Program-made: the position numbers and the translations under genes
Notes under the pieces: generated by a model
What the model saw: the letters and a program-made list of their open reading frames with translations, nothing else
The model's database searches: none
What the model was told of the DNA's origin: nothing
Shown here: in pieces, positions 1 through 64,000 of the stretch
How positions within the stretch are numbered: the first letter of the stretch is position 1
How the letters are laid out: each line of letters starts with the position of its first letter
From: Bernardetia sp. OM2101
GTDB taxonomy: Bacteria > Bacteroidota > Bacteroidia > Cytophagales > Bernardetiaceae
NCBI RefSeq assembly: GCF_042180575.1
Contig: NZ_CP170094.1
Location: forward strand, 1,912,604 to 1,976,603
Direction of reading: 5' to 3'
DNA length: 64,000 nucleotides

Positions 1-1
1 A

Positions 2-159
2 GCTCTTTGTTTCTTGGCTGGTGCAAATTCTATTTTTGCAGGTGATAAACTTCTTACTACTCCAAATCCAGATGCCAAAACAGACAAAGAATTATTCCAA
101 ATCTTGCAAATAAAACCTCGTCAGGCATTTAAGAATGAGGAAAATACAGTTAAGGCATA
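2..159 (+). CDS. bioB: Biotin synthase, C-terminal fragment (5' end lies outside the window)
   Basis: Open frame from the window edge translates to ...[39 protein letters not shown]..., matching the conserved BioB C-terminus; stop at 157-159. Confidence 0.6.
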
Positions 160-171
160 AAATATAAAAAA

Positions 172-215
172 ATTTTGTCAGTAGTTTTTTGGTAATCCAA
201 AATAACTCTGATAAT
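172..215. repeat. REP-like palindromic element (ttgtcagtagtttt..ggtaatccaaaataactctgacaatag); related copies at 12206 and 60822
   Basis: Inverted-repeat arms tgtcagtagtt / aactctgacaa; the same element recurs in inverted orientation at 12206-12245 and as a variant at 60822-60860. Confidence 0.6.
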
Positions 216-516
216 AGTTTAACATTTCAACTATTGACAGCCTTCTGAAAGGACTGTCAAAGTTTTAAATTGTTTTAAAGTCCATTATTTATTAAAAAAT
301 AGATAATGGATTTTTTTATTCTCTTCTAAACTCTTCTTCCTCTGTAGTTAAAATGTATTTGTATTTCATCCCTTTACGTTCTCTGTGAACTCTGTGTTTA
401 AAATGTATTCCCAAATTTAAAAATCGTACCTTTGCACCTTCGTTAAAAAAATACAACACTACACACAATCAAATAAAGAAAATACAGATAAAAACTTTAC
501 AAAATAAATTCAAAAA

Positions 517-2184
517 ATGACTTCGATATTCAAAAACTTTACTCAAAATTTTTCTAAAACCTTTACACAAAACCCCAAAGATGATGTTCTTTCAGGACTT
601 ACAGTTGCTTTAGCACTTGTTCCTGAAGCGATTGCCTTTGCTTTTGTGGCAGGAATTGACCCAATAATTGGACTTTATGGTGCTTTTATGATGGGCATTG
701 TTACAGCAATTTTTGGAGGACGACCAGGGATGATTTCAGGTGCTACGGGTGCGATGGCTGCCGTTGTAGTTAGTACGCATTTGATTATGAAAGGAAATGA
801 AGTAGGTGCAGCTTTAGGAATGGAAGCTGATTATTTAGGTGTGCAATGGCTCTTTATTACGCTTTTGTTAGTTGGTATATTTCAAGTTTTGGCTGGTGTT
901 TTTCGTTTGGGAAAGTTTGTCCGTTTGATTCCTCATCCTGTAATGATGGGTTTTGTAAATGGTCTTGCGATTGTGATTTTTATGGCACAAATAGATTTTT
1001 TTAAAGAAACTGTAACAGTCGCAGGTACTGCTGAAAAAGTATGGTTACAAGGAAATGATATGTATATTATGATTGGTCTGGTAGCTCTTACAATGGGAAT
1101 TATGTTTGGATTGCCAAAACTAACCAAAAAAGTTCCGTCGGCTTTAGTTGCCATTGTTGTAGTAGCTGCTATCACAATTTTAGGAAATATAGAAGTAGGA
1201 ACAGTAAAATCATTTGTAATTGAAGGAAGTGGAGGAAAATCAACAGGAATTGAGGGCTCTTTACCTACTTTTCAAAACCAAGTTTTTACGCTTTTCTATA
1301 CAATGAAAGAGCATTGGACACTTATTTTATCAACAGCTTTTCTTTTAGCTGCCGTAGGCTTGATAGAATCTTTAATGACTCTTAATTTATTGGATGAAAT
1401 GACAGAAAGCCGAGGAAGTGGAAATCGTGAGTGTGTCGCTCAAGGAACTGCAAATATTTTGAATGGTCTTTTTGGTGGAATGGGTGGTTGTGCAATGATT
1501 GGACAATCGATTATCAATGTAGAATCTGGTGGACGTGGTCGCTTGTCAGGTGTTATTGCTGCGATTGCGCTATTATGTTTTGTTCTTTTTGGTGCGCCAC
1601 TTATCGAACAAATTCCTATTGCTGCGCTTGTTGGTGTTATGTTTATGGTGGTTATCGGAACTTTTGCTTGGAGTAGTTTCCGTATTTTACACAAAATTCC
1701 TGTTTCTGATGCTATTGTTTTGATTACTGTTTCGGCTGTTACGGTGTGGCAAGATTTGGCGATTGCTGTTTTTGTTGGTGTAATTATGTCAGCTTTAGTT
1801 TTTGCTTGGGAAAATGCAACTCGTATTCGTGCTAGAAAACACACTAAAGAAAACGGAACAAAAGTATATGAGATTTGGGGACCTTTATTTTTTGGTTCGA
1901 CACAAGCTTTTAGTGCTAAATTTGACCCAAAAACAGACCCAGAAAAAGTAGAAATAGATTTTATAGAATCAAAAGTAAGCGACCATTCAGGCATTGAGGC
2001 ACTAAGAGGAGTTGCAAATCGTTATTTAGATTTAGGAAAAGAAATAAAACTAACCCATTTGAGCGAAGAGTGTATTACGCTTCTATTAAAAGCAAATCCA
2101 AAATTTGAAGAAGTAATTGAGCGTTCTATCGATGACCCTCGTTATTATGTGGTAAGTGATACAATGGACGCAGAAATAAAATAA
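517..2184 (+). CDS. SulP-family sulfate/inorganic anion permease with C-terminal STAS domain
   Basis: 555-aa polytopic membrane protein with SulP-type N-terminus and helices plus a STAS-like C-terminal domain. Confidence 0.85.
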   Translation: MTSIFKNFTQNFSKTFTQNPKDDVLSGLTVALALVPEAIAFAFVAGIDPIIGLYGAFMMGIVTAIFGGRPGMISGATGAMAAVVVSTHLIMKGNEVGAALGMEADYLGVQWLFITLLLVGIFQVLAGVFRLGKFVRLIPHPVMMGFVNGLAIVIFMAQIDFFKETVTVAGTAEKVWLQGNDMYIMIGLVALTMGIMFGLPKLTKKVPSALVAIVVVAAITILGNIEVGTVKSFVIEGSGGKSTGIEGSLPTFQNQVFTLFYTMKEHWTLILSTAFLLAAVGLIESLMTLNLLDEMTESRGSGNRECVAQGTANILNGLFGGMGGCAMIGQSIINVESGGRGRLSGVIAAIALLCFVLFGAPLIEQIPIAALVGVMFMVVIGTFAWSSFRILHKIPVSDAIVLITVSAVTVWQDLAIAVFVGVIMSALVFAWENATRIRARKHTKENGTKVYEIWGPLFFGSTQAFSAKFDPKTDPEKVEIDFIESKVSDHSGIEALRGVANRYLDLGKEIKLTHLSEECITLLLKANPKFEEVIERSIDDPRYYVVSDTMDAEIK

Positions 2185-2300
2185 ATTTAGATTTCAGAAG
2201 GTAAAATTTAGAATTAATTTCAAAATTTCAAATTTATTATGTATTGTATTCTAAATTGGTTTTTAATTCTGACTTCTAAAATCTAACTTCTAAATTTATT

Positions 2301-2864
2301 ATGAAATACATTTCCATTTTGAGAGGAATCAACGTAGGAGGAAAACGAAAAATTTTGATGAAAGATTTGAAAGAATTGTATCAAAACTTAGGTTTTCTGA
2401 ATATAGAAACCTATATCCAAAGTGGAAATGTAGTTTTTGATTCTGAGTTTAATTCAGATTTAGACAGAAGTGAAATTTCTACTAAGATAGAAAAAGCAAT
2501 TTTTGAGAAATATAATTTTGAAGTTCCTGTAATCATACGAACAAAAGAAGAATTAATTAATATTCAATCTTCAAATCCATTTATAAAAAATGAAGAAGAC
2601 AAAAAAGAATTAATCAATAATCTTCATCTGACTTTTTTGGAACATATTCCAACAACTGAAAATATAGAGAAAACAAAAGAAATTGAATCAAAGACAACAG
2701 ATAAATTTGAAATTACAGAAAATAATGTCTTTATTTTTTGTGAAGGAAAGTATCATACCTCAAAACTGACAAATAACTTTTTTGAGAAAAAATTAAAGAC
2801 AAAGGCAACAACAAGAAACTGGAAAACAATAGAAAAATTAACTGAATTAGTGATTAGTGATTAG
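2301..2864 (+). CDS. DUF1697 domain protein
   Basis: N-terminus MKYISILRGINVGGKRKILMKDLKELYQNLGF..YIQSGNVVF matches the DUF1697 signature. Confidence 0.75.
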   Translation: MKYISILRGINVGGKRKILMKDLKELYQNLGFLNIETYIQSGNVVFDSEFNSDLDRSEISTKIEKAIFEKYNFEVPVIIRTKEELINIQSSNPFIKNEEDKKELINNLHLTFLEHIPTTENIEKTKEIESKTTDKFEITENNVFIFCEGKYHTSKLTNNFFEKKLKTKATTRNWKTIEKLTELVISD

Positions 2865-2899
2865 TGATTAGTGATTAGTGATTAGTGATTAGTGATTAG
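2846..2899. repeat. Heptanucleotide microsatellite (TGATTAG)n, about 7 copies, overlapping the stop of the DUF1697 gene
   Basis: Perfect tandem tgattag units read directly; the first unit supplies the ...ISD* stop codon. Confidence 0.9.
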
Positions 2900-3029
2900 T
2901 TTCAAACGAGTAGGTTATTTTTTCGTTTCCATTAAAATCTAGTATTTTTGTGGCATTCTGTTACTTTTTAGATATAGCTGTATTTTTATAGTTGAATGAA
3001 TAGTAATTAAAATAAAATCCGATAATCTT

Positions 3030-3449
3030 ATGTTCAAAAAATCAGCACGCCTTCCCAAACACAAAAAATTTGAGTTTCAACCTCGCTTTTATAATCCAGA
3101 TAAAGAAGACTTAGACAAACGCAAACGCTGGGCAGAAGCCGAAGAACGATTAAAACAACTAGAAAAAGAGGAGGTAAAAGAAGAATTAAATGAACTTAGT
3201 AGCTACAATGAAGAACATTCTGTGTTAAGAGGTTCATTTGGAAGAGCAAAAGAAAAACGCAAAACATTATTTGGTAATATGTCAATCGTTGTTTTGATTG
3301 CTTTATTAGGTGGAGCAGCTTATATTTTTATAAATTTGGGGAGTAAAGGAGCTGATTATGGTTGGGAATTATATCTTGTTCTTTCTTTAATTCCACTTTA
3401 TATTTTATTTAGAATTCATGCTAATTCCAAAATTAAAAAAGAAGACTAA
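3030..3449 (+). CDS. Hypothetical protein with charged coiled-coil N-terminal part and one or two C-terminal TM helices
   Basis: ORF with KR/E-rich N-terminal half and hydrophobic C-terminal segment; no family recognised. Confidence 0.45.
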   Translation: MFKKSARLPKHKKFEFQPRFYNPDKEDLDKRKRWAEAEERLKQLEKEEVKEELNELSSYNEEHSVLRGSFGRAKEKRKTLFGNMSIVVLIALLGGAAYIFINLGSKGADYGWELYLVLSLIPLYILFRIHANSKIKKED

Positions 3450-3450
3450 T

Positions 3451-3800
3451 ACCAAAATAAAATCTATTTTTCCCTTTGGATTTCTCGTTCAAGTATTTTG
3501 CTTGGACGCTCTTTTTTGTCAGCATATGCTGACGAAATAGATAGATACAAGATAGAATCTTGCACCAGTGAAGTTTAATATTTATTTTGGTATAAATTTA
3601 GAAAATTCAAAAATAGTTCAGCAAAAAATGGTTTCAAATGTACATTTGAAACCATTTTTTATGACAAGATTATACCAAAATAAAAGTTATTTTTCCCTTT
3701 ACATATTTCTCGTTCAAGTATTTTGCTTGGACGCTCTTTTTTGTCAGTATATGCTGACGAAATAGATAGATACAAGATAGAATCTTGCACCAGTAAAAGA
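3451..3800. repeat. Two direct copies of a roughly 125-bp element, each containing a perfect 16-bp palindrome GTCAGCATATGCTGAC (second copy GTCAGTATATGCTGAC)
   Basis: 3451-3580 and 3672-3800 are near-identical (ataccaaaataaaa..tttttcccttt..tctcgttcaagtattttgcttggacgctcttttttgtcag.atatgctgacgaaatagatagatacaagatagaatcttgcaccagt). Confidence 0.85.
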
Positions 3801-3825
3801 GAAATGCAATATTTATATTACTTAT

Positions 3826-5571
3826 CTAAAATATATATTTTCCTCCCACCACAGCAGTAATTCCATTATTTGGATAATAAACAAAACGTTGATAATTCTG
3901 TCCAATTAGATTATATCCGTTCACAAAAGCAGAAATTCGGTCGGTAAATTTATACGAAACTGACAAACTCAAATCATGAATTGGTTTCAAATCATAAACT
4001 GTTTCAGAAACAGGATTTTGAGTTTGGATACCAAAAAGCTGCTGTAAAGTAAGTTCTGTTTTGAGCTTTTCTATAAACGTATAACCTACACTCAAACTTG
4101 TTTGAAAATTTGGACGATGATGAGCAATTTCTAAATCTGTAAGCGAGTAACCAAAATAGTTAGCCGACAAACGAGCATTAAAATTATTTTTTTGATAGGA
4201 AGAAGAAACTCCCAAACGGAAGATGTTTACTTTATCGTATAACAAACCAAACTGCGAAGAATCCGAAACAGAAGGAGCAAAAAAGGGCATATTATCATAC
4301 ATTGCAAATCCTACTTCTGCATTTGCTTTTAAATTTTTATTGATTTTGGCTTGAATAGCTAAGTTTGCATCCACTTGTGAAAAAGTATGGCTAAGAGGCT
4401 GCACAGAAGCTAAAAAAGGATTTTGAACGGTTAGCATTCTCAAAAATTGTGGTTTTACGCCTCCTCCAATCTCTCCCAAAATCCAAAATTTATCTTTAGC
4501 GAGTTGATAAGAAAAATCAATAGTTGGATAGAAAAAAAGTTTGTTTCCAGTTGCATTTTCCAAAAGAGAATCCGAACTATATGCCATTCCTGCACCAACA
4601 TTTAGCGTTAAATTTTCAGTAGAGAAGTTATAAGAAGGAACAAAACTAGCTAACATTCTATCATTTTTTAGTTTGATAGTTTGATTATCTATGCTTAAAA
4701 AATCACTTTTTTGTTGTGTTTGATGAAATTCTGCATCTAATTTAATTCTTGATTTCTCAGAAATAGCATACGTAATATTTCCCAAAACAGGAATTTGCCA
4801 TTCACTTACATTATCTCTAGCAGCAAAAAGATTAAATCCAACAGAAACTTCATACGCTAATTTATCAGCACTAGAATCTCCAAATTCATCTTTTTGAGGA
4901 AGCGACGAAAAATCAATTTTAGTTTCTAGTCTGTGATAAGTCTGACGAATATCTTTCTTTTCAGGTATTTCAAAATCCAATATATTTTTTGGATTATAGC
5001 CATAATAATGAACTCGTTCTAAGTTATAATTAATAGAAGATGAGAGAACAAACCTTTCTTTTGTGTGTTCCGAAAAAAGCAAAACATTTGTATTTCCATA
5101 ACCAGAGTTTTGTCCATCAACAACACCATTCATAGAAGAAAAATGACGAGCAAAAACACCGTATTTATTTCTTTCATTAAAATCATGGCTATAAAAACCT
5201 TCAAAATAAGGTGTTATATAATTTCCAAAACCTGCCTTTACATAATTCCCTAACATTTCTTTTGGGATAGATGGAGCAAGTTCATTTGGGATTTCTCTAA
5301 AAGTGAGCCTACTAAAGGTCATTGCCTCACTAAAATCAATCTCTTCATCTTTCGAAATTGTCAAATTCGGAAGTTCATCAATTTGAACGTTTGTTTTGAT
5401 AGGAGGTTTCGAAATTAATTCAAACTCATTGGTTTTATTGACATCAACATTTTCTTGCTCTAATTCGGCTTGCCCTTGAGCAAGGGCTTTTTGTCCAAAA
5501 TCTGGTGAGAAGACAGTCAGTAAATGGATAAAAAGGTAAATGGATAGAATTTTTGTAGCTATTTTTTTCAT
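3826..5571 (-). CDS. Putative outer-membrane beta-barrel protein (signal peptide, C-terminal aromatic residue ...GGKYIF)
   Basis: N-terminal signal sequence, alternating amphipathic beta-strand-like composition, terminal Phe; co-directional with the downstream TPR protein gene. Confidence 0.5.
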   Translation of the reverse strand: MKKIATKILSIYLFIHLLTVFSPDFGQKALAQGQAELEQENVDVNKTNEFELISKPPIKTNVQIDELPNLTISKDEEIDFSEAMTFSRLTFREIPNELAPSIPKEMLGNYVKAGFGNYITPYFEGFYSHDFNERNKYGVFARHFSSMNGVVDGQNSGYGNTNVLLFSEHTKERFVLSSSINYNLERVHYYGYNPKNILDFEIPEKKDIRQTYHRLETKIDFSSLPQKDEFGDSSADKLAYEVSVGFNLFAARDNVSEWQIPVLGNITYAISEKSRIKLDAEFHQTQQKSDFLSIDNQTIKLKNDRMLASFVPSYNFSTENLTLNVGAGMAYSSDSLLENATGNKLFFYPTIDFSYQLAKDKFWILGEIGGGVKPQFLRMLTVQNPFLASVQPLSHTFSQVDANLAIQAKINKNLKANAEVGFAMYDNMPFFAPSVSDSSQFGLLYDKVNIFRLGVSSSYQKNNFNARLSANYFGYSLTDLEIAHHRPNFQTSLSVGYTFIEKLKTELTLQQLFGIQTQNPVSETVYDLKPIHDLSLSVSYKFTDRISAFVNGYNLIGQNYQRFVYYPNNGITAVVGGKYIF

Positions 5572-5667
5572 TTTGGAAGAAAGCTATTGGTATATATTAG
5601 GATAGAATTTCAAATAAAGTAACTTGATAGTAGTCAGGCTACCAAATTACTTTATTTTGTAGGATAT

Positions 5668-8634
5668 TTAATTCAACAGTAAAGCTAATTTATTTGCTTT
5701 TTGTTGTGTTTCTGTTTGTTCTGCAAACTGTTTTTTCAAGTCTTTCAGAATTGATTTTGCACTTGAATCATCTCCGATATTGTGCATCAGTGCTGCCAGT
5801 TCGTAAAGAGCTTCTGAGGCATATTTTGGATTGGCTTGTCTATCATTTCCTAGTTTTGAAAAACCTTCAATGGCTGCATCTACTTGCTGTTGCCCTGCCA
5901 AAATTTTGTTTTCATACAACCGAACAAAGTCATTATTTGAGTATGATTTTTTGTTTCGAATGATAGCCAAATAATCGTTTGCCGTAGCATAATCTTCTTG
6001 CTTACAATAAGTTTTAGTTAGTTTTTCCCACGCTTCTATACGTTTTGCATCATTAGGAGCTGCTTTAGCCAAACTTTTATACTGTGTAATAGCACTATTA
6101 TAATTTTCTCTACCAAATTCAATATCCCCCATATCAGAAAGTGCATCCGTTTGCATTTGTCCTCCTACTCGCTGCAAATTATTTATTGCTTGAGAATTAT
6201 CACCATAATATTGATAACTTTTACCCAAATAATAATAAATACGGTCATAATGAATAGTTCCTGCAATTTCATGAGTAGCAATAATTTTTCTAAAAATAGC
6301 TATTGCACCTGAAAATTCATTGTTTTCATAAAGTTTGAATCCTTTATCAAATTCTTGTTGAATACCATCATTAGTAGTAGGATTTGTAATTGAATTTGAT
6401 GCTGTAGAATTATTGGGGTCATAATTTGAATTATTACGAGCATATATATTTCTAAGTTCATCTATATTTTCTACCACCACACCAAAATCAGGATAATTTT
6501 CTAGTGTATTGAGAGCCATTTTTGCTTTGTCTGTATTCGGATAATTTATAATTAATGCTGTATAGTCATTGATTACATTCTTATTTTCTCCTAATCCATA
6601 CCATGCATTTCCACGACTATATAAGGCTTCTGCTAGTTTTTCACTTTGAGGATAACGCTTAATAAAATCATCCAAAAGAGCTATCACTTGCTTGCGATTG
6701 CCTTGGCTTTCATAAATTTTTGCTTTCATCACTTGCGAATATTGAGCATACAACGAATTTGGCGTTTGCATTACTTTATCAAACTGATGCATGGCTTTTG
6801 AATAATCGTTCTGAACAAAATAAATTTGTCCTAAAGAAAAATTAATATATTCTGTCTCAGAATCTCCCAAAGTCAAGGCTTTCATAAAATTGACTTCGGC
6901 TTCTTTATAATGCTTATTGACAGCATAAATTGTTGCTACACGAGTAAGAGCATCGACAGCTTTTTCTTTTGTAATTCCAGTCGGCGTAGATAAATATTCT
7001 TCCAATAAAACAAGTGCATTTTGTTTGGCAACACTACTATAATTTGCTTTATTAAAATTAATAACTCCCATTCCATATTTTGCATCAGCATAAAAACGAC
7101 TAGAAGTAGGTATTTTTTTATAATAACTTTCAGCTTCTGTTACTTTTTGAGTATGTAAAAATGCTTCTGCTGTATAAAAATTAATAAAGTTTTGAAGTGA
7201 ATCATTGAGTTGCATGTCATTTTTGAGCTGCCCAATGGCTTGATTCATTTCATTGTACGAAGATTGATTAAAAAGTTCTTTGATAGACTGCAAAGCCAAA
7301 TGAACATACATTTTTTTGATTTGGTCTTGATTCTGATTTAGATTCTTCGAATCTCTAACTTTTAAATATGCCATTGCTGTTTGTGCATCTTGGTTAGAAG
7401 CTAGAGCATCAGCAGTAAATAAAATTGCTTCTGACAAATACAGACTTTGAGGAAATTTATTTTCAAACTTTTTACTTTCACTAATCAATACACTATATTC
7501 TTCTGATAAGTACAGATTTTTAAGTTTAGAATAATAGGCTTTTTCAGCTTCTGAAGGATTAAAGGCTGCTAATTCGTCATAAGTAGAAGCAGCTTTTTTG
7601 TAGTTATTTTGTTTTTCATAAATACTTGCCTTCATGAGTAAAATAGGAGAGTAAAATGCTCCACCCGCCAGTGAAGACGTTTCATAATCCAAAAACTCAT
7701 CATAATTTTCTACTGCATAAAGCGTATTGAGATATTGATAAGCAACAGAGTCAGAAAGCTGTTTGCTATTTCGTTTATAACGTCCAAACCATTCATAAGC
7801 CAAATCATATTCTTTGTTGAGGTAAGCACACTGAGCTGCATAATAAAAAAGTTCAACATCGTGTCTTTCATTTGCTATTGAAGACAGAAAATCACTCAAA
7901 CCTTGACATTCTTCCAAATTGTAATAGGCTTTAGCAATCAGTTTGTTTGTACTTTCTGTATATTTTTTGTCTGCCTTTGCTTGATTTAGATTTTCAATAG
8001 CTTGCTCAAAACTTCCTAATTCATAATTGATAAAACCTACATAATAACTAGCTTGAGCATAATATTCATTATTTTTTGATTGCAAAGAGGCAAAAGTACG
8101 TAGAGCTTCTTTTGTTCTTCCAATTTTGAAATACGAATATGCCAAACGAAAATTAATTTCTAATTCATCTTTTTCAGTAGGACGAGATTTTTCTAAAGGT
8201 GAAAAATAATAGGCTGCTCTTCGGTAATTTTCTTCATTGTAGAAAGAGTTGGCTAAAGCAAGTTTGAGATTATCAGCATAGAGCGTTTGTTCATATTTTG
8301 AAATAAATTCAATACTATTTTTTTCTGAGTATGATTTTTTGAGATACAACTCACAAAGTCGTACATAATAAGTCGCTTCTATTTTCTTGTTTAATTCATT
8401 CTGAGGGGAAACAGAAGAGTTTTCATAAGATAAAAAAGATAAAAAAGTTTTTTGAGCGGCCTCATAATGTTGCTGTTCGAAAAGAGTAAGGGCATTTTGG
8501 AAGGTGTTATCTAGTGGAATTGAGCCTGTAAGCGCATGATGTTGGGGAAAAGCATGCGAGAATGGCACAAAAAAAACTAGAAAAAAGTACGCACACATTC
8601 CCACCACATTATTTAGTAGATTTTGGAAAGGCAT
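5668..8634 (-). CDS. Large tetratricopeptide-repeat (TPR) protein
   Basis: 988 aa with many A/Y/L-rich 34-residue TPR-like repeats (e.g. ..AYYNLGEY..A...Y..AL..). Confidence 0.75.
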   Translation of the reverse strand: MPFQNLLNNVVGMCAYFFLVFFVPFSHAFPQHHALTGSIPLDNTFQNALTLFEQQHYEAAQKTFLSFLSYENSSVSPQNELNKKIEATYYVRLCELYLKKSYSEKNSIEFISKYEQTLYADNLKLALANSFYNEENYRRAAYYFSPLEKSRPTEKDELEINFRLAYSYFKIGRTKEALRTFASLQSKNNEYYAQASYYVGFINYELGSFEQAIENLNQAKADKKYTESTNKLIAKAYYNLEECQGLSDFLSSIANERHDVELFYYAAQCAYLNKEYDLAYEWFGRYKRNSKQLSDSVAYQYLNTLYAVENYDEFLDYETSSLAGGAFYSPILLMKASIYEKQNNYKKAASTYDELAAFNPSEAEKAYYSKLKNLYLSEEYSVLISESKKFENKFPQSLYLSEAILFTADALASNQDAQTAMAYLKVRDSKNLNQNQDQIKKMYVHLALQSIKELFNQSSYNEMNQAIGQLKNDMQLNDSLQNFINFYTAEAFLHTQKVTEAESYYKKIPTSSRFYADAKYGMGVINFNKANYSSVAKQNALVLLEEYLSTPTGITKEKAVDALTRVATIYAVNKHYKEAEVNFMKALTLGDSETEYINFSLGQIYFVQNDYSKAMHQFDKVMQTPNSLYAQYSQVMKAKIYESQGNRKQVIALLDDFIKRYPQSEKLAEALYSRGNAWYGLGENKNVINDYTALIINYPNTDKAKMALNTLENYPDFGVVVENIDELRNIYARNNSNYDPNNSTASNSITNPTTNDGIQQEFDKGFKLYENNEFSGAIAIFRKIIATHEIAGTIHYDRIYYYLGKSYQYYGDNSQAINNLQRVGGQMQTDALSDMGDIEFGRENYNSAITQYKSLAKAAPNDAKRIEAWEKLTKTYCKQEDYATANDYLAIIRNKKSYSNNDFVRLYENKILAGQQQVDAAIEGFSKLGNDRQANPKYASEALYELAALMHNIGDDSSAKSILKDLKKQFAEQTETQQKANKLALLLN

Positions 8635-9028
8635 ATTTAAATTAATTATAAAAGTAACAGATAGGATATTTTTAAGAAAGTCACATCTAAGAGAATTCTA
8701 CATAATGCAAATTCGTTTATTTTATTAATTTTTGCAAATCTTGTTTTTTAATTTGATGTGGATAATAGGTTGATTATAAAACTTTTGTTGTTTTACAAGC
8801 CCTCTTGTTTTATTTTATTTTTATACATAAAATAAATTTATCATATAATTATATCATTAATAGCAACTAACTAAACGAAAATAATAAAGGACATTAACTG
8901 TGGTTTTTTTATGTATTCCGTAAAAGTAATTTCAAAAATTAAGATAAAATTAAAATAATTAAGGTAATTAGTTACTTCTTATAGCTAATTTAATAGCTTG
9001 AAAGATGGATATAAACAGGATTTTTGGT

Positions 9029-9637
9029 TTAGCTTAGAAAAGCTATCCATTCTTTATATAGTTTTTGAACAGGTAATCCCATAACATTAAAATAACTTCC
9101 ATTTATTTTTTCCACTCCTATCATTCCGAGCCATTCTTGCGCTCCATACGAACCAGCTTTATCAAAAGGTTTATATTTTTGAATATAATAATCAATTTCA
9201 TTTTGACTTAATTCTTTAAAAAACACTTCTGTTTCATCCGAAAAGCTATGTAACTTTGATTTTGTACAAATACAAACCCCTGTAATAACCAAATGTTTTT
9301 TACCTGAAAGAAGATGTAGCATTTCTCTAGCTTCAAATTTATTTTGAGGTTTGTTGAGTATTTTATCTTCAATGACTACAATCGTATCTGAAGTAATTAA
9401 AACTTCATTCAAAAAGTCTGAATTGTTTTCCTTTAATTCACTTTGTTGTGCTAAGGCTTTTCGTTCTGCTAATTTTTGAGCGACTTCTTTTGTTTGCCAC
9501 TCAGGTAAAATATCTTCCTCTACGTCTTTTACACGCTGCTCAAACTCTATATCCATAGAAGATAAAAGCTGCTTTCTACGTGGAGAACCAGAACCTAAAA
9601 TGACTTTGTAATGATGTAAAAGGTGATTTAAAAGCAT
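9029..9637 (-). CDS. maf: Maf-like nucleoside triphosphate pyrophosphatase (septum formation protein Maf)
   Basis: N-terminal ILGSGSPRRKQLL motif and length typical of Maf/YhdE. Confidence 0.85.
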   Translation of the reverse strand: MLLNHLLHHYKVILGSGSPRRKQLLSSMDIEFEQRVKDVEEDILPEWQTKEVAQKLAERKALAQQSELKENNSDFLNEVLITSDTIVVIEDKILNKPQNKFEAREMLHLLSGKKHLVITGVCICTKSKLHSFSDETEVFFKELSQNEIDYYIQKYKPFDKAGSYGAQEWLGMIGVEKINGSYFNVMGLPVQKLYKEWIAFLS

Positions 9638-9683
9638 GTTTTTTTTGAATTATAAGTAGTAAATAATCAACTCAAAGTTTTTT

Positions 9684-10193
9684 TTATATCCGTGTCAGTT
9701 CTCTAATTAGCTTGCTATGTTTTGGAAATTCTTTTGATAACTCTTCATACTTAGCTAGTTCGAAATCAGCAAAATCAAATGCTGGAGCAACTGTACAACC
9801 CGATAAAGTAAAACCATTAGGATTCTGACAACGTGAAGCAAACCAAAGTCCAGCAGGAATTACAACTTGAGGAAACTGTTTTTTTTCAATATCTAGTCCC
9901 AATACTTTTTCATGAAGATTTCCCAAATCATCAAAAAAGAAAATGGAAAGTGGATCGCCATCATAAAAATGCCACATTTCGTCAGAAGCAATACGATGAA
10001 AAGCCGAAAAAGTATCTCCTGTAAGTAAAAAATAGATAGCAGTACTGTATGCACAATTTCCAAAAAAGTTCTTGGGTAATACACTTTTAGGAATAATTCC
10101 TTCTGCACGATATGTTTCTGCAAAAAAACCTCCTTCAGGATGAGAAGTCAAATTTAGTTTTTCAATCCAATAGTCTTGATTGTGATAACTCAT
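9684..10193 (-). CDS. Cupin-fold DUF985 protein
   Basis: LTSHPEGGFFAETYRA motif near the N-terminus is characteristic of DUF985 cupins. Confidence 0.7.
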   Translation of the reverse strand: MSYHNQDYWIEKLNLTSHPEGGFFAETYRAEGIIPKSVLPKNFFGNCAYSTAIYFLLTGDTFSAFHRIASDEMWHFYDGDPLSIFFFDDLGNLHEKVLGLDIEKKQFPQVVIPAGLWFASRCQNPNGFTLSGCTVAPAFDFADFELAKYEELSKEFPKHSKLIRELTRI

Positions 10194-10217
10194 TGATAAT
10201 AGATTTACTTGTTATAT

Positions 10218-10895
10218 TTATTTTGCCAATTTACCTTCTTTGTTCTCAAAACGATAATCTATTTCAAGAAACTCTATTTTTCCTTTTTCTACTTTTGTAA
10301 TCAGTTTTGGCGCAGATGTAATTCCTTGTAAGAATACAAAACCATTAAAATCAATAATTTTATATTCTGACTCCCATTCGTAATCTCTGTCTAACGTTTT
10401 AGTTTTAACTAATCCATTTTCTTGATAAGTAAATCTATATTCTTTTACTTTTTCAATAGATTGAAATAAAGGTGCTTTTATTAATTCTTTTTTCAATTTA
10501 TTTACAGTTGTATTACTTGGTTTTTCATTCAATTTGACATAAGACAATGTATATCCTTTATAGTTTATTGTCAGTGAATCGTTTGTATGGACGGTCATTG
10601 TTTCTTCTTCATTCAGTTTGTATATTTTGTCATCTAAAGAAGTCAAGTTTAATGTGTCTCTATAAACAAATACATTAGTTTCACCACTTTTCATATTTAT
10701 TCTGTCTTGAGTTTCCATTCTATGAAACTGATTTGACGTTGTGCTATAAAGAAAAATCTGAACTTTTGCTTGTTCCATAAAATTTCCTAAAGAATCATAC
10801 ACTCCTTTTGTTCTCCATAATTTTCCAGTTTCAATATTTTGTCCAAAACTTAGAGTTGAGATAAATAGCATTAGTAATACAAGTAGATTTTTCAT
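10218..10895 (-). CDS. Hypothetical secreted protein (signal peptide)
   Basis: N-terminal MKNLLVLLMLFISTLSFGQ signal; no recognisable domain. Confidence 0.45.
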   Translation of the reverse strand: MKNLLVLLMLFISTLSFGQNIETGKLWRTKGVYDSLGNFMEQAKVQIFLYSTTSNQFHRMETQDRINMKSGETNVFVYRDTLNLTSLDDKIYKLNEEETMTVHTNDSLTINYKGYTLSYVKLNEKPSNTTVNKLKKELIKAPLFQSIEKVKEYRFTYQENGLVKTKTLDRDYEWESEYKIIDFNGFVFLQGITSAPKLITKVEKGKIEFLEIDYRFENKEGKLAK

Positions 10896-11087
10896 GTTTT
10901 TATAGTTAAATTTTTAAATAATATACAAATATAATAAATTAAGTTACGACCTAAGTGAAGTAGGATTATTGAATTTCTTTTCAATAATTTCAACTAGAAA
11001 CAAAATCTTTTTCTAAAGTATAAAACTAAAACCCTAAATTTGCAAGACACAAATTTTAAATAAATAATTTTGTGAAACTTATCCACT

Positions 11088-12170
11088 ATGAAAAACTACG
11101 TAAAATTCAAGCCTAAAGACAAAAGTTTATTCTTTCCGACCTTAAAAAAGAGAGTAGATGATTATTTTATTACCAACAATATTAGTAAAAATGCAAATAC
11201 AGGTATGGTAATCAAGACGATTATTTTACTATCTGCCTATATTTTACCTTTTATTTATATTTTAGCTTACAACCCTAGTTTTATCATTTCTACTGTTTTA
11301 TGGTCAATAATGGGACTAGGTATTGCAGGAATTGGGATGAGTGTGATGCATGATGCAAATCATGGTTCGTATTCTCGTTCGGAATGGATAAACAAACTCT
11401 TAGGCAATACACTTACTTTGGTAGGTGGCTCGGTCGATAATTGGAAAGTACAACATAATTTATTGCACCATACTTTTACAAATGTAGTTCATCAAGACGA
11501 TGATATTTCTGATAAATTTGTTTTGCGTTTTTCTCCCCATACAGAAGTAAAGTGGTTTCACAAATATCAATATATTTATGCTTTCTTTTTTTATGGATTA
11601 CAAACTATTTATTGGGTTTTTGTAAAGGATTTTCTTCAATTTAAGCGTTATGTCATAAAAGGAGAAAAAAAATGGTTTACATTTATCAAATTAATTTTAT
11701 CCAAGATTATATATACTTTTGTAATCATATTACTTCCTATTGTATTTTTTGATATTCCTGTTTTGAATGTAGCCATAGGTTTTTTGGTCATGCAATTTGT
11801 AGCAGGATTAGTCCTAACAGTTATTTTTCAGTTGGCGCATACTGTTGAAGGAACTACACATCCATTGCCTAACGAAAAAAATGAAATTACACAAGATTGG
11901 GCAATCCATCAAATGAACACAACCGTAGATTTTGCACCAAAAAACAAGCTGCTCTCGTGGTATATTGGAGGTCTGAATTTTCAAGTAGAACATCATTTAT
12001 TTACCAAAATTTGTCATATTCATTATCCTGAAATCTCTAAAATAGTACAACAAACGGCTGCTGAATTTGATATTCCTTATTTAATGAATGAAAGTTTTTC
12101 TGATGCACTTATTGCTCATATAAACGCACTCAAAAGATTTGGCAAAGAAGAAAGTGGATTGTTGATTTAA
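11088..12170 (+). CDS. Membrane fatty-acid desaturase (three histidine boxes)
   Basis: HDANHG, HNLLHH and QVEHHLF histidine boxes with hydrophobic segments. Confidence 0.85.
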   Translation: MKNYVKFKPKDKSLFFPTLKKRVDDYFITNNISKNANTGMVIKTIILLSAYILPFIYILAYNPSFIISTVLWSIMGLGIAGIGMSVMHDANHGSYSRSEWINKLLGNTLTLVGGSVDNWKVQHNLLHHTFTNVVHQDDDISDKFVLRFSPHTEVKWFHKYQYIYAFFFYGLQTIYWVFVKDFLQFKRYVIKGEKKWFTFIKLILSKIIYTFVIILLPIVFFDIPVLNVAIGFLVMQFVAGLVLTVIFQLAHTVEGTTHPLPNEKNEITQDWAIHQMNTTVDFAPKNKLLSWYIGGLNFQVEHHLFTKICHIHYPEISKIVQQTAAEFDIPYLMNESFSDALIAHINALKRFGKEESGLLI

Positions 12171-12205
12171 AAAAATAAGTGTGCTGTTGTTTGGTCTAAA
12201 CTATT

Positions 12206-12245
12206 GTCAGAGTTATTTTGGATTACCAAAAACTACTGACAAAGT
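12206..12245. repeat. REP-like palindromic element, inverted copy of the 172-215 element
   Basis: ttgtcagagttattttggattaccaaaaactactgacaa is the reverse complement (with few mismatches) of the element at 172. Confidence 0.6.
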
Positions 12246-12300
12246 TTTCCTGTTGATTTGAATATATTCATCCAATTTTATAAATTCAATACTCATTTTC

Positions 12301-12702
12301 TTATAAAACCTGCTCTTTAAATATCGTTTCTAATGCTTTTTTGGGGTCACTATCTAATCCAGAGTAGGTTTTAGAACTTTGAATGATTGTGCTTCTGCTG
12401 GCTGTTAGCCATCCAAAACGTTCGGATAATTCTAATTGACCTATTTTTCCACTGGCAGAATTTCCTTCACAAACCAGTTTCCAAGCCTTTAAATAATCAT
12501 TCAATAATTCTAATTCTATTTCACATGAAAATGTCTTTAATTTTGTTTCATTAATAGTGTATTTGATGTCTAAAAACTTTTTTCGTTTACAAAAAACGAT
12601 AACACCTACATTAAAGAATTCTTCTCGTTCTACTTTTGGAACAATACGAATGATGGCGTATTTGAAGGTAAATTTGTCTTGTATATTTTGCCTATCTTGC
12701 AT
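12301..12702 (-). CDS. DUF3037 domain protein
   Basis: 133-aa protein with ...YAIIRIVPKVEREEFFNVGVIVFC... typical of DUF3037; overlaps the upstream HipA-like gene by 11 nt, suggesting an operon. Confidence 0.55.
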   Translation of the reverse strand: MQDRQNIQDKFTFKYAIIRIVPKVEREEFFNVGVIVFCKRKKFLDIKYTINETKLKTFSCEIELELLNDYLKAWKLVCEGNSASGKIGQLELSERFGWLTASRSTIIQSSKTYSGLDSDPKKALETIFKEQVL

Positions 12703-13477
12703 AATTAGCTTCTTTAACTAATAAGTCAATATTAGAGAGTTTGGTAGTTATAAATTCGATATAGGCTTCTCTCATTTCTTGTGGACTTAAACTGATAGAT
12801 TCACTCATCAACCAATCTTCTGGAATAGTCGATACAATATCAATAATTACATCTTTACTTAATAACTGCTTAATTTCGGTTGCAGCCTCAGTTAGTTTTT
12901 CGGCTTTACTTAAAAGAACGTGGTCTTTAATGAGTGGGAATGTTCTTGTCAGATGACTTTTCCAATTATCCCAGTTGTGATGAAAATAAAAACTAGCTCC
13001 ATTGTCGATTATCCATAATTCATTATTCCAATGTAATAGGTTTGTATTTTTATCTGTTCGGTCGATATTACTGATAATACTATCCAAAATTACTACTTTA
13101 GAAGCAATCATTTTATCTACATCATTTACTAAAGGGTCGTAGGTAATAGCAGACGATAAAAACTGCAAACCAAGGTTTAGACCAACACTAAATTTGAGTA
13201 AATCTTGAATTTCTTCATCAGGCTGACTCTTACTAAATGATTCATCAAGATTCATAAATACAAGTTCAGGAACTTTCAAGCCTATTGCTCGTGCCATTTC
13301 GCCACCAATAAATTCTGCGATTAAAGCCATTTTTCCTTGTCCTGCACCTCTAAATTTTAGGACATACAAAAAATCATCATCACCTTTGACAATAGCAGGA
13401 AGCGAACCACCTTCTCGTAAAGGTTGCAAATATTGAATAACATCTATGGTTCGAATATCTAATTTTTTCATCAACAA
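12692..13477 (-). CDS. HipA-like kinase-fold protein (DUF3037 partner)
   Basis: Catalytic-loop-like NIDRTDKN and metal-binding IDNG motifs resembling HipA/PI3-4K-like kinases; G-rich loop KFRGAGQGKMA near the N-terminus. Confidence 0.5.
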   Translation of the reverse strand: MLMKKLDIRTIDVIQYLQPLREGGSLPAIVKGDDDFLYVLKFRGAGQGKMALIAEFIGGEMARAIGLKVPELVFMNLDESFSKSQPDEEIQDLLKFSVGLNLGLQFLSSAITYDPLVNDVDKMIASKVVILDSIISNIDRTDKNTNLLHWNNELWIIDNGASFYFHHNWDNWKSHLTRTFPLIKDHVLLSKAEKLTEAATEIKQLLSKDVIIDIVSTIPEDWLMSESISLSPQEMREAYIEFITTKLSNIDLLVKEANYAR

Positions 13478-13629
13478 AAATACTCAAAATATAAATCTTT
13501 TTACAACTATTTTCAAAATCTGATTGCAGTTTTTACTTTATTTCATTTCTAATGATTCCATTTCAGTAAAATTATCAAAATTTTAAACTTCAATTTAGAA
13601 TTTCTAAAAGTCCTAATAATTAATTACAG

Positions 13630-13810
13630 GCAAATGCTAGGGCAAACGCACGAAAATAAAATGTGTGATTTTACACTCTTTTTGACCTATTTTTTTAGTT
13701 TTAAAATTCAAGCGAGGACGCTTGAATTAGACAAAAACTGGTTTAAGCGTCCTCGCTTGAACCAATTCTTAAAAAATAAAATTTCGTGCGTTTGCCTTAG
13801 GCAAATGCTG
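13630..13810. repeat. Nested palindromic element of about 180 bp in a divergent intergenic region
   Basis: Outer arms ggcaaacgcacgaaa / tttcgtgcgtttgcc plus repeated ggcaaatgc; inner hairpins ttcaagcgaggacgcttgaa and ttaagcgtcctcgcttgaa (reverse complements of each other). Confidence 0.8.
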
Positions 13811-13888
13811 TATTTAGACCAAAAACTAAATTTTATCCTTATTTTTGATATTCTGTTTAAATTGTTTTCGTTTTCTTACCTCATTCAC

Positions 13889-15133
13889 ATGTCAAAATTC
13901 TCTTTCATTGTTCCTTATCGCAACCGAGACACAAAAATAGCCAAACGCTGTTTGCTTTCTCTTCAGCATCAAAAACTCATTCAAAGAAATGATACAGACT
14001 ATGAAGTCATTTTTATAGATTATGGAAGTGATATTTCTATTTCGGATGAGTTAGAAGATTTTTGTGAAAATTTGGATAAAGTAAATTATGTTTTTAATGA
14101 AGTAAGAGGAATGTTTTGGTCACGTTCGGCTTCTATCAACAACGGCATTTATTTAGCAAAAGGAGAATATTGTATTATTGCTGATGTAGATATGATTTAT
14201 TCACCTAATTTTTTGGAAGAAGTCGATAAAAACGCAACTCAAAATACACTTTTGCATTATCAATGTTTTTATTTGAATGAAGACTTTGAGTATGATAAAT
14301 ATCAGGAAAATCATAGCTTAAATATTGAAAATCCGAATCAATTTGAAAAGAGTAGTAAAGAATCGGCTATGGGAATTGTCGTTATTCCAACAGAAAAACT
14401 AAAAAAAATAGGAGCTTTTGATGAATATTTTAGGCTTTGGGGAATAGAAGATAAAGATTTGAATAGACGATTATTGAACTATAAGTATGAGAAAAATAAA
14501 GATAAAAAGTTAGAAATGAAATGGCTCAATGCTGAAAAATCGCCTGTTTTTCATCAATGGCATCCAGCAGCAAATAATCCATTAGCACAACCAAAAGGCT
14601 GGGAAAAAATCGTAATTGACCATTATCACAATAAATATGATAAGCCAGAACTTACTATTCACACGAAAACAAATGGAATAGAAATAGGAAAAGTTTATAC
14701 AAAAGAAGAACGTCCTGCATTAAAAGTGTATGAAAGTACTCAATTAGATTCTAACCTCATTATTACTAATTATAGTTTTGAGTTTCCTATCGAAAAAGCC
14801 TATTCTTCTTTTGCAAGTCAGTTTATGAAATTAGAAAAAAACGAACCTCTTATTCTAAACCAATCCTTTTCTTTAATCGATGAAAAAGCAACCAGTAAAG
14901 CTGCAAAAGGAGTAAAGAAAATAAATACGCTTTTAGAAAAAGTAAAGGTTTCATACAGAATGACCGAACTTTTGAAACATACTTACGGAAATATAGATTT
15001 TTATCAAGTTCGTGATTTTCTATTTTATTTTATCGTCGATTTTGAGAATTTTATTGAAGATTATTATTACAAACAAGAAAATGGAAAAAATGGAAAGCCT
15101 GAAAAAATCACATTGATTTTATTCAAAAAGTAG
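13889..15133 (+). CDS. Family 2 glycosyltransferase. The start is placed at MSKFSFIVPYRNRD; the ORF-track start at 13634 runs through the palindromic element and is unlikely
   Basis: FSFIVPYRNRD N-terminus and DVDM (DxD) motif of GT2 enzymes. Confidence 0.65.
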   Translation: MSKFSFIVPYRNRDTKIAKRCLLSLQHQKLIQRNDTDYEVIFIDYGSDISISDELEDFCENLDKVNYVFNEVRGMFWSRSASINNGIYLAKGEYCIIADVDMIYSPNFLEEVDKNATQNTLLHYQCFYLNEDFEYDKYQENHSLNIENPNQFEKSSKESAMGIVVIPTEKLKKIGAFDEYFRLWGIEDKDLNRRLLNYKYEKNKDKKLEMKWLNAEKSPVFHQWHPAANNPLAQPKGWEKIVIDHYHNKYDKPELTIHTKTNGIEIGKVYTKEERPALKVYESTQLDSNLIITNYSFEFPIEKAYSSFASQFMKLEKNEPLILNQSFSLIDEKATSKAAKGVKKINTLLEKVKVSYRMTELLKHTYGNIDFYQVRDFLFYFIVDFENFIEDYYYKQENGKNGKPEKITLILFKK

Positions 15134-15143
15134 TTTATATTAA

Positions 15144-16463
15144 CTATACCAATTCAGAAACAGGCAAAACATTTACAGTTAGATTGGAATTAGACAAATC
15201 AATATCTTTCAATTCTACTTCTTGAAGTGTATTAGGCAAAGAAACATTATAGGCTTGATTTACACGAACATAATTTTCTGTAAATCCAAAGATTTTGTCT
15301 TCTTTGACTTCATTTTCCCACAAAACTATCTTGGCTTTTCCTAATTGAGATTGGTAAAAATAATTTCGTTTTTTATCAGAAAGACTATGTAACATCTTCG
15401 AACGCTCGGCACGAACTTTTTTAGGAACTGCATTTTTCATATCAGCAGCCTTTGTATTTTGGCGTTCTGAATAAGTAAAAACATGCAAATAAGAAATATC
15501 TAAGCTATGCAGAAAATTATATGTTTCCATAAAATGTTCTTCACTTTCGCCTGGAAAACCAACAATTACATCGACACCAATACACGCATCAGGCATTAGA
15601 TTTTTAATTTTTTCTATTCTTTCACTATACAAACTCGTTTTATAACGACGACGCATAAAACGCAAAATCTCATCGCTACCCGACTGTAAAGGAATATGAA
15701 AATGAGGCACAAACCTTTTAGAATTAGCTACAAATTCGATAATTTCATCAGATAATAAATTAGGTTCGATAGACGAAATACGAAAGCGCTCAATTCCTTC
15801 TACTTTATCCAGTTCTTGTACAAGTTCGAAAAAAGTATGAACACGCTCATTGTTTATCAAGCCATAATCACCTGTATTTACACCTGTCAAGACAATTTCT
15901 TTTACTTTTGTAGCTGCAATTTCTCTTGTAGCTTTCAAAATATTTTCTACTGTATCACTTCTGCTATTTCCTCTAGCAAGTGGAATCGTACAAAAAGCAC
16001 AATTATAATCACAACCATCTTGAACTTTCAAAAATGTACGTGTACGGTCGCCGAATGAATAAGCTGTATTAAAATCAGTCGCTTGTGAAATTTCAGAAGC
16101 GCAAAGTTGAACAGTATCTTTTTGCTCAAAATCATTCAAAACTTCAAACAAACGGAATTTTTCGGCTGCTCCCAAAACGGCATCAACACCTTTTATAGTA
16201 GCAATTTCTTGTGGTTTGAGTTGAGCATAACAACCAATAATAATTACAAAAGAATTTGGCGATGTTTTTTTAGCTTGTTTTACAATCTGCTTACACTTTT
16301 TATCTGCGTTTTCTGTAACCGAACAGGTATTGATGACAAAAATATCTGGATTTTCAGCAAATTCGACACGCTCATAACCACGCTCTTCAAACTGACGGGC
16401 AATAGTTGAGGTTTCAGAAAAATTGAGTTTGCAACCCAAGGTGTAAAAAGCTACTTTACGCAT
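15144..16463 (-). CDS. mtaB: Radical-SAM tRNA methylthiotransferase, MtaB-like
   Basis: N-terminal MTTase domain (YTLGCKLNFSE), radical SAM CDYNCAFC (CxxxCxxC) and TRAM-like C-terminus, 439 aa. Confidence 0.7.
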   Translation of the reverse strand: MRKVAFYTLGCKLNFSETSTIARQFEERGYERVEFAENPDIFVINTCSVTENADKKCKQIVKQAKKTSPNSFVIIIGCYAQLKPQEIATIKGVDAVLGAAEKFRLFEVLNDFEQKDTVQLCASEISQATDFNTAYSFGDRTRTFLKVQDGCDYNCAFCTIPLARGNSRSDTVENILKATREIAATKVKEIVLTGVNTGDYGLINNERVHTFFELVQELDKVEGIERFRISSIEPNLLSDEIIEFVANSKRFVPHFHIPLQSGSDEILRFMRRRYKTSLYSERIEKIKNLMPDACIGVDVIVGFPGESEEHFMETYNFLHSLDISYLHVFTYSERQNTKAADMKNAVPKKVRAERSKMLHSLSDKKRNYFYQSQLGKAKIVLWENEVKEDKIFGFTENYVRVNQAYNVSLPNTLQEVELKDIDLSNSNLTVNVLPVSELV

Positions 16464-16492
16464 AAATTAATTACGAATTACGAATTACGAAT
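16464..16492. repeat. Short array of ATTACGA/TTCGTAA-type heptamers
   Basis: attacgaattacgaattacgaatt read directly; same family as 31931-32070, 55048-55198, 55560-55640 and 61620-61656. Confidence 0.8.
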
Positions 16493-16733
16493 TTGATGTA
16501 GTAATTATCTACAGTTCGTGTTCTTATTATTAAATTATTGTTCGTGTTTTAATGATAGCAACACCAACAAGTAAGAAAGTCTGATCTAGTTACAGCAAAG
16601 GTACGAAATAAAATAAAATTTGCATTTATGAAAAAATACACTTTTATTAGCTAGGCTAAACAAAAATGTAAAAACTGAACTTATTTTTCAAAGAATTAGT
16701 TTGATTTTTATAAACCTTTTAAGTCTGTAAAAT

Positions 16734-16781
16734 GGGGATTTAGCTCAGTTGGCTAGAGCACTTCGCTAGCAGTGAAGGGGG
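16734..16781 (+). tRNA. tRNA-like 5' portion (acceptor strand, D-arm, anticodon arm) interrupted by an IS
   Basis: GGGGATT-TA-GCTCAGTTGGCTAGAGC-A-CTTCG-CTAGCAG-TGAAG gives a canonical 5' acceptor strand, D-arm and anticodon arm; followed directly by the IS left inverted repeat. Confidence 0.4.
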
Positions 16782-17957
16782 CAGTGATGTTAAGTTCTAA
16801 TTGATTTTGTATTTTTGTTTTTTTATTGACAGAATAAAATTTGGTTTATGGAATTTAGTGACTTTATCAGAAACATGGAAGATAGCCGTAGAAGTCAAGG
16901 TCAGCGTTACTCTTTTGAATCTATGATGTGGATGATTTTTTTGAGTATTGCTTGTGGCTATGAGAGTAGTCGTAAAATGGCTACTTTTTGTATTTCTTAT
17001 CAAGACGTATTTATAGATTATTTTGATTTAAAACATGGTACTCCTAGTTATGGCACTTTTCATACTTTTTTATCTTATTTAGATAGTTTATCTTTTGCAG
17101 CCTCTTTTAATACTGTTATGCTTTCTCATTCGGAATTAGAAAAAGGAGATTGGATAGCAGGAGATGGACAAACTCTATGTTCTACCGTTAGTTCTTCTCA
17201 TACAAGCAAACAAGATTATGTTAGTGTAGTGAGTTTATTTTGTCAAAAAACAGGTTTGAGTATTTTATTGAAAGATTATATGAATAAAGATAAACAAGAA
17301 TCAGAAGCTAAAATAGTTTTAGAGTTACTACTTAAGAATTTGAAAGACAAAGGCTTAATGTTTACATTGGATGCTCTACATTGCCAAAAAAAACATTAAA
17401 AAGTATTGTCGCTAGTGGAAATGACTTTACAGTTCAAGTAAAAGGAAATACTCCAAAGTTACTAGCTAGTTTAGAAACTACACTACTTACTACTACTCAT
17501 AGAGACACTCACATTATAGAAAAAAAAAGAATGGCATAAAAACAACTTGGCAATGCTACTGCTACGATTATGTGCAAAAAGTGAAAGAATGGCAGTGCAT
17601 TGAAACAATTATCGTAATTTATAAAACAGTTATTGAACCTACTAAAGTAACTCCTACTCGTCGTTATTATGTTTCAAATAAAAAACTAGAAGAGGGATTC
17701 TCAGCCAAGTCATTTAATGTAGGTATTAGAGGGCATTGGGATATTGAAAATAAAGCACACAGAAATAAAGATATTGTATTCAAACAGGATGATAACAAAG
17801 TTAAAAATAGTAAACATGCAGTAAATAGAGCTATTTTCAATACTATAGCACTCAATTTCCTAATAGATAAATATTCTGAAAATGTAATGTATAACCAAAT
17901 TTTATTTCGTACACAGTTTCAAAAAATATGCTTTAAAAAGAGAACTTAACATCACTG
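16782..17957 (+). mobile_element. ISAs1-family insertion sequence (about 1.18 kb) with 16-bp terminal inverted repeats and a 10-bp target duplication GTGAAGGGGG
   Basis: Left IR cagtgatgttaagttc (16782-16797) and right IR gaacttaacatcactg (17942-17957); gtgaaggggg repeated at 16772-16781 and 17958-17967. Confidence 0.8.
16848..17949 (+). pseudogene. ISAs1-family (H-repeat-associated) transposase, disrupted by frameshifts or stops
   Basis: N-terminal DDE_Tnp_1-assoc-like domain (..RRSQGQRYSFESMMWMIF..). The central segment ..SGNDFTVQVKGNTPKLL.. lies in another frame, and the C-terminal ..IRGHWDIENKAHRNKD.. piece in a third ORF. Confidence 0.75.
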
Positions 17958-17967
17958 GTGAAGGGGG

Positions 17968-17993
17968 GCATCGGTTCGAATCCGATATTACCA
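17968..17993 (+). tRNA. tRNA-like T-arm and 3' segment downstream of the IS (GCATCGG-TTCGAAT-CCGAT-ATTACCA)
   Basis: Canonical T-stem/loop GGTTCGAATCC; however the 3' strand ATTACCA does not pair with the 5' GGGGATT, so the two pieces do not reconstitute a clean tRNA. Confidence 0.3.
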
Positions 17994-18194
17994 TAGTTTT
18001 CAAAGGCTAATATCGCCATTTTCGATGTCCCTACTGATGATAACTTACAAAAAAAATAAAACATGATTAAATATCCTACTTTGTGTAACACCATTTAAAA
18101 AAAGAATTAGAAAGTGAGAATTTAAACTATCAAGACAACTTTGAGATATCAGACATAATTTGCTCAGTTACTTATTCTAATAATGACTTGAAAT

Positions 18195-19130
18195 TTATTC
18201 ATCATCTTCATCATCGTCTTCTTGCATAGCTGCAAGTTCTGCTCGTTTGGCAATTACGCCACGTTCTACATATTCGACTATTTTTGTAGCAATATCTACT
18301 TGTGTAGCCGTTTCTATTCCTTGCAAACCAGGAGAAGAATTTACTTCCAAAACCAAAGGTCCTCTATCGGAAATCAAAATATCTACACCAGCAACAGAAA
18401 GTCCCATTACTTTAGCAGCTTTTACGGCTGTTTTGCGTTCTATTTTTGAGAGTTCTATGATATTACTTTGCCCTCCTCTATGAAGGTTTGAACGAAACTC
18501 TCCTTCTTTTCCTTGTCGTTTCATCGAACCAACTACCTTTCCGTCCACTACAAAAGCACGAATATCAGCACCTCCAGCTTCTGCAATAAATTCTTGAATC
18601 AAAATATTAGCTTTCAAACCAGAAAATGCTTCGATAGTTGATTTTGCAGCTTGTGCTGTATCTGCCAAAACAACACCTAATCCTTGTGTTCCTTCTAAAA
18701 GTTTTATCACAACAGGTGTTCCTCCTACTTCACTAATAAGCATGTCGACTTCTTTGTCTTTTGGAAATTTAGCAAAAACCGTTTTAGGAATTCCGACACC
18801 TATTTTTGATAATAATTGAAGGCTACGAAGTTTGTCCCTAGATTGTGAAATACTTTGTGAACTATTGGCACAAAAAGTATCTCGCATTTCAAACTGACGA
18901 ACTACGGCTGTTCCGAAATAAGTAACAGATGCTCCAATTCTTGGAATAATGGCATCGTATTGACCCAGTAATTTTCCTTTGTAATAAATTGTTGGAAGTC
19001 CTTTTTCCATTCCAAAATGACATTTGGTATGGTCAATGACTCTAGCTGTATGCCCTTTTTGTTTGATGGCTTCGATGAGCCTACGTGTAGAATACAAAGT
19101 ATCACTTGTAGAGAGAACTGCAATTTTCAT
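18195..19130 (-). CDS. rimK: RimK-family ATP-grasp alpha-L-glutamate ligase; start placed at MKIAVLST
   Basis: ATP-grasp motifs and an acidic tail ...EDDDEDDE; its ATG overlaps the stop of the upstream gene (ATGA at 19127-19130). Confidence 0.8.
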
Positions 19131-19561
19131 TTCTTTTTCTTGGGTAGAGGCAATAAATAGGTTTGTGAACAATCTACCAAAAAACGTTTGCTTAATAACT
19201 TTCTACCAAGCAAAATTGGGTAGCGCATGTTTTTTCGGTTTGTAAGTGTAAAATAGGTCTTATAATCGCTTCGTCCGATACGTACACGAGTATGGATTTT
19301 GTAACGAGTTTGTGCTACTCCGTTTGAGCTACGCACTTTGGCTTGAGAAAACTCCTCCAATTTATATTCTTTTTCTTGATAATCTTCATGAGTGGGATCT
19401 AAAATCGAAAAACACAAAAACTGTTTTCCTTCTTCTTCTATTACCCTAATATTATGACAATGTAGTGAAGAGGTATAAGCTCCTGTATCTGTTTTGGCAT
19501 CTATTAAAGGAACTCCCAAATCAGTCAGTCCCACTTCTTCTACTCTTCCAATAATTTCCAT
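19127..19561 (-). CDS. RimK-associated putative ATP-dependent zinc protease (retropepsin-like, DUF785/Zn_protease family)
   Basis: 144-aa protein with ..[14 protein letters not shown].. immediately upstream of rimK and translationally coupled to it, the usual partner arrangement. Confidence 0.65.
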
Positions 19562-19694
19562 TTTATGCTCGTTTTTTTGTAAAAATTTTCAAAATTATAA
19601 TCTAAAACTTACTAATTTGTTTAGCTTTACAGAAAATCAATTAGGAATAGAATTAAATACCAACAACTACTATTTTATCAAAAAAGCTCAATGT

Positions 19695-20729
19695 ATGTTT
19701 AGAAAAGCACATTTTAATCTTTTATTTTGGATAGGAATAAGTACTCTTAGCCTCACTATTTTTAGTTGTCAAACAAAGAAAAGCGAAATAAGTCAGAATA
19801 GCGAATCTAGCACTAGAAATTTTGGAACAAAAGACAAAATAATTTTAGATTCAGACCCAAGTAAAGAAATTAACTTAGAAGACGACAAACAAAATTTTGA
19901 CGCTTTTATGAAAATTAGAAGCTCTATTGAAGGTTTGGATAGTTCGAATCAAACAAAAGAAAGTATTTACTATTGGGAAGGAAGTATTTATTCTTTCATT
20001 GATGGTCAGCGTAGTAAAAAGATACTGGGAATGAAAGGTTTTAGTGTATCAAGATGGCTAAAGACAGATTCTTCAAGACAATTATTGACTAGAGAAGTCG
20101 CTTTATATACAGACCCAAAAACAGGAAAGATTTTGGAGAAGATGAACAATCCTCTTTTAGATGAAAAAATTGATTCCGTGGAAATTATTCATGTTTGGAA
20201 TAACCCTGTAAATCAACGATTCCCATATAACATCAAAGAAAACTATGAACAAAACCATAAGGAAAGTACAGTTTATGGCATTCCTTATAGTGAATTAGGC
20301 GAAGATATTGTTTGTTTTTATGCTGATATTTTTCTGACTTATCCGTCACTTATCACTCGCAAAGAATTTCCTCAAAATGTACAAAGTGATTTGTATCAAG
20401 GTGCAGAATTATTTCAGTTTTTTGTAAAAAAATCAGATTTAGAAAATCCAATGCTGACAGATGTTCCTGCTACTATTTCTTGGACACGTATAGGACAATG
20501 GCTTCCTTTTATGAATATGGGTGATAGAAAAGGGTATTTGGTATATCAGTGTAGAGGTTATAAAGTTTTGGAAGGGTTTGAAGGGTTGCCAAAAGATGTA
20601 AAAGACTATGTAAGAGCAAAACAACCTATTTTTGAACACGCTCCGACAGAATATTCTCAACCAAATGAAACGAGTTGGTCATATTTTAAGAAGGTTAAGG
20701 AGAATAAAAAAATAGAGATTGGAGAATAA
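19695..20729 (+). CDS. Hypothetical lipoprotein; start placed at MFRKAHFNLLFWIGISTLSLTIFSCQ
   Basis: Lipoprotein signal peptide with Cys after the h-region; the ORF-track start at 19494 overlaps the divergent gene. Confidence 0.5.
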   Translation: MFRKAHFNLLFWIGISTLSLTIFSCQTKKSEISQNSESSTRNFGTKDKIILDSDPSKEINLEDDKQNFDAFMKIRSSIEGLDSSNQTKESIYYWEGSIYSFIDGQRSKKILGMKGFSVSRWLKTDSSRQLLTREVALYTDPKTGKILEKMNNPLLDEKIDSVEIIHVWNNPVNQRFPYNIKENYEQNHKESTVYGIPYSELGEDIVCFYADIFLTYPSLITRKEFPQNVQSDLYQGAELFQFFVKKSDLENPMLTDVPATISWTRIGQWLPFMNMGDRKGYLVYQCRGYKVLEGFEGLPKDVKDYVRAKQPIFEHAPTEYSQPNETSWSYFKKVKENKKIEIGE

Positions 20730-20766
20730 AAAATTTTATTTCCATGCAGACTGTACCTATACTTAA

Positions 20767-22578
20767 TTATTTCCCCTTCTTTATCGTATTTGGTAACTTC
20801 TTCTTTTTACTTACTTGTGAAAGCAAAATGGCAGGTAAAAGACTTACCAAAATAATTAGTAATGCAGGCAAAGCTGATTGAGCTACAAATTCTTGGTCTG
20901 CAAGTTCGTAGGCTTTTGTAGCAAGTGTATCATAATTAAAAGGGCGTAAAATAAGTGTCAGAGGTAATTCTTTACTCACATCTACAAAAACCAAAAGTAA
21001 AGCTGTCAGCATAGCAGGGCGAAGAAGTGGTAAAGTTATTTTGAAAAATGTCTGTGTCGAATTTTTACCTAACATTTTTGATGCAGACTCTAAAGAACTT
21101 CCTATTTTAATTAATTGACTTTCAACAGGTTGAAAACCAACCGACAAAAAACGAACAGAATACGCATAAATCAAAGAAACGACAGTTCCAGAAACAAACA
21201 AACCGATTTTTATATCAAAATTATTAAGTAAAAAGGAATATAACTTTTTATCAATCCAAAGAAAAACACCCAAAACTCCCACAGCAATCACAGCCCCTGG
21301 AACAGCATAACCCATAGTAGCAATTCGACTGATAGATTTTTGAAAGAATAATGAAAAAGGGTAATTTTTGATGTAACGAATAAAACTGTAATAATTTATT
21401 TTTTTGCCATTGTTGTTATCGTTACCTCTGCCGTTGTCCCCACTGACGAATACACTACCCCTCCTGCCGTTGTTGGTGTCCCCACCAACGACATGTAAAC
21501 TATTAATTCGTTTTTGAAAAAGACCTAATAAAATAGCTACAATCACAACTACAAAAGCACTTAAAAAAGCCAAAGTAATTGTATGAGAAGCCAAATCATA
21601 AATTTCTTGATTCAAAACTTCGCTTATTCCTTTATCTTGAAATTCTTTGACTGTCCAAAAAATAAGCTGCAAAACAGGAAACCCAAAGGCAAAACAAAAA
21701 ATAAAACTACAAAAAATTAAAGCGAGAGTTTGCTGATAAAAACTCAGTTTTTTTCTAGGCATTTGAGCCGTATTTTTATCATCTGAAAAACCCATCCTAC
21801 CACGTTGTTTTTTTTCCAAAATCACTAAGAAAACAATCACTCCCAAAAGACACAAAGCCAGTCGCAGAGCAGCCTTTACATCTCCAAACTTAGCCCACGC
21901 ACTAAAAATACCTGTTGTAAAAGTCTGGATTCCGTAATATTTGAATGTTCCGTATTCATTCAAAACTTCCATCAAGACAAGAAAAAGTCCACCAAAAATA
22001 AACGGACGAGCAAGTGGCAAAACAACCTTAAAAAAAGTATAGAAAGAGGATTTCCCTAGCATCTTTGAAGCCTCCCAAACACTTCCTAATTGATTCGAAA
22101 AAGCTGTTTTGCTTACTGCATAGACATACGGATAAAGAGCCAAAGACAAAATAAAAACACCTCCAAAATCTGACATAATTTGTACAGAAGGTAAATCATT
22201 TTCTCTCAAAAAAATACCAACTCCACCTGTATAAGAAAGTGTAGCAGCGTAAGTATAAGCCAAAATATAAGCAGGAATAGCAAGAGGCAATACCAACGCC
22301 CACTCAAAAAATTTACGTCCAAAAAAATCCGTTGTAGAAACAAGCCAAGCCGTCGGAACACCAAAAAAAAGCACTCCCACACTCACACCAAAAAGCATTT
22401 TGAGAGAGCCTAATGTATAATCCAATAAAAGATTTTTGGCAATATGATTCCAAGCTGTACTACTTTCACCATCAAAAGCTGTAAAAAGATACAAAATTGG
22501 CATACTCCACACCAAAAGAAGCCCAATTACTAAAAAATAAGACAAGAAAGAAGAAAAAATCGATTTTATTTTAGACAT
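20767..22578 (-). CDS. Fused two-domain ABC transporter permease (iron(III)/thiamine-type, FbpB/ThiP-like)
   Basis: Two tandem permease domains with EAA-like loops; contains an unusual G/N/D/R-rich low-complexity insert. Confidence 0.7.
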   Translation of the reverse strand: MSKIKSIFSSFLSYFLVIGLLLVWSMPILYLFTAFDGESSTAWNHIAKNLLLDYTLGSLKMLFGVSVGVLFFGVPTAWLVSTTDFFGRKFFEWALVLPLAIPAYILAYTYAATLSYTGGVGIFLRENDLPSVQIMSDFGGVFILSLALYPYVYAVSKTAFSNQLGSVWEASKMLGKSSFYTFFKVVLPLARPFIFGGLFLVLMEVLNEYGTFKYYGIQTFTTGIFSAWAKFGDVKAALRLALCLLGVIVFLVILEKKQRGRMGFSDDKNTAQMPRKKLSFYQQTLALIFCSFIFCFAFGFPVLQLIFWTVKEFQDKGISEVLNQEIYDLASHTITLAFLSAFVVVIVAILLGLFQKRINSLHVVGGDTNNGRRGSVFVSGDNGRGNDNNNGKKINYYSFIRYIKNYPFSLFFQKSISRIATMGYAVPGAVIAVGVLGVFLWIDKKLYSFLLNNFDIKIGLFVSGTVVSLIYAYSVRFLSVGFQPVESQLIKIGSSLESASKMLGKNSTQTFFKITLPLLRPAMLTALLLVFVDVSKELPLTLILRPFNYDTLATKAYELADQEFVAQSALPALLIILVSLLPAILLSQVSKKKKLPNTIKKGK

Positions 22579-22658
22579 TTAGATAAAATTCAATACTTTT
22601 TGCTAATTTTGTGAGCAGAATAATTTATCTTACAAAGGTAAAAAACTATTGATTATTT

Positions 22659-22691
22659 AAACCTATAAGGTTTTGAAAACCTTATAGGTTT
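22659..22691. promoter_or_regulatory. Perfect 33-bp palindrome AAACCTATAAGGTTTT-GA-AAAACCTTATAGGTTT in the divergent permease/recN promoter region
   Basis: Read directly; lies between the divergent starts at 22578 (-) and 22779 (+), so it is a candidate operator. Confidence 0.5.
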
Positions 22692-22778
22692 GTGTATTTT
22701 TAGTCTATTAAAAAAACATTCTAGTTATCTTTCAACCGTTGCTTGTGTTCCACGAGCGACAGTTTAATAAAAAATACT

Positions 22779-24434
22779 ATGCTCAAACATTTGCTTATCG
22801 ATAATTATGCGCTCATAGAGCATTTAGAAATCCAGCCAGATTCTCATCTCAACGTCATTACAGGCGAAACAGGTGCAGGAAAATCTATCTTGCGTGGTGC
22901 ATTAGGACTTTTGGCAGGAAACCGAGCAGACACAAAAGTGCTTCTCAATCCTGATGGCAAATGTGTCATTGAAGGTACTTTTGATATTGCAAATTATAAC
23001 CTTAAAAAAGTTTTTGAGAAAGAAGATGTAGAATACGACACAACATGTATTATCAGAAGGCAAATTTCGCCAAATGGTCGTTCAAGAGCTTTCATTAATG
23101 ATACACCTGTTCCTTTAGATTCACTCAAAAAAATTGCTGTTCGTTTGATGGATATTCACGCCCAACACGATACTATGCAGCTTTTTTCGAATGATTATCA
23201 GAGAGATGTTTTGGATTTGTATGCCAATACAAAAACACTTTTGGAGATGTATGGACATGAGTTTAAGCAATACAGAAAAATCATAAAGAAATATGAAGAG
23301 CTAAAAAATGAAGAGATACGACTTCGAAAAGAGTACGATTATAACATGCATCTTTTGGAAGAACTAGAAAAAGCAGATTTAGAAAAAATAAATAAAGAAG
23401 AACTAGAACAAGAGTTAGAACGCCTTGAAAATGTAGATTTTATCCGAACTCAAATGTCGATTGCCTTTAATTCTTTGTCTGATGAAGAATATTCGGCTGA
23501 AAATATTTTGAGAGAAGCTGTTCATGCGCTTTCAAAAACGAGTTCTTTTTCACCTTCTTTCAATGCACTTTATGAGCGTTTGAATAGTGCTATGATAGAA
23601 ATTCAAGATATTTCGAAAGAAATTGAAATCGAATCTGGTGAGTTAGTAACAGACGAAGAAACGGCAGGAATTGTAAAACAAATTTTGAGTGCTTTGTATC
23701 ATTTGGAAAACAAACACAATGTTCAGAGCAGTGAAGAATTAATACAAATTCGTGATGAAATTGCTGATAAAGTAAGAAAAGTAGAAAATTTTGATGATGA
23801 TTTGAAAGACTTAAAAGAAGAGATTTTAAGAAGTAAATCCTATTTGACAGATTTAGCAAATCAACTTACCGAACAAAGAAAGTCAGTTGTAGAAGATACA
23901 CAAAATGAAATAAATTACCTTTTGGGAGACTTAGGAATGCCAAATGCTCGTTTTCAAATCGAAATTACGCCTATTTCTCTTAGCCCATCTGGTGCTGATT
24001 TGGTAGAATTTTGGTTTTCAGCAAATAAAGGAATTTCTCCACAGCCATTGAAAGATGTCGCTTCTGGTGGAGAATTTTCTCGTTTGATGTTGTGTATAAA
24101 ATACCGTTTGGCAAAACACATTTCACTTCCTACACTCGTTTTTGATGAAATTGATACAGGTATTTCGGGAGAAATTGCCCTCAAAATGGGTAAAATCATT
24201 CAAGATATGTCCAAAACACACCAAGTTTTGATTATTAGTCATTTACCACAAGTTGCCTCACAGGGAAGTACACATTATTTTATTTACAAAGACAACTCAT
24301 CTGACCGTACTGTTTCAAGAATCAAAAAACTCTCAAACGATGAGCGAGTAAAAGAAATTGCTCAAATGATTGGAGGTTCTACGCCAAGTACGAGTACGTA
24401 TAATAGCGCAAAGGAACTTTTGCAAGTGAAATAA
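22779..24434 (+). CDS. recN: DNA repair protein RecN; start placed at MLKHLLIDNYALIEHLEI
   Basis: Walker A GETGAGKS, long coiled-coil middle region, C-terminal SGGE signature and Walker B. Confidence 0.9.
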   Translation: MLKHLLIDNYALIEHLEIQPDSHLNVITGETGAGKSILRGALGLLAGNRADTKVLLNPDGKCVIEGTFDIANYNLKKVFEKEDVEYDTTCIIRRQISPNGRSRAFINDTPVPLDSLKKIAVRLMDIHAQHDTMQLFSNDYQRDVLDLYANTKTLLEMYGHEFKQYRKIIKKYEELKNEEIRLRKEYDYNMHLLEELEKADLEKINKEELEQELERLENVDFIRTQMSIAFNSLSDEEYSAENILREAVHALSKTSSFSPSFNALYERLNSAMIEIQDISKEIEIESGELVTDEETAGIVKQILSALYHLENKHNVQSSEELIQIRDEIADKVRKVENFDDDLKDLKEEILRSKSYLTDLANQLTEQRKSVVEDTQNEINYLLGDLGMPNARFQIEITPISLSPSGADLVEFWFSANKGISPQPLKDVASGGEFSRLMLCIKYRLAKHISLPTLVFDEIDTGISGEIALKMGKIIQDMSKTHQVLIISHLPQVASQGSTHYFIYKDNSSDRTVSRIKKLSNDERVKEIAQMIGGSTPSTSTYNSAKELLQVK

Positions 24435-24464
24435 AAAGAATCATTTATTTTTACAAAAAAAATC

Positions 24465-25313
24465 ATGAAAATACCTAAGTACGATAAATTTATAATTCCA
24501 ACTTTGAAAGCATTAAAAAAACTTGGTGGTTCAGGTTCTATTGATGAAATTAATGAAACTGTGTATTTACTTGCAGAATTATCAGAAGAAATTTTGGAAG
24601 TTCAACACGATGAAAATGGCGTGCAAAGTGAGGTTGATTATCGTTTAGCTTGGGCAAGAACATACTTAAAGAAATATGGAGTTATAGAAAATTCTTCTCG
24701 TGGTGTTTGGTCATTAATAGATAATGAACTAGCCCCAGAAACTTTCAATTCTGATGAAATTGTAAAAAAAGTAAGAGAACTGACTTATCAAAGTAGAAAA
24801 GAGAAAAATACAAACATAAAAAACGAAGCAAAAGAAGAGGTAGAAGAAAATATAGACTGGAAAGAAAATTTAATATCAACTATCCTACAAATCGAACCCT
24901 CAGCTTTTGAAAGGCTTTGTCAAAGGATTCTTAGAGAAAGTGGTTTTGTGCAAGTGGAAGTAACTGGAAAAAGTGGAGATGGAGGAATTGATGGTAAAGG
25001 TATTGTTAGAATGAATGGTTTCTTGAGTTTTCACGTATTCTTTCAATCTAAGAGATATAAAGGCTCTGTTGGTTCGGGTGATGTGAGAGATTTCAGAGGT
25101 GCAATGCAAGGAAGAGCAGACAAAGGTCTTTTTATAACAACAGGAAATTTCACAAGAGAAGCTGTAAAAGAAGCCACTAGAGATGGTGCGCCTCCTATTG
25201 ATTTAATTGATGGAGATTTATTATGTGATAAATTGAAGGAGCTTTCATTAGGGGTTAAAACAGAACTTATAGAGGAGGTTTCAATTAATACAGAGTGGTT
25301 TAAGAGAATATGA
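24465..25313 (+). CDS. Mrr-like type IV restriction endonuclease (N-terminal winged helix plus Mrr_cat domain)
   Basis: MKIPKYDKFIIPTLKALKKLGGSGSIDEI N-terminus and C-terminal catalytic region FERLCQRILRESGF..GKSGDGGIDG. Confidence 0.75.
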   Translation: MKIPKYDKFIIPTLKALKKLGGSGSIDEINETVYLLAELSEEILEVQHDENGVQSEVDYRLAWARTYLKKYGVIENSSRGVWSLIDNELAPETFNSDEIVKKVRELTYQSRKEKNTNIKNEAKEEVEENIDWKENLISTILQIEPSAFERLCQRILRESGFVQVEVTGKSGDGGIDGKGIVRMNGFLSFHVFFQSKRYKGSVGSGDVRDFRGAMQGRADKGLFITTGNFTREAVKEATRDGAPPIDLIDGDLLCDKLKELSLGVKTELIEEVSINTEWFKRI

Positions 25314-25485
25314 ATATGGTATTTCTGATACAATTAGCTCAGTAAAACATCAAGATATAAAGTGAGTAATTTTTATTTCAACTCTTATTTATTTTCAAAT
25401 AAAACTAACTTTACATAAAAAATAAAATCTAGCATTGTCAGACGCTTTCATAAGTGTCAGACAATTTTAAAATATATAAACTGTA

Positions 25486-26655
25486 ATGATAGATATTTCA
25501 AAAATTCCTTCGCCTTGTTTTGTTTTGGAAGAAAAACTCCTTCGCCGAAATTTAGAAATTTTGGATAGTGTACAAAAGCAAACAGGAGCGCATATTATTT
25601 GTGCTTTAAAAGGCTTTTCGATGTTTAGTACATTTCCTTTGGTGCGCCAGTATTTACATGGTTGTACATCTAGTTCGCTTTATGAAGCTCGTTTGGCTTT
25701 TGAGGAATTTGGACAAGAAGTTCACGCCTACGCACCTGCTTATACAGATAAAGAATTTGACGAAATAATGACGTATGTAAATCATATTAGTTTCAATTCT
25801 CTTTCTCAATATGAACGTTTCAAAGATAAATTAGCCAAAAACGAAGCAAAAACAAGCAAAAAAATATCAGCAGGTTTGCGTATCAATCCCGAATATTCAG
25901 AAGTAGAAACCGATTTATACAATCCTTGTGTGCCAGGTTCCAGGTTCGGACTCACTTTTGATAAAATAGGCGAAAACCTTCCAGAAGGAATTGAAGGATT
26001 ACATTTTCATACACTTTGTGAGCAAGGTTCGGATACATTAGAGCGCACACTTATTCATGTAGAAGAAAAATTTGGACATCTTTTGCATCAAGCAAAATGG
26101 CTTAATATGGGTGGTGGGCATCATATCACTAGAAAAGATTATGATGTAGAGCTTTTAGTAAAACTACTCAATAGAATAAAAGAAAAATATAATGTTCAAA
26201 TTATCCTAGAACCAGGGGAAGCTATCGGTTGGCAAACAGGTTATTTGGTGGCTTCTGTTCAAGATGTGATGGATAGTAGAGGGATTGAGGTCGCTATTTT
26301 AGATGTTTCTTTCACGGCTCACATGCCAGACTGTTTGGAAATGCCCTATAAACCTAAAATTTGGAATGCAGAAGATGCTACTACAAGTTCGAAGAGTGAA
26401 GGAAAATACGTTTATCGTTTTGGTGGCTCTACGTGTTTGGCAGGAGATTTTATCGGAATGGGAGATTATGCCTTTGAAAATGAATTGAAAATTAATGATA
26501 AAATAGTTTTTGATGATATGATTCATTACACAATGGTCAAAACTTCTACTTTTAATGGCGTTCCACATCCAAGTATTGGCATTTGGAAAGAAAGCAATGA
26601 ATTTCAATTAGTTAGAGAAATTGGTTATGAAATGTTTAAGAATAAATTGTCTTAG
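25486..26655 (+). CDS. nspC: Carboxynorspermidine/carboxyspermidine decarboxylase
   Basis: 389-aa PLP-fold decarboxylase with an NspC-type N-terminus (..PSPCFVLEEKLLRRNLEIL..). Confidence 0.7.
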   Translation: MIDISKIPSPCFVLEEKLLRRNLEILDSVQKQTGAHIICALKGFSMFSTFPLVRQYLHGCTSSSLYEARLAFEEFGQEVHAYAPAYTDKEFDEIMTYVNHISFNSLSQYERFKDKLAKNEAKTSKKISAGLRINPEYSEVETDLYNPCVPGSRFGLTFDKIGENLPEGIEGLHFHTLCEQGSDTLERTLIHVEEKFGHLLHQAKWLNMGGGHHITRKDYDVELLVKLLNRIKEKYNVQIILEPGEAIGWQTGYLVASVQDVMDSRGIEVAILDVSFTAHMPDCLEMPYKPKIWNAEDATTSSKSEGKYVYRFGGSTCLAGDFIGMGDYAFENELKINDKIVFDDMIHYTMVKTSTFNGVPHPSIGIWKESNEFQLVREIGYEMFKNKLS

Positions 26656-26717
26656 AACAAAAATAATTAAAGGTACGTTTATTTAAAAAATAAACGTACT
26701 CACAAATCAGAAAAAAT

Positions 26718-26933
26718 ATGAAAGACCAAGAAATATACTCAAAGCTATTTTTACTTAACTCTGACAACTTAAAACAAGAGTTATTAAATTTTATGGATTA
26801 TTTACTCACAAAACAGTTTTCAGAAACTAAGACAAAGAAAACTCCTCAATTTGGTTGTGCAAAAGGAAAATTCAGAATGAGTGATGATTTTGATGAACCT
26901 TTAGACCATTTTGACGAATATATGCCCAATTAA
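26718..26933 (+). CDS. Putative antitoxin (DUF2281-like) of the PIN toxin
   Basis: 71-aa protein immediately upstream of and co-directional with the PIN gene; C-terminal ..DDFDEPLDHFDEYM.. typical of DUF2281 antitoxins. Confidence 0.55.
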   Translation: MKDQEIYSKLFLLNSDNLKQELLNFMDYLLTKQFSETKTKKTPQFGCAKGKFRMSDDFDEPLDHFDEYMPN

Positions 26934-26945
26934 TCAAAAAATTGA

Positions 26946-27341
26946 ATGAATATTTTGCTAGATACACATGCTTTAATTTGGTTTTTTGAAGGCGATAAAA
27001 AATTAAGTAATAAGGCAAGAAAAACTATACAAGAACCGAAGAATACTATATTTGTGAGTGTAGTAAGTTTTTGGGAAATTGTTATTAAAATAAGTATAGA
27101 CAAATTGGAGATGGATTTGTCAATGGAAGAACTACAAAAATTAGTTTGGGAAAATGGAATACAAATCCTTCCTATAAAAATAGAACATACATTTTTGCTG
27201 AGAAATTTACCGTATTTTCATAAAGACCCATTTGATAGATTACTTTTTGTACAAGCATCATCTGAGAACATGAATTTGGTAAGTTGTGATGTTATTTTTG
27301 ATGATTACTTAGATAGCAGTTCAATTAGTAGAATTTGGTAG
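26946..27341 (+). CDS. PIN-domain toxin (VapC-like)
   Basis: MNILLDTHALIWFFEGDKKLS N-terminus with conserved Asp; 131 aa. Confidence 0.8.
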   Translation: MNILLDTHALIWFFEGDKKLSNKARKTIQEPKNTIFVSVVSFWEIVIKISIDKLEMDLSMEELQKLVWENGIQILPIKIEHTFLLRNLPYFHKDPFDRLLFVQASSENMNLVSCDVIFDDYLDSSSISRIW

Positions 27342-27366
27342 AACAAATTAAAAATCAATGATTAAA

Positions 27367-27519
27367 ATCGTTTTTGATGATATGATTCATTATACAATGG
27401 TCAAAACTTCTACTTTTAATGGAGTTTCTCATCCAAGTATCGGAATTTGGAAAGAAAGTAATGAATTTCAATTAGTTCGAGAAATTGGTTATGAAATGTT
27501 TAAGAATAAACTTTCTTAG
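27367..27519 (+). pseudogene. Orphan duplicate of the nspC 3' end (right-hand direct repeat of the cassette)
   Basis: Translates to ..VFDDMIHYTMVKTSTFNGVSHPSIGIWKESNEFQLVREIGYEMFKNKLS*, near-identical to the true nspC C-terminus; no upstream coding context. Confidence 0.8.
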
Positions 27520-27577
27520 AAAGAATCTGAAACACACTCTTTACAAAAAAAACTTTTTTCACAGAGTGTGTTTTTCC

Positions 27578-27859
27578 TTACTCACAGTCCAAATCCCTAA
27601 GTGTTTCTTGAAAAGAAGAAATATCAGCACTACTATAACAACCTGAAATATATGCTTCTAAAGCAGCTTTATAGGCATTACAGTTTGCAACTGAATTTGG
27701 GTCAGAAGAATAAGCTTGGGCAGTAACAGTAATATCATTGGCTAAAGAAATACAATCATTATTATTATCTTCATCTCTTTCACAAGAAGTCAAAGTACTT
27801 GAAAAAACTACTATTGTTACAATAAAGAATATTTTAGAAAAAAATTGAGGTAACTTCAT
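27578..27859 (-). CDS. Small secreted Cys-containing hypothetical protein
   Basis: Signal peptide with lipobox-like LTSC; 93 aa. Confidence 0.4.
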   Translation of the reverse strand: MKLPQFFSKIFFIVTIVVFSSTLTSCERDEDNNNDCISLANDITVTAQAYSSDPNSVANCNAYKAALEAYISGCYSSADISSFQETLRDLDCE

Positions 27860-28138
27860 TTTAATATCAGTTTGTGGTGTATCTAAAGTAAAATTAAACT
27901 TTTAGAGCTTTTATTATTGATTATTTGCTCTCAGTTTAAAGATACAAAATAGTTATCTAAATTTGGAGTACGACGATTTTCCCTTGTCTATAAAATACAA
28001 AATTCTCAATAGTCTTTTACAAAAAAAGCTCTTGATAATAGTTCAACTTGGATAGTTGTTGTTCCTTCTTACCTTTTTAAAAAGATAATTCAAGATTTTC
28101 CCCTTTTTTTATTCATTAAATTTGAGTTTTTTTGTAAG

Positions 28139-30880
28139 TTGTATAAAATTTTACAAAAATCTTTTTTCAGTATGAATAAATCGCTACGTTTCCCTTCTTT
28201 TTTTTCTGCTCAGTTTGTGCCTACATTTTTTGCAGTTCTTTTTTTCGTTTCTACTTCGCTTTTTGTGTCGTCGTGTAAACCTACACAATCTACCACGGAT
28301 AATTCCACTAAAAAAGACACAACAAATACAGCCAATGAATTTCTTGTTCCGATAGAAGAATCTGAAAATCAATTTAAAAAAGATATTCCAGAGCCAATTT
28401 GGAAACCCAAAAAAGGAAGTTATCATGCTACCAAAACAAAAGAATTTGATTTACTTCATACAAAACTTAATATTACTCCAGATTGGGAAAGACAGTGGGT
28501 TTACTCAACAGCTACTCTGACAGTTCAGCCTCATTTTTATGACCAAAATAAAATTGATTTAGATGCAAAAGGACTAGCAATAGAATCTATAAAACTCTTG
28601 GCAGGAAGTTCAAAAAACCAAACTACAAAGCCGTTGCGTTGGGATTATGATGGAAAGTGGCTCACTATTCGTTTGGATAGAGAATATAAAAAAGATGAAA
28701 AAATAACAGTAGAAATAAATTATATAGCCAAACCAAATGAGGCAATTTGGACAAATAGTGTACTTTCAAATATTGAAGAAGAAGGTTTTTTCTTTATCAA
28801 CCCAGAAGGCAAAACAAAAGGAAAACCAAAACAGATTTGGACACAAGGCGAAACGTCAAACAATTCCATGTGGTTTCCAACTTTTGAAGGTTCTAATTTT
28901 AGAGGAACACAAGAAGTTTTAATTACTGTAGCTGATTCTTTACAGACACTTTCAAATGGAAGACTTGTTTCTTCTCAAAAAAATAATGACGGAACACGTA
29001 CCGATTATTGGAAAATGGAAAAGCCTCATGCGCCCTACCTTACAATGGTTGCCGTAGGAGAATTTGCAATTATTGAAGACAAATGGAAAGATGTCCCTTT
29101 GTATTATTACACCGAAAAATGGCACGCTCCGTATGCAAAAGATGTTTTTGGTAAAACGCCTGAAATGATAGAATTTTATTCCAACTACTTAGATTATCCA
29201 TATCCTTGGGAAAAATACGCTCAAATTATCGTTCGTGATTATACTTCGGGTGCAATGGAAAATACAAGTGCTTCCGTTTTTATGGAAGGGCTTTTAGTAG
29301 ATAAGCGTTCGGTTCAAGACCACGACTGGGAAGGAATTATTTCTCATGAACTCTTCCATCAATGGTTTGGAGATTTGATGACAGCAGAATCTTGGGCAAA
29401 TCTTGCCATGAACGAATCTTTTGCTGATTATGGAGAGTATCTTTGGTTAGAGCATAGCAAAGGAAAAAAAGATGCCGACCAAAATATTGCCAATGAAAAA
29501 ACAAGCTATTTTAGAGAATCTCAAGCCAAAAGAGAGCCTATTATTCGTTATTTTTATACAAGTGAGGATGATATGTTTGATTCTCATTCTTATGCAAAAG
29601 GTGCAGTAGTTTTGAATATGTTGCGTTATCATATTGGAGATGAAGCCTTCAAAATTACGCTTCAAAAATACGTAAAAGCAAATGCTTTCAAATCCGTAGA
29701 ATTAGATAATTTGAGATTAATAGCAGAGGAAGTTACAGGAATGGATTTAAAGTGGTTTTTTAATCAATGGTTTATGGAAGCAGGGCATCCAGAACTAAAT
29801 ATTGAACAAAATTACCAAGATGGAACGCTCAAAATGACCATTACGCAGACACAAGATTTGCGTTATTCTCCTATTTATCGCCTACCTTTAGAAGTGGATA
29901 TTTGGGAAAATGGAAAATCTACAAGACATAAATTTACCTTAGATAAAGCAGAACAGATTTTTGAATTTAAAACGGAATCAAAACCAGAGTTAGTTGTCTT
30001 TGATCCTTCTGGTTATCTTTTAGCTCAAAAAAATCAAGAAGAAAAAACACATCAAGAATGGCGTTTGCAAGCAAAGTATTATGAAAATTATATTCCAAAA
30101 ATAGCAGCTTTATATAATTTGGCTGGTTCGGTAGAAAATGATACAACTTTTAATTTATTAATGGAAGTAGCAAAAAATAATGATTTTGCAGCATATAGAA
30201 CACAGGCTATTCGTTCGCTAGGAGAATATAATCTTGCAAATTTAGAAAATCCAGAAGCAGAAGATGTTGAAAAACATATTACAGAAGTCGTAACTTTACT
30301 CAAAGAAATGGCTCTTAATGATAAAGATAACCTAACTCGTGCCTCTGCTATTGATATTGTTTCACAGTATGGAGCTTTTCCTCAACTTTGGGAACAAACT
30401 CTAAAAGATTCTTCTTATTTTGTGATCAGTAATACAATTTATTCATTGATAAATGTATATGGTGCAGAGGCGTTGGATAAAGTTGAGCCTTTCGAAAATA
30501 TTGAAGAGCGTCATGTCGTTTATGCTTTAGGAGAATATTATTCTGTTTATGGAATTGAAGGAAAATATGATTGGTTTGTGAAAAATATGAATAGAATTTC
30601 GGGTTCAGAAATGAGTTATTTTCTCAATCATTTTACGCAATATCTTATCAATCAACCTAAAGATATTCAAAAAAAAGGAATTGATTATTTAGTTTATCAA
30701 GCCAAAACAAATTCGTTTGTTCAAACTCGTAAAGATGCTTATCAATCACTTATTGTACTCAAAAATGCTCTTGATGAAGAAACAAAACTTGAACTAGAAA
30801 TCGAACAAAAAATGGATGAAATCAGAAACGAAGAAAAAGACCGTAGAGTAGCCGAATTTCAACAAGCTCTTGGTTTTTAA
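28139..30880 (+). CDS. M1-family zinc aminopeptidase (aminopeptidase N-like) lipoprotein with C-terminal HEAT-like repeats; alternative start at 28172
   Basis: GAMEN exopeptidase motif, HELFHQWFGDLMT (HEXXH) and downstream NESFADY Glu ligand; N-terminal signal and Cys. Confidence 0.85.
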   Translation: MYKILQKSFFSMNKSLRFPSFFSAQFVPTFFAVLFFVSTSLFVSSCKPTQSTTDNSTKKDTTNTANEFLVPIEESENQFKKDIPEPIWKPKKGSYHATKTKEFDLLHTKLNITPDWERQWVYSTATLTVQPHFYDQNKIDLDAKGLAIESIKLLAGSSKNQTTKPLRWDYDGKWLTIRLDREYKKDEKITVEINYIAKPNEAIWTNSVLSNIEEEGFFFINPEGKTKGKPKQIWTQGETSNNSMWFPTFEGSNFRGTQEVLITVADSLQTLSNGRLVSSQKNNDGTRTDYWKMEKPHAPYLTMVAVGEFAIIEDKWKDVPLYYYTEKWHAPYAKDVFGKTPEMIEFYSNYLDYPYPWEKYAQIIVRDYTSGAMENTSASVFMEGLLVDKRSVQDHDWEGIISHELFHQWFGDLMTAESWANLAMNESFADYGEYLWLEHSKGKKDADQNIANEKTSYFRESQAKREPIIRYFYTSEDDMFDSHSYAKGAVVLNMLRYHIGDEAFKITLQKYVKANAFKSVELDNLRLIAEEVTGMDLKWFFNQWFMEAGHPELNIEQNYQDGTLKMTITQTQDLRYSPIYRLPLEVDIWENGKSTRHKFTLDKAEQIFEFKTESKPELVVFDPSGYLLAQKNQEEKTHQEWRLQAKYYENYIPKIAALYNLAGSVENDTTFNLLMEVAKNNDFAAYRTQAIRSLGEYNLANLENPEAEDVEKHITEVVTLLKEMALNDKDNLTRASAIDIVSQYGAFPQLWEQTLKDSSYFVISNTIYSLINVYGAEALDKVEPFENIEERHVVYALGEYYSVYGIEGKYDWFVKNMNRISGSEMSYFLNHFTQYLINQPKDIQKKGIDYLVYQAKTNSFVQTRKDAYQSLIVLKNALDEETKLELEIEQKMDEIRNEEKDRRVAEFQQALGF

Positions 30881-30948
30881 TTTCTATCCTCAACGACGGT
30901 CTTGACCTCGTTGACGGTTTCTAGTTCACTTATTTAATCTAAAACACT

Positions 30949-31437
30949 ATGAAATTTATTATTCCTATATTTATATTATTTCTTTGCTTTTCTTGTGATT
31001 CGCCTTCAAAAAGTCACGCAAGTACAGACGAATCTGATAAAAAAGTAGAAGAAAAAAATGAAGAACAAAAGAAAGTCAAAAAAGCCCCTATCCAAATAGG
31101 AACAGATGAAGTTTTATTTAAAAGTTTTGGAACTGAACCTTTTTGGAGTGCAGAAGTTCGTAAAAGTGGTATTTTGTTTTCAAAATATGGATTAGATTCT
31201 ATAACTTTCGAATATGTAGAACCGAAAGCAGCAGAAAGCAGACCCATAGAATATTTTATGACTTATTTTTTGGAAGACCAAGACGGAAAACAAGCGCAAT
31301 TAGTCGTCAAAAAAGGAGAAGAGTGTGCTTGTTCAGACGGAATGTCGGACAAAGATTATGGTTATCACACTTTCTTTTTATATGACAATCAAATGTTTGA
31401 AGGATGTGGAGAGAAATCAGTTACCAGTGAGGAGTAA
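30949..31437 (+). CDS. Hypothetical lipoprotein
   Basis: Signal peptide with FLCFSCDS lipobox; no confident domain. Confidence 0.45.
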   Translation: MKFIIPIFILFLCFSCDSPSKSHASTDESDKKVEEKNEEQKKVKKAPIQIGTDEVLFKSFGTEPFWSAEVRKSGILFSKYGLDSITFEYVEPKAAESRPIEYFMTYFLEDQDGKQAQLVVKKGEECACSDGMSDKDYGYHTFFLYDNQMFEGCGEKSVTSEE

Positions 31438-31558
31438 TTAGTTACCAGTTAATTTCAAATGAAATTTCAAAAATGTATTGGTATTTATCTTCATTTTATC
31501 ATAAAAATCATATTAATCACTCGCTAATAAGTTACGGTATTTTAATAATTTAAGAAAA

Positions 31559-31930
31559 ATGGCAAAAATTCAAAACACATTCAAACATATTGAGGAAGAA
31601 AAAGAAATCAAAATTCCTACAAAAAGAGGCTTTTGGAGAAATCTAGCTGAGTGGGATTTTACCATTGACCAAGATTTTTTATTCCGAATAATGCCTTATG
31701 TTTTGTATGTTTCTTTTTTTGGAATTATCTATATTGCAAATCGTCATTATACAGAACGAGTAGTTAGAGAAGTTACTCAGCTTCGTCAAGAAGTAGAAGA
31801 ATATCAAATCGATTATCATGCTTTACAAACTCGTTATGTATATGATAGCAGAAGACAAGTAGTAGCTAAAAAAGCTGAACAATTAGGCTTAAAAGAAAGA
31901 GAAAAACCATTAGTAAGAATATCGGAATAG
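31559..31930 (+). CDS. ftsL: Putative cell-division protein FtsL (single TM, immediately upstream of ftsI)
   Basis: Small bitopic protein with one TM helix and coiled-coil region in the expected dcw-cluster position. Confidence 0.45.
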   Translation: MAKIQNTFKHIEEEKEIKIPTKRGFWRNLAEWDFTIDQDFLFRIMPYVLYVSFFGIIYIANRHYTERVVREVTQLRQEVEEYQIDYHALQTRYVYDSRRQVVAKKAEQLGLKEREKPLVRISE

Positions 31931-32070
31931 CCAATTACGAATTGTCAATTACGAATTACGATAAACTACTATTTCTATGCTAAATTTAGTAGTCGTAATT
32001 TTTAATTCATAGTTCGTAATTCGTAATCCGTAATTCGTAATTCGTAATCCGTAATTCGTAATTCGTAATT
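31931..32070. repeat. Array of TTCGTAA/TCCGTAA heptamer repeats with internal dyad symmetry between ftsL and ftsI
   Basis: ..caattacgaattacgataaactacta..tagtagtcgtaatttttaattc..gttcgtaattcgtaatccgtaattcgtaattcgtaatccgtaattcgtaattcgtaattg. Confidence 0.85.
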
Positions 32071-32075
32071 GATTT

Positions 32076-34202
32076 ATGGCAAAAACAGGAATAAGAAAAT
32101 ACATACTCGCTCGTGTCCGAATCGCTTTTTTGGTGGTTTCACTGATTGCCTTAGTGATTGTTTATAAAATGATGAACATTCAGATTGTAGAAGGCGAGCG
32201 TTGGAGCAGTAAAGCTAGAGGTGTAGAAATGCGTGATGTACAACCGACTAGAGGAAGCATTTTGGCAGATGATGGCAGTCTTTTGGCTACTTCTTTGCCT
32301 TTTTATCGTGTTGCTATTGACCCAACAGTGGCAGATAGCAGCATTTTTGAAGGTGGAATTGATTCTTTAGGAATGCTCTTATCTAAGTTTTATAAGGAAG
32401 AAGAGCCTAGTTATTATGTAAATATTTTAAGAGACTATCGTAAAAACAAAAAGAAATATTACGTAATTAGTAAAGAATTAATTGACCACGAAAACTATAA
32501 AAAACTATCTAAATTTCCCATTTTTAGAGAAGGTAGAAATAAAGGAGGCGTAATTTACGAACAAACCGACAGACGTTTTTTACCTTTTGGAGAACTTGCA
32601 AGACGTACTATTGGCTTTGTAACCGAAGAAGATACCACTCAATCCTTGAACGGTAGAGGATTGGAGTATAGTTTTAATAGTGAGTTGCAAGGTGTGGCAG
32701 GTGAGGCATTGTACGAACTTATTGCAGGTGGTTTTTGGAAGCCTGTTGATGATATGTCGCAAGTCAGACCCAAACCAGGGATTGATATTCAGACTACGAT
32801 TGATATAAATCTGCAAGATACAGTCCATCAGATTCTACAAAATGCACTTCGTCAGTATAAAGCAGAATATGGTTCAGTTATTTTAATGGAAGTAGCAACA
32901 GGAGAAATAAAGGCTCTTGTAAACTTGGGAATAAACTCAAACGGTTCGTATGTAGAAAACAATAATTATGCTGTCGGAGATATGGGACTTGCCGAACCTG
33001 GATCTACATTTAAGTTGATGTCTATGGCTGCACTTTTTGAAGATGAAGAAATTCCCATTTCATTATCAGATAGTGTCCAAACAGGTGATGGAGTTCATAA
33101 GTATTACGATGATGCAATTATGCGTGATGTGGCTGCGCTTGGAAAATTAAGTGTACAAGAAGTTTTTGAAAAGTCATCTAATGTTGGAATGTCGCTTTTG
33201 GTGTGGAAGTATTTCCGTAAAAATCCTGAAAAGTATTACGAATATCTCAAAAAATTTGGGCTTTCTCGTCCGTTAGGTTTTCAAATGGCAGGAGAAGCAC
33301 AGCCTTATATCAAATCTCCTTCTGACTCTTCGTGGAGTGGAAGTACACTTCCTTGGATGTCTATTGGTTATGAGCTTAAATTATCTCCTCTTCAAACACT
33401 TTCATTTTATAATACGGTTGCTAATAATGGAGTAATGGTTGAGCCAATTATTGTAAGCCAGACAAGACAAGCAGGAAAAACACTAAAAAGTTTTGATTCT
33501 AAAGTATTAAACAAACAAACACTTTCAGAAAAAACAGTCAAAATATTACAAACAATGCTTCGTGGTGCAGTAGAAAATGGAACTGCCAAAAAAATTGACA
33601 CAAAAATCTATCAAATTGCAGGAAAAACAGGAACTGCCGAAAAGGTCAGAAATGGAGAATATACCGAAGACCACTATACTTCTTTTGCTGGTTATTTTCC
33701 TGCTGACAATCCAAAATACTCGTGTATTGTAGTCATTGACGACCCAAAAACAGATAAGCGTTATGCTTCTGAAGTAGCTGCACCTATTTTTCGTAAGGTT
33801 TCTGATGTAGTTTATCAACGTTATTTGCACAAGCCTCTTTCAGAAGTTGAGCCAACAGCAACTGATAGTTTACACATGCGTTTGCCTTTTATTCGTGCTG
33901 GTTATCGTCCAGATTTGGATTTGGTATGTTCTCAATTAGGAATCAAAACAGAAAACCAAACGGTTCAGCAATGGGTAAAAACGAAAGTTGCAACCGATAC
34001 AGTTATGTGGATAGACAATCAAGCTGCTGCAAGTCTTGTTCCTGATGTGCGTGGAATGCGCCTTCGTGATGCACTTTATTTGTTGGAAAACTTAGGAATG
34101 AAAGTCGCCTTTGAAGGAAAAGGAAGAATTGTATCACAATCTTTAAATCCTAATGTAGCCATTCCAAAAGGAAAAACTATTTATTTGAAATTGAAGGAAT
34201 AG
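32076..34202 (+). CDS. ftsI: Penicillin-binding protein (FtsI/PBP3-like class B transpeptidase) with C-terminal PASTA-like domain
   Basis: STFK (SxxK), SSN and KTGTA active-site motifs; N-terminal TM anchor. Confidence 0.85.
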   Translation: MAKTGIRKYILARVRIAFLVVSLIALVIVYKMMNIQIVEGERWSSKARGVEMRDVQPTRGSILADDGSLLATSLPFYRVAIDPTVADSSIFEGGIDSLGMLLSKFYKEEEPSYYVNILRDYRKNKKKYYVISKELIDHENYKKLSKFPIFREGRNKGGVIYEQTDRRFLPFGELARRTIGFVTEEDTTQSLNGRGLEYSFNSELQGVAGEALYELIAGGFWKPVDDMSQVRPKPGIDIQTTIDINLQDTVHQILQNALRQYKAEYGSVILMEVATGEIKALVNLGINSNGSYVENNNYAVGDMGLAEPGSTFKLMSMAALFEDEEIPISLSDSVQTGDGVHKYYDDAIMRDVAALGKLSVQEVFEKSSNVGMSLLVWKYFRKNPEKYYEYLKKFGLSRPLGFQMAGEAQPYIKSPSDSSWSGSTLPWMSIGYELKLSPLQTLSFYNTVANNGVMVEPIIVSQTRQAGKTLKSFDSKVLNKQTLSEKTVKILQTMLRGAVENGTAKKIDTKIYQIAGKTGTAEKVRNGEYTEDHYTSFAGYFPADNPKYSCIVVIDDPKTDKRYASEVAAPIFRKVSDVVYQRYLHKPLSEVEPTATDSLHMRLPFIRAGYRPDLDLVCSQLGIKTENQTVQQWVKTKVATDTVMWIDNQAAASLVPDVRGMRLRDALYLLENLGMKVAFEGKGRIVSQSLNPNVAIPKGKTIYLKLKE

Positions 34203-34241
34203 ATTGTAGGGAATAGTATTATAGTTTTAAAATAAAATTTT

Positions 34242-35234
34242 ATGAAAAAATTAAAGACAATAGATTTATTTGCAGGAATTGGAGGATTACGTTTAGCTTT
34301 TAAAAAATATAATTGTCAAAATGTATTTACTTCAGAATGGGATAAAGATGCTCAAAAAATGTATGAAGCAAATTTTGATGAAAAACCCTTTGGAGATATT
34401 ACTCAAATTCTGCCACAAGAAATACCAAATCATGATATTTTATTAGCAGGGTTTCCTTGTCAGCCTTTTTCAGTAATTGGAAATAGAGAAGGTTTTTCGG
34501 ATACTAGAGGAACTCTTTTTTTTAATATTGAAGAAATTCTCAAAGAAAAAAAACCTTATTCATTTGTCTTAGAAAATGTAAAACAGTTACGTTCACATGA
34601 TAAAGGGCGAACTTTTAAAGTTATTTTACAAAAACTAGAAGAGTTAGGATATTTTGTACATCATACAGTTTTAAATGCTTTAGATTTTGGACTTCCACAA
34701 AAAAGAGAGCGTACAATTATTGTAGGTTTTAGAGAAAACATAAACTTCCAGTTTCCCAAGCCTTTAGGAGAATACCCACCACTTTCTGAATTTTTGACAC
34801 CTGAAAATGAAGTAGATAAAAAACTTTTTGCTTCTCAAAAAATTTTAGATAAAAGACAAGCAAGATTAAAAAAAGAACCCTTTTTTCCCTCTATTTGGCA
34901 CGAAAACAAAGGTGGAAATATTTCAGTTTTGCCTTATTCTTGTGCTTTACGTGCAGGAGGTTCTTACAATTATTTATTAGTAAATGGAAATAGAAGACTT
35001 TCAGAAAGAGAACTTTTACGTTTACAAGGCTTTCCAGAAGATTTTAAAGTTGTGGTTAGTTATACAGCAATGCGAAAACTGACAGGAAATAGTGTCGCCA
35101 TTCCAGTTTTTGAAGCTGTTGCAGAAAAAATGATGGAGGCAATGGAAAGCAAAAAAATTCTTCCAATTACAAGACAACTTACTATTTTAGAATCTAATTA
35201 TGAATATTCAAATAGCAATACAGGCACTAGATAA
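34242..35234 (+). CDS. DNA cytosine-5 methyltransferase
   Basis: Motif I DLFAGIGG, motif IV GFPCQPFS, motif VI ENV, motif VIII QKRER. Confidence 0.9.
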   Translation: MKKLKTIDLFAGIGGLRLAFKKYNCQNVFTSEWDKDAQKMYEANFDEKPFGDITQILPQEIPNHDILLAGFPCQPFSVIGNREGFSDTRGTLFFNIEEILKEKKPYSFVLENVKQLRSHDKGRTFKVILQKLEELGYFVHHTVLNALDFGLPQKRERTIIVGFRENINFQFPKPLGEYPPLSEFLTPENEVDKKLFASQKILDKRQARLKKEPFFPSIWHENKGGNISVLPYSCALRAGGSYNYLLVNGNRRLSERELLRLQGFPEDFKVVVSYTAMRKLTGNSVAIPVFEAVAEKMMEAMESKKILPITRQLTILESNYEYSNSNTGTR

Positions 35235-35642
35235 AGTTATCCAAAAATCAAGAGTTCATTTGTATAAACCTATACAAATTGCTGAAATTCTTTATAGGGA
35301 TAGAGTAGAAAGAGATATTGACCTTTCTAATTTAGAAACTTATCGCAATCCTTCTAAAAAATGGCGAGACATAATTTGTATGCAGTTTCTGGGTAGAGTC
35401 AGTACTTCATCAGCTCGTTATCAAGATGATATTTTCAATCAAAATGCTATTCCTCCTGCTTTATTAGAGATATTGGGAAAAGAAAACAGAGCGAAAAATG
35501 GAATTATAGAAGCACATATTTACACACAATTTTCAAAGCGTTTTACTCAAATGAATAGTGCTTTAGATTATTGCAAATTACATGATAGAAGCAATTTTCA
35601 GCTCACAGAGTTTTTAGATTTATTTTGGAAGGAAAAAGGTTT
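35200..35642 (+). pseudogene. 5' portion of a putative cognate restriction endonuclease gene, truncated by IS insertion (the last residues of the ORF are encoded by the IS inverted repeat)
   Basis: Overlaps the methyltransferase stop by 35 nt (typical R-M coupling); the ORF runs into the IS left inverted repeat at 35643. Confidence 0.4.
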
Positions 35643-36556
35643 AGAGCCTGTTCGAGTTTAGTTTAAAAAAAAAGAACATCAGATTTTTTTATTAGTTAAG
35701 TAATTGATTTTCAGTTACTAATTAAAATATCAATTTCTATGTTTACTAATGAATATTTATCTGATGCTCTTTGGCAATATATGAAAAAATTTATACCTTC
35801 TTCGTATTTGAAAAGAAAACGCAAACACAGTTTGTATAATTTATTTTCTGGTCTATTCTATCTTACTCGTTCAGGTAGCAGTTGGCGTTTGCTTCCTAGT
35901 AGTTATGGTGTTCCTTGGAGTAGCTTGTATGATTATTTCAGTAAGTGGCAGCAGACAGGTTGGTATAAAAAGCTGTTAGATAAGCTTGTTAGAAGGGAAC
36001 GTATAGCACAAGGTAGAAATCCAAGACCTTCTTTGGGTTGTATAGACTCTCAAAGTGTTCAGAGTGTTTATGGAGGAGAGGCGATAGGAGTGGACGGCTA
36101 TAAGCTCAAAAAAGGACGGAAACGGCATATTTTAGTAGATACGCAAGGAAATTTACTAGAATTAGAGATTAGTCCAGCCAATCAAGCCGATGTAAATCAA
36201 CTTGCTTATTTGTCGTATTTAGCTCAGTTTAGAGGCAGACCATTTTTCAAAATTCTTGCTGATGCAGGGTATAGAAGTGGGGCTTTGGCTACTGAAATAT
36301 TTAGTCAAACAGGAGTGCAAGTGGAAATTGTCAATAGTCCAAGAAGAGAAAAAAAAGATGATAAAGCATTTGTTCCACAACCCAAAAGATGGGTTGTAGA
36401 AAGAACATTTGCGTGGCTCAATCAGAACCGAAGACTAAAAGTAGATTATGAAAAAACAAGAAAATCTGCAAAGGCATTTGTGTATTTAGCTATGATTTTG
36501 AATCTCATAAACAAAGGAGCTAAAAGAAATAAAAAATAAAAACTCGAACAGGCTCT
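35643..36556 (+). mobile_element. IS5-family (ISL2/IS1031-like) insertion sequence, about 914 bp, with 17-bp terminal inverted repeats
   Basis: agagcctgttcgagttt (35643-35659) and aaactcgaacaggctct (36540-36556) are perfect inverted repeats flanking the transposase ORF. Confidence 0.8.
35739..36539 (+). CDS. IS5-family DDE transposase
   Basis: DDE_Tnp_1-type motifs including ..WVVERTFAWLNQNRRL.. near the C-terminus. Confidence 0.85.
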   Translation: MFTNEYLSDALWQYMKKFIPSSYLKRKRKHSLYNLFSGLFYLTRSGSSWRLLPSSYGVPWSSLYDYFSKWQQTGWYKKLLDKLVRRERIAQGRNPRPSLGCIDSQSVQSVYGGEAIGVDGYKLKKGRKRHILVDTQGNLLELEISPANQADVNQLAYLSYLAQFRGRPFFKILADAGYRSGALATEIFSQTGVQVEIVNSPRREKKDDKAFVPQPKRWVVERTFAWLNQNRRLKVDYEKTRKSAKAFVYLAMILNLINKGAKRNKK

Positions 36557-36621
36557 TAAAAAGAAGTCTCGATAAAATTTATGAAATAATCGTTTTTGCC
36601 CTTTTTTCTTCACTCGTTGAA

Positions 36622-37161
36622 GTGCTAGAAATTGATATTGAAGTTTCTTACAGCCCCTCTAAAAAGCCTATTTTAGAAGAGTTTTCTGATTTTACTTCTC
36701 GCATTTTAAATCTATCCACAGACAAAAATAACTTTAAAACTAAAGCAAAAATTCATAGAGTTGGAGTTACTAATGCAGCAGATAGAGGGTTGGATATGTG
36801 GTCTAGTTTTGGTTTAGCAATTCAAATAAAACATCTTTCATTAAATGAAGAAATGGCTGAAAATATTGTCAATTCTATTACAGCAGATAGAATAGTAATT
36901 GTATGTAAAAAAGCTGAACAAAAAATAATTCTTTCTCTTCTTAATCAAATTGGTTGGAAGTCAAAAATTCAGACTATTGTAACAGAAGTAGATTTAATAA
37001 ATTGGTATGAAAAGGCTTTAAGAGGAGAAAACAACAATTTGATAGGACATAAAGTAATAGAAATTTTGAATAGCGAAATTGAAACAGAATTTCCTGCAAC
37101 GAAAAATACAGAGTTTGAAGACTTTGTTAAATCAAGAAATTATCAACTGCTTTATACATAA
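36622..37161 (+). CDS. Hypothetical protein; possibly the 3' portion of the IS-disrupted restriction endonuclease
   Basis: ORF begins just downstream of the IS right end, co-directional with the methyltransferase and the upstream fragment; no family recognised. Confidence 0.35.
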   Translation: MLEIDIEVSYSPSKKPILEEFSDFTSRILNLSTDKNNFKTKAKIHRVGVTNAADRGLDMWSSFGLAIQIKHLSLNEEMAENIVNSITADRIVIVCKKAEQKIILSLLNQIGWKSKIQTIVTEVDLINWYEKALRGENNNLIGHKVIEILNSEIETEFPATKNTEFEDFVKSRNYQLLYT

Positions 37162-37757
37162 AACTCTATAAAAAAACCTCCCCAAAAGAAAGATAAACAT
37201 TCTTTTGAGGAGGTTTCAATTAAAGTTAAATTAGAAAATGCACAATTATCTAGCAACCTTCAAAATTTGATGAGTTTGCTTAAATTAAAAGATAAAGAGT
37301 AATAAACTTAGAGTAGAGTTTTTGCGTTAATTATGAAGAACATTAAAAAATATAATTATATGAATACTACCTATTTAGTTGATACAGAAGGAAATAAAAT
37401 AGCTGTGCAAATTCCAATAGCTGAATGGAATTTGATTGAAAAAGAAATGCAAAAACTACGTAAAAAATTGAAATTAGTGAGAATTTTAAAAAAAATTAGA
37501 ACCTGAAAGTTTAAACTGTCAAGCCACTTTTAAAATTTCAGACAGATTGTAATAACCTATAAATAATTTTGCCCAGTTACTTAACCCAAAACTTTCTATC
37601 TATTTGTATAAAGCCTATTCAAAGTGTTAAAATTGAATAGGTTTTTTGTTTGTGCTTATAAATTCTATTAAAAATCAAAATTAGAGAATTACTTTAGAGA
37701 GTTTTATCAAACTCTTTGTTACTTTTGTGGCTACAAATTTTATTTAAAACTTGATTT

Positions 37758-38285
37758 ATGCCAAATCTTCATTCTAAATACGTGTTAAGACTTTTATACT
37801 CTTCTCTTATTTGTTTTCCTTTTTTACTCTCTAGTTGTGAAAACTGCACTTTTATTAGTGATAATGTACAATTTGCAGCTATTTCCTTTTATGCAAACGA
37901 AGATAGTGAAGTAGCTATAGACACAGCATTTAATAAAATTGTAGGGGTTTTTACTCGTACTAATGAAGTAATGCCTACTGCGCTATACGATTCTACAAAT
38001 AAATTGAAGACTTTCGAACTGCCTATTTTCACTCGTGTAGATACAACAATGTTTGTTTTTTATAAATATAGAACTCTAAATTCGGTTCGTGATACTATTC
38101 AAGATACTTTGACAATGAAATATAGAGTCAATGTAGAAATTTTACCTCCTGATTGTGGGTATGATGAAGCCATTAATAACGTAGAAATTCTTTACAGTAC
38201 TTTTACTAGTGCGAAGGTAATAAGAGAAGAATTGAAAGAAATCAATGCAGATAATCCTTTACCTCATATCAGAATTATTCGATAA
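37758..38285 (+). CDS. Hypothetical lipoprotein
   Basis: Signal peptide with LLSSCEN lipobox. Confidence 0.45.
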   Translation: MPNLHSKYVLRLLYSSLICFPFLLSSCENCTFISDNVQFAAISFYANEDSEVAIDTAFNKIVGVFTRTNEVMPTALYDSTNKLKTFELPIFTRVDTTMFVFYKYRTLNSVRDTIQDTLTMKYRVNVEILPPDCGYDEAINNVEILYSTFTSAKVIREELKEINADNPLPHIRIIR

Positions 38286-38312
38286 GTTAAAATAGATTTA
38301 ATTGTAACTATA

Positions 38313-39083
38313 ATGAAAAAAAAATATTTTAATTTTTTTACACCATTTTTTTTGACAACTCTATTATTTATTTCATTTTTTGGAATGAATACTGTTTTGG
38401 CACAATTTACAACAAATGATACTACACAAGTAGTTGTAAAAAAGAAAAAAGAACCAAAGTCTCCAGCCGTTTATACACCTATTTCTTTTCGTTTGGGATT
38501 AGATATGTGGTCTATGATTAATAATGCTCGTAATCCAAATATTTTGCGTTTTAATGGTAATGCAGAAATTACCTTGAACAATATTTGGTTTGCTGTTTTG
38601 GAAGGTGGTTATGGTGATGCACTTTCCTTCAAAGATATTCCAAATTCTTTTGAGTATCAAAATGTAGGTTATTTTGGTACAATAGGTGTGGAATATAATG
38701 TAATACACCGTCTTTTGGATAGAGAAGCTATTGTTTTGGGAGCAAAATATGGTTTTGCTAACTTTTCTCACAAAGTAAATTATAATATTGATGATCGTTA
38801 TTGGGATTTAGAAGCTGTCGAAAATCCACGTACCCGTTTTTCAAGACAATTAAATGAAGATAATATAACTTTTAGTTGGGCAGAAATTAATGCTGGATTA
38901 AAAGTAAATCTAGCTAGAAAAGGATTTTTATCGCATATCTACATGAGTTATTTGTTCAGAATTCGTATGCGAATCAATCAACCAGATGATGTACTTGCTA
39001 AACCCACAACGATTGCAGGTTTTGGGCAAAATGATAAGCCTGTAAACCTTGGTTTTAGTTACTTTCTGAGTTATGAATTTTAA
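38313..39083 (+). CDS. Putative outer-membrane beta-barrel protein (ends in aromatic ..YEF)
   Basis: Signal peptide, alternating beta-strand-like segments, C-terminal Phe. Confidence 0.5.
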   Translation: MKKKYFNFFTPFFLTTLLFISFFGMNTVLAQFTTNDTTQVVVKKKKEPKSPAVYTPISFRLGLDMWSMINNARNPNILRFNGNAEITLNNIWFAVLEGGYGDALSFKDIPNSFEYQNVGYFGTIGVEYNVIHRLLDREAIVLGAKYGFANFSHKVNYNIDDRYWDLEAVENPRTRFSRQLNEDNITFSWAEINAGLKVNLARKGFLSHIYMSYLFRIRMRINQPDDVLAKPTTIAGFGQNDKPVNLGFSYFLSYEF

Positions 39084-39172
39084 GTGTATAATATGTTGCT
39101 TGTATAGACATAAACAAAAAAAAGTATTCAATTAAAGCTAAAGAAAATACGTCCTCAGAAGCAAACATATAA

Positions 39173-40093
39173 TTATGCCTTGAAATTCAATTTTAATTGC
39201 TCGCAATATTCCATAAAATCACATTTATAAGGAGAAAGACAATACTCTCCCATTTCTATTTTTGGCTCTTCGCTCGCAAGTACAGTTTTGAATTTTTGTA
39301 TTAATGAATCTATATCTTTTATTCTTTCCTCTAATTCATTTTTTACATCAATTATATTTCCTTCGTTATTTTCATCTCTCAAAACGACATTGAATGTATT
39401 GATGGCTGTTTCTCCAAACTTTTGTTTACAGATGAAATATTGAATTGCCAAATCATTCCAAATTACGTCCTGCATATAAATATGAGATTTGATTTCATAA
39501 AAATCATACAAGTTTTCACTTATTTTATCCACCACATCACACATGACCAAAATATCACTTTCTATAAAAGTAGCTTCAAAAAGAGTGATTTTTTCGTTTT
39601 TTTTCAATAAAAAGTCTGTATAAGAAGGAAAATAACCAAAATTGAAACCTAGGTTTTCTTTTACATTGATTCCATTTTCAAAATTTTGTTCTCTAAAAAG
39701 GTCTTCAAATTGATGTCCTTTTTTGAAAAGTGCTAGTGTTTTTGCGCTTGGTGGAGTGCGTTCTTTTTTCTTGTGTTTGTCCAAATACAGATATTTTACA
39801 CATTGTTTTCCCTTGACAAATGAAGATTTAGAGAGATTCCAGTTTTGAAACTCTAAGGCAGACTGAGATTTATTTTCGTTTTTTTCTTGCTTTTCTTCTT
39901 CTTTAACTTCATTGATTTTCTCTTCCAAAAGACTAATCAAATGCAATGGATATTTTTCATTTCCTTTATATTGCTTGAGTTTTTTTATTGCTTTTTTATA
40001 ATTCGTAAAGCTAAGGTTGTAGTCTTTCATTTCGAAAGCTATTTTGCCTAGTTTTATCGAATTGCTGTCTATGAATTTTATGTAGTCATTCAT
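39173..40093 (-). CDS. Cas4-like PD-(D/E)XK nuclease-fold protein with four-Cys (Fe-S) signature
   Basis: One N-terminal Cys (..KGKQCVKYLYL..), core D..D...EIK (CDVVDK...DFYEIKS) and C-terminal C-x5-C-x5-C (CLSPYKCDFMEYC), the RecB/Cas4 arrangement. Confidence 0.45.
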   Translation of the reverse strand: MNDYIKFIDSNSIKLGKIAFEMKDYNLSFTNYKKAIKKLKQYKGNEKYPLHLISLLEEKINEVKEEEKQEKNENKSQSALEFQNWNLSKSSFVKGKQCVKYLYLDKHKKKERTPPSAKTLALFKKGHQFEDLFREQNFENGINVKENLGFNFGYFPSYTDFLLKKNEKITLFEATFIESDILVMCDVVDKISENLYDFYEIKSHIYMQDVIWNDLAIQYFICKQKFGETAINTFNVVLRDENNEGNIIDVKNELEERIKDIDSLIQKFKTVLASEEPKIEMGEYCLSPYKCDFMEYCEQLKLNFKA

Positions 40094-40108
40094 GAGAAAT
40101 GAGTAGTT

Positions 40109-40576
40109 TTAAAATTTAGGTGTTGGCATAACAGAATTCCACATAAAAATCATTGCTATTACTCCTCCCAAAAGCATAAAAGGAATCGTTATTTTGATAT
40201 ACTTTGCACTAGGATTATTTCTTAAAAGTCCTGGATGATTTGCCATAAACTCTGCTCCACCTTTGAAATAAACCCACCAAGCCATTAGGATATATAATCC
40301 TATAAGTGAAAAATGAAAAAATAATACTATCGGATTCATCATTCTAGGAGCAAAAAACTCAAAAATATTATTTGTCATTCCTGTCAAATCTCCTATTCCC
40401 ATTATAACCCAAGGAATATTTCCAAAGAAAACCCAGCCTTTGAAGTAGTTATCATACCCTTCTTTTAGTTCAGGATTCTGTTCTATGTACTTATTAGCTC
40501 TAAATTTTAGGATAACACCGTTGAGCAGTGTTACTAAAATGAATAGTATCCAGCCATGTTTGAATATAAGTTCCAT
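40109..40576 (-). CDS. Hypothetical integral membrane protein (four predicted TM helices)
   Basis: Hydrophobic 155-aa ORF. Confidence 0.45.
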   Translation of the reverse strand: MELIFKHGWILFILVTLLNGVILKFRANKYIEQNPELKEGYDNYFKGWVFFGNIPWVIMGIGDLTGMTNNIFEFFAPRMMNPIVLFFHFSLIGLYILMAWWVYFKGGAEFMANHPGLLRNNPSAKYIKITIPFMLLGGVIAMIFMWNSVMPTPKF

Positions 40577-40599
40577 TTTTTAAGTGATTAGTTTTTGTA

Positions 40600-41607
40600 G
40601 ATAATAGACTTTATTACGATAATTTTTGATAGGTTATTCTTGTCTTTACCCTTAAATTATGAATACCACACGCAATTTCCATGACTTGGTCTCTTACCTC
40701 TTCTCCCCACAATCGGATTTCATCTAAGACAATTCTAAGTCTTTTTACTCCTGCTATGCTGTGTTCTGCACGTACTCTACGACTAGACTTTTTACTATTT
40801 TCAGCCTTGTCCTGCTCCGATAATTCTTTTCCTCTAGGCTTTTTTTTGGGTTGCTCAATAAGGACACCTTTAGGTCTATGACCTTGATAACCAGTATCTT
40901 GATGAAGAATAGTTCCCTCAGGAAAGGTAATATCATCTTCTTCTAATAAACGTTTATCGTGTACTTTTCCTGTTTCTGTATCTCCTAAAAAAACTACCTC
41001 TTGATGTTTATCTGTAACTAAAGTATTTTTTATAGTGTGCTTTTTTTTTTCCACTATATACTTCTTTTTGAGCTTTGTAATCGGAGGGACGAGGAATTTC
41101 ACGTTCGCTTCCATCTACCCATAACTCTAAGGCTTTACCTGCTTCTTCAACACGATCTGCAAGTTTTATTGTCCATTCCGATTCATTTCTTGCAGGCAAT
41201 ACATTAATTTTTCTTAAACTTTCTTTTAAAATGGGAAGAAGGCTGTTAATCCATTGATTAACTTTTCCTTGAGAAACATCAAAAGTAAGAGCTAAAGATT
41301 CCTGTAAAGGGTTGTTTTTCAAGTAGTAAAGGATAAAAAAAAGTTTCATTTCACTACCTTTTAGTTGTATTTTTGCGTGTTCTCGGAAGGTGGGCTTATT
41401 TCTAGCCTTTCCTTTGAGGTCATAATACATATAATGTTTTTCCCAAAGTGGAGAAAAAGTAGCTAATAACTCATCAAACTCTTTGATAGTCAAGCTAGTA
41501 AGAGCCATAAAAGGCTTTTCTTTTTTACGTAAGTTAGGTAAATCAATCATAAAGTAAGGATAAAATGACCGCTAATATAATAAAATTTACGTTTTAAAGT
41601 CTAATAA
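40600..41607 (-). mobile_element. IS element of about 1 kb encoding an HTH_Tnp_4 plus DDE_Tnp_4 (IS5-family/Harbinger-type) transposase with imperfect terminal inverted repeats
   Basis: Ends ATAGACTTTATTACGATAATTTT (40602-40625) and, in reverse complement, ATTAGACTTTAAAACGTAAATTTT (41582-41605). Confidence 0.65.
40614..41550 (-). pseudogene. DDE_Tnp_4 transposase split into two overlapping frames at an A10 run (frameshifted, or expressed by programmed frameshift)
   Basis: N-terminal part (41008-41550) and C-terminal part (40614-41114) overlap around the homopolymer at 41040-41052; together about 310 aa with GKKKAHY.. and C-terminal DDE motifs. Confidence 0.6.
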
Positions 41608-41626
41608 TAAAACAAGATTTTTTTTA

Positions 41627-42091
41627 TCAAAAATCCCAACGCCAAAACTTCCATTTACCCTCACATTTTACGCCCCATTTATTGGCTTTTTTATCTAAAT
41701 CCATGTACCAATAATTGAAACCTTCTTCAAAACCAGCTCCTATTGTAAGAGAATTCCAAGCTATACTTAAACTACTAAAGATAATTAATATTCCAATACA
41801 AATCCTGTATAAAACCTTGATTACCTTACTTTCGTTGTAGAATTTTATGAATTTTGAAATGACTAACTGAAGTATAATTAGTATAATACTCCAAACAAGT
41901 GTATTCCAAATTACACCAAAAACACTATAATAACGTTCTAACGAAGTTCCTAAAGATTGTTCTGCAAAAACGAAAGGACTAGCATAATAAGTAGGAAACA
42001 TGTCTTGCCCTGTACTACAATTATATTCAATCCTTATAATTAATGATAAAACAAGTCCTAGGGCAATAAATGGAATTAGTATGTATTTCAT
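41627..42091 (-). CDS. Hypothetical membrane protein
   Basis: Multiple hydrophobic segments; Trp-rich C-terminus. Confidence 0.4.
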   Translation of the reverse strand: MKYILIPFIALGLVLSLIIRIEYNCSTGQDMFPTYYASPFVFAEQSLGTSLERYYSVFGVIWNTLVWSIILIILQLVISKFIKFYNESKVIKVLYRICIGILIIFSSLSIAWNSLTIGAGFEEGFNYWYMDLDKKANKWGVKCEGKWKFWRWDF

Positions 42092-42103
42092 TTTTTTTTA
42101 AGA

Positions 42104-44152
42104 TTAATAACTCAAAATCTTAAATTCCACTCTACGATTAAGTTTTTTACTTTCCTCATCTCTTTGTCGTGTAATGGGTTGTGTACTTCCATACGGACGA
42201 GTTTCGATTCTTAATTTATCAATTTTTTTCTTGACTAAATAATCTTGAATTGCTTTTACACGCAGTGCAGAAAGTTTCATATTCATAGTAGGTATTCCTT
42301 CAAGGTCGGTGTGTCCTTCTACTTCTATTTTTATGGTCGGATTCTCTAGCATAAAAATAACTAAACGGTCAAGCTCTGGATAAGATTCTACTAAAAGTTC
42401 ATTTGTTCCTCGTTTGAAAAAGACATTATTCAGCCTTATTTTTTGTCCAACTTCTATTGGAGTAAGGTATAAATCTCGTTTTATTTCTTTATAGACTTCA
42501 TTTCCTCTAGCATCAATATTTTCACTTACCGACACAAAACCTCTTGACTTTGCCAAGAAACCATAATTTGAATTTGGTGGTAAAGCTATTTTATAACTCC
42601 CTGTTTGTGGGTCGGCTTGAGCTGTTCCTGCATTGTCTCCTGATGGCAACATTTCATAAAAAATTTCTGCACCGATTGGTTCTTTTGTTTTGGAATTATA
42701 GACTGTTCCTGAAATAAGTAAAATTGGGTCTGGACGAACTTCTACGTGGAGTTTTGCACGATAAATATCTAGCTCAGAAACTGTCGTTTTGTTTGAATGT
42801 TTGGAAGAAGAAAAATAAGCATATTCTCCACTAGCATCAATAGAATAACCTGCATCCCAACCTGCTGAATTCAGAACATTTCCCAAATTCAACGGCTCAC
42901 TCCAATTTGTCCATGTATCATCTAACCTACGACTAACATACATATCAAAACTTCCATAACCACTACGTCCATCCGAAGCAAAATAAAGCGTTTTGTTATC
43001 CGATGAAAGTGTAGGCGTAATTTCAGAAGCTGCCGAATTGAGCATATTGCCCATATTTTTTGGGGCAGACCAAGAGTTATCTTTTTGTAAAAAACTAACA
43101 TACAAATCTCGTGAACCGAACGTGTCTTCTCTACGAATAGCCATAATCAAAACTTTGCGATTGGGAGCAAGACAAATCTCTGCATATCTATCAGTATTAT
43201 AAAAATCCTTGATTTTCAAAGGTTCTGGGTACGACCAAGAACCATCAATAGTTTTGTATGAGATTGATGCACCTTGATCCATTTTTCCATTAGGTAAATA
43301 AGCATTAGCAAGCAAAATAACATTCCCATCAGGTGTTACCGAACACACATAATTGTGTTGATTATTATTTACAGGTTCACCTAATCGCTGTGCTTCACTC
43401 CAAACTGTGTCTGAAAGGTGACGAGAAAACCAAACATCATCATTTTCTTTTCCTGCTGAAATAGAAGGTGTGTTTTGTGGATGGTCTTTTCTATCAAAAA
43501 AAAGTGTTTTTCCATCAGGAGAAATAATGGGTAAAATTTCGCTATACGAAGAATTTACTGTTCTTGGAAGGCGTTCTACTTCATTGAAAGGAATAACTGG
43601 TGTGATATTTATTTCTGCCTTTATTTGTATATCGCTTTCCGAAATTCCGATGGCATCAATACTATTCCATCCTCCTACATCAATGGTATTGAGTTTTATT
43701 TTTACAGCTTTTACTCTATAAGTTGTTTTTTGTTTTAGATAAACATTGAGCATTCTACCTTGTGTAGAAATTGGTTCTGTTCGCTGATTTTTATAAATCA
43801 AATGTCCTTTATCTTCTGTATCGTAGAGAATAATCGCCGAAACTGCACCAGCACCAAAACTCTCTGCAATAGCAATTTGCTTCACAAAAATAGCTTTTTC
43901 AAAACCCACTTTTATCCATTCATCTTGACGAGCTTCTGGACGTGCTGGCGACCAAGCACACGGACTTTGCCAAATAGCAGGCAAAACATTTGGTTTTCCT
44001 AAAACTTGTGTTGCTGTATGTTGGGTAGGGTTATTTTCATCAAAATATTCAGAAGAAAAATCAATGAGTTTGCTTGCCCAAAAAACATTTGTATTTGTTT
44101 GTGCCTTTGATAGGGAGGAGAAAAAAAATATCCCAAAAAAAATGATAAACAT
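42104..44152 (-). CDS. OmpA-family protein with TolB-like beta-propeller repeats and C-terminal OmpA/MotB peptidoglycan-binding domain; start placed at the signal peptide MFIIFFGIFFFSSLSKA
   Basis: Repeated WD40-like/TolB motifs (..S.DGK.L.F..) and C-terminal OmpA-like ..NRRVEFKI... The C-terminal domain family is certain; the exact architecture is less so. Confidence 0.7.
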   Translation of the reverse strand: MFIIFFGIFFFSSLSKAQTNTNVFWASKLIDFSSEYFDENNPTQHTATQVLGKPNVLPAIWQSPCAWSPARPEARQDEWIKVGFEKAIFVKQIAIAESFGAGAVSAIILYDTEDKGHLIYKNQRTEPISTQGRMLNVYLKQKTTYRVKAVKIKLNTIDVGGWNSIDAIGISESDIQIKAEINITPVIPFNEVERLPRTVNSSYSEILPIISPDGKTLFFDRKDHPQNTPSISAGKENDDVWFSRHLSDTVWSEAQRLGEPVNNNQHNYVCSVTPDGNVILLANAYLPNGKMDQGASISYKTIDGSWSYPEPLKIKDFYNTDRYAEICLAPNRKVLIMAIRREDTFGSRDLYVSFLQKDNSWSAPKNMGNMLNSAASEITPTLSSDNKTLYFASDGRSGYGSFDMYVSRRLDDTWTNWSEPLNLGNVLNSAGWDAGYSIDASGEYAYFSSSKHSNKTTVSELDIYRAKLHVEVRPDPILLISGTVYNSKTKEPIGAEIFYEMLPSGDNAGTAQADPQTGSYKIALPPNSNYGFLAKSRGFVSVSENIDARGNEVYKEIKRDLYLTPIEVGQKIRLNNVFFKRGTNELLVESYPELDRLVIFMLENPTIKIEVEGHTDLEGIPTMNMKLSALRVKAIQDYLVKKKIDKLRIETRPYGSTQPITRQRDEESKKLNRRVEFKILSY

Positions 44153-44293
44153 AGAAAAGCTGACTTTTCTTGAATAAGAAAAAAAATCAGCTAAAGAATT
44201 GTCCAATAAGTAAAAGTTTTGTAGCATAAACACAAAGATACATAGAGAATGGAAATAAGATAGTTAAAATTTACTTCCTTTTTTTCTATTTGT

Positions 44294-44803
44294 TTAGTCC
44301 CAATCTTGAGCCACAAATTTCATTCTTTTTCCGTCTTCTGAAGAAAGTGTTAGAAAATGTCCTTCTAATTTGTAAGTTATCATATCAGCAAGGTTTTTTC
44401 CAAAACTGGTTTCTAGTTCCATATTTTGCTGACAAGCTTTTCTTGTCATTCCTATTTGAGAGAACGTTATATTATTACTTAAATTAGTTTTTTCGTTGGT
44501 CGAAATTGAAAAAAAGATATTGTTACACCCCATAAATGCACTTCCTTGTGCAAGTCGCTTACCTTCTAAGTCAGTTGTAATTTCTTTTAGTTTGGTAAGG
44601 TCTAGTTTAGCTCCTACTTTTATGAAGTCTTCTTTTGAAAAATTATTTCCTTCATTTACATTCATATCTGTTAGCATCCAAACTCTAGCTAATTTTTGAT
44701 TTTCGGTAAGGTTTGTTGTTTTTTTATTGCTTTTGCAGCTTGAAAATAAAATGGCAGTTGAAAAAATTATAAGTAAAGATAAAAAAAATGGCTTGATATG
44801 CAT
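44294..44803 (-). CDS. META-domain (HslJ-like) lipoprotein
   Basis: Lipoprotein signal ..LFSSCKS and META-like ..LEGHFLTLSSEDGKRMKFVAQ.. segments. Confidence 0.55.
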   Translation of the reverse strand: MHIKPFFLSLLIIFSTAILFSSCKSNKKTTNLTENQKLARVWMLTDMNVNEGNNFSKEDFIKVGAKLDLTKLKEITTDLEGKRLAQGSAFMGCNNIFFSISTNEKTNLSNNITFSQIGMTRKACQQNMELETSFGKNLADMITYKLEGHFLTLSSEDGKRMKFVAQDWD

Positions 44804-46592
44804 CTTTGGTTTTAGTTTTAATGAATAATAATAATGTAGTTCATAAACTAACTTTTTGTGAATAATGTTTTTATAAAAAAACTAATCCTTACCATTCTAA
44901 AAATAGTAAGGATTAGGCTATATAAGATGCTTTCATAACGAAGGAACAAATTTTAAATAAAAATACAATAAATAAAACTGACTTTGTTCGCTGTTTTTTT
45001 GTACTAAATTGATTCTAACTCAAACTATCAAAAGATACATAACTACTAAGTTCGAATAAAATTGATTTTGTAGGATTAGACAGGATAAAATACAACTAGA
45101 TAAATTTCATTTTATCTGAAAAGTAAGCGAAAATGATGAATTATCGTGAAATAGATTTTGTAAAAGATATGAAAACAGATTTTACTTGTTTTCTTAATTA
45201 CTAATTACATTATCTGGTTTCCTGTGGGCTTACTATATTAGTTGAGACCTGAATTTAGAACAAGAGAAATACATCTTGAATTAAAATTAACATAAGTGTT
45301 GAGCAAATTTGTATGGTTTATTTGAAGCTCTAGGTGAAACATTAGTAAAGATACAAGTGAAGTTATTATTATCAATATTGAATAAATAATAACTGATTGA
45401 AATGTTTTTTGAATAAATGGCTTATCTTTTTAATTGTTTATAATAAGTATGAAAAAATAAGAATTACAAATTACTAGACTTCAAAATTAAAACTAATGTG
45501 GTTACTTTGATGCGAAAGGTTAAAAGCAAAGTATTTAGCTTTCATTACTCTCCAAAGGAATATATTTACATTACCATTTTGAATGTTTCATAAGAGTTCT
45601 GTTATCATATTTATACGTTTTCTTATTCGTACAAAATTTGAAACTGAAAATTGTTTTTAAAAGATTCTCACTATTTTTGTAGAGAGAATTTATAAATAGT
45701 TCTTTACCCTATTCATAACTACTATTTACTTAGATTTTACTTAAGCCTTTCCATCACTAATTTTCAAACAAAACATCAAGTGATTCACTATTTTTCACAG
45801 ATAAACGTTTTCTAAAAAACAAATCTGAATATTTTTTATACCATATAATTAAAATTAAATTAACAATACGAGTAAAAATGAAGTAGCTTTTCTTCCAAAA
45901 CCTAAAAAATCCCGATTGAATAATTTAGATGATTAATAGTAGAAATAACTACATTAAACTGCGAGTTACAGTAAATTTACTTTTATGCATATAACAAAAT
46001 TGTTTTTGTACTATTACCTTTTCAAACAAATTTGAAGGTCTCAAAAGTAATACTACTTTTTGTAGATGAGGTAAAACTTATCAAAAATTCAGTATAAAAA
46101 TTTCTAAAAAAGTATTGACGATTTCAATAAAAATTAGAAATAAAACATCAAAAGCAAATTGTTAAATATTCTTTCAAAAACACCTTTTGTGTCTTTTAAT
46201 TCTGTAACTTGATTCAATATAGAAATTAAATTCCGATTATGCAAGTTTTTATAGAATTATTTTTCAAAAACATCTCTAACTATTACTTCCAATTTACTTA
46301 CTTTGCAACGTAGTTTATTTTTCATTCGTAATGAATAAATTATTTTATTAAAATAAACTTTAACTAAAAATTATGTTCTATTATTAAAAAAGAAAAAGTC
46401 TAACTTTTCTGTTTTTTGCTTTTATTTTTTTGTCTGCTTCTTCTGCCACAGCCCAAATAAATGATTCTATCAATGATATTATTACTTCACGACTTCGCAG
46501 AAATGTAGAAATTCTTGCACTTGGAGTTCCTACTCACAACAGAAAAGGAACAATAAATACGCATAGAATTGATATAATCAAAAAAAGGTTTC

Positions 46593-46625
46593 GAAAAACT
46601 TGTTGCTTTTCGAAACCCTTTTAGT
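46593..46625 (-). terminator. Rho-independent terminator of the acyl-CoA ligase gene
   Basis: On the minus strand gggtttcgaaaagcaacaagtttttcgaaacc forms a hairpin followed by a T7 run. Confidence 0.7.
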
Positions 46626-46653
46626 TGTGAAATCATTTGTTTATTCTAAATAA

Positions 46654-48333
46654 CTAGACTTTTTCAGTTCCTAGTTCTTGTTCTTTCAAGACACGTCTAA
46701 GAATTTTACCTACATTAGATTTTGGTAATTCATCTTTAAAAACAACGTGTTTTGGCACTTTATAACCTGTCAAATGTTCTTTACAAAAAGCCCTTATTTC
46801 TTCTTTTGTAAGGCTATCATCTTTCTTAACGATACAAGCCATAATTGCTTCGTGTGATTTTTCATCTGGAATTCCGATTACACCTACTTCCAAAACTTTG
46901 TCATTGAGTGCAATTACACCCTCAATTTCGTTTGGATAAACATTGAAACCTGAAACCAAAATCATTTCTTTCTTTCTATCCACAATTTTGAAATACCCTT
47001 CTTCATCCATTACACCAATATCTCCTGTTTTGAAATAATCACCTATCATCACATTTGCAGTTTCTTCTGGACGCTCCCAATAGCCTTTCATAATTTGAGG
47101 TCCTTTTCCACAAATTTCACCTGGTTGTCCAAGTTCTACATCGTTTCCTGCATCATCCAAAATACGTACTTCTGTACTTGGGAGAGGCAATCCAATCCAA
47201 CCAATACGCACATCTCCAGCTAGAGGATTTACGATAAGTCCTGGTGAAGTTTCGGTAAGTCCATACGCTTCTGCAATAGGTTGTCCTGTAACAGCTTTCC
47301 AACGATTATTTACAGCTTCTTGCACTGCCATTCCACCACCTAAAGCAACTTTAAGATGAGAAAAATCTACATTTTTAAATTCTGGTTGATTCAAAAGACC
47401 ATTAAAAAGTGTATTTACACCACTAATAAGTCCCATTTTATGTTTTTTGAGTTCTTCTACAAATCCTTCCATATCTCTAGGATTTGTAATCAAAACATTC
47501 TTAACTCCATAACGCAAAAATCCAAAACAGTTGAAGGTAAGTGCAAAGATATGATACAATGGAAGCGCAGTAATACCTGTTTCGACTCCTTCTTTAATTG
47601 GACTAGCATTTATCCAAGCAACCAACTGTTGCATATTGGCTAAAATATTTCGGTGTGTTAGCATTGCACCCTTCGAAACTCCTGTTGTTCCTCCTGTATA
47701 TTGTAAGAAAGCAACATCTCCAGAATCAAATTTTGGCTTACTATAATTATACTTCTTGCCTTCATAAATTGCATCTGTAAAAGAAACAGCTTGAGGAAGA
47801 GAATAAGAAGGAACCATTTTCTTCAAATACTTGATTGCCATATTCATAGCCCAACCTTTTATACCACCTACCATATCAGCTACTTCTGTAACAAAAACAT
47901 GTTCTATACTTGTATGCTTGATTACCTTTTCAAGGTTAGAAGCAAAATTTGCTAAAATCAAAATCCCTTTTGCACCCGAATCTGTAAACTGATGTTCCAT
48001 TTCCTTGGGAGTGTAGAGTGGATTTGTATTTACCACAATCAATCCTGCACGCAAAATGCCAAAAATAGCGATTGGATATTGAATAAGATTAGGTGATTGA
48101 ATAACAAAACGATCGCCTTTCTGTAACCCTTTTCTTTGTAGATAAGCTGCAAAGGCTGCACTTTTTTCATCTAATTCATTAAATGTAAGTGTTGCTCCCA
48201 TGTTTTCATAAGCAACTTTATTACCATATTTTGCAACACTTTCTTCGAATAATCCTAATAAAGAAGAATATTCATCAGGATTTATTTCTGCTGGAATGCC
48301 TTCTGGGTATGATTTGAGCCAAATTTTGTCCAT
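46654..48333 (-). CDS. fadD: Long-chain fatty acid-CoA ligase (AMP-binding enzyme family)
   Basis: AMP-binding signature region ..LQYTGGTTGVSKGAMLTH.. and C-terminal ..GKILRR.. lysine motif. Confidence 0.85.
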   Translation of the reverse strand: MDKIWLKSYPEGIPAEINPDEYSSLLGLFEESVAKYGNKVAYENMGATLTFNELDEKSAAFAAYLQRKGLQKGDRFVIQSPNLIQYPIAIFGILRAGLIVVNTNPLYTPKEMEHQFTDSGAKGILILANFASNLEKVIKHTSIEHVFVTEVADMVGGIKGWAMNMAIKYLKKMVPSYSLPQAVSFTDAIYEGKKYNYSKPKFDSGDVAFLQYTGGTTGVSKGAMLTHRNILANMQQLVAWINASPIKEGVETGITALPLYHIFALTFNCFGFLRYGVKNVLITNPRDMEGFVEELKKHKMGLISGVNTLFNGLLNQPEFKNVDFSHLKVALGGGMAVQEAVNNRWKAVTGQPIAEAYGLTETSPGLIVNPLAGDVRIGWIGLPLPSTEVRILDDAGNDVELGQPGEICGKGPQIMKGYWERPEETANVMIGDYFKTGDIGVMDEEGYFKIVDRKKEMILVSGFNVYPNEIEGVIALNDKVLEVGVIGIPDEKSHEAIMACIVKKDDSLTKEEIRAFCKEHLTGYKVPKHVVFKDELPKSNVGKILRRVLKEQELGTEKV

Positions 48334-48574
48334 AATATAAATTGAGGAGATAAGAGTGAGTTAGGTTTTTTTATGTAAAAATAGACTTTAGGGTCTATTG
48401 TCAGAATCTTTGATTGAAGTAAAATAATTATACAAAAACTAGAATGTATATGCTATAATTATAGTAATGCTATTATTGATACAAGATATTACTTTTACAG
48501 GTAATTTTCAAACTAATTAAGAATCAAAGTAGTGTTTATTTTGAAATATCCTTTAAAATCCGAATTTTTTTAGG

Positions 48575-49108
48575 TTAATGCAAGTAAACACCATATTTTT
48601 TTTCATCATCTAAGATAACTTCGATTCGTTCTTGTAAAGTGGTTGATAACCGAAAACCTGCAAAATCTGCTGCAATAGGAAAAGAATGATGCCCTCTATC
48701 TATCAAAACTGCTGTATGAAGTTCTTTAATTCTTACTTTTAAAAATGGGCGAAGGCTATAAGCGAGTGTTCTGCCTGTATTCAAAACATCGTCTATCAAA
48801 ACAATAGATTTATTTTCAAAAACAGAAGTTTCACAATCCAAAACTACCTCACTTTGAGTAGGTTGAAGTTTATCCAAACGTACACAGATTTGAGTAATTT
48901 CTAAAGGCGAAATTTGTTTTAGTTCTTCAGCAAGTAGTTTTGTAAGAATCATTCCCATTCCTTCAATTCCTGCCAAAATAAGCGTTTTTTCTTCAAAATT
49001 TTCTTCATAAATCTCAAAGGCTAATCTGCGTATTTTTTGTTTGGTTTGTTCAGCGTTGAGAATTTGCCCTGTTTCTTGATTTGGATTTGATATAGTTGAG
49101 GATTGCAA
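48575..49108 (-). CDS. pyrR: Bifunctional pyrimidine operon regulator/uracil phosphoribosyltransferase PyrR
   Basis: Close similarity in order and spacing to PyrR: ..LAGIEGMGMILTKLLAEELKQI.., PRPP motif VLIDDVLNTGRT, ..AVLIDRGHHSFPIAADF... Confidence 0.8.
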   Translation of the reverse strand: MQSSTISNPNQETGQILNAEQTKQKIRRLAFEIYEENFEEKTLILAGIEGMGMILTKLLAEELKQISPLEITQICVRLDKLQPTQSEVVLDCETSVFENKSIVLIDDVLNTGRTLAYSLRPFLKVRIKELHTAVLIDRGHHSFPIAADFAGFRLSTTLQERIEVILDDEKKYGVYLH

Positions 49109-49169
49109 AATGAGTCGTGTTTTAAATTTAAAAAGTATTTTGATAGACTAAGATACCAATTTTTTTATT

Positions 49170-49433
49170 TTATTTAGGGAAATTAAATGATAACCAAACA
49201 ACAAATGAAATAAGACCAATCAAAAAAAATAATGAGCCATAAAAAAATCCCCAAAGAGTATTTTTTGAAGCTCTATCTGTATTTTTAGAAAAATGAAAAG
49301 CTCCAATTACTGTGACTTTAAAAAAAAGTAATGAAAGAATTAAGCAAAAATTATCTAGAAGTTTTAGAAAATAAACGAGTAAAAAATCTATAACAAATAC
49401 TAAAATTAAAAACAAATATTTCATTTTCTGCAT
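49170..49433 (-). CDS. Small hypothetical membrane protein
   Basis: 87 aa, three hydrophobic segments. Confidence 0.35.
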   Translation of the reverse strand: MQKMKYLFLILVFVIDFLLVYFLKLLDNFCLILSLLFFKVTVIGAFHFSKNTDRASKNTLWGFFYGSLFFLIGLISFVVWLSFNFPK

Positions 49434-49765
49434 CTTTAAATGGAAATTACTGATTGATTAAAAACTAAATATAATAGGAAATGATTACAAACTAGGATTA
49501 TGTCACTTTTTAACAAAGTCGGTTTTTAAAAGTAAAATACTTTATTTAATGATTTTTAACACCTAAATTAGAATTATTAAAAGTCAGTTTTTAGCAAATA
49601 ACCTTCTTCATTGTGCATACTTTTTTCTGCTTTTGTCGTATTAGAAAGTAAATCATCTTAATTGTCTTGTTTTCATAGTAACCATCAATGAAATTCAAAT
49701 GAAACCGTCATTGAGGTATTAAATAAAAACTCTAATTCCATTTTACCCATCAAATTTCTACTACA

Positions 49766-50575
49766 ATGAATTACCTTAAAATTAACTCAAAACTTATTTT
49801 ATCTCTTTTATTAATTACTATTCTTTCATTTTCTATTTCTTCATGTGGCATCGTCCGACCAGGAGAAGTAGGCGTAAAACAGCGTTTAGGAAAAATAAAA
49901 GGAGGAGTAAGACAACCTGGAATGTATTTGCACAATCCTTTTTTTACTAAAATTGTCAAAGTACCAACACGCACAATAAATATGTATGCTTCTCTCAGTT
50001 CTCTTCCTACCAAAGAAGGACTGGCGATTAGTTGTGATTTGTCTGTTTTATTTCATATCCAAGAAGAATATGCTATAAAAGTAGTTCAGACAGTTGGTGT
50101 GAAAAATGGTCAGGATATAATTATGAATGTTTTGCGCTCTTCTGTGGCTGATGTTACAGCTAACTTTTTTGCTAAGGATTTATACAACTCTGAACGTAAG
50201 GAGATAGAACTTGCCATTGCTAAAAAAATGGCTGAACGCTTAGGAGATAGAGGTTTTGTTGTAGAATCTATTCTTTTGAAAAGTATTAACTTACCTGCCA
50301 ATCTTTCAAGAACAATAGAAGAAAAGTTACAAGCCGAACAACGAGCGCAAACCATGCAATTCGTTTTGGAACGTGAAAGACAAGAAGCTGAAAGAATGAA
50401 AATTGAAGCTGAAGCCATTCGTGATGCCCAAAAAATCATTAATGAATCACTCAATGAAATTACACTAAAATATTTAAGCATACAAGCATTCAAAGAGCTT
50501 TCAAAATCGAATAATGCAAAAGTAATTATCACAAATGGAAAAACTCCTTTTTTGATAGATGAAGATGGAAAGTAG
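49766..50575 (+). CDS. SPFH/Band-7 (prohibitin/HflC-like) domain lipoprotein
   Basis: ..IVRPGEVGVKQRLGKIKGGVRQPGMYLHNPFFTKIVKVPTRT.. SPFH N-terminal region plus coiled-coil tail. Confidence 0.7.
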   Translation: MNYLKINSKLILSLLLITILSFSISSCGIVRPGEVGVKQRLGKIKGGVRQPGMYLHNPFFTKIVKVPTRTINMYASLSSLPTKEGLAISCDLSVLFHIQEEYAIKVVQTVGVKNGQDIIMNVLRSSVADVTANFFAKDLYNSERKEIELAIAKKMAERLGDRGFVVESILLKSINLPANLSRTIEEKLQAEQRAQTMQFVLERERQEAERMKIEAEAIRDAQKIINESLNEITLKYLSIQAFKELSKSNNAKVIITNGKTPFLIDEDGK

Positions 50576-50752
50576 GAGTTTGAGATTTCATAGTGTAGAA
50601 ACTTTAAATTTTACACTATGAATTATCTAATTTTTAATTGAAAAGCCCTAAAACAAACAGTATTTTTTCTAATCAATAAATAAAGAGTATATTTACAATA
50701 GTTAATTTAACTAACTATTTTACAGATACGCTACTTTTAATAAAAAACGATT

Positions 50753-51958
50753 ATGAAAAAGTTATTTTTTGGGAAGACAAATTTTGTTATTATTTTACTA
50801 TGCTTTGCTATTTTTTCTTGTAAAAAAGATGAGGAAACAAAACTAAACGAGAGTCCAACAATTCAAATAAATTCGCCACAAGACCAAGCAGATTTTAATC
50901 TAGGAGAAGTTATTACTTTCAAAGCAACAGCAAATGATGCAGAAGATGGTGCTTTGACAAACATAACTTGGAACTCTGATAAAGACGGACAAATCGGAAC
51001 AGGAAGTGAAATTTCTGTAAGTAACTTAACTGAAAATACGCATATTATTACTGCAACAGTAGAAGATAGTAAAGGAATTTCGGTTACAGCAAGTGTTACT
51101 ATTTTTGTAAGTGTGCCTAATACTGCGCCTCAAATTAGTTTAGTAGAAACACCCATCGCCAAAACCTATCAAAATCGTTCTTTTTCAGCCAGTGTAACAG
51201 CCACTGATGTAGAAGACGGAAATCTGACAACTATAACATGGGTTTCGGATAAAGATGGAGAAATTGGAACAGGAACAACAGTTACTTTTTCAGATCTTTC
51301 GCCAGCTACGCATCAAATTACAGCTACTACAACTGATTCGAAGGGACTTAGTGCAGAAGTTAGTTTTAATGTGGAAGTATTGGCTATCAATCCAGAACTT
51401 TTTAAGTTAGCAAATTGGATGGTAGGTTCATTTAGTAGTCAAAATCAAGCTGACTCTAGTAGTGATGTTTATCATGTAGATGTGCGTGTTCAGTTGGTTC
51501 AGATTTGGGATGAGCGTACAGATGGATATTGGCTCTATATCGAACAGGCGTATGCAGATGATTTGGGCAGTCCGTACCGTAAGCGTATTTATCATTTGTT
51601 TGAACAAAACGGAGTGTTGAAAGACTTAATTTATGAACTTCCTAGAGGTTTGAATTTTAATGGACAATGGGCAAACCCTGATTTTTTTGATGTAGCAACA
51701 CCAGCAGATTTGACCGAAAAAGTGGGTTGTGGATTAGACTTTGAATTTATTGAAGACAAAAACTGGTTTTTTACCGAAACAATAGGAAAAGACTGTACGG
51801 CTTCTATTCCAGGGGTAGCGTACTTAAAAACTACTGCTACCATTGCAGAAGACCATTTTACGAGTTGGGATTTGGGATATAATTCGTCTGACGTAATTGT
51901 TTTAGGACCTTATTCTCCTTATTATTTTGATAAAATTGAAACTTACACAGTAAAGTAA
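50753..51958 (+). CDS. Lipoprotein with two tandem Ig-like repeats and a C-terminal CpcT/CpeT-like (DUF1001) domain
   Basis: Internal duplication of about 90 aa (..ATANDAEDGALTNITWNSDKDGQIGTG.. and ..ATDVEDGNLTTITWVSDKDGEIGTG..); the C-terminal ..YHVDVRVQLVQIWDERTDGYWLYIEQA.. resembles CpcT/CpeT-family domains. Confidence 0.5.
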   Translation: MKKLFFGKTNFVIILLCFAIFSCKKDEETKLNESPTIQINSPQDQADFNLGEVITFKATANDAEDGALTNITWNSDKDGQIGTGSEISVSNLTENTHIITATVEDSKGISVTASVTIFVSVPNTAPQISLVETPIAKTYQNRSFSASVTATDVEDGNLTTITWVSDKDGEIGTGTTVTFSDLSPATHQITATTTDSKGLSAEVSFNVEVLAINPELFKLANWMVGSFSSQNQADSSSDVYHVDVRVQLVQIWDERTDGYWLYIEQAYADDLGSPYRKRIYHLFEQNGVLKDLIYELPRGLNFNGQWANPDFFDVATPADLTEKVGCGLDFEFIEDKNWFFTETIGKDCTASIPGVAYLKTTATIAEDHFTSWDLGYNSSDVIVLGPYSPYYFDKIETYTVK

Positions 51959-51994
51959 TTTGAATTTATAAAAAAACAATTCTATTCTTATCCT

Positions 51995-52072
51995 TTATAA
52001 AACTCTCTACAAAATCAAAAAAAATTATGTAGAGAGTTTATTTTTGAGTAAATTTTGGAGAAAAATAAAATC
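51995..52072. repeat. Hairpin-containing element (ctctctacaaaatcaaaaaaaattatgtagagag plus T-rich tail), left direct repeat of the 52-kb cassette
   Basis: Near-identical second copy at 52578-52652; looks like the terminator of the upstream lipoprotein gene. Confidence 0.8.
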
Positions 52073-52074
52073 TT

Positions 52075-52464
52075 ATGAGTAATCAATGGAAAATAGACGA
52101 AAAATTAGCTAAAAAAGTCTATGCAAGAATAGAAAATTATACTGACGAAGAAAAACAAATTCTTTGGGATAAAATTAAAAATGAACTTCAAGAATATGAT
52201 TCTTTTACAGGAACTATTTTTGTAAAAGCTCCCTTTGGTGTTTTTTTGGATATTGGGAAAGAATTTCCTGCTTTGTTAAGAGTTGTAGCTATGAAGAATC
52301 TTAATGGTAGAAATTATCCCAATTACATGAATGATGAAATATGTAATCTAGGAGCAAAAATAAAAGTCTATTTTGTGGGGATGAGTGATGATGTAAAAGA
52401 TTTTATTGTTACAGAATATACAAAAGAACATATAGAATCTAATAAAGACCGTATTTTTACCTAA
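52075..52464 (+). CDS. Hypothetical 129-aa protein carried on a cassette flanked by duplicated terminator repeats
   Basis: ORF between the two repeat copies; no family recognised. Confidence 0.5.
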   Translation: MSNQWKIDEKLAKKVYARIENYTDEEKQILWDKIKNELQEYDSFTGTIFVKAPFGVFLDIGKEFPALLRVVAMKNLNGRNYPNYMNDEICNLGAKIKVYFVGMSDDVKDFIVTEYTKEHIESNKDRIFT

Positions 52465-52577
52465 AAAATAAAAATATTTTCTTCAAAAAATCGTATTTCT
52501 ACATTGAGAAATAACCCAAAACGTTTCGAATGTTTTAGCAAGGGGCATCGTCTATATGAGCATTTGGCGTTGGGTTT

Positions 52578-52652
52578 TATTCAAAACTCTCTACAAAATC
52601 AAAAAATTATGTAGAGAGTTTATTTTTGAGTAAATTTTGGGGAAAATAAATC
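52578..52652. repeat. Second copy of the hairpin/terminator element (right direct repeat), abutting the IS1 left inverted repeat
   Basis: aaactctctacaaaatcaaaaaattatgtagagagtttatttttgagtaaattttgg matches 52000-52058; followed directly by the IS1 inverted repeat at 52653. Confidence 0.8.
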
Positions 52653-53513
52653 GGTAGTGTTCTAAATATAAGGATGTTTTTTTTGAAAAAATGGCAATGA
52701 GTTGTGATATTTGTAAAATGCAAACTAAACAAACTCACATTTGCCCTCATTGCCAAGGCAAATATACCGTAAAAAACGGTCAAACTTATTACAATAAGCA
52801 AAATTACAAGTGTAAAACTTGTAAACGCCAATTTGTAGAACGTCCTTTACCTGAAAGTAAGGAAGCTATTATTAGTTCTTACCAAGATGAGTTAGTAGCT
52901 CAACTTCTATTAGAACGTATTGCTTTAAGAGGCATTAGTCGCCTTTTTAAAAAAAGTGTCAGTTGGGTTACTTCTCGTATGAAACTCTGCTATGAGCGAA
53001 TAAAAGAAGATTTGCCTATTGGTCGTTTAGCTTCAGCAGATATAGATTTATATCTGGTAGAAGCCGACGAGTTATGGAGTTTAGCTACGCTGAGCTCGCA
53101 AGCTCGGTTTGTAGGTGCTAAAGATTGTCCAGAATGGATCTGGTTAGCTATCGAAAGACGTACAGGATTGGTAGTTGGATTTCATAGTGGAGGTAGAGAT
53201 CAAGAGGGTGCATTAGGACTTTATTTGAGTATAGATAAGAAATTAAGAGAAAAAGCCATTGTTTATGCTGATGATTTTGCTTCTTATGGAACTGTATTTC
53301 CTAAAAAACAACTCCGACAAGAAGGTAAAAAAGAAACTACTAAAATTGAGCGTTTTAATAACACAATCAGACAGAGAAATAGCCCATTAGTTAGGCTTTC
53401 TTTATCCTTTTCTAAAAAATGGGAGAATCATTATAATTCAATCAAATATTTTATAGTAAATTACAACAATGAAATTATTGCATAGAATCCATCCTTATAA
53501 AAAGAACACCACC
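52653..53513 (+). mobile_element. IS1-family insertion sequence (about 861 bp) with 24-bp inverted repeats
   Basis: Left IR GGTAGTGTTCTAAATATAAGGATG; right end CATCCTTATAAAAAGAACACCACC (reverse complement GGTGGTGTTCTTTTTATAAGGATG); IS1-type GGT(A/G)GTG termini. Confidence 0.8.
52691..53485 (+). CDS. IS1-family transposase (single-ORF InsA zinc-finger fused to InsB-like)
   Basis: N-terminal C4 zinc finger (CDIC..CPHC, CKTC) and C-terminal ..ERFNNTIRQRNSPLVRLSLSFSKKWENH.. matching the IS1 InsB tail ([24 protein letters not shown]..). Confidence 0.8.
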   Translation: MAMSCDICKMQTKQTHICPHCQGKYTVKNGQTYYNKQNYKCKTCKRQFVERPLPESKEAIISSYQDELVAQLLLERIALRGISRLFKKSVSWVTSRMKLCYERIKEDLPIGRLASADIDLYLVEADELWSLATLSSQARFVGAKDCPEWIWLAIERRTGLVVGFHSGGRDQEGALGLYLSIDKKLREKAIVYADDFASYGTVFPKKQLRQEGKKETTKIERFNNTIRQRNSPLVRLSLSFSKKWENHYNSIKYFIVNYNNEIIA

Positions 53514-54001
53514 TAAAAATATCAATGTTGTACACAAAGAAATATTTTTTTTTATCCCTACATTACTATAATGGGAGAGTAAATCTGAAATGTAATCTTC
53601 AATAGCCATCTGTTTTTTTAAAACAAAGATAAGGTTTTTTGCATTACTAATGAACTTGTCCGTAGTTGTCAGTATTCTATAAATTTCCATTTCTTGAAAA
53701 AAACACAAAAGGAATAAAATGGCAAGATGGAAGATGGAGAGAGTACGTGTACATGGCTGAAAGTGGTGAAGTCATCTATCAAGAATAAAACCATCTACAA
53801 AAATTGCCTGCCCCAAATATTCTAAAACATAACCATTTCACAAAAGTTCTTTAGACTGGACAAAAAACTATTTCATTTTTTGTTCGTAAATTTGCATTTT
53901 ATTTAAACACAGAGTTCCTAGATAAAATATATTTAAAATTCACTACTGTACAGGAAAAGGCATGCCTTTTCCCTACAATTCTTAAATCTAACTTTATTAT
54001 C

Positions 54002-54316
54002 ATGGCAGTTATAGACATAGACGACTCAAACGTAAAAGAAAACTTGAACCAAAACGAAAAAGTAATTGTAAAATATTATGCGTCTTGGTGTGGCTCATGC
54101 AGACTAATCAAACCAAAATACAAGCGTCTTTCTAATGATGAGCGTTTTGAAGCAATTACTTTTTTAGATACTGATGCAGAACACAACCCAGAAGCTAGAG
54201 GTTTAGCAGGTGTTCAGAGCCTTCCTTATTTTGCTATTTTCAAAAATGGAGAATTGGTAGAAGGTCTTTCTACAAGCAAAGAAGAGAGTTTAATTGAGCT
54301 TTTAGAGAAATTATAA
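54002..54316 (+). CDS. trxA: Thioredoxin
   Basis: WCGSC active-site motif, 104 aa. Confidence 0.8.
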   Translation: MAVIDIDDSNVKENLNQNEKVIVKYYASWCGSCRLIKPKYKRLSNDERFEAITFLDTDAEHNPEARGLAGVQSLPYFAIFKNGELVEGLSTSKEESLIELLEKL

Positions 54317-54330
54317 TATTTTGTATAGTT

Positions 54331-54786
54331 ATGAATATTACAAAAAACTTAGAAAAAGCTAATATAACTCTTCCTTCTGTTTCAACTCCTGGAGGAACTT
54401 ATGTATCTGTAAATGTAAGAGCAAACATTGCCTACGTTGCTATTCAATTTCCAATCTTAGATGGAGAATATAAGTTTCAAGGTAGATTAGGAGATGAAAT
54501 TTCCACAGAAGAAGGATATGAAGCAATGAAATTATGTGCTTTAAATATTTTAGCTCAAATTGATTCAAAAATAGGTTTTGAAAATATTATGGGTCTAAAT
54601 CATATAGATGCTTACTTTCAATCCAATGAAACATGGGATGATTCTCCAAAAGTTGTCAATGGAGCTTCTGATTTATTTGTGCAAATATTAGAAGATAAAG
54701 GCATTCATTCAAGAGCTATTTTTGGAGTTCACAAATTACCTAGAAATTTCTCTGTTGGATTAACAGCTACTTTTACTATCAAATAA
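54331..54786 (+). CDS. RidA/YjgF-family (Rid) protein
   Basis: C-terminal ..RAIFGVHKLPRNFSVGLTATFTI.. resembles the RidA signature R.A..V..LP....VE..A.A. Confidence 0.5.
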   Translation: MNITKNLEKANITLPSVSTPGGTYVSVNVRANIAYVAIQFPILDGEYKFQGRLGDEISTEEGYEAMKLCALNILAQIDSKIGFENIMGLNHIDAYFQSNETWDDSPKVVNGASDLFVQILEDKGIHSRAIFGVHKLPRNFSVGLTATFTIK

Positions 54787-54804
54787 AATTATTGAACTAA
54801 TATC

Positions 54805-55047
54805 ATGAAATTACCAGTTATAAAACAATTAGTAGAAACTCATTCGTTAGAAGACCTCAAAAAAGCTGAAATGGCTATGGAAGAAGGAGAAAACCCTACT
54901 TTTGAAGTAAAAGGCGAAGACGAAGGCGAACAATTTACACACGTAATTGCAGCCGTTTGGGTAAAAGAAAAAATGGAAAAAGATGGCGTTGATGCTCGTG
55001 CTGCAATGCGTGAATATACACAGAAAGTAAGAAATTCAATAAGTTAA
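54805..55047 (+). CDS. Small hypothetical protein (80 aa, acidic)
   Basis: ORF with reasonable codon usage; no family recognised. Confidence 0.4.
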   Translation: MKLPVIKQLVETHSLEDLKKAEMAMEEGENPTFEVKGEDEGEQFTHVIAAVWVKEKMEKDGVDARAAMREYTQKVRNSIS

Positions 55048-55198
55048 ATTACGAATTTTCAATTACGACCTGCTAAAGCAGCGCAGCTAATTACGAATTG
55101 AAATACAAAAATAAACCTAGTATATTTATCATATATAAAAACAAAAGCTTATTGAGTATTCATTATTTTACTCTCGTAATTTTTAATTCGTAATTGAT
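55048..55198. repeat. TTCGTAA-family repeat region ending in the conserved motif cgtaatttttaattcgtaattga directly before the start codon
   Basis: aattacgaattttcaattacgacctgctaaagcagcgcagctaattacgaattg ... ctcgtaatttttaattcgtaattgatATG. Confidence 0.8.
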
Positions 55199-55552
55199 AT
55201 GAAAGAAGACAACATTATTCAGAAAAAGAGCTTTGATTTTGCTATCCGAATAGTGAATGCTTATAAGTTTTTGATTTCTAAACAAGAATATGTTTTGTCA
55301 AAACAATTATTACGTAGTGGAACTTCAATAGGTGCAAACGTAGAAGAGGCTATAGGTGGATATTCTAGGACAGATTTTGGTTTTAAATTATCCATTGCAT
55401 ACAAAGAAGCTAGAGAAACACTTTATTGGATTAAACTCTTAGAAGCAACTGACTATCTTTCAGAAGAAATGAGTAAAAGTCTGATTCAAGATGCAGAAGA
55501 AATCTGCAAAATAATTGGTAAAATACAAACTTCTTTAAAGAAAAATCAGTAA
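55199..55552 (+). CDS. Four-helix-bundle protein (23S rRNA intervening-sequence protein / Avd-like family)
   Basis: ..KKSFDFAIRIVNAYKFL...LLRSGTSIGANVEEA.. is the hallmark of the TIGR02436-type four-helix-bundle family. Confidence 0.75.
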   Translation: MKEDNIIQKKSFDFAIRIVNAYKFLISKQEYVLSKQLLRSGTSIGANVEEAIGGYSRTDFGFKLSIAYKEARETLYWIKLLEATDYLSEEMSKSLIQDAEEICKIIGKIQTSLKKNQ

Positions 55553-55559
55553 TAAATAA

Positions 55560-55640
55560 AACAGCGAAGCTAGTTAAGCTATAGAATTTCGTAATTAAAA
55601 ATTCGTAATCCGTAATTGACCAATTCGTAATTAAATTAAG
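55560..55640. repeat. TTCGTAA-family repeat region (cgtaattaaaaattcgtaatccgtaattgaccaattcgtaatt)
   Basis: Read directly; variant of the conserved roughly 30-nt motif. Confidence 0.8.
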
Positions 55641-55653
55641 TTTTTAACGGACT

Positions 55654-56883
55654 TTGAATCCGTTTCAAAAAAACAATACTATGAATATAACTACAAAAAA
55701 TCCAGAAAACCCTAATTCGAAAGGAAGAGTTTTGGTCGCCATGAGTGGTGGAATTGATAGTTCGTTGGCAGCCGTTTTGTTGCACGAACAAGGTTATGAA
55801 GTCATCGGAATGACGATGAAAACGTGGGATTATGCTGCTTCGGGTGGCAATATGAAAAAAGAAACGGGCTGTTGTAGCTTGGATTCTATCAATGATGCCC
55901 GTTCTATTTCGGTTGATTTGGGTTTCCCTCATTATATTTTGGACATTCGTTCCGAATTTGGCGATTACGTCATCGATTATTTTACAGAAGAATATATGGA
56001 AGGCAGAACGCCAAATCCATGTGTACTTTGCAATACGCATATCAAATGGGACGCACTTTTAAGACGTGCTGATAATTTGGGTTGTCAGTATATTGCGACA
56101 GGTCATTATGCCAATATTAGAGAGGAAAACGGACGTTTTGTAGTTTCGAAAGGTGTCGATACCAAAAAAGACCAATCGTATGTTTTGTGGGGTGTTTCGC
56201 AAGAAAGTTTGAGCCGTACTATGCTTCCTTTGGGAAATCTTACCAAAGCACAAATTCGTCAAATGGCATTGGATAGAGGTTTTGATGAGCTTGTCAAAAA
56301 ATCAGAATCGTATGAAATCTGTTTTATTCCTGATAATGATTACCGTAGTTTCTTGAAAAGAAGAGTTCCAGATATGGACGAAAAAGTAGGAAAAGGAAAC
56401 TTCATAATGACAACTGGAGAAGTAGTCGGACAACATGAAGGTTATCCGTTTTATACGGTCGGACAGCGCAAAGGATTAGGAATTGCACTCGGCGAACCTG
56501 CTTATGTAGTAGAAATTAAAAAAGATACCAATGAAGTTATTTTAGGTTTCAAAGATGATTTGTATAGAGATGGAATGATTGTCAAAAAATTAAATCTTCA
56601 AAAATATGCAAACATTGAAGGCGATTTACTGACCACTACAAAAGTTCGTGTACACCACGCAGGCGCACCAGCAACCATCACACAAAGCGAAGACGGACAA
56701 GAACTTACTGTTCTTTTTCACGAGCCTGTCGATGCCATTGCCCCTGGACAATCTGCCGTTTTTTATGATGGCGATGATGTCATTGGTGGAGGTTGGATAG
56801 TTTCTTCCTTCCAACAAATTGGAAACGAACGAATAGAGAAAAACTTGTTTCCTACGGAAGTTTATAAGCCGAAGACGGTTTAA
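55654..56883 (+). CDS. mnmA: tRNA-specific 2-thiouridylase MnmA; alternative start at 55681
   Basis: PP-loop VLVAMSGGIDSS, catalytic Cys region, C-terminal beta-barrel; about 400 aa. Confidence 0.9.
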   Translation: MNPFQKNNTMNITTKNPENPNSKGRVLVAMSGGIDSSLAAVLLHEQGYEVIGMTMKTWDYAASGGNMKKETGCCSLDSINDARSISVDLGFPHYILDIRSEFGDYVIDYFTEEYMEGRTPNPCVLCNTHIKWDALLRRADNLGCQYIATGHYANIREENGRFVVSKGVDTKKDQSYVLWGVSQESLSRTMLPLGNLTKAQIRQMALDRGFDELVKKSESYEICFIPDNDYRSFLKRRVPDMDEKVGKGNFIMTTGEVVGQHEGYPFYTVGQRKGLGIALGEPAYVVEIKKDTNEVILGFKDDLYRDGMIVKKLNLQKYANIEGDLLTTTKVRVHHAGAPATITQSEDGQELTVLFHEPVDAIAPGQSAVFYDGDDVIGGGWIVSSFQQIGNERIEKNLFPTEVYKPKTV

Positions 56884-56974
56884 TATATTTACCGAACGGT
56901 TCGCTTTGAGTGAACTGTTCGGTATTTTTTTGTATCTTAGATAAAGAGTTTTATAACTTAAAAGATAAAATAAA

Positions 56975-57229
56975 TTGATTATGGCAAAAATAGAACTACT
57001 ATTAAAAGACCTTGAAAACCTAAATCGTGATGAAATTTGGGTTGTCTGGGAATTTCTACAACAAAAAATAAAATCTTATACTCTAAATCCTGCTCAATCC
57101 GTAGAAAAAGAAGAAACAAAAAGACTACAATTTGATGATTTTTCGTTTGGACGTACTAGAGAAATTTTGAAAGGAAAAAATCTGAATTTGAGTGATGCTG
57201 TTATTGAAGAAAGGAGAAGTTACGAATGA
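56975..57229 (+). CDS. Putative antitoxin of the PIN toxin
   Basis: 84-aa ORF overlapping the PIN gene start by 4 nt (ATGA coupling). Confidence 0.5.
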   Translation: MIMAKIELLLKDLENLNRDEIWVVWEFLQQKIKSYTLNPAQSVEKEETKRLQFDDFSFGRTREILKGKNLNLSDAVIEERRSYE

Positions 57230-57651
57230 ATTTATTTTTAGATACTTCTGCATTATTGAAATTATACGATAATGAAATAGGCAGTGATGAAATGGAACTT
57301 TTATTCACTACCAATAAAATTGAAAAAATCTATCTCTCTTCTCTTACGATTTTAGAATTAGAATCTGCTATCAGAAAAAAACAACGTATGAAATTACTTA
57401 CAGAAAGTGAAACTGAAGAAATTTCAAGGCTTTTTACTGAAGATTCTAGCAAATTTACTTGGATAGAGATTGATGATAAAATTTTACAAAGAGCATTTCT
57501 ATTATTAAAAAAATACGGAATAGAAGGTTTGAGAACTTTAGATGCTATTCAATTATCAAGTGCCATTGAAGTAAAAAATGATGTTGCTTTGAATATTACT
57601 TATGATAAATTGCTAAAAAGTTTATTTGAAAAAGAAGATTTGAATAACTAA
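57226..57651 (+). CDS. PIN-domain toxin (VapC-like)
   Basis: MNLFLDTSALLKLYDNEIGSDEME.. N-terminal PIN motif with conserved Asp. Confidence 0.75.
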   Translation: MNLFLDTSALLKLYDNEIGSDEMELLFTTNKIEKIYLSSLTILELESAIRKKQRMKLLTESETEEISRLFTEDSSKFTWIEIDDKILQRAFLLLKKYGIEGLRTLDAIQLSSAIEVKNDVALNITYDKLLKSLFEKEDLNN

Positions 57652-57660
57652 AAAAATGAC

Positions 57661-57735
57661 TTCCAACAAATTGGAAACGAACGAATAGAGAAAAATTTGT
57701 TTCCTACGGAAGTTTATAAGCCTAAAACGGTTTAG
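57661..57735 (+). repeat. Orphan duplicate of the last 75 bp of mnmA (right direct repeat of the cassette)
   Basis: ttccaacaaattggaaacgaacgaatagagaaaaatttgtttcctacggaagtttataagcctaaaacggtttag compared with 56809-56883. Confidence 0.85.
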
Positions 57736-57760
57736 AGTTTCTTTTTAGGTAAAAAAAAGT

Positions 57761-59015
57761 GGTTCTTCCGACAATTTAGCGATAATTTCTTAATTTAGCC
57801 TTTCTATGGATACTAACACAATAGCAATTTTATTAGGTTTTTCAGATTTTTCAGTAACGAAAATAGAATCTTCTCCACTTCGCTTAACTATTTATGGAGA
57901 AAGTAATTTAGCCGATTCTATTTGTCCTAATTGCTTGAAAAAGTGCAATAAAGTGACTTCTACTTCAGAACGTATTGTTCGTGACCGAAATATTTTAGAC
58001 AAAGAGGTTTATTTACACTTAACTTCTCGTCAATTTCATTGTCAAGATTGTACTCGTTACTTTCAAGAAGTTTTTAGTTTTGTTTCTAAGCAAAAAAATC
58101 AAACTCATCGTTTGGAAAAATATCTTTATTTATGTTTGAAAGATAGCAGTTTCAAAGAAGTAGCTATCCGAGAAAACATACTTTGGGATGTTTTAGATGG
58201 TATTTTTAAAACCTATAGTAAACGTGAGATAAAAAAACACCTAGATTATTTTCCTCGACGTTTAGGTATTGATGAATTTGCTTACAAAAAAGGAAAAAAG
58301 GAATATGCTGTTGTTTTAGTAGATTTAGATACAGGTCAAGTTTGGGATATTTTAGAATACCGTAATAAAGAGTATTTAAAAGCCTATTTTTTATCCAAAG
58401 GCGAAGTTTTTTGTACTAGTATAGAAGTATTTTCTTGTGATATGTGGGAGGGATTTTCAAATACAGCAAAAGAAGTATTTCCTAACGCTGATGTAGTAAT
58501 AGATCGCTTTCATTTTTTTCAGCATTGTAATAAAGTGCTAGATAGCATTCGTAAAGAATTACGACGAAAAGATGATAAAAACGTTCATTTCAAGCAAATA
58601 AAATGGCTTTTATACAAGGCATGGAAAGACCTTACTTATAAAGAAAGACGAGTTTTACTTAAAGCGTTTAGGTTTAGCTCAACGCTTAGACAGGTGTATT
58701 TTATGAAAGTGGAATTACAAAATATATTTAATACTGATTTGAGTAAACAAGAAGCTAAAAAACTACTAGACCAATGGATAGAAGAAGCTCAAAAAATAAA
58801 TCATAAGGCTCTAAATAGATTTATAAATACGTTTAATTCTTGGAAAAATGATATTATTAATTTCTTCAAAGATAGATATTCTAACGGAATAGTAGAGGGA
58901 ATTAATAATAAAATTAAGACCCTCAAAAGGAGTGGGTATGGGTTTAGAAACTTTCAAAATTTTAGATTGAGAATGATAGTCAAATTCATATAATCGCTAA
59001 AAAGTCGGAAGAGCC
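57761..59015 (+). mobile_element. ISL3-family insertion sequence (about 1255 bp) with 23-bp inverted repeats and a perfect 8-bp target duplication AAAAAAGT
   Basis: Left IR GGTTCTTCCGACAATTTAGCGAT, right ATCGCTAAAAAGTCGGAAGAGCC; aaaaaagt at 57753-57760 and 59016-59023. Confidence 0.85.
57806..58993 (+). CDS. ISL3-family transposase
   Basis: N-terminal zinc-finger region (CPNC..C..; HCQDC) and DDE_Tnp_ISL3-like core, 395 aa. Confidence 0.8.
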   Translation: MDTNTIAILLGFSDFSVTKIESSPLRLTIYGESNLADSICPNCLKKCNKVTSTSERIVRDRNILDKEVYLHLTSRQFHCQDCTRYFQEVFSFVSKQKNQTHRLEKYLYLCLKDSSFKEVAIRENILWDVLDGIFKTYSKREIKKHLDYFPRRLGIDEFAYKKGKKEYAVVLVDLDTGQVWDILEYRNKEYLKAYFLSKGEVFCTSIEVFSCDMWEGFSNTAKEVFPNADVVIDRFHFFQHCNKVLDSIRKELRRKDDKNVHFKQIKWLLYKAWKDLTYKERRVLLKAFRFSSTLRQVYFMKVELQNIFNTDLSKQEAKKLLDQWIEEAQKINHKALNRFINTFNSWKNDIINFFKDRYSNGIVEGINNKIKTLKRSGYGFRNFQNFRLRMIVKFI

Positions 59016-59224
59016 AAAAAAGTTATATTTGAGCTATAAAATATTAAAGAAAATGTCCTATGGGGGCTAACGGAAGCTACAACCTCCAAATTGAAACATT
59101 TGGAATTGGGTTCAGGTTTTTTTCAAGAAATCCTGTAAAATGAAAACTTATTTTTATTTGTACTTGCCGTGTCAAAAGTATTCGCTGTTTACAGTGAATA
59201 CTTTTTTTATAAAAAAAAATAATT

Positions 59225-60730
59225 ATGGAAAAAATAATTCTAGGTGACATACAGAAAGAAGCTGAACAGAAAGCTGCTCAATATAATTTGTATCATAATT
59301 ATTTACATCTTGAGCACAAAAGAAATTGTCGTAGGTTGAAAAATCCTCCTGCAAAAGATGTTAGAACACCTGAAGAGTGGGGAGAAGACCGTAAATTTAA
59401 TCCATTTTATGTGTTAAAACACAAAAAGCAGATAGCAAGATCAATATCTAAGAAACTTTTAGACAAAAATTATAAGCCTAATCCTCCATATATAAAAATA
59501 ATACCTAAGAAAGGAGGAGGTACAAGAACAATAAGTATTTATCAAATCCCTGATTCTGCCGTATCTGATAGGTTTTATTATAACCTTTTAGGAAAAAATA
59601 GACATCGGTTTAGCTCATTGTCTTATGCTTATCGTAATGATAGAAATATACATTTTGCAATTCAAGATATAGCACAAGAGCTAACAAGTATTCCACGCAT
59701 TTATGTAGCTGAATTTGATTTTAGCAACTTTTTTGGGTCTATAGATCATAATTATTTGTTTCATCAATTAAAACAAAACTCTTTTTTAGTTAGTGAGCTA
59801 GAAATACATGTTATTGAATCTTTCTTAGAACCCTATAAAGAAGATAAGAAGGGAATCCCACTTGGTACTTCTATTTCACTATTTCTTGCTAATATAGTTT
59901 GTTGGGAACTAGATAGAAAGTTTGAAGATGCTGGGATTCGTTTTGCAAGATATGCTGATGACACGATAATATGGTCAAGAGATTATTCAAAAATCTCTAA
60001 AGCATTTGATATAATTGCAGATTTTTCTAAAGAAACAGGTATTTCACTAAACTATAAAAAATCTGATGGTATAAGTCTACTACAAAAGACAGGGTTAAAA
60101 TCGGAGTTTCACAATTCAAAAGAATTCATAGAATTCTTAGGATATAAAATATCATGTGAGAATGTGGGAATTAAAGATGCTTCTATATACAAAATAAAAA
60201 AGCAAATTTCTTATCTTTTGTATCGTAATTTAATTCAACCTATTAGAACTAAATCATTCAAAGCAATGAATCTTCCTGCAAATAATATGGATAAAGACTT
60301 TATAACTGCTATTATGCAGATAAGAAGATATTTGTATGGTAACCTAACTGAAATTACTCTCAAAAAGTATTTGAATGGTACATATAAACGATTTTCTTTT
60401 AAAGGAATTATGAGCTTTTATCCGTTAATAACGGATGAAAATCAGATGATTGAAATGGATAAATGGCTTTTGAGTACAGTAATGAACGTTTTAAATAAAC
60501 GTAAAAAGCTATTAAAAAGTCATATACCTACTTTTAACGAAGATCAATTTCCTTTTAATTGTAATAAAGATGATTTGATAAATGAATGTAGAAATAAATT
60601 GGTTTATCGTAAAAAAGGATTAATTGAATTACCCTCTTTCTTAAGAATATACAAGGCTATAAAAAAAGGTGTAGTAAATGAAGGAATAGAAAAAGTTATG
60701 CATCCGAATTCAAACTCATATTATGAATAA
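59225..60730 (+). CDS. Stand-alone reverse transcriptase (retron/Abi/defence-associated-type RT domain with N- and C-terminal extensions)
   Basis: RT motifs: 1-2 IIPKKGGGTRTISIYQIPDSAVSDRFYYNLL; 2a SYAYRNDRNIHFA; 3 YVAEFDFSNFFGSIDH; 4 GIPLGTSISLFLANIVC; 5 ARYADDTIIW; 6 LNYKKSDGI; 7 FLGYKIS; no endonuclease or maturase-like domain recognised. Confidence 0.8.
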   Translation: MEKIILGDIQKEAEQKAAQYNLYHNYLHLEHKRNCRRLKNPPAKDVRTPEEWGEDRKFNPFYVLKHKKQIARSISKKLLDKNYKPNPPYIKIIPKKGGGTRTISIYQIPDSAVSDRFYYNLLGKNRHRFSSLSYAYRNDRNIHFAIQDIAQELTSIPRIYVAEFDFSNFFGSIDHNYLFHQLKQNSFLVSELEIHVIESFLEPYKEDKKGIPLGTSISLFLANIVCWELDRKFEDAGIRFARYADDTIIWSRDYSKISKAFDIIADFSKETGISLNYKKSDGISLLQKTGLKSEFHNSKEFIEFLGYKISCENVGIKDASIYKIKKQISYLLYRNLIQPIRTKSFKAMNLPANNMDKDFITAIMQIRRYLYGNLTEITLKKYLNGTYKRFSFKGIMSFYPLITDENQMIEMDKWLLSTVMNVLNKRKKLLKSHIPTFNEDQFPFNCNKDDLINECRNKLVYRKKGLIELPSFLRIYKAIKKGVVNEGIEKVMHPNSNSYYE

Positions 60731-60821
60731 TATTTCCTTGCGCTTATTAGTGTTTTAGCATAGTGACATTTTTTTTCACGAAGCTATTTTAACTTTCATT
60801 TTTTCCTCAAAAAAAACTTTG

Positions 60822-60905
60822 TCAGTAGTTTGCCTAAGCAAACTCTGACAATAGTTAAAAGCAGTATAATCTAAACTATTGTCAAAGTCTGATTACAGAC
60901 TATTG
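60822..60905. repeat. Two adjacent REP-like hairpins of the ttgtcag...ctgacaa family
   Basis: ctttgtcagtagtttgcctaagcaaactctgacaatag and ctattgtcaaagtctgattacagactattgacaaag. Confidence 0.6.
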
Positions 60906-60945
60906 ACAAAGTTCAAATAATTTTTACATAAAAACACACACAACT

Positions 60946-61305
60946 ATGGCACTAACAGAACAAGAAATTAAAGAAATCATTGAAAATGAAATCATTGTAG
61001 ATGCTTATACTGATGAAGAAGCAGAAACAGGCTGGGCAACATACATGGAAGACAATATCAATTTTCCATTTGAAGCAGAATATTTAGTAAGGAGAGCATC
61101 TAAACCAAACGAATGGAAAAAAGTCAAAATTATAGAGAATTATACAAACTCTTCAAATTATGAAGGAGGAGAGTTTTATTTATCAGCTCTACTTGAAGAT
61201 GTGGATATGGTTATTCCAGTAGAAATAAGTGAACTAAGAAATGTAGAAGCAGATGAAGATACATTAGATACTTTTCAAATATGGGAATACAGAAATAAAT
61301 ATTAA
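60946..61305 (+). CDS. Small strongly acidic hypothetical protein (119 aa)
   Basis: 29 D/E against 10 K/R counted in the translation; downstream of and co-directional with the RT. Confidence 0.5.
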   Translation: MALTEQEIKEIIENEIIVDAYTDEEAETGWATYMEDNINFPFEAEYLVRRASKPNEWKKVKIIENYTNSSNYEGGEFYLSALLEDVDMVIPVEISELRNVEADEDTLDTFQIWEYRNKY

Positions 61306-61349
61306 TTTAACGACAAACTAAAAACTCTCACTCAAAAAACAAAAAAACA

Positions 61350-61550
61350 ATGTTTTCAGAAAAATATCCGAATTTAGAATATTGGGTTGATGCACAAGGT
61401 TGGATTGAACTCGGTTCAGATGAAAATAGCGACTCTTGGATTAGAATCATGGACACAGGAGGATTATGCTATGAAGATGAAGATTCAAGTTCATTAGATG
61501 AAGCCTTAGAAAAAGCTGAACGCTGGGCTGCTGAAGAAAATGAAGAGTAA
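61350..61550 (+). CDS. Small strongly acidic hypothetical protein (66 aa)
   Basis: 20 D/E against 4 K/R; follows the 119-aa ORF after 44 bp. Confidence 0.45.
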   Translation: MFSEKYPNLEYWVDAQGWIELGSDENSDSWIRIMDTGGLCYEDEDSSSLDEALEKAERWAAEENEE

Positions 61551-61619
61551 TTTTAAACTTATTTTATCTAAAAAATATGACGAAGAAAAATAAAAAACGA
61601 ACGGTTCACACAAAAGCAA

Positions 61620-61656
61620 ACCGTTCGTAATTTTTAATTCGTAATCCGTAATTGTA
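61620..61656. repeat. TTCGTAA-family motif copy (cgtaatttttaattcgtaatccgtaattg)
   Basis: Fourth occurrence of the conserved roughly 30-nt motif. Confidence 0.8.
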
Positions 61657-61658
61657 TC

Positions 61659-63995
61659 TTATTCTCTCAATAAAGAAACCCAACCTTTCAAAATCAAAAC
61701 TTCATCAGTTGGATTCAAACGATTAAAAGTAACTTTGACTTGGAAATAATACATTCCAGAAGGCATTTCTTTTCCGTTGTTATTTTCTCCATTCCAATCA
61801 ATAAAGACATTATTATCTTCATCGCTTGTAGTTTCAAAAACCAAATCTTCCCAACGGCTATAAATTTTGGTTTCTACATTTTTGACAAAAGCAGGACAGT
61901 CTAATGCTCTAAATGTATCATTTATTCCGTCGCCATTTGGTGTAAATACATTTGGTAGCGCATAATTTGGACAGTTATCATTACATACTTGATTACTAAA
62001 TGTACTCTCATTTCCAGACGCATCAAGAGCTGTAACAACATAACAACCTGCCACAGAACGAACTTGTTCGTGTGTATAAGTCGTGTCAGTAGTATTTATC
62101 AAAAGCTGCAATGAATCATTAATTTGGGCTTTGAAGTATAAATTATAACTACTCACTTCCAAATCACAATCAGGCGAATAATCATTTTGCCATCTCAATT
62201 CATTTCTAAAAAGAGAATCACTACAATAAATTGGATCTTCAAAATTAATGGTTTCACAAATCAAAGAGTCTAAAAACAAGGTTGTAGGCGAACAAGGAGG
62301 CGTTTCGTCAAGTGGAACAATACATACTTTTTGAGACTTGTTCAAAAGTGGTTCTGGCAAACCTTCTTTATTGTAACTTCCTTGTGTTGTAACAAAATAA
62401 CAATATTCTACCTTGTCTAAAAGCTCTGTATCAGTATAAGAAAACGAGCCACTAAAGACATTTATACTATCCAAAAGAACAAAATCAGTTCCATCAGCAT
62501 CCGTTTGACGATAAATATAATGTTGTGGAAAACGTGAATCAGTATTGTTCCAAGGCACTTCTGCACGCCAACTTAAAGTAGCTGCATTTACTAAAGGAGT
62601 TGCATTCAAACGAACAGAACTTGCCACAGCCGAAGAATCTACCAAATTATCATTTGAATAAAAAAGAACTCTATAATTATAAACTTCTTCTTCAGTATTC
62701 AGATTTGTGTCTCTAAAAGTAGTGTCATTTTCAGCAAAACGTTCTCCTAATTGCGTATAATTCTGAGTTCCAGAGAAACCATCTGCACGGAAAAGTTCAT
62801 ATTCATAAGGTCTTGGAAAATCTTCTTCTATGAGGTCTTGGGGTTTTGTCCATTCCACTTGCATTTCTCCATTTTCGGTGTCTGTTTCTTCTACACTTAC
62901 TTTTGTAATATACGGTGCATTGGTTGGAATAATTACACAAACTTCGTCAGAAACATAACTTTCTCCTCCTGCTGGATTTGGGAATCTTGCAAAAATACGG
63001 TAGCAATATGTTTTTCCTCGTTCTAATCCTTCTCCATTATTATCATCTAAATAGAATAGATTACCAATTTCATTTGTTCCAATTTGTGTATAACCTGTAT
63101 AAGCAGGCAAACCTGTTTCACATGTATCAGGGTTAAACTCAAAAGAGCCTACTCTTCGCCAAATAGTCATTTCACTAGCATTCGGACACTGATAAGAAAA
63201 CCAACTCAATGAAATGCTATTATCAACTGTATTGACATCAGCAATGAGCGTATCAGGTTTTGGACCTACAACTCGGATTTGCCACGTTTTTAAATCTACT
63301 AATTTGTTGCTGCTGGGTTGAGGTTGGTCTTCTGCTTTAAAAGTAACAGCATAAGGTTGCAAACGTACATCTTCACAGACTGTTTGCCAATCAAAAACAC
63401 CCTTTTCTTCTCCATTTGGAGGCTGAATATTCAAAACATTAAAATTCGCATAATTTCTTGGTGGAACAGATTGTAATACATTTGCATCTCTAAATAATGC
63501 ACTATAAGCAAAAAGTTTAACAAAATCTTCATCAGGGTCTGTTCCTGTAATTGTATCTCTTAAAAATGCTCCTGCCGTAACACAGGTATCTCTAGGAATT
63601 TCTAAAATAGGACGTTTATTTGGATTATCTCTTACAATAATCTGCATATCACGGTTTACTTGTCCAATCAAAATACCTTCTCGCCATTCTTGAACAATAA
63701 AAGCTACATTAAACTGCCCTGTTCGCCCAGGTGTATTCCAAACCAAATCTCCTGTAATGGGGTCAAGAGTAGCAATAGTTGCTCCTCCCTCTTCACGTTC
63801 TCCCCCAAATGAAGGGTCATCTAACAGACTAAAACCCTCAACTGGCGTATTTATATCACGTTTGGGAGTAACAAAAATATATGCTAAACTATCACCATCA
63901 GCATCATACGCCCCTGGATTATGAATAAATTTTTCACCTACACGAGCAAAGTCAATCGGTGGAACAAGCAAAATAGGTGACCTATTTAATCCCAA
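61659..63995 (-). CDS. Large cell-surface protein with T9SS/gliding-motility-type C-terminal sorting domain; the 5' end lies beyond the window
   Basis: C-terminal ..YALPNVFTPNGDGINDTF.. plus repeated beta-rich modules; the ORF is open to the window edge. Confidence 0.7.
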   Translation of the reverse strand: MGLNRSPILLVPPIDFARVGEKFIHNPGAYDADGDSLAYIFVTPKRDINTPVEGFSLLDDPSFGGEREEGGATIATLDPITGDLVWNTPGRTGQFNVAFIVQEWREGILIGQVNRDMQIIVRDNPNKRPILEIPRDTCVTAGAFLRDTITGTDPDEDFVKLFAYSALFRDANVLQSVPPRNYANFNVLNIQPPNGEEKGVFDWQTVCEDVRLQPYAVTFKAEDQPQPSSNKLVDLKTWQIRVVGPKPDTLIADVNTVDNSISLSWFSYQCPNASEMTIWRRVGSFEFNPDTCETGLPAYTGYTQIGTNEIGNLFYLDDNNGEGLERGKTYCYRIFARFPNPAGGESYVSDEVCVIIPTNAPYITKVSVEETDTENGEMQVEWTKPQDLIEEDFPRPYEYELFRADGFSGTQNYTQLGERFAENDTTFRDTNLNTEEEVYNYRVLFYSNDNLVDSSAVASSVRLNATPLVNAATLSWRAEVPWNNTDSRFPQHYIYRQTDADGTDFVLLDSINVFSGSFSYTDTELLDKVEYCYFVTTQGSYNKEGLPEPLLNKSQKVCIVPLDETPPCSPTTLFLDSLICETINFEDPIYCSDSLFRNELRWQNDYSPDCDLEVSSYNLYFKAQINDSLQLLINTTDTTYTHEQVRSVAGCYVVTALDASGNESTFSNQVCNDNCPNYALPNVFTPNGDGINDTFRALDCPAFVKNVETKIYSRWEDLVFETTSDEDNNVFIDWNGENNNGKEMPSGMYYFQVKVTFNRLNPTDEVLILKGWVSLLRE

Positions 63996-64000
63996 AAAAG

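What the first reader, a model, noticed from the sequence alone, without database searches (positions are those of the whole stretch)
12301..13477. Conserved DUF3037 plus HipA-like kinase two-gene module of unknown function
A 261-aa protein with kinase catalytic-loop-like (NIDRTDKN) and metal-binding (IDNG) motifs resembling HipA-type kinases overlaps by 11 nt a DUF3037 protein. The HipA-like gene is upstream on the minus strand. The pairing resembles toxin-antitoxin or regulatory kinase modules but has no characterised function that I know of.
Basis: partly seen in the sequence, partly recalled or inferred. Interest (0 to 1): 0.5.

Follow-up and report, generated by a model that had tools for sequence, protein, structure and literature searches.

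The report
Short HipA-like kinase / DUF3037 gene pair
Two overlapping genes for a small HipA-type protein kinase and a DUF3037 protein are really there; relatives of this pair were recently shown to be a kinase-toxin/antitoxin anti-phage system (HipAD), but this copy is a shorter, very conserved chromosomal version that nobody has tested.

Summary
A HipA_2-family kinase (12692-13471, minus strand, 259 aa from the ATG) overlaps by 11 nt a stand-alone DUF3037 protein (12301-12702, 133 aa).

Kinase-plus-DUF3037 pairs are PADLOC candidate PDC-M66. They were validated as DS-6/HipAD in E. coli prophages and next to Retron-Sda1. There, kinase loss or a catalytic Asp mutation abolishes defence, and DUF3037 deletion is toxic.

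The window pair is a distant relative (25-27% identity). Its DUF3037 protein lacks the C-terminal half found in the validated antitoxins.

It also does not behave like a mobile defence system:
- The pair is present wherever downstream sequence exists, in 80 Bacteroidota loci.
- Nearly all partners are about 259 and 127 aa, and the ORFs always overlap.
- No third gene is conserved with it.
- Within genera it diverges at the rate of its chromosomal neighbours.
- Its flanks are housekeeping genes.

The kinase model has a protein-kinase-like fold closest to CtkA, HipT and HipA. The DUF3037 model is confident but has no significant match among solved structures.

Most likely this is a kinase held in check by DUF3037. 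Whether it defends against phage or controls growth is open. I rate it a new variant of a known kind, of moderate interest.

The parts
12692..13471 (-). HipA_2-family (PF20613) Ser/Thr kinase gene, 259 aa from the ATG. The mechanical ORF extends to a TTG at 13477.
   Evidence: ORF. Pfam HipA_2 E 9.5e-22 and PADLOC PDC-M66A E 1.1e-25. Homologues are 259 aa. The AF2 model matches CtkA, HipT and HipA kinases.
13046..13069 (-). Catalytic-loop motif N135-I-D137-R-T-D-K141-N142. D137, K141 and N142 are invariant in 45 homologues.
   Evidence: Sequence read. Invariant columns. D137 aligns with DS-6A D139, whose D139A mutant loses defence.
12998..13009 (-). Metal-binding motif I155-D156-N157-G158. I155, D156 and G158 are invariant; N157 is conserved in at least 90% of homologues.
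   Evidence: Aligns with LIDHN of DS-6A.
12301..12702 (-). Stand-alone DUF3037 (PF11236) protein gene, 133 aa. This is a short form with no C-terminal domain.
   Evidence: Pfam DUF3037 E 7e-43, full length. It matches only positions 3-128 of the 281-position PDC-M66B profile. It is 27% identical to residues 7-125 of the 275-aa DS-6B/HipD. AF2 model pLDDT 89.
12692..12702 (-). 11-nt overlap (ATGCAAGATAG) between the kinase stop and the DUF3037 start. It probably gives translational coupling.
   Evidence: The two ORFs overlap in all 77 loci compared: by 11 nt in 37, by 23 nt in 19, and by more in the rest, where the mechanical ORF starts further upstream.
13472..13520 (-). Promoter-like region upstream of the kinase. 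It holds Bacteroidota-type TTG and TAnnTTTG elements, with TATTTTTG starting 11 nt (window 13482) and TATATTTT 22 nt (window 13493) before the ATG. This is inferred only.
   Evidence: Regex scan. No experimental or comparative support.

Best explanation
This is a two-gene operon. It encodes an active-looking HipA_2-family serine/threonine kinase and, translated from an overlapping reading frame, a small DUF3037 protein that binds the kinase and holds it inactive. It is the short form of the HipA/HipD system (DS-6, PDC-M66).

When the inhibitor is lost or displaced, by phage infection or by another stress, the free kinase phosphorylates an essential host factor and stops growth. By analogy with HipA and HipT that factor is part of the translation machinery.

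Unlike the validated long forms, the DUF3037 protein here has no C-terminal DUF1829-like or DNA-binding domain. DNA binding, or any sensing done by that domain, is therefore absent.

What is shown: gene structure, family membership, conservation of the catalytic residues, strict pairing, and co-divergence of the two proteins.

What is inferred by homology: the inhibitor role of DUF3037, kinase toxicity, the target and the trigger.
For: Family membership of both proteins: PF20613 and PF11236, and PDC-M66A and PDC-M66B.

Full-length homology to the validated system, in the same gene order. The kinase is 25% identical to DS-6A (E 7e-16) and the DUF3037 protein is 27% identical to the N-terminal domain of DS-6B (E 6e-13).

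Catalytic residues are invariant in 45 homologues: K39, E53, D137, K141, N142 and D156. D137 aligns with DS-6A D139, which is needed for defence.

The model has a kinase fold. Its best matches are CtkA (E 7e-6), then HipT and HipA.

Experiments on relatives: kinase deletion abolishes defence and DUF3037 deletion is toxic (PMC12548924). The same paper reports DUF3037 strongly associated with HipA-like proteins. AlphaFold3 predicts a DS-6A/DS-6B interaction with ipTM 0.76-0.79 (PMC13092281).

The pairing is obligate in the loci fetched, always overlapping, and no third gene is conserved with it. Pairwise identities of the two proteins correlate at r = 0.89.
Against: Identity to the tested systems is only 25-27%, and the antitoxin's C-terminal half is missing.

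The pair does not look mobile or fast-evolving:
- Flanks in the window are housekeeping genes.
- Among 150 neighbour proteins from other loci, no Pfam family recurs in more than 5 and no PADLOC model in more than 2.
- No close relative was found in viral contigs.
- Within genera it diverges like its neighbours: kinase 90.7%, DUF3037 89.0%, flank median 89.1% identity over 58 locus pairs.

A Streptomyces nigrescens homologue (38% identity) has no DUF3037 within 4 kb. That is hard to reconcile with an obligately toxic kinase.

Nothing here measures toxicity, binding or phage resistance.
Confidence: 0.5

Rival explanations
1. The pair is a housekeeping regulatory module. The short pair is a vertically inherited, non-toxic signalling kinase. 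DUF3037 is its obligate regulatory subunit or its substrate, acting in normal physiology such as growth-rate or stress control. It is not an immune system or an addiction module.
For: The two proteins have near-uniform lengths (259 and 127 aa). The kinase is 50-92% identical across Cytophagales, Flavobacteriales, Saprospiraceae, Sphingobacteriales, Chitinophagales and Bacteroidales.

Synteny is conserved within genera, and divergence equals that of flanking chromosomal genes.

Flanks are housekeeping genes in the window and in Parabacteroides distasonis, and neighbours show no defence-gene enrichment.

DUF3037 has many invariant polar residues, including E25, R26, E27, E28, N31, R95, S104, T105, Q108 and S110. 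This fits a conserved interface or a phospho-acceptor site.

S. daejeonense carries this short pair (L066) as well as the very different retron-linked pair that was the one shown to defend.
Against: The only experimental data for any kinase-plus-DUF3037 pair show toxin-antitoxin behaviour and phage defence.

No conserved third partner or target gene is linked to the pair.

The identity pattern does not follow taxonomy. Bernardetia (Cytophagales) is closer to Flavobacteriaceae and Saprospiraceae (70-82%) than to the Cytophagales genera Arcicella and Spirosoma (54-60%). This suggests some horizontal transfer.

Prevalence per genome was not measured.
Confidence: 0.3
2. The pair is a split HipA of the HipS/HipT type. 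DUF3037 would be the structural counterpart of HipS, that is, of HipA N-subdomain-1, supplied in trans as a lid over a core kinase that lacks this subdomain. This refines the mechanism in the best explanation and does not exclude it.
For: The kinase is core-only, at 259 aa. It is shorter than the short Hip kinase families described in PMC8262856, where HipG, HipM, HipI and HipJ average 279-321 aa and HipT 291-346 aa. Its model matches HipT chains 7vkb_A, 8ezr_B and 7wcf.

In that paper several short Hip kinases have a downstream gene encoding a HipS-like putative antitoxin.

Confidence: 0.15
3. The ORFs are chance reading frames or decayed pseudogenes with no function.
For: None found.
Against: Both proteins give full-length, high-scoring family matches. 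There are thousands of homologues of constant length. Catalytic residues are invariant. Both genes are intact wherever the sequence extends far enough.
Confidence: 0.01

Closest known systems
HipAD / DS-6 (E. coli prophage HipA toxin with HipD antitoxin; Brenes & Laub 2025; DeWeirdt et al. 2026, PMC13092281)
   Same: Both have a PF20613 kinase of about 250 aa followed immediately by an overlapping gene that starts with a DUF3037 domain. The gene order is the same. The catalytic Asp aligns (window D137, DS-6A D139).
   Different: Identity is only 25-27%. HipD is 275 aa, with a C-terminal DUF1829-like region predicted to contact DNA, whereas the window protein is 133 aa of DUF3037 only. In phage PhiR5_1 HipAD sits next to cI, whereas the window pair sits among chromosomal housekeeping genes. 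DS-6A has KPSMPP where the window family has an invariant GAGQG.
PADLOC phage-defence candidate PDC-M66
   Same: Both window proteins hit the two models: M66A at E 1.1e-25 and M66B at E 6.3e-11.
   Different: The DUF3037 protein covers only positions 3-128 of the 281-position M66B profile. PDC-M66 is a candidate system, not a validated one.
HipA-like/DUF3037 pair next to Retron-Sda1 in Sphingobacterium daejeonense (PMC12548924)
   Same: The host is also a Bacteroidota species, and the pair is likewise a kinase plus a DUF3037 protein. The paper shows it works as a stand-alone defence system with toxin-antitoxin behaviour.
   Different: Its DUF3037 protein has a C-terminal region similar to a retron DNA-binding protein. 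It has an HTH gene and a retron as neighbours. The available 47-aa N-terminal fragment of its kinase shares only YVIKF with the conserved short-pair kinase of the same species.
HipBST, and the short Hip kinases with HipS-like putative antitoxins (hipJS, hipIN; Gerdes et al. 2021, PMC8262856)
   Same: Both have a core kinase without HipA N-subdomain-1 and a small partner protein. In hipJS and hipIN the partner gene lies downstream of the kinase gene, as it does here.
   Different: The partner here is DUF3037, which has no sequence similarity to HipS and only weak structural similarity. There is no HipB-like HTH gene. The kinase belongs to PF20613, not to the classical HipA family.
Helicobacter pylori CtkA (PDB 3akk)
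   Same: It is the best structural match of the kinase model (Foldseek E 7e-6, TM about 0.5).
   Different: Sequence identity is 16%. From my own knowledge, CtkA is a secreted pro-inflammatory kinase with no DUF3037 partner. The kinase model is only moderately confident (pLDDT 72.8).

Membership tests
HipAD / DS-6 / PDC-M66 (HipA_2 kinase plus DUF3037 system) | The kinase belongs to PF20613 (HipA_2) and matches the PDC-M66A model. | tested here: met
   Pfam E 9.5e-22 and 77.9 bits against a cut-off of 27. PDC-M66A E 1.1e-25. For comparison, DS-6A scores 257.9 bits on PF20613, so the window kinase is a divergent member.
HipAD / DS-6 / PDC-M66 (HipA_2 kinase plus DUF3037 system) | A DUF3037-domain protein is encoded immediately downstream of the kinase in the same operon. 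| tested here: met
   The window genes overlap by 11 nt. The arrangement is conserved in all informative loci.
HipAD / DS-6 / PDC-M66 (HipA_2 kinase plus DUF3037 system) | The DUF3037 protein is about 275-281 aa and carries a C-terminal DUF1829-like or DNA-binding domain. | tested here: not met
   The window protein is 133 aa. It matches M66B profile positions 3-128 of 281 and aligns only to residues 7-125 of DS-6B. Close homologues are 127 aa.
HipAD / DS-6 / PDC-M66 (HipA_2 kinase plus DUF3037 system) | The catalytic residues needed for defence are conserved (DS-6A D139). | tested here: met
   D137 aligns with D139 and is invariant, together with K141, N142 and D156.
HipAD / DS-6 / PDC-M66 (HipA_2 kinase plus DUF3037 system) | The kinase is toxic and is neutralised by the DUF3037 protein, and the pair protects against phage. 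| not testable with these tools
   This is known only for relatives. It needs expression and plaque assays.
HipAD / DS-6 / PDC-M66 (HipA_2 kinase plus DUF3037 system) | The pair lies in a prophage, mobile element or defence-island context. This is typical of the family but not strictly defining. | tested here: not met
   Window flanks are Maf, a cupin, a fatty-acid desaturase, a GT2 glycosyltransferase and an MtaB-like radical-SAM enzyme. No close relative was found in viral contigs. Neighbours in other loci show no recurrent defence family.
Canonical HipBA | The kinase is about 440 aa with N-subdomain-1, and an upstream gene encodes the HipB HTH antitoxin. | tested here: not met
   The kinase is 259 aa. 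Pfam returned only HipA_2 and a sub-threshold PI3_PI4_kinase match for the kinase, so neither the classical HipA family nor Couple_hipA appeared. There is no HTH gene in the operon.
HipBST / HipS-type split kinases | The partner protein is homologous to HipS (Couple_hipA, HipA N-subdomain-1). | tested here: inconclusive
Protein-kinase-like superfamily (Pfam clan CL0016) | The fold is protein-kinase-like, with a catalytic loop and a metal-binding Asp. | tested here: met
   Foldseek matches CtkA, Fam20C, HipT, VPS34, HipA and Rio2. The motifs are present and invariant. PF20613 is listed in clan CL0016. Caveat: model pLDDT is 72.8, with residues 78-108 below 50.

The most novel reading that the evidence does not exclude
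The short kinase-plus-DUF3037 pair would be an ancient, vertically inherited growth-control module of Bacteroidota, also found in some Actinomycetota. DUF3037 would be a structurally uncharacterised trans-acting lid or pseudosubstrate of a minimal HipA-type kinase. The phage-defence HipAD systems would then be mobile offshoots that gained a C-terminal DNA-binding or sensor domain. That would make this the housekeeping ancestor, or a domesticated descendant, of an immune system.
Probability: 0.25. Interest if true: 0.6.

Novelty: new variant of a known kind. Interest (0 to 1): 0.38.

Why it matters
The kinase-plus-DUF3037 pairing is now a recognised anti-phage toxin-antitoxin system, but only long-form versions have been tested (an E. 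coli prophage system and a retron-linked operon).

Among the DUF3037 relatives closest to this protein, nearly all of the best 150 cluster representatives are short, stand-alone proteins. In Bacteroidota this short form behaves like a stable chromosomal gene pair.

If the short form is still a toxin-antitoxin defence module, it would be an unusually conserved and apparently immobile one. It would also show that the DUF3037 domain alone is enough to neutralise the kinase.

If it is not, it marks a case where an immune kinase module and a physiological kinase module share ancestry. That bears on how HipA-type kinases are regulated, and on persistence-like growth arrest in Bacteroidota, including gut Parabacteroides and Bacteroides.

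The DUF3037 fold has no significant match among solved structures.

Tried and rejected
- NCBIfam gave no match for either protein.
- Sequence searches of the PDB gave nothing for the kinase and only noise for DUF3037, with the single sequence and with a profile.
- I looked for a conserved third gene. None exists; flanking genes are shared only within genera.
- I looked for a defence-island or mobile context. Among 150 neighbour proteins, no PADLOC model matched more than 2 members, and no Pfam family recurred in more than 5.
- The viral-contig scan found no close relative. The phage database gave only hits at 23-27% identity, one of them a lambdoid phage annotated HipA/HipD.
- Rfam on 11500-14500 gave only sub-threshold noise.
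- Kaur et al. 2020 and the Payne et al. 2024 preprint do not mention HipA, DUF3037 or M66 in their main text.
- Brenes & Laub 2025, the primary HipAD paper, is not in the library. Its details are known here only through citing papers and a GenBank annotation.
- The chance-ORF or pseudogene reading is rejected.
- Taxon names for more distant short DUF3037 clusters were mostly unavailable.
- Prevalence per genome could not be measured, because the single genome-contig scan is pattern-limited and capped at 80 loci.

Full report
**1. Observation**

One is 12692..13477 (minus strand, 261 aa, TTG start) and the other is 12301..12702 (minus strand, 133 aa, ATG start). They share 11 nt, and the kinase is the upstream gene. 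The overlap reads ATGCAAGATAG: the DUF3037 start codon lies inside the last kinase codons.

NIDRTDKN is at 13046-13069 and IDNG is at 12998-13009.

Pfam assigns the larger protein to PF20613 HipA_2 (E 9.5e-22) and the smaller to PF11236 DUF3037 (E 7e-43, full profile length). NCBIfam has no model for either.

Homologues of the kinase are almost all 259 aa and begin MxK(I/L)DIRT. The ATG at 13471 is therefore the likely start, rather than the TTG at 13477.

A DUF3037 protein 100% identical to the window's is recorded from Bernardetia sp. OM2101, so the window is probably from that organism or a very close relative.

**2. What is already known about this pairing**

PADLOC-DB matches both proteins to a two-gene phage-defence candidate: PDC-M66A at E 1.1e-25 and PDC-M66B at E 6.3e-11.

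Two papers give experimental data on relatives.

In Sphingobacterium daejeonense, a HipA-like/DUF3037 pair next to Retron-Sda1 protects E. coli against phage Bas51 independently of the retron. Deleting the kinase abolishes defence, and deleting DUF3037 gives a toxic construct. The authors conclude that the kinase is a toxin neutralised by DUF3037. They also report that DUF3037 is strongly associated with HipA-like proteins (PMC12548924).

In E. coli, DS-6 (renamed HipAD) protects against phage. The kinase D139A mutant loses defence. AlphaFold3 predicts a DS-6A/DS-6B interaction, plus weaker DNA contacts by DS-6B, which carries DUF3037 and DUF1829 (PMC13092281).

The lambdoid phage PhiR5_1 is annotated with 'HipA toxin' and 'HipD antitoxin' next to cI.

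The primary HipAD paper (Brenes & Laub 2025) is not in the library.

**3. How the window pair relates to the validated systems**

Using the DS-6 sequences printed in Table S8 of PMC13092281:
- The window kinase is 25% identical to DS-6A over nearly its full length (E 7e-16). Window D137 aligns with DS-6A D139.
- The window DUF3037 protein is 27% identical to residues 7-125 of the 275-aa DS-6B and has nothing corresponding to the C-terminal 150 residues.
- It likewise covers only positions 3-128 of the 281-position PDC-M66B profile.
- DS-6A is a prototypical PF20613 member (258 bits), whereas the window kinase scores 78 bits.

The window pair is thus a homologous but distant short form. All three experimentally or computationally defined references (DS-6, Retron-Sda1 and PDC-M66) are long forms.

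**4. Distribution, synteny and evolutionary behaviour**

Both database searches hit the 8000-candidate ceiling. The listed kinase relatives are nearly all 259 aa and 76-92% identical. The DUF3037 relatives are nearly all 127 aa.

A scan of one genome per GTDB species returned 80 loci at 50-90% kinase identity. They come from Cytophagales, Flavobacteriales, Saprospiraceae, Sphingobacteriales, Chitinophagales and Bacteroidales.

DUF3037 lies directly downstream and overlaps the kinase gene in every locus that has sequence there.

All-against-all clustering of flanking ORFs found no third gene conserved with the pair. Flanks are shared only within genera.

Over 58 within-genus locus pairs, mean identity is 90.7% for the kinase and 89.0% for DUF3037, against a flank-gene median of 89.1%. 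The pair is thus inherited in place and diverges like ordinary chromosomal genes.

Over 2926 locus pairs, the identities of the two proteins correlate at r = 0.89. DUF3037 diverges faster at depth: it is about 43% identical where the kinase is about 53%.

The window flanks are housekeeping genes: a TPR protein, Maf, a DUF985 cupin, a fatty-acid desaturase, a GT2 glycosyltransferase, an MtaB-like radical-SAM enzyme and RimK. There is one transposase-associated fragment about 3.4 kb away.

Among 150 non-redundant neighbour proteins from other loci, no Pfam family recurs in more than 5 and no PADLOC model in more than 2.

No close relative is found in IMG/VR viral contigs. The phage database holds only hits at 23-27% identity, one of them annotated HipA/HipD.

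The pair also occurs in:
- Parabacteroides distasonis, between argH and gltA.
- Bacteroides finegoldii and Chondrinema.
- Streptomyces sp. 2P-4, with a 131-aa DUF3037, inside a polyketide/elfamycin cluster.

A Streptomyces nigrescens homologue has no DUF3037 within 4 kb.

The identity pattern does not simply follow taxonomy. Bernardetia is closer to Flavobacteriaceae and Saprospiraceae (70-82%) than to Arcicella or Spirosoma (54-60%). Some deep horizontal transfer is therefore likely.

A profile search of 1.84 billion cluster representatives finds 2366 DUF3037 relatives at E up to 1e-3. Nearly all of the best 150 are short, about 100-160 aa. The stand-alone DUF3037 therefore predominates among the relatives closest to this protein.

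S. daejeonense (type strain, L066) has the conserved short pair. The retron-linked kinase from the same species shares only YVIKF with it over the 47 residues available. Two lineages therefore coexist in one species, although in different strains.

**5. Structure**

The kinase model has pLDDT 72.8 and pTM 0.77, with residues 78-108 poorly predicted. It matches:
- H. pylori CtkA best (E 7e-6, TM about 0.5).
- Then Fam20C.
- HipT chains 7vkb_A, 8ezr_B and 7wcf.
- VPS34.
- HipA chains 4pu5 and 3hzi.
- Rio2.

Invariant residues in 45 homologues include:
- A Gly-rich REGGS segment (R19-S23).
- The VLK lysine (K39).
- GAGQG (42-46).
- E53.
- The catalytic D137, K141 and N142, which from my own knowledge has the same D-x-x-x-K-N spacing as HipA.
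- D156.

The enzyme therefore looks active.

The DUF3037 model is confident (pLDDT 89.2, pTM 0.82). It has three strands, four helices, two strands and a C-terminal helix.

The idea that DUF3037 replaces the missing HipA N-subdomain, as HipS does for HipT (PMC8262856), is attractive given the context. It is only weakly supported.

**6. Mechanism**

The best-supported reading is a kinase-inhibitor pair. The two ORFs are translationally coupled. DUF3037 binds the kinase and keeps it off. Loss or displacement of DUF3037 frees the kinase to phosphorylate an essential target and arrest growth.

The gene structure, family membership, catalytic competence and strict co-inheritance are shown. Binding, toxicity, the target and the trigger are inferred from homologues.

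The short DUF3037 protein lacks the domain predicted to contact DNA in DS-6B. Autoregulation or sensing through that domain cannot apply here.

The main rival is that the short form is a non-toxic physiological kinase module. It is supported by the housekeeping-like conservation, the lack of mobility, and the S. nigrescens homologue without a nearby partner.

I give 0.5 to the toxin-antitoxin-like inhibitor model, with phage defence as one possible output, and 0.3 to the housekeeping module. The HipS-like lid idea (0.15) refines the mechanism and is compatible with either model.

**7. Novelty and score**

The kind of system is known. This copy is a variant: a stand-alone DUF3037 protein in a conserved chromosomal lineage that has not been tested.

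Interest is moderate (0.38). A specialist would not be surprised by the pairing. The contrast between an immune-system relative and housekeeping-like evolution, together with the structurally unmatched DUF3037 domain, makes a clear and cheap experiment worthwhile.

Noticed in passing
window 13629-13808: A nested, near-perfect palindrome of about 180 nt lies just upstream of the kinase promoter region. Its arms are 13637-13655 with 13782-13800 and 13707-13726 with 13742-13761. As RNA it folds at -82.2 kcal/mol, z-score -11.3. The stems are GC-rich in AT-rich DNA. It occurs once in the window, is absent from all 84 fetched loci, and matches no Rfam family. It may be a MITE- or REP-like element. 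It is not part of the conserved module.
   Followed up: partly
window 13634-15133 (+): The mechanical 499-aa ORF has its GT2 glycosyltransferase domain starting at residue 90, and its first ~58 codons run through the palindrome above. The real start is probably the Met of MSKFSFIVPYRN at about 13889.
   Followed up: partly
window 16848-17399 (+): A 183-aa ORF carries only a DDE_Tnp_1-associated domain. This is a transposase fragment or IS remnant about 3.4 kb from the pair, and the only mobile-element trace near it.
   Followed up: no
window 12301-12702 (-), N-terminus: The window DUF3037 protein is 133 aa rather than the usual 127. The extra six residues look like a short N-terminal duplication (MQDRQNIQDK against the consensus MQDK). 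A few Cytophagales relatives are also 133 aa.
   Followed up: partly
L066 (Sphingobacterium daejeonense CCUG 52468), kinase ORF 7992-8780, DUF3037 ORF 8770-9153: The species that hosts the experimentally validated retron-linked HipA/DUF3037 defence pair also carries the conserved short pair. The two kinases are very different over the 47 residues available. The strains differ, so coexistence in one genome is not proven.
   Followed up: partly
L083 (Streptomyces sp. 2P-4 plasmid NZ_CP095012.1), 5028-6169: A short kinase/DUF3037 pair with a 4-nt overlap sits inside a polyketide cluster. It lies between a phosphopantetheinyl transferase and ccrA, near a facT-type elfamycin efflux gene. The S. nigrescens homologue (L082) has no DUF3037 within 4 kb.
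   Followed up: partly
window 19494-20729 (+) and 18195-19172 (-): A DUF1838 protein and a RimK-type ATP-grasp ligase are encoded a few kb from the pair. Neither was examined further.
   Followed up: no

What the first reader, a model, noticed from the sequence alone, without database searches (positions are those of the whole stretch)
13630..13810. Roughly 180-bp nested palindromic element in the divergent promoter region between the HipA-like operon and a GT2 glycosyltransferase
Outer inverted arms (ggcaaacgcacgaaa / tttcgtgcgtttgcc, with ggcaaatgc repeated directly) enclose two hairpins that are reverse complements of one another (ttcaagcgaggacgcttgaa; ttaagcgtcctcgcttgaa). The ORF track reading through it at 13634 is almost certainly an artefact. 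The structure could be a MITE, a structured RNA, or a complex operator controlling both divergent genes.
Basis: seen in the sequence. Interest (0 to 1): 0.5.

Follow-up and report, generated by a model that had tools for sequence, protein, structure and literature searches.

The report
Small non-coding transposon (ISAs1-type MITE)
The 180-bp nested palindrome is a 162-bp miniature transposable element that carries the end sequences of ISAs1-family insertion sequences and sits between a 9-bp target-site duplication; it is an ordinary piece of selfish DNA, with no sign that it is a dedicated regulator or a structured RNA.

Summary
Window 13629-13808 holds 18-nt terminal inverted repeats (TAGGGCAAACGCACGAAA / TTTCGTGCGTTTGCCTTA). 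They enclose two 20-nt hairpins that are reverse complements of each other. The whole is bracketed by a perfect 9-bp direct repeat, GGCAAATGC.

The best reading is a MITE of the ISAs1 family, for these reasons:
- The same termini, in the same register and with perfect 9-bp target duplications, bound two full-length insertion sequences of 1147 and 1165 bp. Both encode ISAs1-family transposases (NF033564, 323 bits for the first).
- The same termini also bound other non-coding elements of 144-170 bp: seven in Bergeyella porcorum, one on an IMG/VR contig and one in a Dysgonamonadaceae MAG.
- A truncated copy of this very element (89% identity over 100 nt) lies at an unrelated locus on a Bernardetia sp. 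Wsw4-3y2 plasmid.
- The element is absent upstream of the orthologous glycosyltransferase gene in four other Bernardetia genomes. Homology to them resumes 14 bp past the right duplication.
- No Rfam family matches. Both strands fold equally well, as palindromic DNA does.

Three things are not shown: an empty site, further intact copies in the host genome, and a matching transposase in Bernardetia. I rate it a new member of a known kind, of low interest.

The parts
13629..13637 (.). Left copy of the 9-bp target-site duplication, GGCAAATGC
   Evidence: It matches 13800-13808 at 9 of 9 positions. It lies in the same register relative to the TIR as the perfect 9-bp duplications of five other elements with these termini.
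13638..13655 (+). Left terminal inverted repeat, TAGGGCAAACGCACGAAA
   Evidence: It matches the left end of the full-length ISAs1-family IS in L025 at 17 of 18 positions and the ends of the IS in L104 at 15 of 18. It differs from the right TIR of this element at 1 of 18 positions.
13656..13706 (.). AT-rich left internal segment, 51 nt, containing a small hairpin (GTGTGATTTTACAC)
   Evidence: It is conserved in the truncated copy on the Bernardetia sp. Wsw4-3y2 plasmid (L028 6001-6100, 89% identity over 100 nt). It has no similarity to the interior of the full-length ISs.
13707..13726 (.). Inner hairpin 1, TTCAAGCG-AGGA-CGCTTGAA
   Evidence: It is present in mutated form in L028 (TTCAATTGAGGACACTTGAA).
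13742..13761 (.). Inner hairpin 2, TTTAAGCG-TCCT-CGCTTGAA, the reverse complement of hairpin 1 (19 of 20)
   Evidence: A similar solo hairpin (about 81% over 47 nt, weak) lies downstream of rplS on the Wsw4-3y2 plasmid (L029 3001-3047).
13782..13799 (-). Right terminal inverted repeat, TTTCGTGCGTTTGCCTTA (reverse complement TAAGGCAAACGCACGAAA)
13800..13808 (.). Right copy of the 9-bp target-site duplication, GGCAAATGC
   Evidence: Together with the end of the right TIR it forms the 9-bp hairpin that the terminator scan flagged at 13788-13808.
13638..13799 (.). The whole element: a 162-bp MITE that itself encodes no protein
   Evidence: The only ORF of 40 aa or more that crosses it is the spurious 5' extension of the glycosyltransferase gene. 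It has no Rfam match.

Best explanation
The feature is a 162-bp miniature inverted-repeat transposable element (MITE), a non-autonomous derivative or mimic of an ISAs1-family insertion sequence. It lies in the divergent intergenic region of Bernardetia sp. OM2101.

Mechanism, inferred from how DDE-type IS elements and their MITEs work. An ISAs1-family transposase made elsewhere binds the two 18-nt terminal inverted repeats (TAGGGCAAACGCACGAAA). It then joins the ends to a staggered cut 9 bp wide, and repair of the gaps produces the flanking duplication GGCAAATGC.

The strong predicted fold and the nested palindrome follow from the inverted termini plus a palindromic, non-coding core. They are not evidence of an RNA or operator function.

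Shown here: the anatomy, the identity of the termini and the TSD length with bona fide ISAs1 elements, the existence of other MITEs with these termini, a second truncated copy in the genus, and absence from orthologous loci.

Inferred: that the element arrived by transposition at this site, that it is mobilised in trans, and that it has no dedicated host function.
For: 1. Anatomy. 18-nt TIRs (17 of 18 complementary) are flanked by a perfect 9-bp direct repeat.

2. Full-length elements with the same termini. L025 5811-6957 is 1147 bp with TIRs TAGGTCAAACGCACGAAA / TAGGCTAAACGCATGAAA and the 9-bp TSD ATTTTTTAA. It encodes a 368-aa protein that hits NF033564 'ISAs1 family transposase' at 323 bits (cut-off 70) and PF13808 plus PF01609. 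L104 is 1165 bp, from a Cytophagales MAG, with TIR CAGGGCAAACGCATGAGA and TSD GTATGTGCA. Its transposase is P0159, which is named ISAs1 family and carries PF13808 and PF01609. A more distant ISAs1-type element, L100, ends in CAGGGCAATCGCAC.

3. Non-coding elements of 144-170 bp with the same termini. There are seven in Bergeyella porcorum CECT 9006 (L002, L003, L005, L008-L011), two of them with perfect 9-bp TSDs. L027 has TSD TCTAAATCT. L001 is from a Dysgonamonadaceae MAG.

4. In all, six independent elements show 9 of 9 TSDs in the same register.

5. The left 100 nt of this very element recur at 89% identity (E = 4e-28) at an unrelated locus on the 602-kb plasmid of Bernardetia sp. Wsw4-3y2, between convergent genes.

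6. The element is absent upstream of the GT2 orthologue in B. litoralis DSM 6794, Wsw4-3y2, ABR2-2B and MNP-M8. Homology to these genomes starts at 13822, 14 bp after the right TSD.

7. There is no Rfam match at gathering scores, and only sub-threshold hairpin-type hits otherwise. Both strands fold about equally well.
Against: - No other copy lies in the 64-kb window.
- The genome-collection scan for perfect 12-nt cores at both ends returned no Bernardetia hit. A metagenome scan with a conserved internal 20-mer returned only chance matches. The family is therefore rare, and a high copy number, which is typical of MITEs, is not shown.
- No empty site could be recovered, because the synteny differs on both sides in every relative examined.
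- No ISAs1 element with matching termini was found in Bernardetia. The degraded ISAs1-family IS 3 kb away (16782-17957) has different termini, CAGTGATGTTAAGTTCT.
- The duplicated 9-mer GGCAAATGC matches positions 4-12 of the TIR (GGCAAACGC) at 8 of 9 positions. A random target would rarely do that, and I cannot explain it.
Confidence: 0.88

Rival explanations
1. A MITE that the host has co-opted. Sitting between two divergent promoters, its twin GC-rich hairpins, and the TIR-TSD hairpin at 13788-13808, would act as a bidirectional transcription stop or insulator, or would alter expression of the GT2 gene whose conserved promoter block begins 14 bp downstream.
For: It lies between the divergent HipA_2/DUF3037 and GT2 genes, 81 bp from the GT2 start codon and immediately upstream of the only upstream block conserved among Bernardetia (13822-13858). 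The scan flagged one terminator-like hairpin at 13788-13808, against 0.2 expected. The hairpins are stable on both strands.
Against: The hairpins are not followed by T-runs. There are no expression data. The element is absent from four relatives that keep the same GT2 promoter block. The truncated copy in Wsw4-3y2 has a decayed hairpin 1, which suggests no selection on the hairpin.
Confidence: 0.07
2. A structured non-coding RNA or cis-regulatory leader transcribed from the intergenic region.
For: The predicted structure is very stable (z = -11.6).
Against: There is no Rfam family at gathering score, and the best sub-threshold hits are generic hairpin (miRNA precursor) models. The reverse strand folds almost as well, as expected for a DNA palindrome. 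The element is not conserved at orthologous loci. Its termini are transposon ends.
Confidence: 0.02
3. A complex operator: repeated GGCAAAYGC boxes and palindromes bound by a transcription factor that controls both divergent genes.
For: There are four GGCAAAYGC boxes (13629, 13641, 13788 on the - strand, 13800) plus palindromes in a divergent promoter region.
Against: Two of the boxes are the transposon termini and the other two are the target duplication. No regulator gene is adjacent. The boxes are absent upstream of hipA-like and GT2 orthologues in relatives.
Confidence: 0.02
4. A chance local palindrome with no history of mobility.
For: Only one intact copy is known in this genus.
Against: The 18-nt termini match bona fide ISAs1 ends at 15-17 of 18 positions. 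The 9-bp duplication lies in the exact register seen in five other elements. A partial copy at 89% identity sits at an unrelated locus in a second Bernardetia. Shuffles give no such repeats.
Confidence: 0.01

Closest known systems
ISAs1-family insertion sequences (ISAs1, the H-repeat elements of E. coli, IS1358). Here the closest are the Capnocytophaga-type element in L025 and the Cytophagales element in L104.
   Same: The terminal sequence (C/T)AGG-N2-AAACGCAYGA is shared. The target duplication is 9 bp. From my own recollection of ISfinder, the family has 8-10-bp duplications and ends of the CAGGG type, which fits.
   Different: The window element is 162 bp and has no transposase gene. Beyond the 18-nt termini it has no similarity to the ISs, so it is not a simple internal-deletion derivative of either IS recovered here.
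Bacterial MITEs in general, for example the 176-429-bp MaeMITE families that PMC2779907 identifies as elements under 600 bp, flanked by inverted repeats and lacking a transposase.
   Same: It is small, carries no coding sequence of its own, has terminal inverted repeats and a target-site duplication, lies in an intergenic region and has a strongly folding palindromic sequence.
   Different: The copy number appears very low: one intact copy here and one truncated copy in a sister genome. Classical families have tens to hundreds of copies.
The 156-170-bp MITE family of Bergeyella porcorum CECT 9006 (L002, L003, L005, L008-L011), found here. I know of no published description.
   Same: The 18-19-nt termini are nearly identical (TAGGYYAAACGCACGAAAT). 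The size is similar and the TSD is 9 bp.
   Different: The internal sequence is unrelated: the Bergeyella elements are AT-rich and lack the twin GC-rich hairpins. They occur in at least seven copies in one genome.
REP/BIME-type palindromic repeats
   Same: Both are intergenic, GC-richer hairpins in an AT-rich genome. One similar solo hairpin exists in another Bernardetia (L029).
   Different: REPs have neither TIRs matching an IS nor TSDs. The hairpin motif is not repeated elsewhere in this 64-kb window or in about 50 kb of other Bernardetia DNA.

Membership tests
MITE (non-autonomous IS-derived element) | Small size (tens to a few hundred bp) and no transposase gene | tested here: met
   The element is 162 bp. 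The only ORF crossing it is the spurious upstream extension of the GT2 gene.
MITE (non-autonomous IS-derived element) | Terminal inverted repeats | tested here: met
   The TIRs are 18 nt and 17 of 18 complementary.
MITE (non-autonomous IS-derived element) | Target-site duplication of the length made by the cognate transposase | tested here: met
   GGCAAATGC flanks the element on both sides at 9 of 9. The two full-length ISs with these termini (L025, L104) and the MITEs in L009, L011 and L027 have the same 9-bp length and register.
MITE (non-autonomous IS-derived element) | Termini match those of an autonomous IS | tested here: met
   17 of 18 to the L025 left end and 15 of 18 to the L104 ends. 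Both encode ISAs1-family transposases.
MITE (non-autonomous IS-derived element) | Several copies in the host genome or lineage | tested here: inconclusive
   There is one copy in the 64-kb window. One truncated copy lies on the Wsw4-3y2 plasmid. The genome scan returned no Bernardetia hit. The OM2101 genome itself could not be retrieved.
MITE (non-autonomous IS-derived element) | Presence/absence polymorphism (an empty site in a relative) | tested here: inconclusive
   The element is absent next to the GT2 and hipA-like orthologues in the relatives examined. However, gene order differs there too, so no clean empty site exists to compare.
ISAs1 family (as the source of the termini) | The transposase of elements bearing these termini is an ISAs1-family DDE enzyme | tested here: met
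   The L025 protein scores NF033564 at 323 bits (cut-off 70), PF13808 at 85.5 bits and PF01609 at 54.3 bits. The L104 protein, P0159, is named ISAs1 family and has the same Pfam domains.
ISAs1 family (as the source of the termini) | A cognate transposase with matching termini present in the same genome (needed for current mobility) | not testable with these tools
The neighbouring degraded ISAs1-family IS (16782-17957) has different termini. No close homologue was found on Bernardetia or other Bacteroidota plasmids.
Known structured RNA family (Rfam 15) | A covariance-model score at or above the family's gathering threshold | tested here: not met
   There were 0 hits at gathering score in the whole window. 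The best sub-threshold hit was 27 bits against a cut-off of 67.5, to a miRNA hairpin model.

The most novel reading that the evidence does not exclude
Two non-ordinary readings are not excluded.

(a) The transposase chose a target that resembles its own end. The duplicated 9-mer GGCAAATGC matches TIR positions 4-12 at 8 of 9. That would point to end-like target selection in this ISAs1 clade, or to insertion into the relic of an older copy.

(b) The element marks, and may have mediated, the rearrangement that placed the hipA-like/DUF3037 pair next to the GT2 gene in this strain. Its twin-hairpin core might now insulate the two divergent promoters.
Probability: 0.1. Interest if true: 0.35.

Novelty: new member of a known kind. 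Interest (0 to 1): 0.15.

Why it matters
The main value is for annotation. The finding explains a conspicuous palindrome and removes a spurious 85-codon extension of the glycosyltransferase ORF. It also warns against reading the very strong predicted fold as an RNA gene.

It documents that ISAs1-type termini, (C/T)AGG-N2-AAACGCAYGA with a 9-bp duplication, are carried by several unrelated miniature elements in Bacteroidota: Bernardetia, Bergeyella and Dysgonamonadaceae. I found no paper in the searchable library that describes this. That is a small addition to the catalogue of MITE/IS partnerships.

The element sits exactly at a break in gene order between Bernardetia strains, so it is a candidate marker of local genome rearrangement.

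Tried and rejected
- Other copies in the window. Searches with 15-mer, 20-mer and 12-mer cores, allowing mismatches, found none.
- Rfam at gathering and at permissive thresholds. Nothing meaningful.
- Retrieving the host genome by exact protein look-up with four window proteins. None is on record.
- A metagenome scan with TTTTTAGTTTTAAAATTCAA, the internal 20-mer conserved between the two Bernardetia copies. It gave 68 loci, all matching only the AT-rich 20-mer itself or a few extra bases around it (20-36 nt in all), so they are chance hits.
- Viral-contig scans with hairpin 1, and with the Bernardetia-type end plus subterminal sequence. Both gave 0 hits.
- The search for an empty site. The GT2 orthologues in four Bernardetia genomes are next to tamB. 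The hipA-like orthologues are next to rpsO or a COX3 gene. Outside short promoter-proximal blocks the flanks cannot be aligned.
- The search for a partner transposase on plasmids by tblastn with P0159. There were 723 records, all below 60% identity, and no Bacteroidota among those listed.
- L004 (Sumerlaeia), L006 (Patescibacteria, a long perfect palindrome at a contig end) and L007 (Chitinophagaceae) matched the core pattern. They lack the TAGG/CAGG end and the 9-bp register, so I set them aside as unrelated or uncertain.
- A Persicobacter plasmid hit (L030; 34 nt, 88%). It has no partner end and was not pursued.
- Literature. No paper holds the terminal sequence in a relevant context, and none describes ISAs1-derived MITEs or insertion sequences in Bernardetia.

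Full report
**1. What is in the sequence**

- An outer inverted repeat lies at 13637-13655 / 13782-13800 (19 nt, 95% complementary).
- An inner inverted repeat lies at 13707-13726 / 13742-13761 (20 nt, 95% complementary). Each of its arms is itself an 8-bp stem with a 4-nt loop.
- A direct repeat AGGCAAATGCT lies at 13628-13638 and 13799-13809.

The 20-mer occurs nowhere else in the window with up to 3 mismatches, and never in 100 shuffles. Predicted folding is extreme on both strands: -85.9 kcal/mol (z = -11.6) on + and -76.4 (z = -10.1) on -. That near-symmetry is what a DNA palindrome gives, rather than a strand-specific RNA.

- A HipA_2 kinase (PF20613) and a DUF3037 protein are encoded on the minus strand.
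- A GT2 glycosyltransferase is encoded on the plus strand.

The ORF that starts at 13634 is a spurious extension. The identical database protein, from Bernardetia sp. OM2101, has 414 aa and so starts at the ATG at 13889. Its near-full-length relatives (95-100% query coverage) are 373-418 aa.

**2. Anatomy re-read as a transposon**

In the correct register the structure is: a 9-bp direct repeat GGCAAATGC (13629-13637), an 18-nt end TAGGGCAAACGCACGAAA (13638-13655), a 126-nt core, the inverted end TTTCGTGCGTTTGCCTTA (13782-13799), and GGCAAATGC again (13800-13808). The element proper is 162 bp.

**3. The ends are those of ISAs1-family insertion sequences**

A scan of species-representative genomes used the pattern AAACGCACGAAA, then 111-141 bases, then TTTCGTGCGTTT. 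It found these elements, all with TAGG/CAGG-N2-AAACGCACGAAA ends:
- seven non-coding elements of 156-170 bp in Bergeyella porcorum CECT 9006;
- one in a Dysgonamonadaceae MAG.

A scan of viral contigs for TAGGNNAAACGCACGAAA found a further 144-bp element (L027). More importantly, it found a full-length element, L025 5811-6957.
- It is 1147 bp, with ends TAGGTCAAACGCACGAAA and TAGGCTAAACGCATGAAA and the 9-bp duplication ATTTTTTAA.
- It has one 368-aa ORF whose stop codon lies in the right end.
- That protein hits NF033564 'ISAs1 family transposase' at 323 bits (cut-off 70) and PF13808 plus PF01609. It is 98% identical to a Capnocytophaga canimorsus ISAs1 transposase.

A 60%-identical homologue from a Cytophagales MAG (P0159, L104) sits in a 1165-bp element. 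Its ends are CAGGGCAAACGCATGAGA and its 9-bp duplication is GTATGTGCA. A distant ISAs1-type element, L100, ends in CAGGGCAATCGCAC.

Measured in one register, six independent elements have perfect 9 of 9 duplications: the window element, L009, L011, L027, L025 and L104. The window ends match the L025 left end at 17 of 18 positions and the L104 ends at 15 of 18.

**4. The same element elsewhere in the genus**

A blastn search against plasmids found the left 100 nt of the element, covering the end, the AT-rich segment, hairpin 1 and the following 11 nt. The match is 89% identical (E = 4e-28) and lies on the 602-kb plasmid of Bernardetia sp. Wsw4-3y2, between two convergent, unrelated genes. That copy is truncated and its hairpin 1 is decayed. 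It shows that the sequence is a repeat that has been at more than one locus in Bernardetia.

A weaker match on the same plasmid (about 81% over 47 nt) to the hairpin-2 region is a solo hairpin downstream of rplS.

**5. It is not a conserved regulatory feature**

In B. litoralis DSM 6794 and strains Wsw4-3y2, ABR2-2B and MNP-M8, the GT2 orthologue is divergent from tamB, and the element is absent. DNA homology to the window begins at 13822, 14 bp after the right duplication, in a short AT-rich block upstream of the gene.

The hipA-like/DUF3037 pair of the relatives lies elsewhere, next to rpsO or a COX3 gene. Only about 40 nt upstream of its start can be aligned.

No Rfam family reaches its threshold. 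The sub-threshold hits are generic hairpin models.

**6. Mechanism**

The best explanation (confidence about 0.88) is a MITE mobilised in trans by an ISAs1-family DDE transposase. The enzyme recognises the 18-nt ends and inserts them into a 9-bp staggered cut.

- Shown: the end identity, the duplication length, non-coding relatives, and multi-locus occurrence.
- Inferred: the insertion event at this site, mobilisation in trans, and the lack of a host function.

The core has no similarity to the interior of the ISs recovered here. The element is therefore not a simple deletion derivative of either. It belongs with MITEs that share only their ends with the partner IS.

**7. What remains open**

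- Copy number in the host genome is unknown, because exact-protein look-ups failed and the genome could not be read.
- No Bernardetia hit came from the genome scan. The metagenome scan returned only chance matches. The family is therefore rare.
- No empty site could be recovered, because gene order differs on both sides in every relative.
- No matching transposase was found in Bernardetia. The degraded ISAs1-family IS 3 kb away has different ends. tblastn against plasmids found nothing close.
- The duplicated 9-mer matches positions 4-12 of the end itself at 8 of 9. That is unlikely for a random target. It might reflect end-like target choice or insertion into an old relic, and I could not test either.

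**8. Comparison and verdict**

The element works like, and passes the structural tests for, a bacterial MITE with ISAs1-type ends. Two tests are inconclusive here: multi-copy status and an empty site. I found no paper describing ISAs1-derived MITEs or this terminal sequence. It is still an unsurprising new member of a well-known kind. Interest is low, at 0.15.

Noticed in passing
window 16772-17967: A degraded ISAs1-family insertion sequence lies at 16782-17957 (1176 bp), with ends CAGTGATGTTAAGTTCT and a 10-bp duplication GTGAAGGGGG. Its transposase is split into at least three ORFs. It interrupts a tRNA-like gene: removing the IS and one duplication copy lets ARAGORN call a 78-nt tRNA-Ala(agc) with an imperfect acceptor stem, whereas no tRNA is called in the intact window.
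   Followed up: yes
window 13810-13822 compared with L012, L014, L015, L016: The element sits exactly at a break in gene order. Four other Bernardetia genomes have tamB divergent from the GT2 gene, and homology to the window starts only at 13822. tamB is not in the window at all. The hipA-like/DUF3037 pair of the relatives lies at other loci, next to rpsO or COX3.
   Followed up: partly
window 13629-13637 / 13800-13808 compared with 13641-13649: The target-site duplication GGCAAATGC matches positions 4-12 of the element's own end (GGCAAACGC) at 8 of 9. With the right end it forms a 9-bp hairpin that the terminator scan flagged. The other elements of this class have AT-rich, unrelated duplications.
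   Followed up: no
L002, L003, L005, L008, L009, L010, L011 (Bergeyella porcorum CECT 9006): A separate AT-rich MITE family of 156-170 bp occurs in at least seven copies in both orientations. It has the ends TAGGYYAAACGCACGAAAT and, in two copies, perfect 9-bp duplications. I know of no description of it.
   Followed up: partly
window 55046-55100, 16470-16492 and 55177-55195; L014 3774-3812: There is another short repeat built on TTACGAATT / AATTCGTAA motifs around a GC-rich hairpin (GACCTGCTAAAGCAGCG). A 39-nt stretch of the window is 95% identical to part of the GT2 upstream region of strain Wsw4-3y2. The window also has (ACGAATT)x3 in tandem at 16470-16492.
   Followed up: no
L014 about 3660-3720 and L016 (same region): A tandem heptamer array (CAGTTAT repeated about 8 times) lies in the tamB-GT2 intergenic region of strains Wsw4-3y2 and MNP-M8. 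It is absent from the window and from the other two relatives.
   Followed up: no
L029 3001-3047 (Bernardetia sp. Wsw4-3y2 plasmid): A solo 14-bp-stem hairpin, AACTGGTTCAAGTGTCGACGCTTGAACCAGTT, lies between rplS and lpxH and resembles hairpin 2 of the element with its flanks (about 81%). Homology of the truncated copy in L028 ends at about the point where this hairpin's homology begins (window 13736-13737), which hints that the element's core may be a mosaic.
   Followed up: partly
L006 4185-4401 (Patescibacteria MAG contig end): A long perfect inverted repeat lies at the very end of a 4.4-kb contig. It looks like an assembly fold-back rather than a biological element.
   Followed up: no

What the first reader, a model, noticed from the sequence alone, without database searches (positions are those of the whole stretch)
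16734..17993. ISAs1-family IS with decayed transposase inserted into a tRNA-like sequence whose halves do not reconstitute a canonical tRNA
A perfect tRNA 5' half (acceptor strand, D-arm, anticodon arm with loop CTAGCAG) ends at the IS left inverted repeat, and a canonical T-arm (GGTTCGAATCC) follows the right IR after the 10-bp target duplication GTGAAGGGGG. Removing the IS and one duplication copy yields a T-arm followed by ATTACCA, which cannot pair with 5' GGGGATT. Either the tRNA is a pseudogene or remnant (possibly an old integration attachment-site scar), or additional rearrangement occurred. The transposase is split over three frames, including an A10 run, so the IS is likely immobile.
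Basis: seen in the sequence. Interest (0 to 1): 0.5.

Follow-up and report, generated by a model that had tools for sequence, protein, structure and literature searches.

The report
Insertion sequence inside a dead tRNA-Ala gene
A small jumping gene of the ISAs1 family sits inside the alanine tRNA (GGC) gene of a Bernardetia bacterium; that gene also carries three other disabling mutations, so this is an ordinary tRNA pseudogene and not a new kind of RNA or an integration scar.

Summary
A 1176-bp element (16782-17957) has perfect 17-bp inverted repeats and a 10-bp target duplication, GTGAAGGGGG. It splits a tRNA-like sequence (16734-16781 and 17958-17993).

The element belongs to the ISAs1 family. 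Its repaired 367-aa transposase scores 189 bits on NCBIfam NF033564, and a related 1183-bp IS contig starts and ends at the same bases.

The transposase is barely decayed. Its only defects are two single-A deletions, in runs that are now A8 and A9 (not A10).

The host sequence is the resident tRNA-Ala(GGC) gene. Close Bernardetia relatives have an intact copy (Rfam 56-61 bits) at the same place upstream of mtaB.

The window copy has three further lesions:
- Anticodon G34 to A.
- Variable loop GGGTC to GGGGGC.
- Acceptor 3' strand ATTCTCC-A to ATTACC-A, which removes U70 of the G3:U70 alanine identity pair.

All 31 comparison tRNAs are invariant at these positions. Both duplication copies carry the mutated variable-loop base, so that lesion probably came before the insertion.

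I found no integrase and no second tRNA fragment, so an attachment-site scar is not supported. This is an ordinary finding of low interest.

The parts
16734..16781 (+). 5' part of the tRNA-Ala pseudogene: acceptor 5' strand, D arm, anticodon arm and the start of the variable loop. The anticodon AGC lies at 16768-16770, where orthologues have GGC.
   Evidence: Sequence. Rfam tRNA partial hit of 23.2 bits. 47 of 48 bases match the orthologous intact tRNA-Ala(GGC) in L084, L087 and L091.
16772..16781 (.). Left copy of the 10-bp target-site duplication GTGAAGGGGG.
   Evidence: A 10-bp direct repeat is typical of ISAs1 elements (PMC11946415).
16782..17957 (+). ISAs1-family insertion sequence, 1176 bp.
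   Evidence: Inverted repeats. Its ends coincide with those of the related 1183-bp IS contig L122. NCBIfam NF033564 scores 189.3 bits on the repaired transposase.
16782..16798 (+). Left terminal inverted repeat CAGTGATGTTAAGTTCT.
16848..17949 (+). Transposase gene interrupted by two 1-nt deletions. The pieces are 16848-17399, 17381-17539 and 17572-17949 (the third frame is open from 17503). The repaired product is 367 aa.
   Evidence: It is 65% identical over its full length to the 367-aa protein P0182.
17386..17393 (+). A8 run, site of the first frameshift. The related IS L122 has A9 here, and restoring A9 gives ...DALHCQKKTLKS...
17520..17528 (+). A9 run, site of the second frameshift. One more A gives ...IIEKKKNGIKTTW..., which aligns without gaps to P0182 and P0183.
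17941..17957 (-). Right terminal inverted repeat.
17958..17967 (.). Right copy of the target-site duplication GTGAAGGGGG.
17958..17993 (+). 3' part of the tRNA-Ala pseudogene: the rest of an over-long variable loop (GGGGGC in the pre-insertion allele), an intact T arm at 17970-17986, and a defective acceptor 3' strand plus discriminator base, ATTACC-A, at 17987-17993.
   Evidence: The T arm and the first 3 nt of the acceptor strand are identical to the L087 orthologue.
15144..16463 (-). mtaB, the flanking gene that anchors orthology of the tRNA locus. It is not part of the element.
   Evidence: Pfam. 100% identical to the MtaB of a Bernardetia sp. whose name is cut off in that output; the RimK hit names strain OM2101. 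Intergenic homology of 85-94% to L084, L087 and L091 runs up to the tRNA.

Best explanation
The window comes from a Bernardetia genome (Cytophagales); the closest record is Bernardetia sp. OM2101. The sequence at 16734-17993 is the resident single-copy tRNA-Ala(GGC) gene that lies upstream of mtaB in this genus. It is now a pseudogene.

It carries four independent lesions:
1. G34 to A in the anticodon.
2. A variable loop changed from GGGTC to GGGGGC.
3. A 3' acceptor strand changed from ATTCTCC-A to ATTACC-A. This shortens the stem and removes U70 of the G3:U70 pair that alanyl-tRNA synthetase needs (established knowledge).
4. A simple cut-and-paste or copy-in insertion of a 1176-bp ISAs1-family IS into the boundary between the anticodon stem and the variable loop, which made a 10-bp target duplication.

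Both duplication copies already contain the mutated variable-loop base. The most economical order of events is therefore that the tRNA gene was already altered, and probably already dead, when the IS landed in it, so the landing was neutral (inferred). The perfect inverted repeats, the perfect duplication and a stop-free reading frame indicate a comparatively recent insertion (inferred).

The IS then lost autonomous transposase expression through two single-A deletions in A9 and A10 runs. Alternatively, these are assembly errors. Alanine decoding is presumably covered by tRNA-Ala(UGC) genes, which sit in the rRNA operons of relatives, or by another GGC copy elsewhere (inferred, not testable here).
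For: IS anatomy:
- Perfect 17-bp inverted repeats and a 10-bp direct repeat.
- The ends match those of an independent related IS contig, L122.
- Family assignment: NCBIfam ISAs1 at 189.3 bits against a cut-off of 70, covering model positions 3-314 of 314; Pfam DDE_Tnp_1_assoc plus DDE_Tnp_1; 640 plasmid records with ISAs1-annotated matches.
- A 10-bp direct repeat and 14-22-bp inverted repeats are described for ISAs1 (PMC11946415).

Frameshifts:
- A8 and A9 runs.
- Gap-free protein alignment to the 367-aa and 365-aa homologues across both junctions.
- L122 has A9 where the window has A8.

Orthology:
- Intact tRNA-Ala(GGC) lies upstream of mtaB in L084-86, L087-90 and L091, with flanking homology of 85-94%.
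- These orthologues score 56-60.6 bits on Rfam tRNA, against 23.2 bits for the window fragment.

Lesions:
- Alignment to the orthologues.
- All 31 comparator tRNAs that share this anticodon arm (17 distinct sequences) have G34, a 5-nt variable loop GGGT[C/G] and a TCC-A 3' end.
- The reconstruction has G3.A instead of G3.U and a 6-bp acceptor stem.
- ARAGORN gives only a non-canonical call.
Against: - ARAGORN does report a (non-canonical) tRNA on it.
- The order of events rests on one base of the duplication and on assuming a 10-bp rather than a 9-bp duplication.
- The rest of the source genome could not be read, so compensation by other tRNA-Ala genes is assumed.
- Homology to orthologues stops at tRNA position 68, and the next ~200 bp (17994-18194) match nothing retrieved. 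The acceptor lesion could therefore be a rearrangement breakpoint and not point mutations.
- The two A-run deletions could be assembly errors.
Confidence: 0.85

Rival explanations
1. The IS insertion was the first and only inactivating event. The three other tRNA lesions accumulated afterwards by neutral decay.
For: - Five or so changes in 76 nt (about 6%) is of the same order as the 6-14% divergence of the adjacent intergenic DNA from relatives.
- A disrupted tRNA gene is free to decay.
Against: - Both copies of the 10-bp duplication carry G at the position where all 31 comparators have T47. This is expected only if the change existed before duplication.
- The IS itself shows no decay in 54 nt of inverted repeats plus direct repeats and has no stop codons in 367 codons. 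The insertion therefore looks younger than the tRNA lesions.
Confidence: 0.25
2. The 3' part of the tRNA and the DNA to its right are the product of an old integration or rearrangement at the tRNA 3' end. This could be an attachment-site scar or hybrid tRNA, or another breakpoint at tRNA position 68/69. On this reading ATTACCA is foreign sequence and not a mutated acceptor strand.
For: - Homology to orthologues ends after GATATT (tRNA position 68), and 17994-18194 has no match in any retrieved relative.
- DNA downstream of this tRNA differs among L084, L087 and L091. L087 has a Mu-like prophage there, and B. litoralis and L083 lack the tRNA at this locus.
- The rimK block is rearranged relative to L092, L094 and L123.
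Against: - The variable loop, the T arm and the first three acceptor bases are colinear with the L087 orthologue. At most the last ~8 nt could be foreign.
- No integrase or recombinase was found among the 16 ORFs scanned with Pfam between 9.0 and 24.4 kb.
- There is no second copy of the T arm or D arm anywhere in the 64 kb.
- CCA after the lesion can equally be the orthologous C71-C72-A73.
Confidence: 0.1
3. The transposase is not really broken. The two missing A's are homopolymer errors of a long-read assembly, or are bypassed by transcriptional slippage on the A8 and A9 runs, so the IS is still active.
For: - Both defects are single-A deletions in the two longest A-runs of the element and nothing else is wrong: no stops, perfect inverted repeats and direct repeats.
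- The source contig is 5.9 Mb, which suggests long reads.
- A second IS in the window (40602-41606) has an A10 run exactly at its orfA/orfB overlap.
- From my own knowledge, slippage on runs of 9 or more A's is used by some IS families.
Against: - About 20 A8 or T8 runs lie inside intact long ORFs in the same window, so the assembly does not systematically shorten such runs.
- Full-length homologues (P0182, P0183) encode one uninterrupted ORF, and the second run is not conserved in L122.
- Needing two independent slippage events would make expression very inefficient.
Confidence: 0.2
4. The two halves form a functional split or unusual tRNA, for example a bacterial A34 tRNA-Ala(AGC).
For: ARAGORN calls tRNA-Ala(agc) on the IS-deleted reconstruction. 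The D, anticodon and T arms are all intact.
Against: - The gene is physically interrupted by 1176 bp, with no sign of a self-splicing intron (no Rfam hit).
- The G3:U70 identity pair is lost and the acceptor stem is one pair short.
- The A34 allele was found in 0 of 25 metagenome matches, although the search pattern allowed A or G at that position.
Confidence: 0.01

Closest known systems
ISAs1-family insertion sequences (ISAs1 of Aeromonas salmonicida, the H-repeat element ISEc1, ISPmar4)
   Same: - A single DDE transposase of about 370 aa with a DDE_Tnp_1_assoc N-terminal domain.
- The NCBIfam ISAs1 model is matched end to end.
- Size about 1.2 kb, 17-bp terminal inverted repeats starting with CAG, and a 10-bp target duplication.
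   Different: - It is a very divergent member. It is about 28-32% identical to the ISAs1 transposases in the eight plasmid records listed (all 640 matching records are below 60%), and only 65% identical to its nearest database relative.
- The inverted repeat starts CAGTG, not the usual CAGGG.
- The reading frame is broken by two single-A deletions.
Intact tRNA-Ala(GGC) of Bernardetia relatives (L084 c5670-5744, L087 c5745-5819, L091 c5719-5793)
   Same: - Same genomic position upstream of mtaB.
- Identical acceptor 5' strand, D arm, anticodon stem and T arm (the T arm as in L087).
   Different: - Anticodon AGC instead of GGC.
- Variable loop of 6 nt instead of 5 nt.
- Acceptor 3' strand ATTACC instead of ATTCTCC.
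- A 1176-bp IS plus a 10-bp duplication inside the gene.
tRNA genes used as attachment sites by integrative elements
   Same: A tRNA gene lies at a synteny breakpoint, and DNA downstream of this tRNA differs between related genomes.
   Different: No integrase, no flanking direct repeat of the tRNA 3' end and no island-like gene content were found. The interrupting element is a plain IS with its own inverted repeats and target duplication.

Membership tests
ISAs1 family IS | Transposase matches the ISAs1-family profile. | tested here: met
   NF033564 scores 189.3 bits against a cut-off of 70, covering model positions 3-314 of 314, on the frame-repaired 367-aa protein. Pfam PF13808 and PF01609 also match.
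ISAs1 family IS | Terminal inverted repeats of 14-22 bp. | tested here: met
   The repeats are 17 bp and perfect, at 16782-16798 and 17941-17957. The range is taken from PMC11946415.
ISAs1 family IS | Inverted repeats begin with CAGGG. | tested here: not met
   They begin CAGTG, and the related L122 begins CAGTA. Only the CAG is shared. I treat this as subgroup variation and not as grounds for exclusion.
ISAs1 family IS | Target-site duplication of about 10 bp. | tested here: met
   GTGAAGGGGG is present on both sides. A 10-bp direct repeat is reported for the family (PMC11946415).
ISAs1 family IS | One uninterrupted transposase ORF, so the element is autonomous. | tested here: not met
   The gene is in three frames because of single-A deletions at 17386-17393 and 17520-17528.
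Functional bacterial tRNA-Ala | Uninterrupted gene that passes a tRNA model. | tested here: not met
   ARAGORN finds 0 tRNAs in the window. Rfam gives 23.2 bits, below the gathering score of 29, and there is no hit at gathering threshold. Orthologues score 56-60.6 bits.
Functional bacterial tRNA-Ala | Canonical cloverleaf after precise IS excision: 7-bp acceptor stem, 2-nt connector, 4-5-nt variable loop. | tested here: not met
   The reconstruction has a 6-bp acceptor stem with a G.A mismatch and a 6-nt variable loop. ARAGORN's only solution shifts the acceptor by 2 nt and uses a 4-nt connector. Covariance-model scoring of the reconstruction was not possible with these tools.
Functional bacterial tRNA-Ala | G3:U70 identity pair for AlaRS (established knowledge). 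| tested here: not met
   G3 faces A in the only register that pairs G1-C and G2-C. All 31 comparators keep T70.
Functional bacterial tRNA-Ala | Orthology to an intact tRNA-Ala gene. | tested here: met
   It occupies the same position upstream of mtaB with 85-94% flank identity, and about 95-96% identity to the L087 and L091 tRNAs apart from the lesions.
tRNA attachment-site scar of an integrative element | Tyrosine or serine integrase next to the tRNA. | tested here: not met
   Pfam scans of the 16 ORFs scanned between 9.0 and 24.4 kb found only housekeeping-type genes and the IS transposase.
tRNA attachment-site scar of an integrative element | A second, direct-repeat copy of the tRNA 3' segment bounding an island. 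| tested here: not met
   GGTTCGAATCC (up to 1 mismatch) and the D-arm 19-mer (up to 3 mismatches) each occur once in the 64 kb. A repeat outside the window cannot be excluded.

The most novel reading that the evidence does not exclude
The least ordinary reading not excluded has two parts. First, before the IS arrived this lineage carried a working A34 tRNA-Ala(AGC), a eukaryote-style anticodon that is very rare in bacteria. Second, the IS is a live element whose transposase is kept at very low level by requiring transcriptional slippage at two A-runs. Neither part has positive support. The acceptor stem lacks G3:U70, and no other A34 allele was found among 25 metagenome matches to a pattern that allowed A or G at that position.
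Probability: 0.04. Interest if true: 0.4.

Novelty: new member of a known kind. Interest (0 to 1): 0.12.

Why it matters
It matters little beyond annotation. The locus should be annotated as a tRNA-Ala(GGC) pseudogene interrupted by an unnamed, divergent ISAs1-family IS, and not as a novel RNA or an integration scar.

It is a clean example of an IS landing in an already damaged gene. It also shows that the mtaB / tRNA-Ala / rimK neighbourhood is a rearrangement hot spot in Bernardetia.

The element could be registered as a new ISAs1-family member. Only three database proteins were above 50% identity to its transposase, in a word-limited search.

Tried and rejected
- **Source genome look-ups.** Exact-protein look-ups for this genome's own MtaB and RimK found nothing. 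I therefore could not search the rest of the genome for other tRNA-Ala genes or other IS copies.
- **Genome-collection scan with MtaB.** It returned only relatives at 72% identity or less (family or order level). These have no tRNA and no shared neighbours, so they were uninformative for orthology. The useful loci came from the protein search followed by contig look-ups.
- **Viral-contig scans.** Scans for the mutated anticodon arm and for the aberrant 3' end found 0 hits.
- **Rfam at a permissive threshold across the locus.** It gave only chance-level hits (HPnc0260, snoZ40, DnaX, STnc170) besides the partial tRNA. I rejected these.
- **rimK-side orthologues.** L092/93, L094-96 and L123/124 were fetched to locate the right-hand breakpoint. 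Homology ends at the rimK stop codon in all of them, so 17994-18194 remains unplaced.
- **IS-mediated recombination between two copies.** I rejected this because the 10-bp duplication is intact.
- **Group I or II intron, or split tRNA.** I rejected this because there are no RNA-family hits and the insert has IS ends.
- **Literature.** A search for the strain name found nothing on its sequencing method.
- **Acceptor-pair listing.** It is off by one register and I did not use it. I used only the anticodon, variable-loop and 3'-end columns.
Full report
**1. What is in the sequence**

- A 1176-bp element occupies 16782-17957.
- It is bounded by perfect 17-bp inverted repeats, CAGTGATGTTAAGTTCT. 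These two sites are the only matches in the 64 kb, even with 3 mismatches allowed (about 0.23 expected by chance).
- Immediately outside both ends lies the same 10-mer, GTGAAGGGGG (16772-16781 and 17958-17967).
- To the left is a tRNA 5' part, GGGGATT-TA-GCTC-AGTTGGCTA-GAGC-A-CTTCG-CTAGCAG-TGAAG (16734 onward).
- To the right is GC, then a T arm ATCGG-TTCGAAT-CCGAT (17970-17986), then ATTACCA (17987-17993).

ARAGORN finds no tRNA anywhere in the window. Rfam at gathering thresholds finds nothing in the window. At a permissive threshold the tRNA model gives 23.2 bits for the interrupted 5' part, below the gathering score of 29.

**2. The insertion sequence**

The three ORF pieces (16848-17399, 17381-17539, 17572-17949) hit Pfam DDE_Tnp_1_assoc and DDE_Tnp_1. 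The frame changes fall exactly in two homopolymers, A8 at 17386-17393 and A9 at 17520-17528.

Adding one A at each run gives a 367-aa protein with these properties:
- It matches NCBIfam NF033564 'ISAs1 family transposase' at 189.3 bits (cut-off 70), across the whole model.
- It is 65% identical, end to end and without gaps at either junction, to a 367-aa database protein, P0182. It is 52-53% identical to the 365-aa P0183.
- The D, D and E motif regions (DG..., LDALHCQ, HWxIEN) are conserved.

The 1183-bp contig that encodes P0182 (L122) is itself an IS. Its first and last bases (CAGTAATGTTAAGTTCT ... AGAACTTAACATTACTG) align exactly with the window element's ends. It has A9 where the window has A8. 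This independently fixes the boundaries at 16782 and 17957 and shows that the first frameshift is a one-base deletion.

A tblastn against plasmids finds 640 records, all below 60% identity; the eight best are 28-32% identical and seven of them are annotated as ISAs1-family transposase. A published description of the family gives 14-22-bp inverted repeats starting CAGGG and a 10-bp direct repeat (PMC11946415). This element has 17-bp repeats starting CAGTG and a 10-bp direct repeat.

It is therefore a divergent, unnamed ISAs1-family member. 'Decayed' overstates the damage. There are no internal stops, and the inverted repeats and the duplication are perfect. The only defects are two single-A deletions.

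**3. Are the frameshifts real?**

About twenty A8 or T8 runs lie inside intact long ORFs in the same window, so the assembly is not grossly error-prone at such runs. No run of nine or more lies inside an intact ORF for comparison, however. Homopolymer error therefore cannot be excluded for an A9-to-A8 and an A10-to-A9 change.

A second IS in the window (inverted repeats near 40602-40626 and 41582-41606; HTH_Tnp_4 plus DDE_Tnp_4) has an A10 run exactly at the overlap of its two ORFs. This is the usual arrangement for frameshift- or slippage-controlled transposases (my own knowledge). For the ISAs1 element, two slippage events would be needed, and its full-length relatives need none. I rate 'really active' at about 0.2.

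**4. What the tRNA-like sequence is**

The flanking MtaB protein is 100% identical to that of a Bernardetia strain whose name is cut off in that output; the RimK hit names it as Bernardetia sp. OM2101. That genome itself could not be retrieved.

Contigs encoding MtaB proteins 93-95% identical were retrieved. In three independent relatives (L084-86, L087-90, L091) an intact tRNA-Ala(GGC) lies at the same place upstream of mtaB. The intergenic DNA is 85-94% identical to the window right up to the tRNA. These orthologues score 56-60.6 bits on the Rfam tRNA model.

Aligned to the L087 orthologue, the IS-deleted window sequence is colinear through tRNA position 68 and differs at three places:
- **Anticodon.** G34 is changed to A (GGC to AGC, at 16768).
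- **Variable loop.** GGGTC is changed to GGGGGC, which is T47 to G plus one extra G.
- **Acceptor 3' strand.** ATTCTCC-A is changed to ATTACC-A.

In the only register that keeps G1-C72 and G2-C71, G3 now faces A instead of U70, and the stem is one pair short. Loss of G3:U70 removes the major AlaRS identity element (established knowledge).

A metagenome scan used a pattern that allowed either A or G at position 34. It returned 25 tRNAs from diverse bacteria, all with G34. Across the 31 instances in all fetched loci that could be parsed (17 distinct sequences), every one has G34, a 5-nt variable loop GGGT[C/G] and a TCC-A 3' end. The window copy therefore departs from invariant positions three times. 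It is a pseudogene of the resident tRNA-Ala(GGC) gene, not a generic tRNA-like sequence.

**5.

ARAGORN does call 'tRNA-Ala(agc)' on the reconstruction, whichever of 8-11 bp is removed as the duplication. The solution is non-canonical:
- It recruits two upstream bases into the acceptor stem (ATGGGGA pairing with TTACCAT).
- It leaves a 4-nt connector to the D stem.
- It contains a G.A mismatch.
- It has a 6-nt variable loop.

I could not score the synthetic reconstruction with a covariance model, because the tools search only held sequences. That remains the one formal gap.

**6. Order of events (inferred)**

With the family-typical 10-bp duplication, the pre-insertion allele read ...CAGTGAAGGGGG-GCATCGG.... 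Both duplication copies carry G at the position where all comparators have T47. The variable-loop lesion therefore most simply predates the insertion. A 9-bp duplication of a wild-type target would need three extra changes at the junctions.

The IS shows no mismatch in 54 nt of inverted repeats plus direct repeats and no stop codon in 367 codons. The tRNA, by contrast, has about five changes in 76 nt, similar to the 6-14% divergence of the neighbouring intergenic DNA. This suggests the tRNA gene was already decaying when a younger IS landed in it. I hold this sub-claim at about 0.6. The reverse order (IS first) is the main rival for timing.

The intact duplication also means that both flanks were already adjacent when the IS inserted. 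This IS copy therefore did not create the tRNA-rimK junction.

**7. Attachment-site scar or other rearrangement?**

The neighbourhood is clearly fluid.
- B. litoralis (L081) and L083 lack the tRNA at this locus.
- DNA downstream of the tRNA differs between L084, L087 (Mu-like prophage genes) and L091.
- Relatives carry an rRNA operon beyond mtaB that the window lacks.
- The rimK-rimB-DUF1838 block sits in four different contexts in L092, L094, L123 and the window. Homology ends at the rimK stop codon each time.
- The 200 bp between the pseudogene and rimK (17994-18194) matched nothing retrieved.

I cannot exclude that the last ~8 nt of the tRNA were replaced by a rearrangement whose breakpoint is at position 68/69. 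The specific attachment-site model lacks its defining features, however:
- No integrase was found among the 16 ORFs scanned between 9.0 and 24.4 kb. These are Maf, Cupin_5, a desaturase, DUF3037/HipA_2, a glycosyltransferase, MtaB, RimK, a RimB-like protease, DUF1838, an ABC permease and a RecN-like protein.
- No second copy of the T-arm or D-arm sequence occurs in the 64 kb.
- The variable loop, the T arm and the first acceptor bases are orthologous and not foreign.

I rate this rival at about 0.1.

**8. Verdict**

Mechanistically this is an ordinary event. A DDE-transposase IS of the ISAs1 family made a staggered 10-bp cut at the boundary between the anticodon stem and the variable loop of an already damaged tRNA-Ala(GGC) gene, and inserted there. 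Alanine codons are presumably read by tRNA-Ala(UGC), which is present in the rRNA operons of relatives, or by another copy elsewhere. That point is inferred and could not be tested here.

The only novelty is a new, divergent ISAs1-family member. Interest is low.

Noticed in passing
window 40602-41606 (- strand genes 40614-41114 and 41008-41550): A second insertion sequence. An HTH_Tnp_4 ORF and a DDE_Tnp_4 ORF overlap at an A10 run (T10 on the + strand, 41041-50), with imperfect 25-nt inverted repeats at 40602-26 and 41582-606. It looks like an IS5-type element whose transposase is made by frameshifting or slippage at the A10 run.
   Followed up: partly
window 4656-20806 compared with L092, L094, L123: The rimK / RimB-like protease / DUF1838 block (18195-20729) and the Cupin_5 gene (9684-10193) are adjacent in relative L092. 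In the window they are 8 kb apart and inverted. Four relatives show four different contexts downstream of rimK, so this is a rearrangement hot spot.
   Followed up: partly
L081, L083, L091 (about 1.7-3.5 kb beyond mtaB) compared with window 13000-15143: Relatives carry an rRNA operon next to mtaB: 16S, tRNA-Ile(GAT), tRNA-Ala(TGC), 23S. The window has a family-2 glycosyltransferase and a HipA_2/DUF3037 pair there instead, and no rRNA.
   Followed up: no
window 16466-16495: A threefold tandem heptamer (AATTACG)3 lies immediately upstream of the mtaB start codon. It is conserved base for base in relative L084, so it may be a regulatory or leader element of mtaB.
   Followed up: no
window about 16715-16733 compared with L084 and L087: The window has about 12-15 extra bases (…AACCTTTTAAGTCTGT…) just upstream of tRNA position 1, relative to orthologues. 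This may also have disturbed the tRNA promoter spacing.
   Followed up: no
L087 270-5600 and L087 c968-1040: In one relative, the DNA beyond the intact tRNA-Ala(GGC) is a Mu-like prophage (Gam, an AAA_22 ATPase, a 689-aa protein, an HTH repressor). It contains an odd tRNA-like gene (Rfam 47.4 bits) for which ARAGORN cannot assign an anticodon.
   Followed up: no
L084 7339-13009: In another relative, mtaB is followed by a defence-like cluster (TerB_C, BrxC/BrxD-type ATPase, DEAD/Cas3-like helicase) that is absent from the window.
   Followed up: no
window 12301-13477 (- strand): A HipA_2-like kinase (12692-13477) is paired with DUF3037 (12301-12702). This may be a toxin-antitoxin or defence pair.
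   Followed up: no
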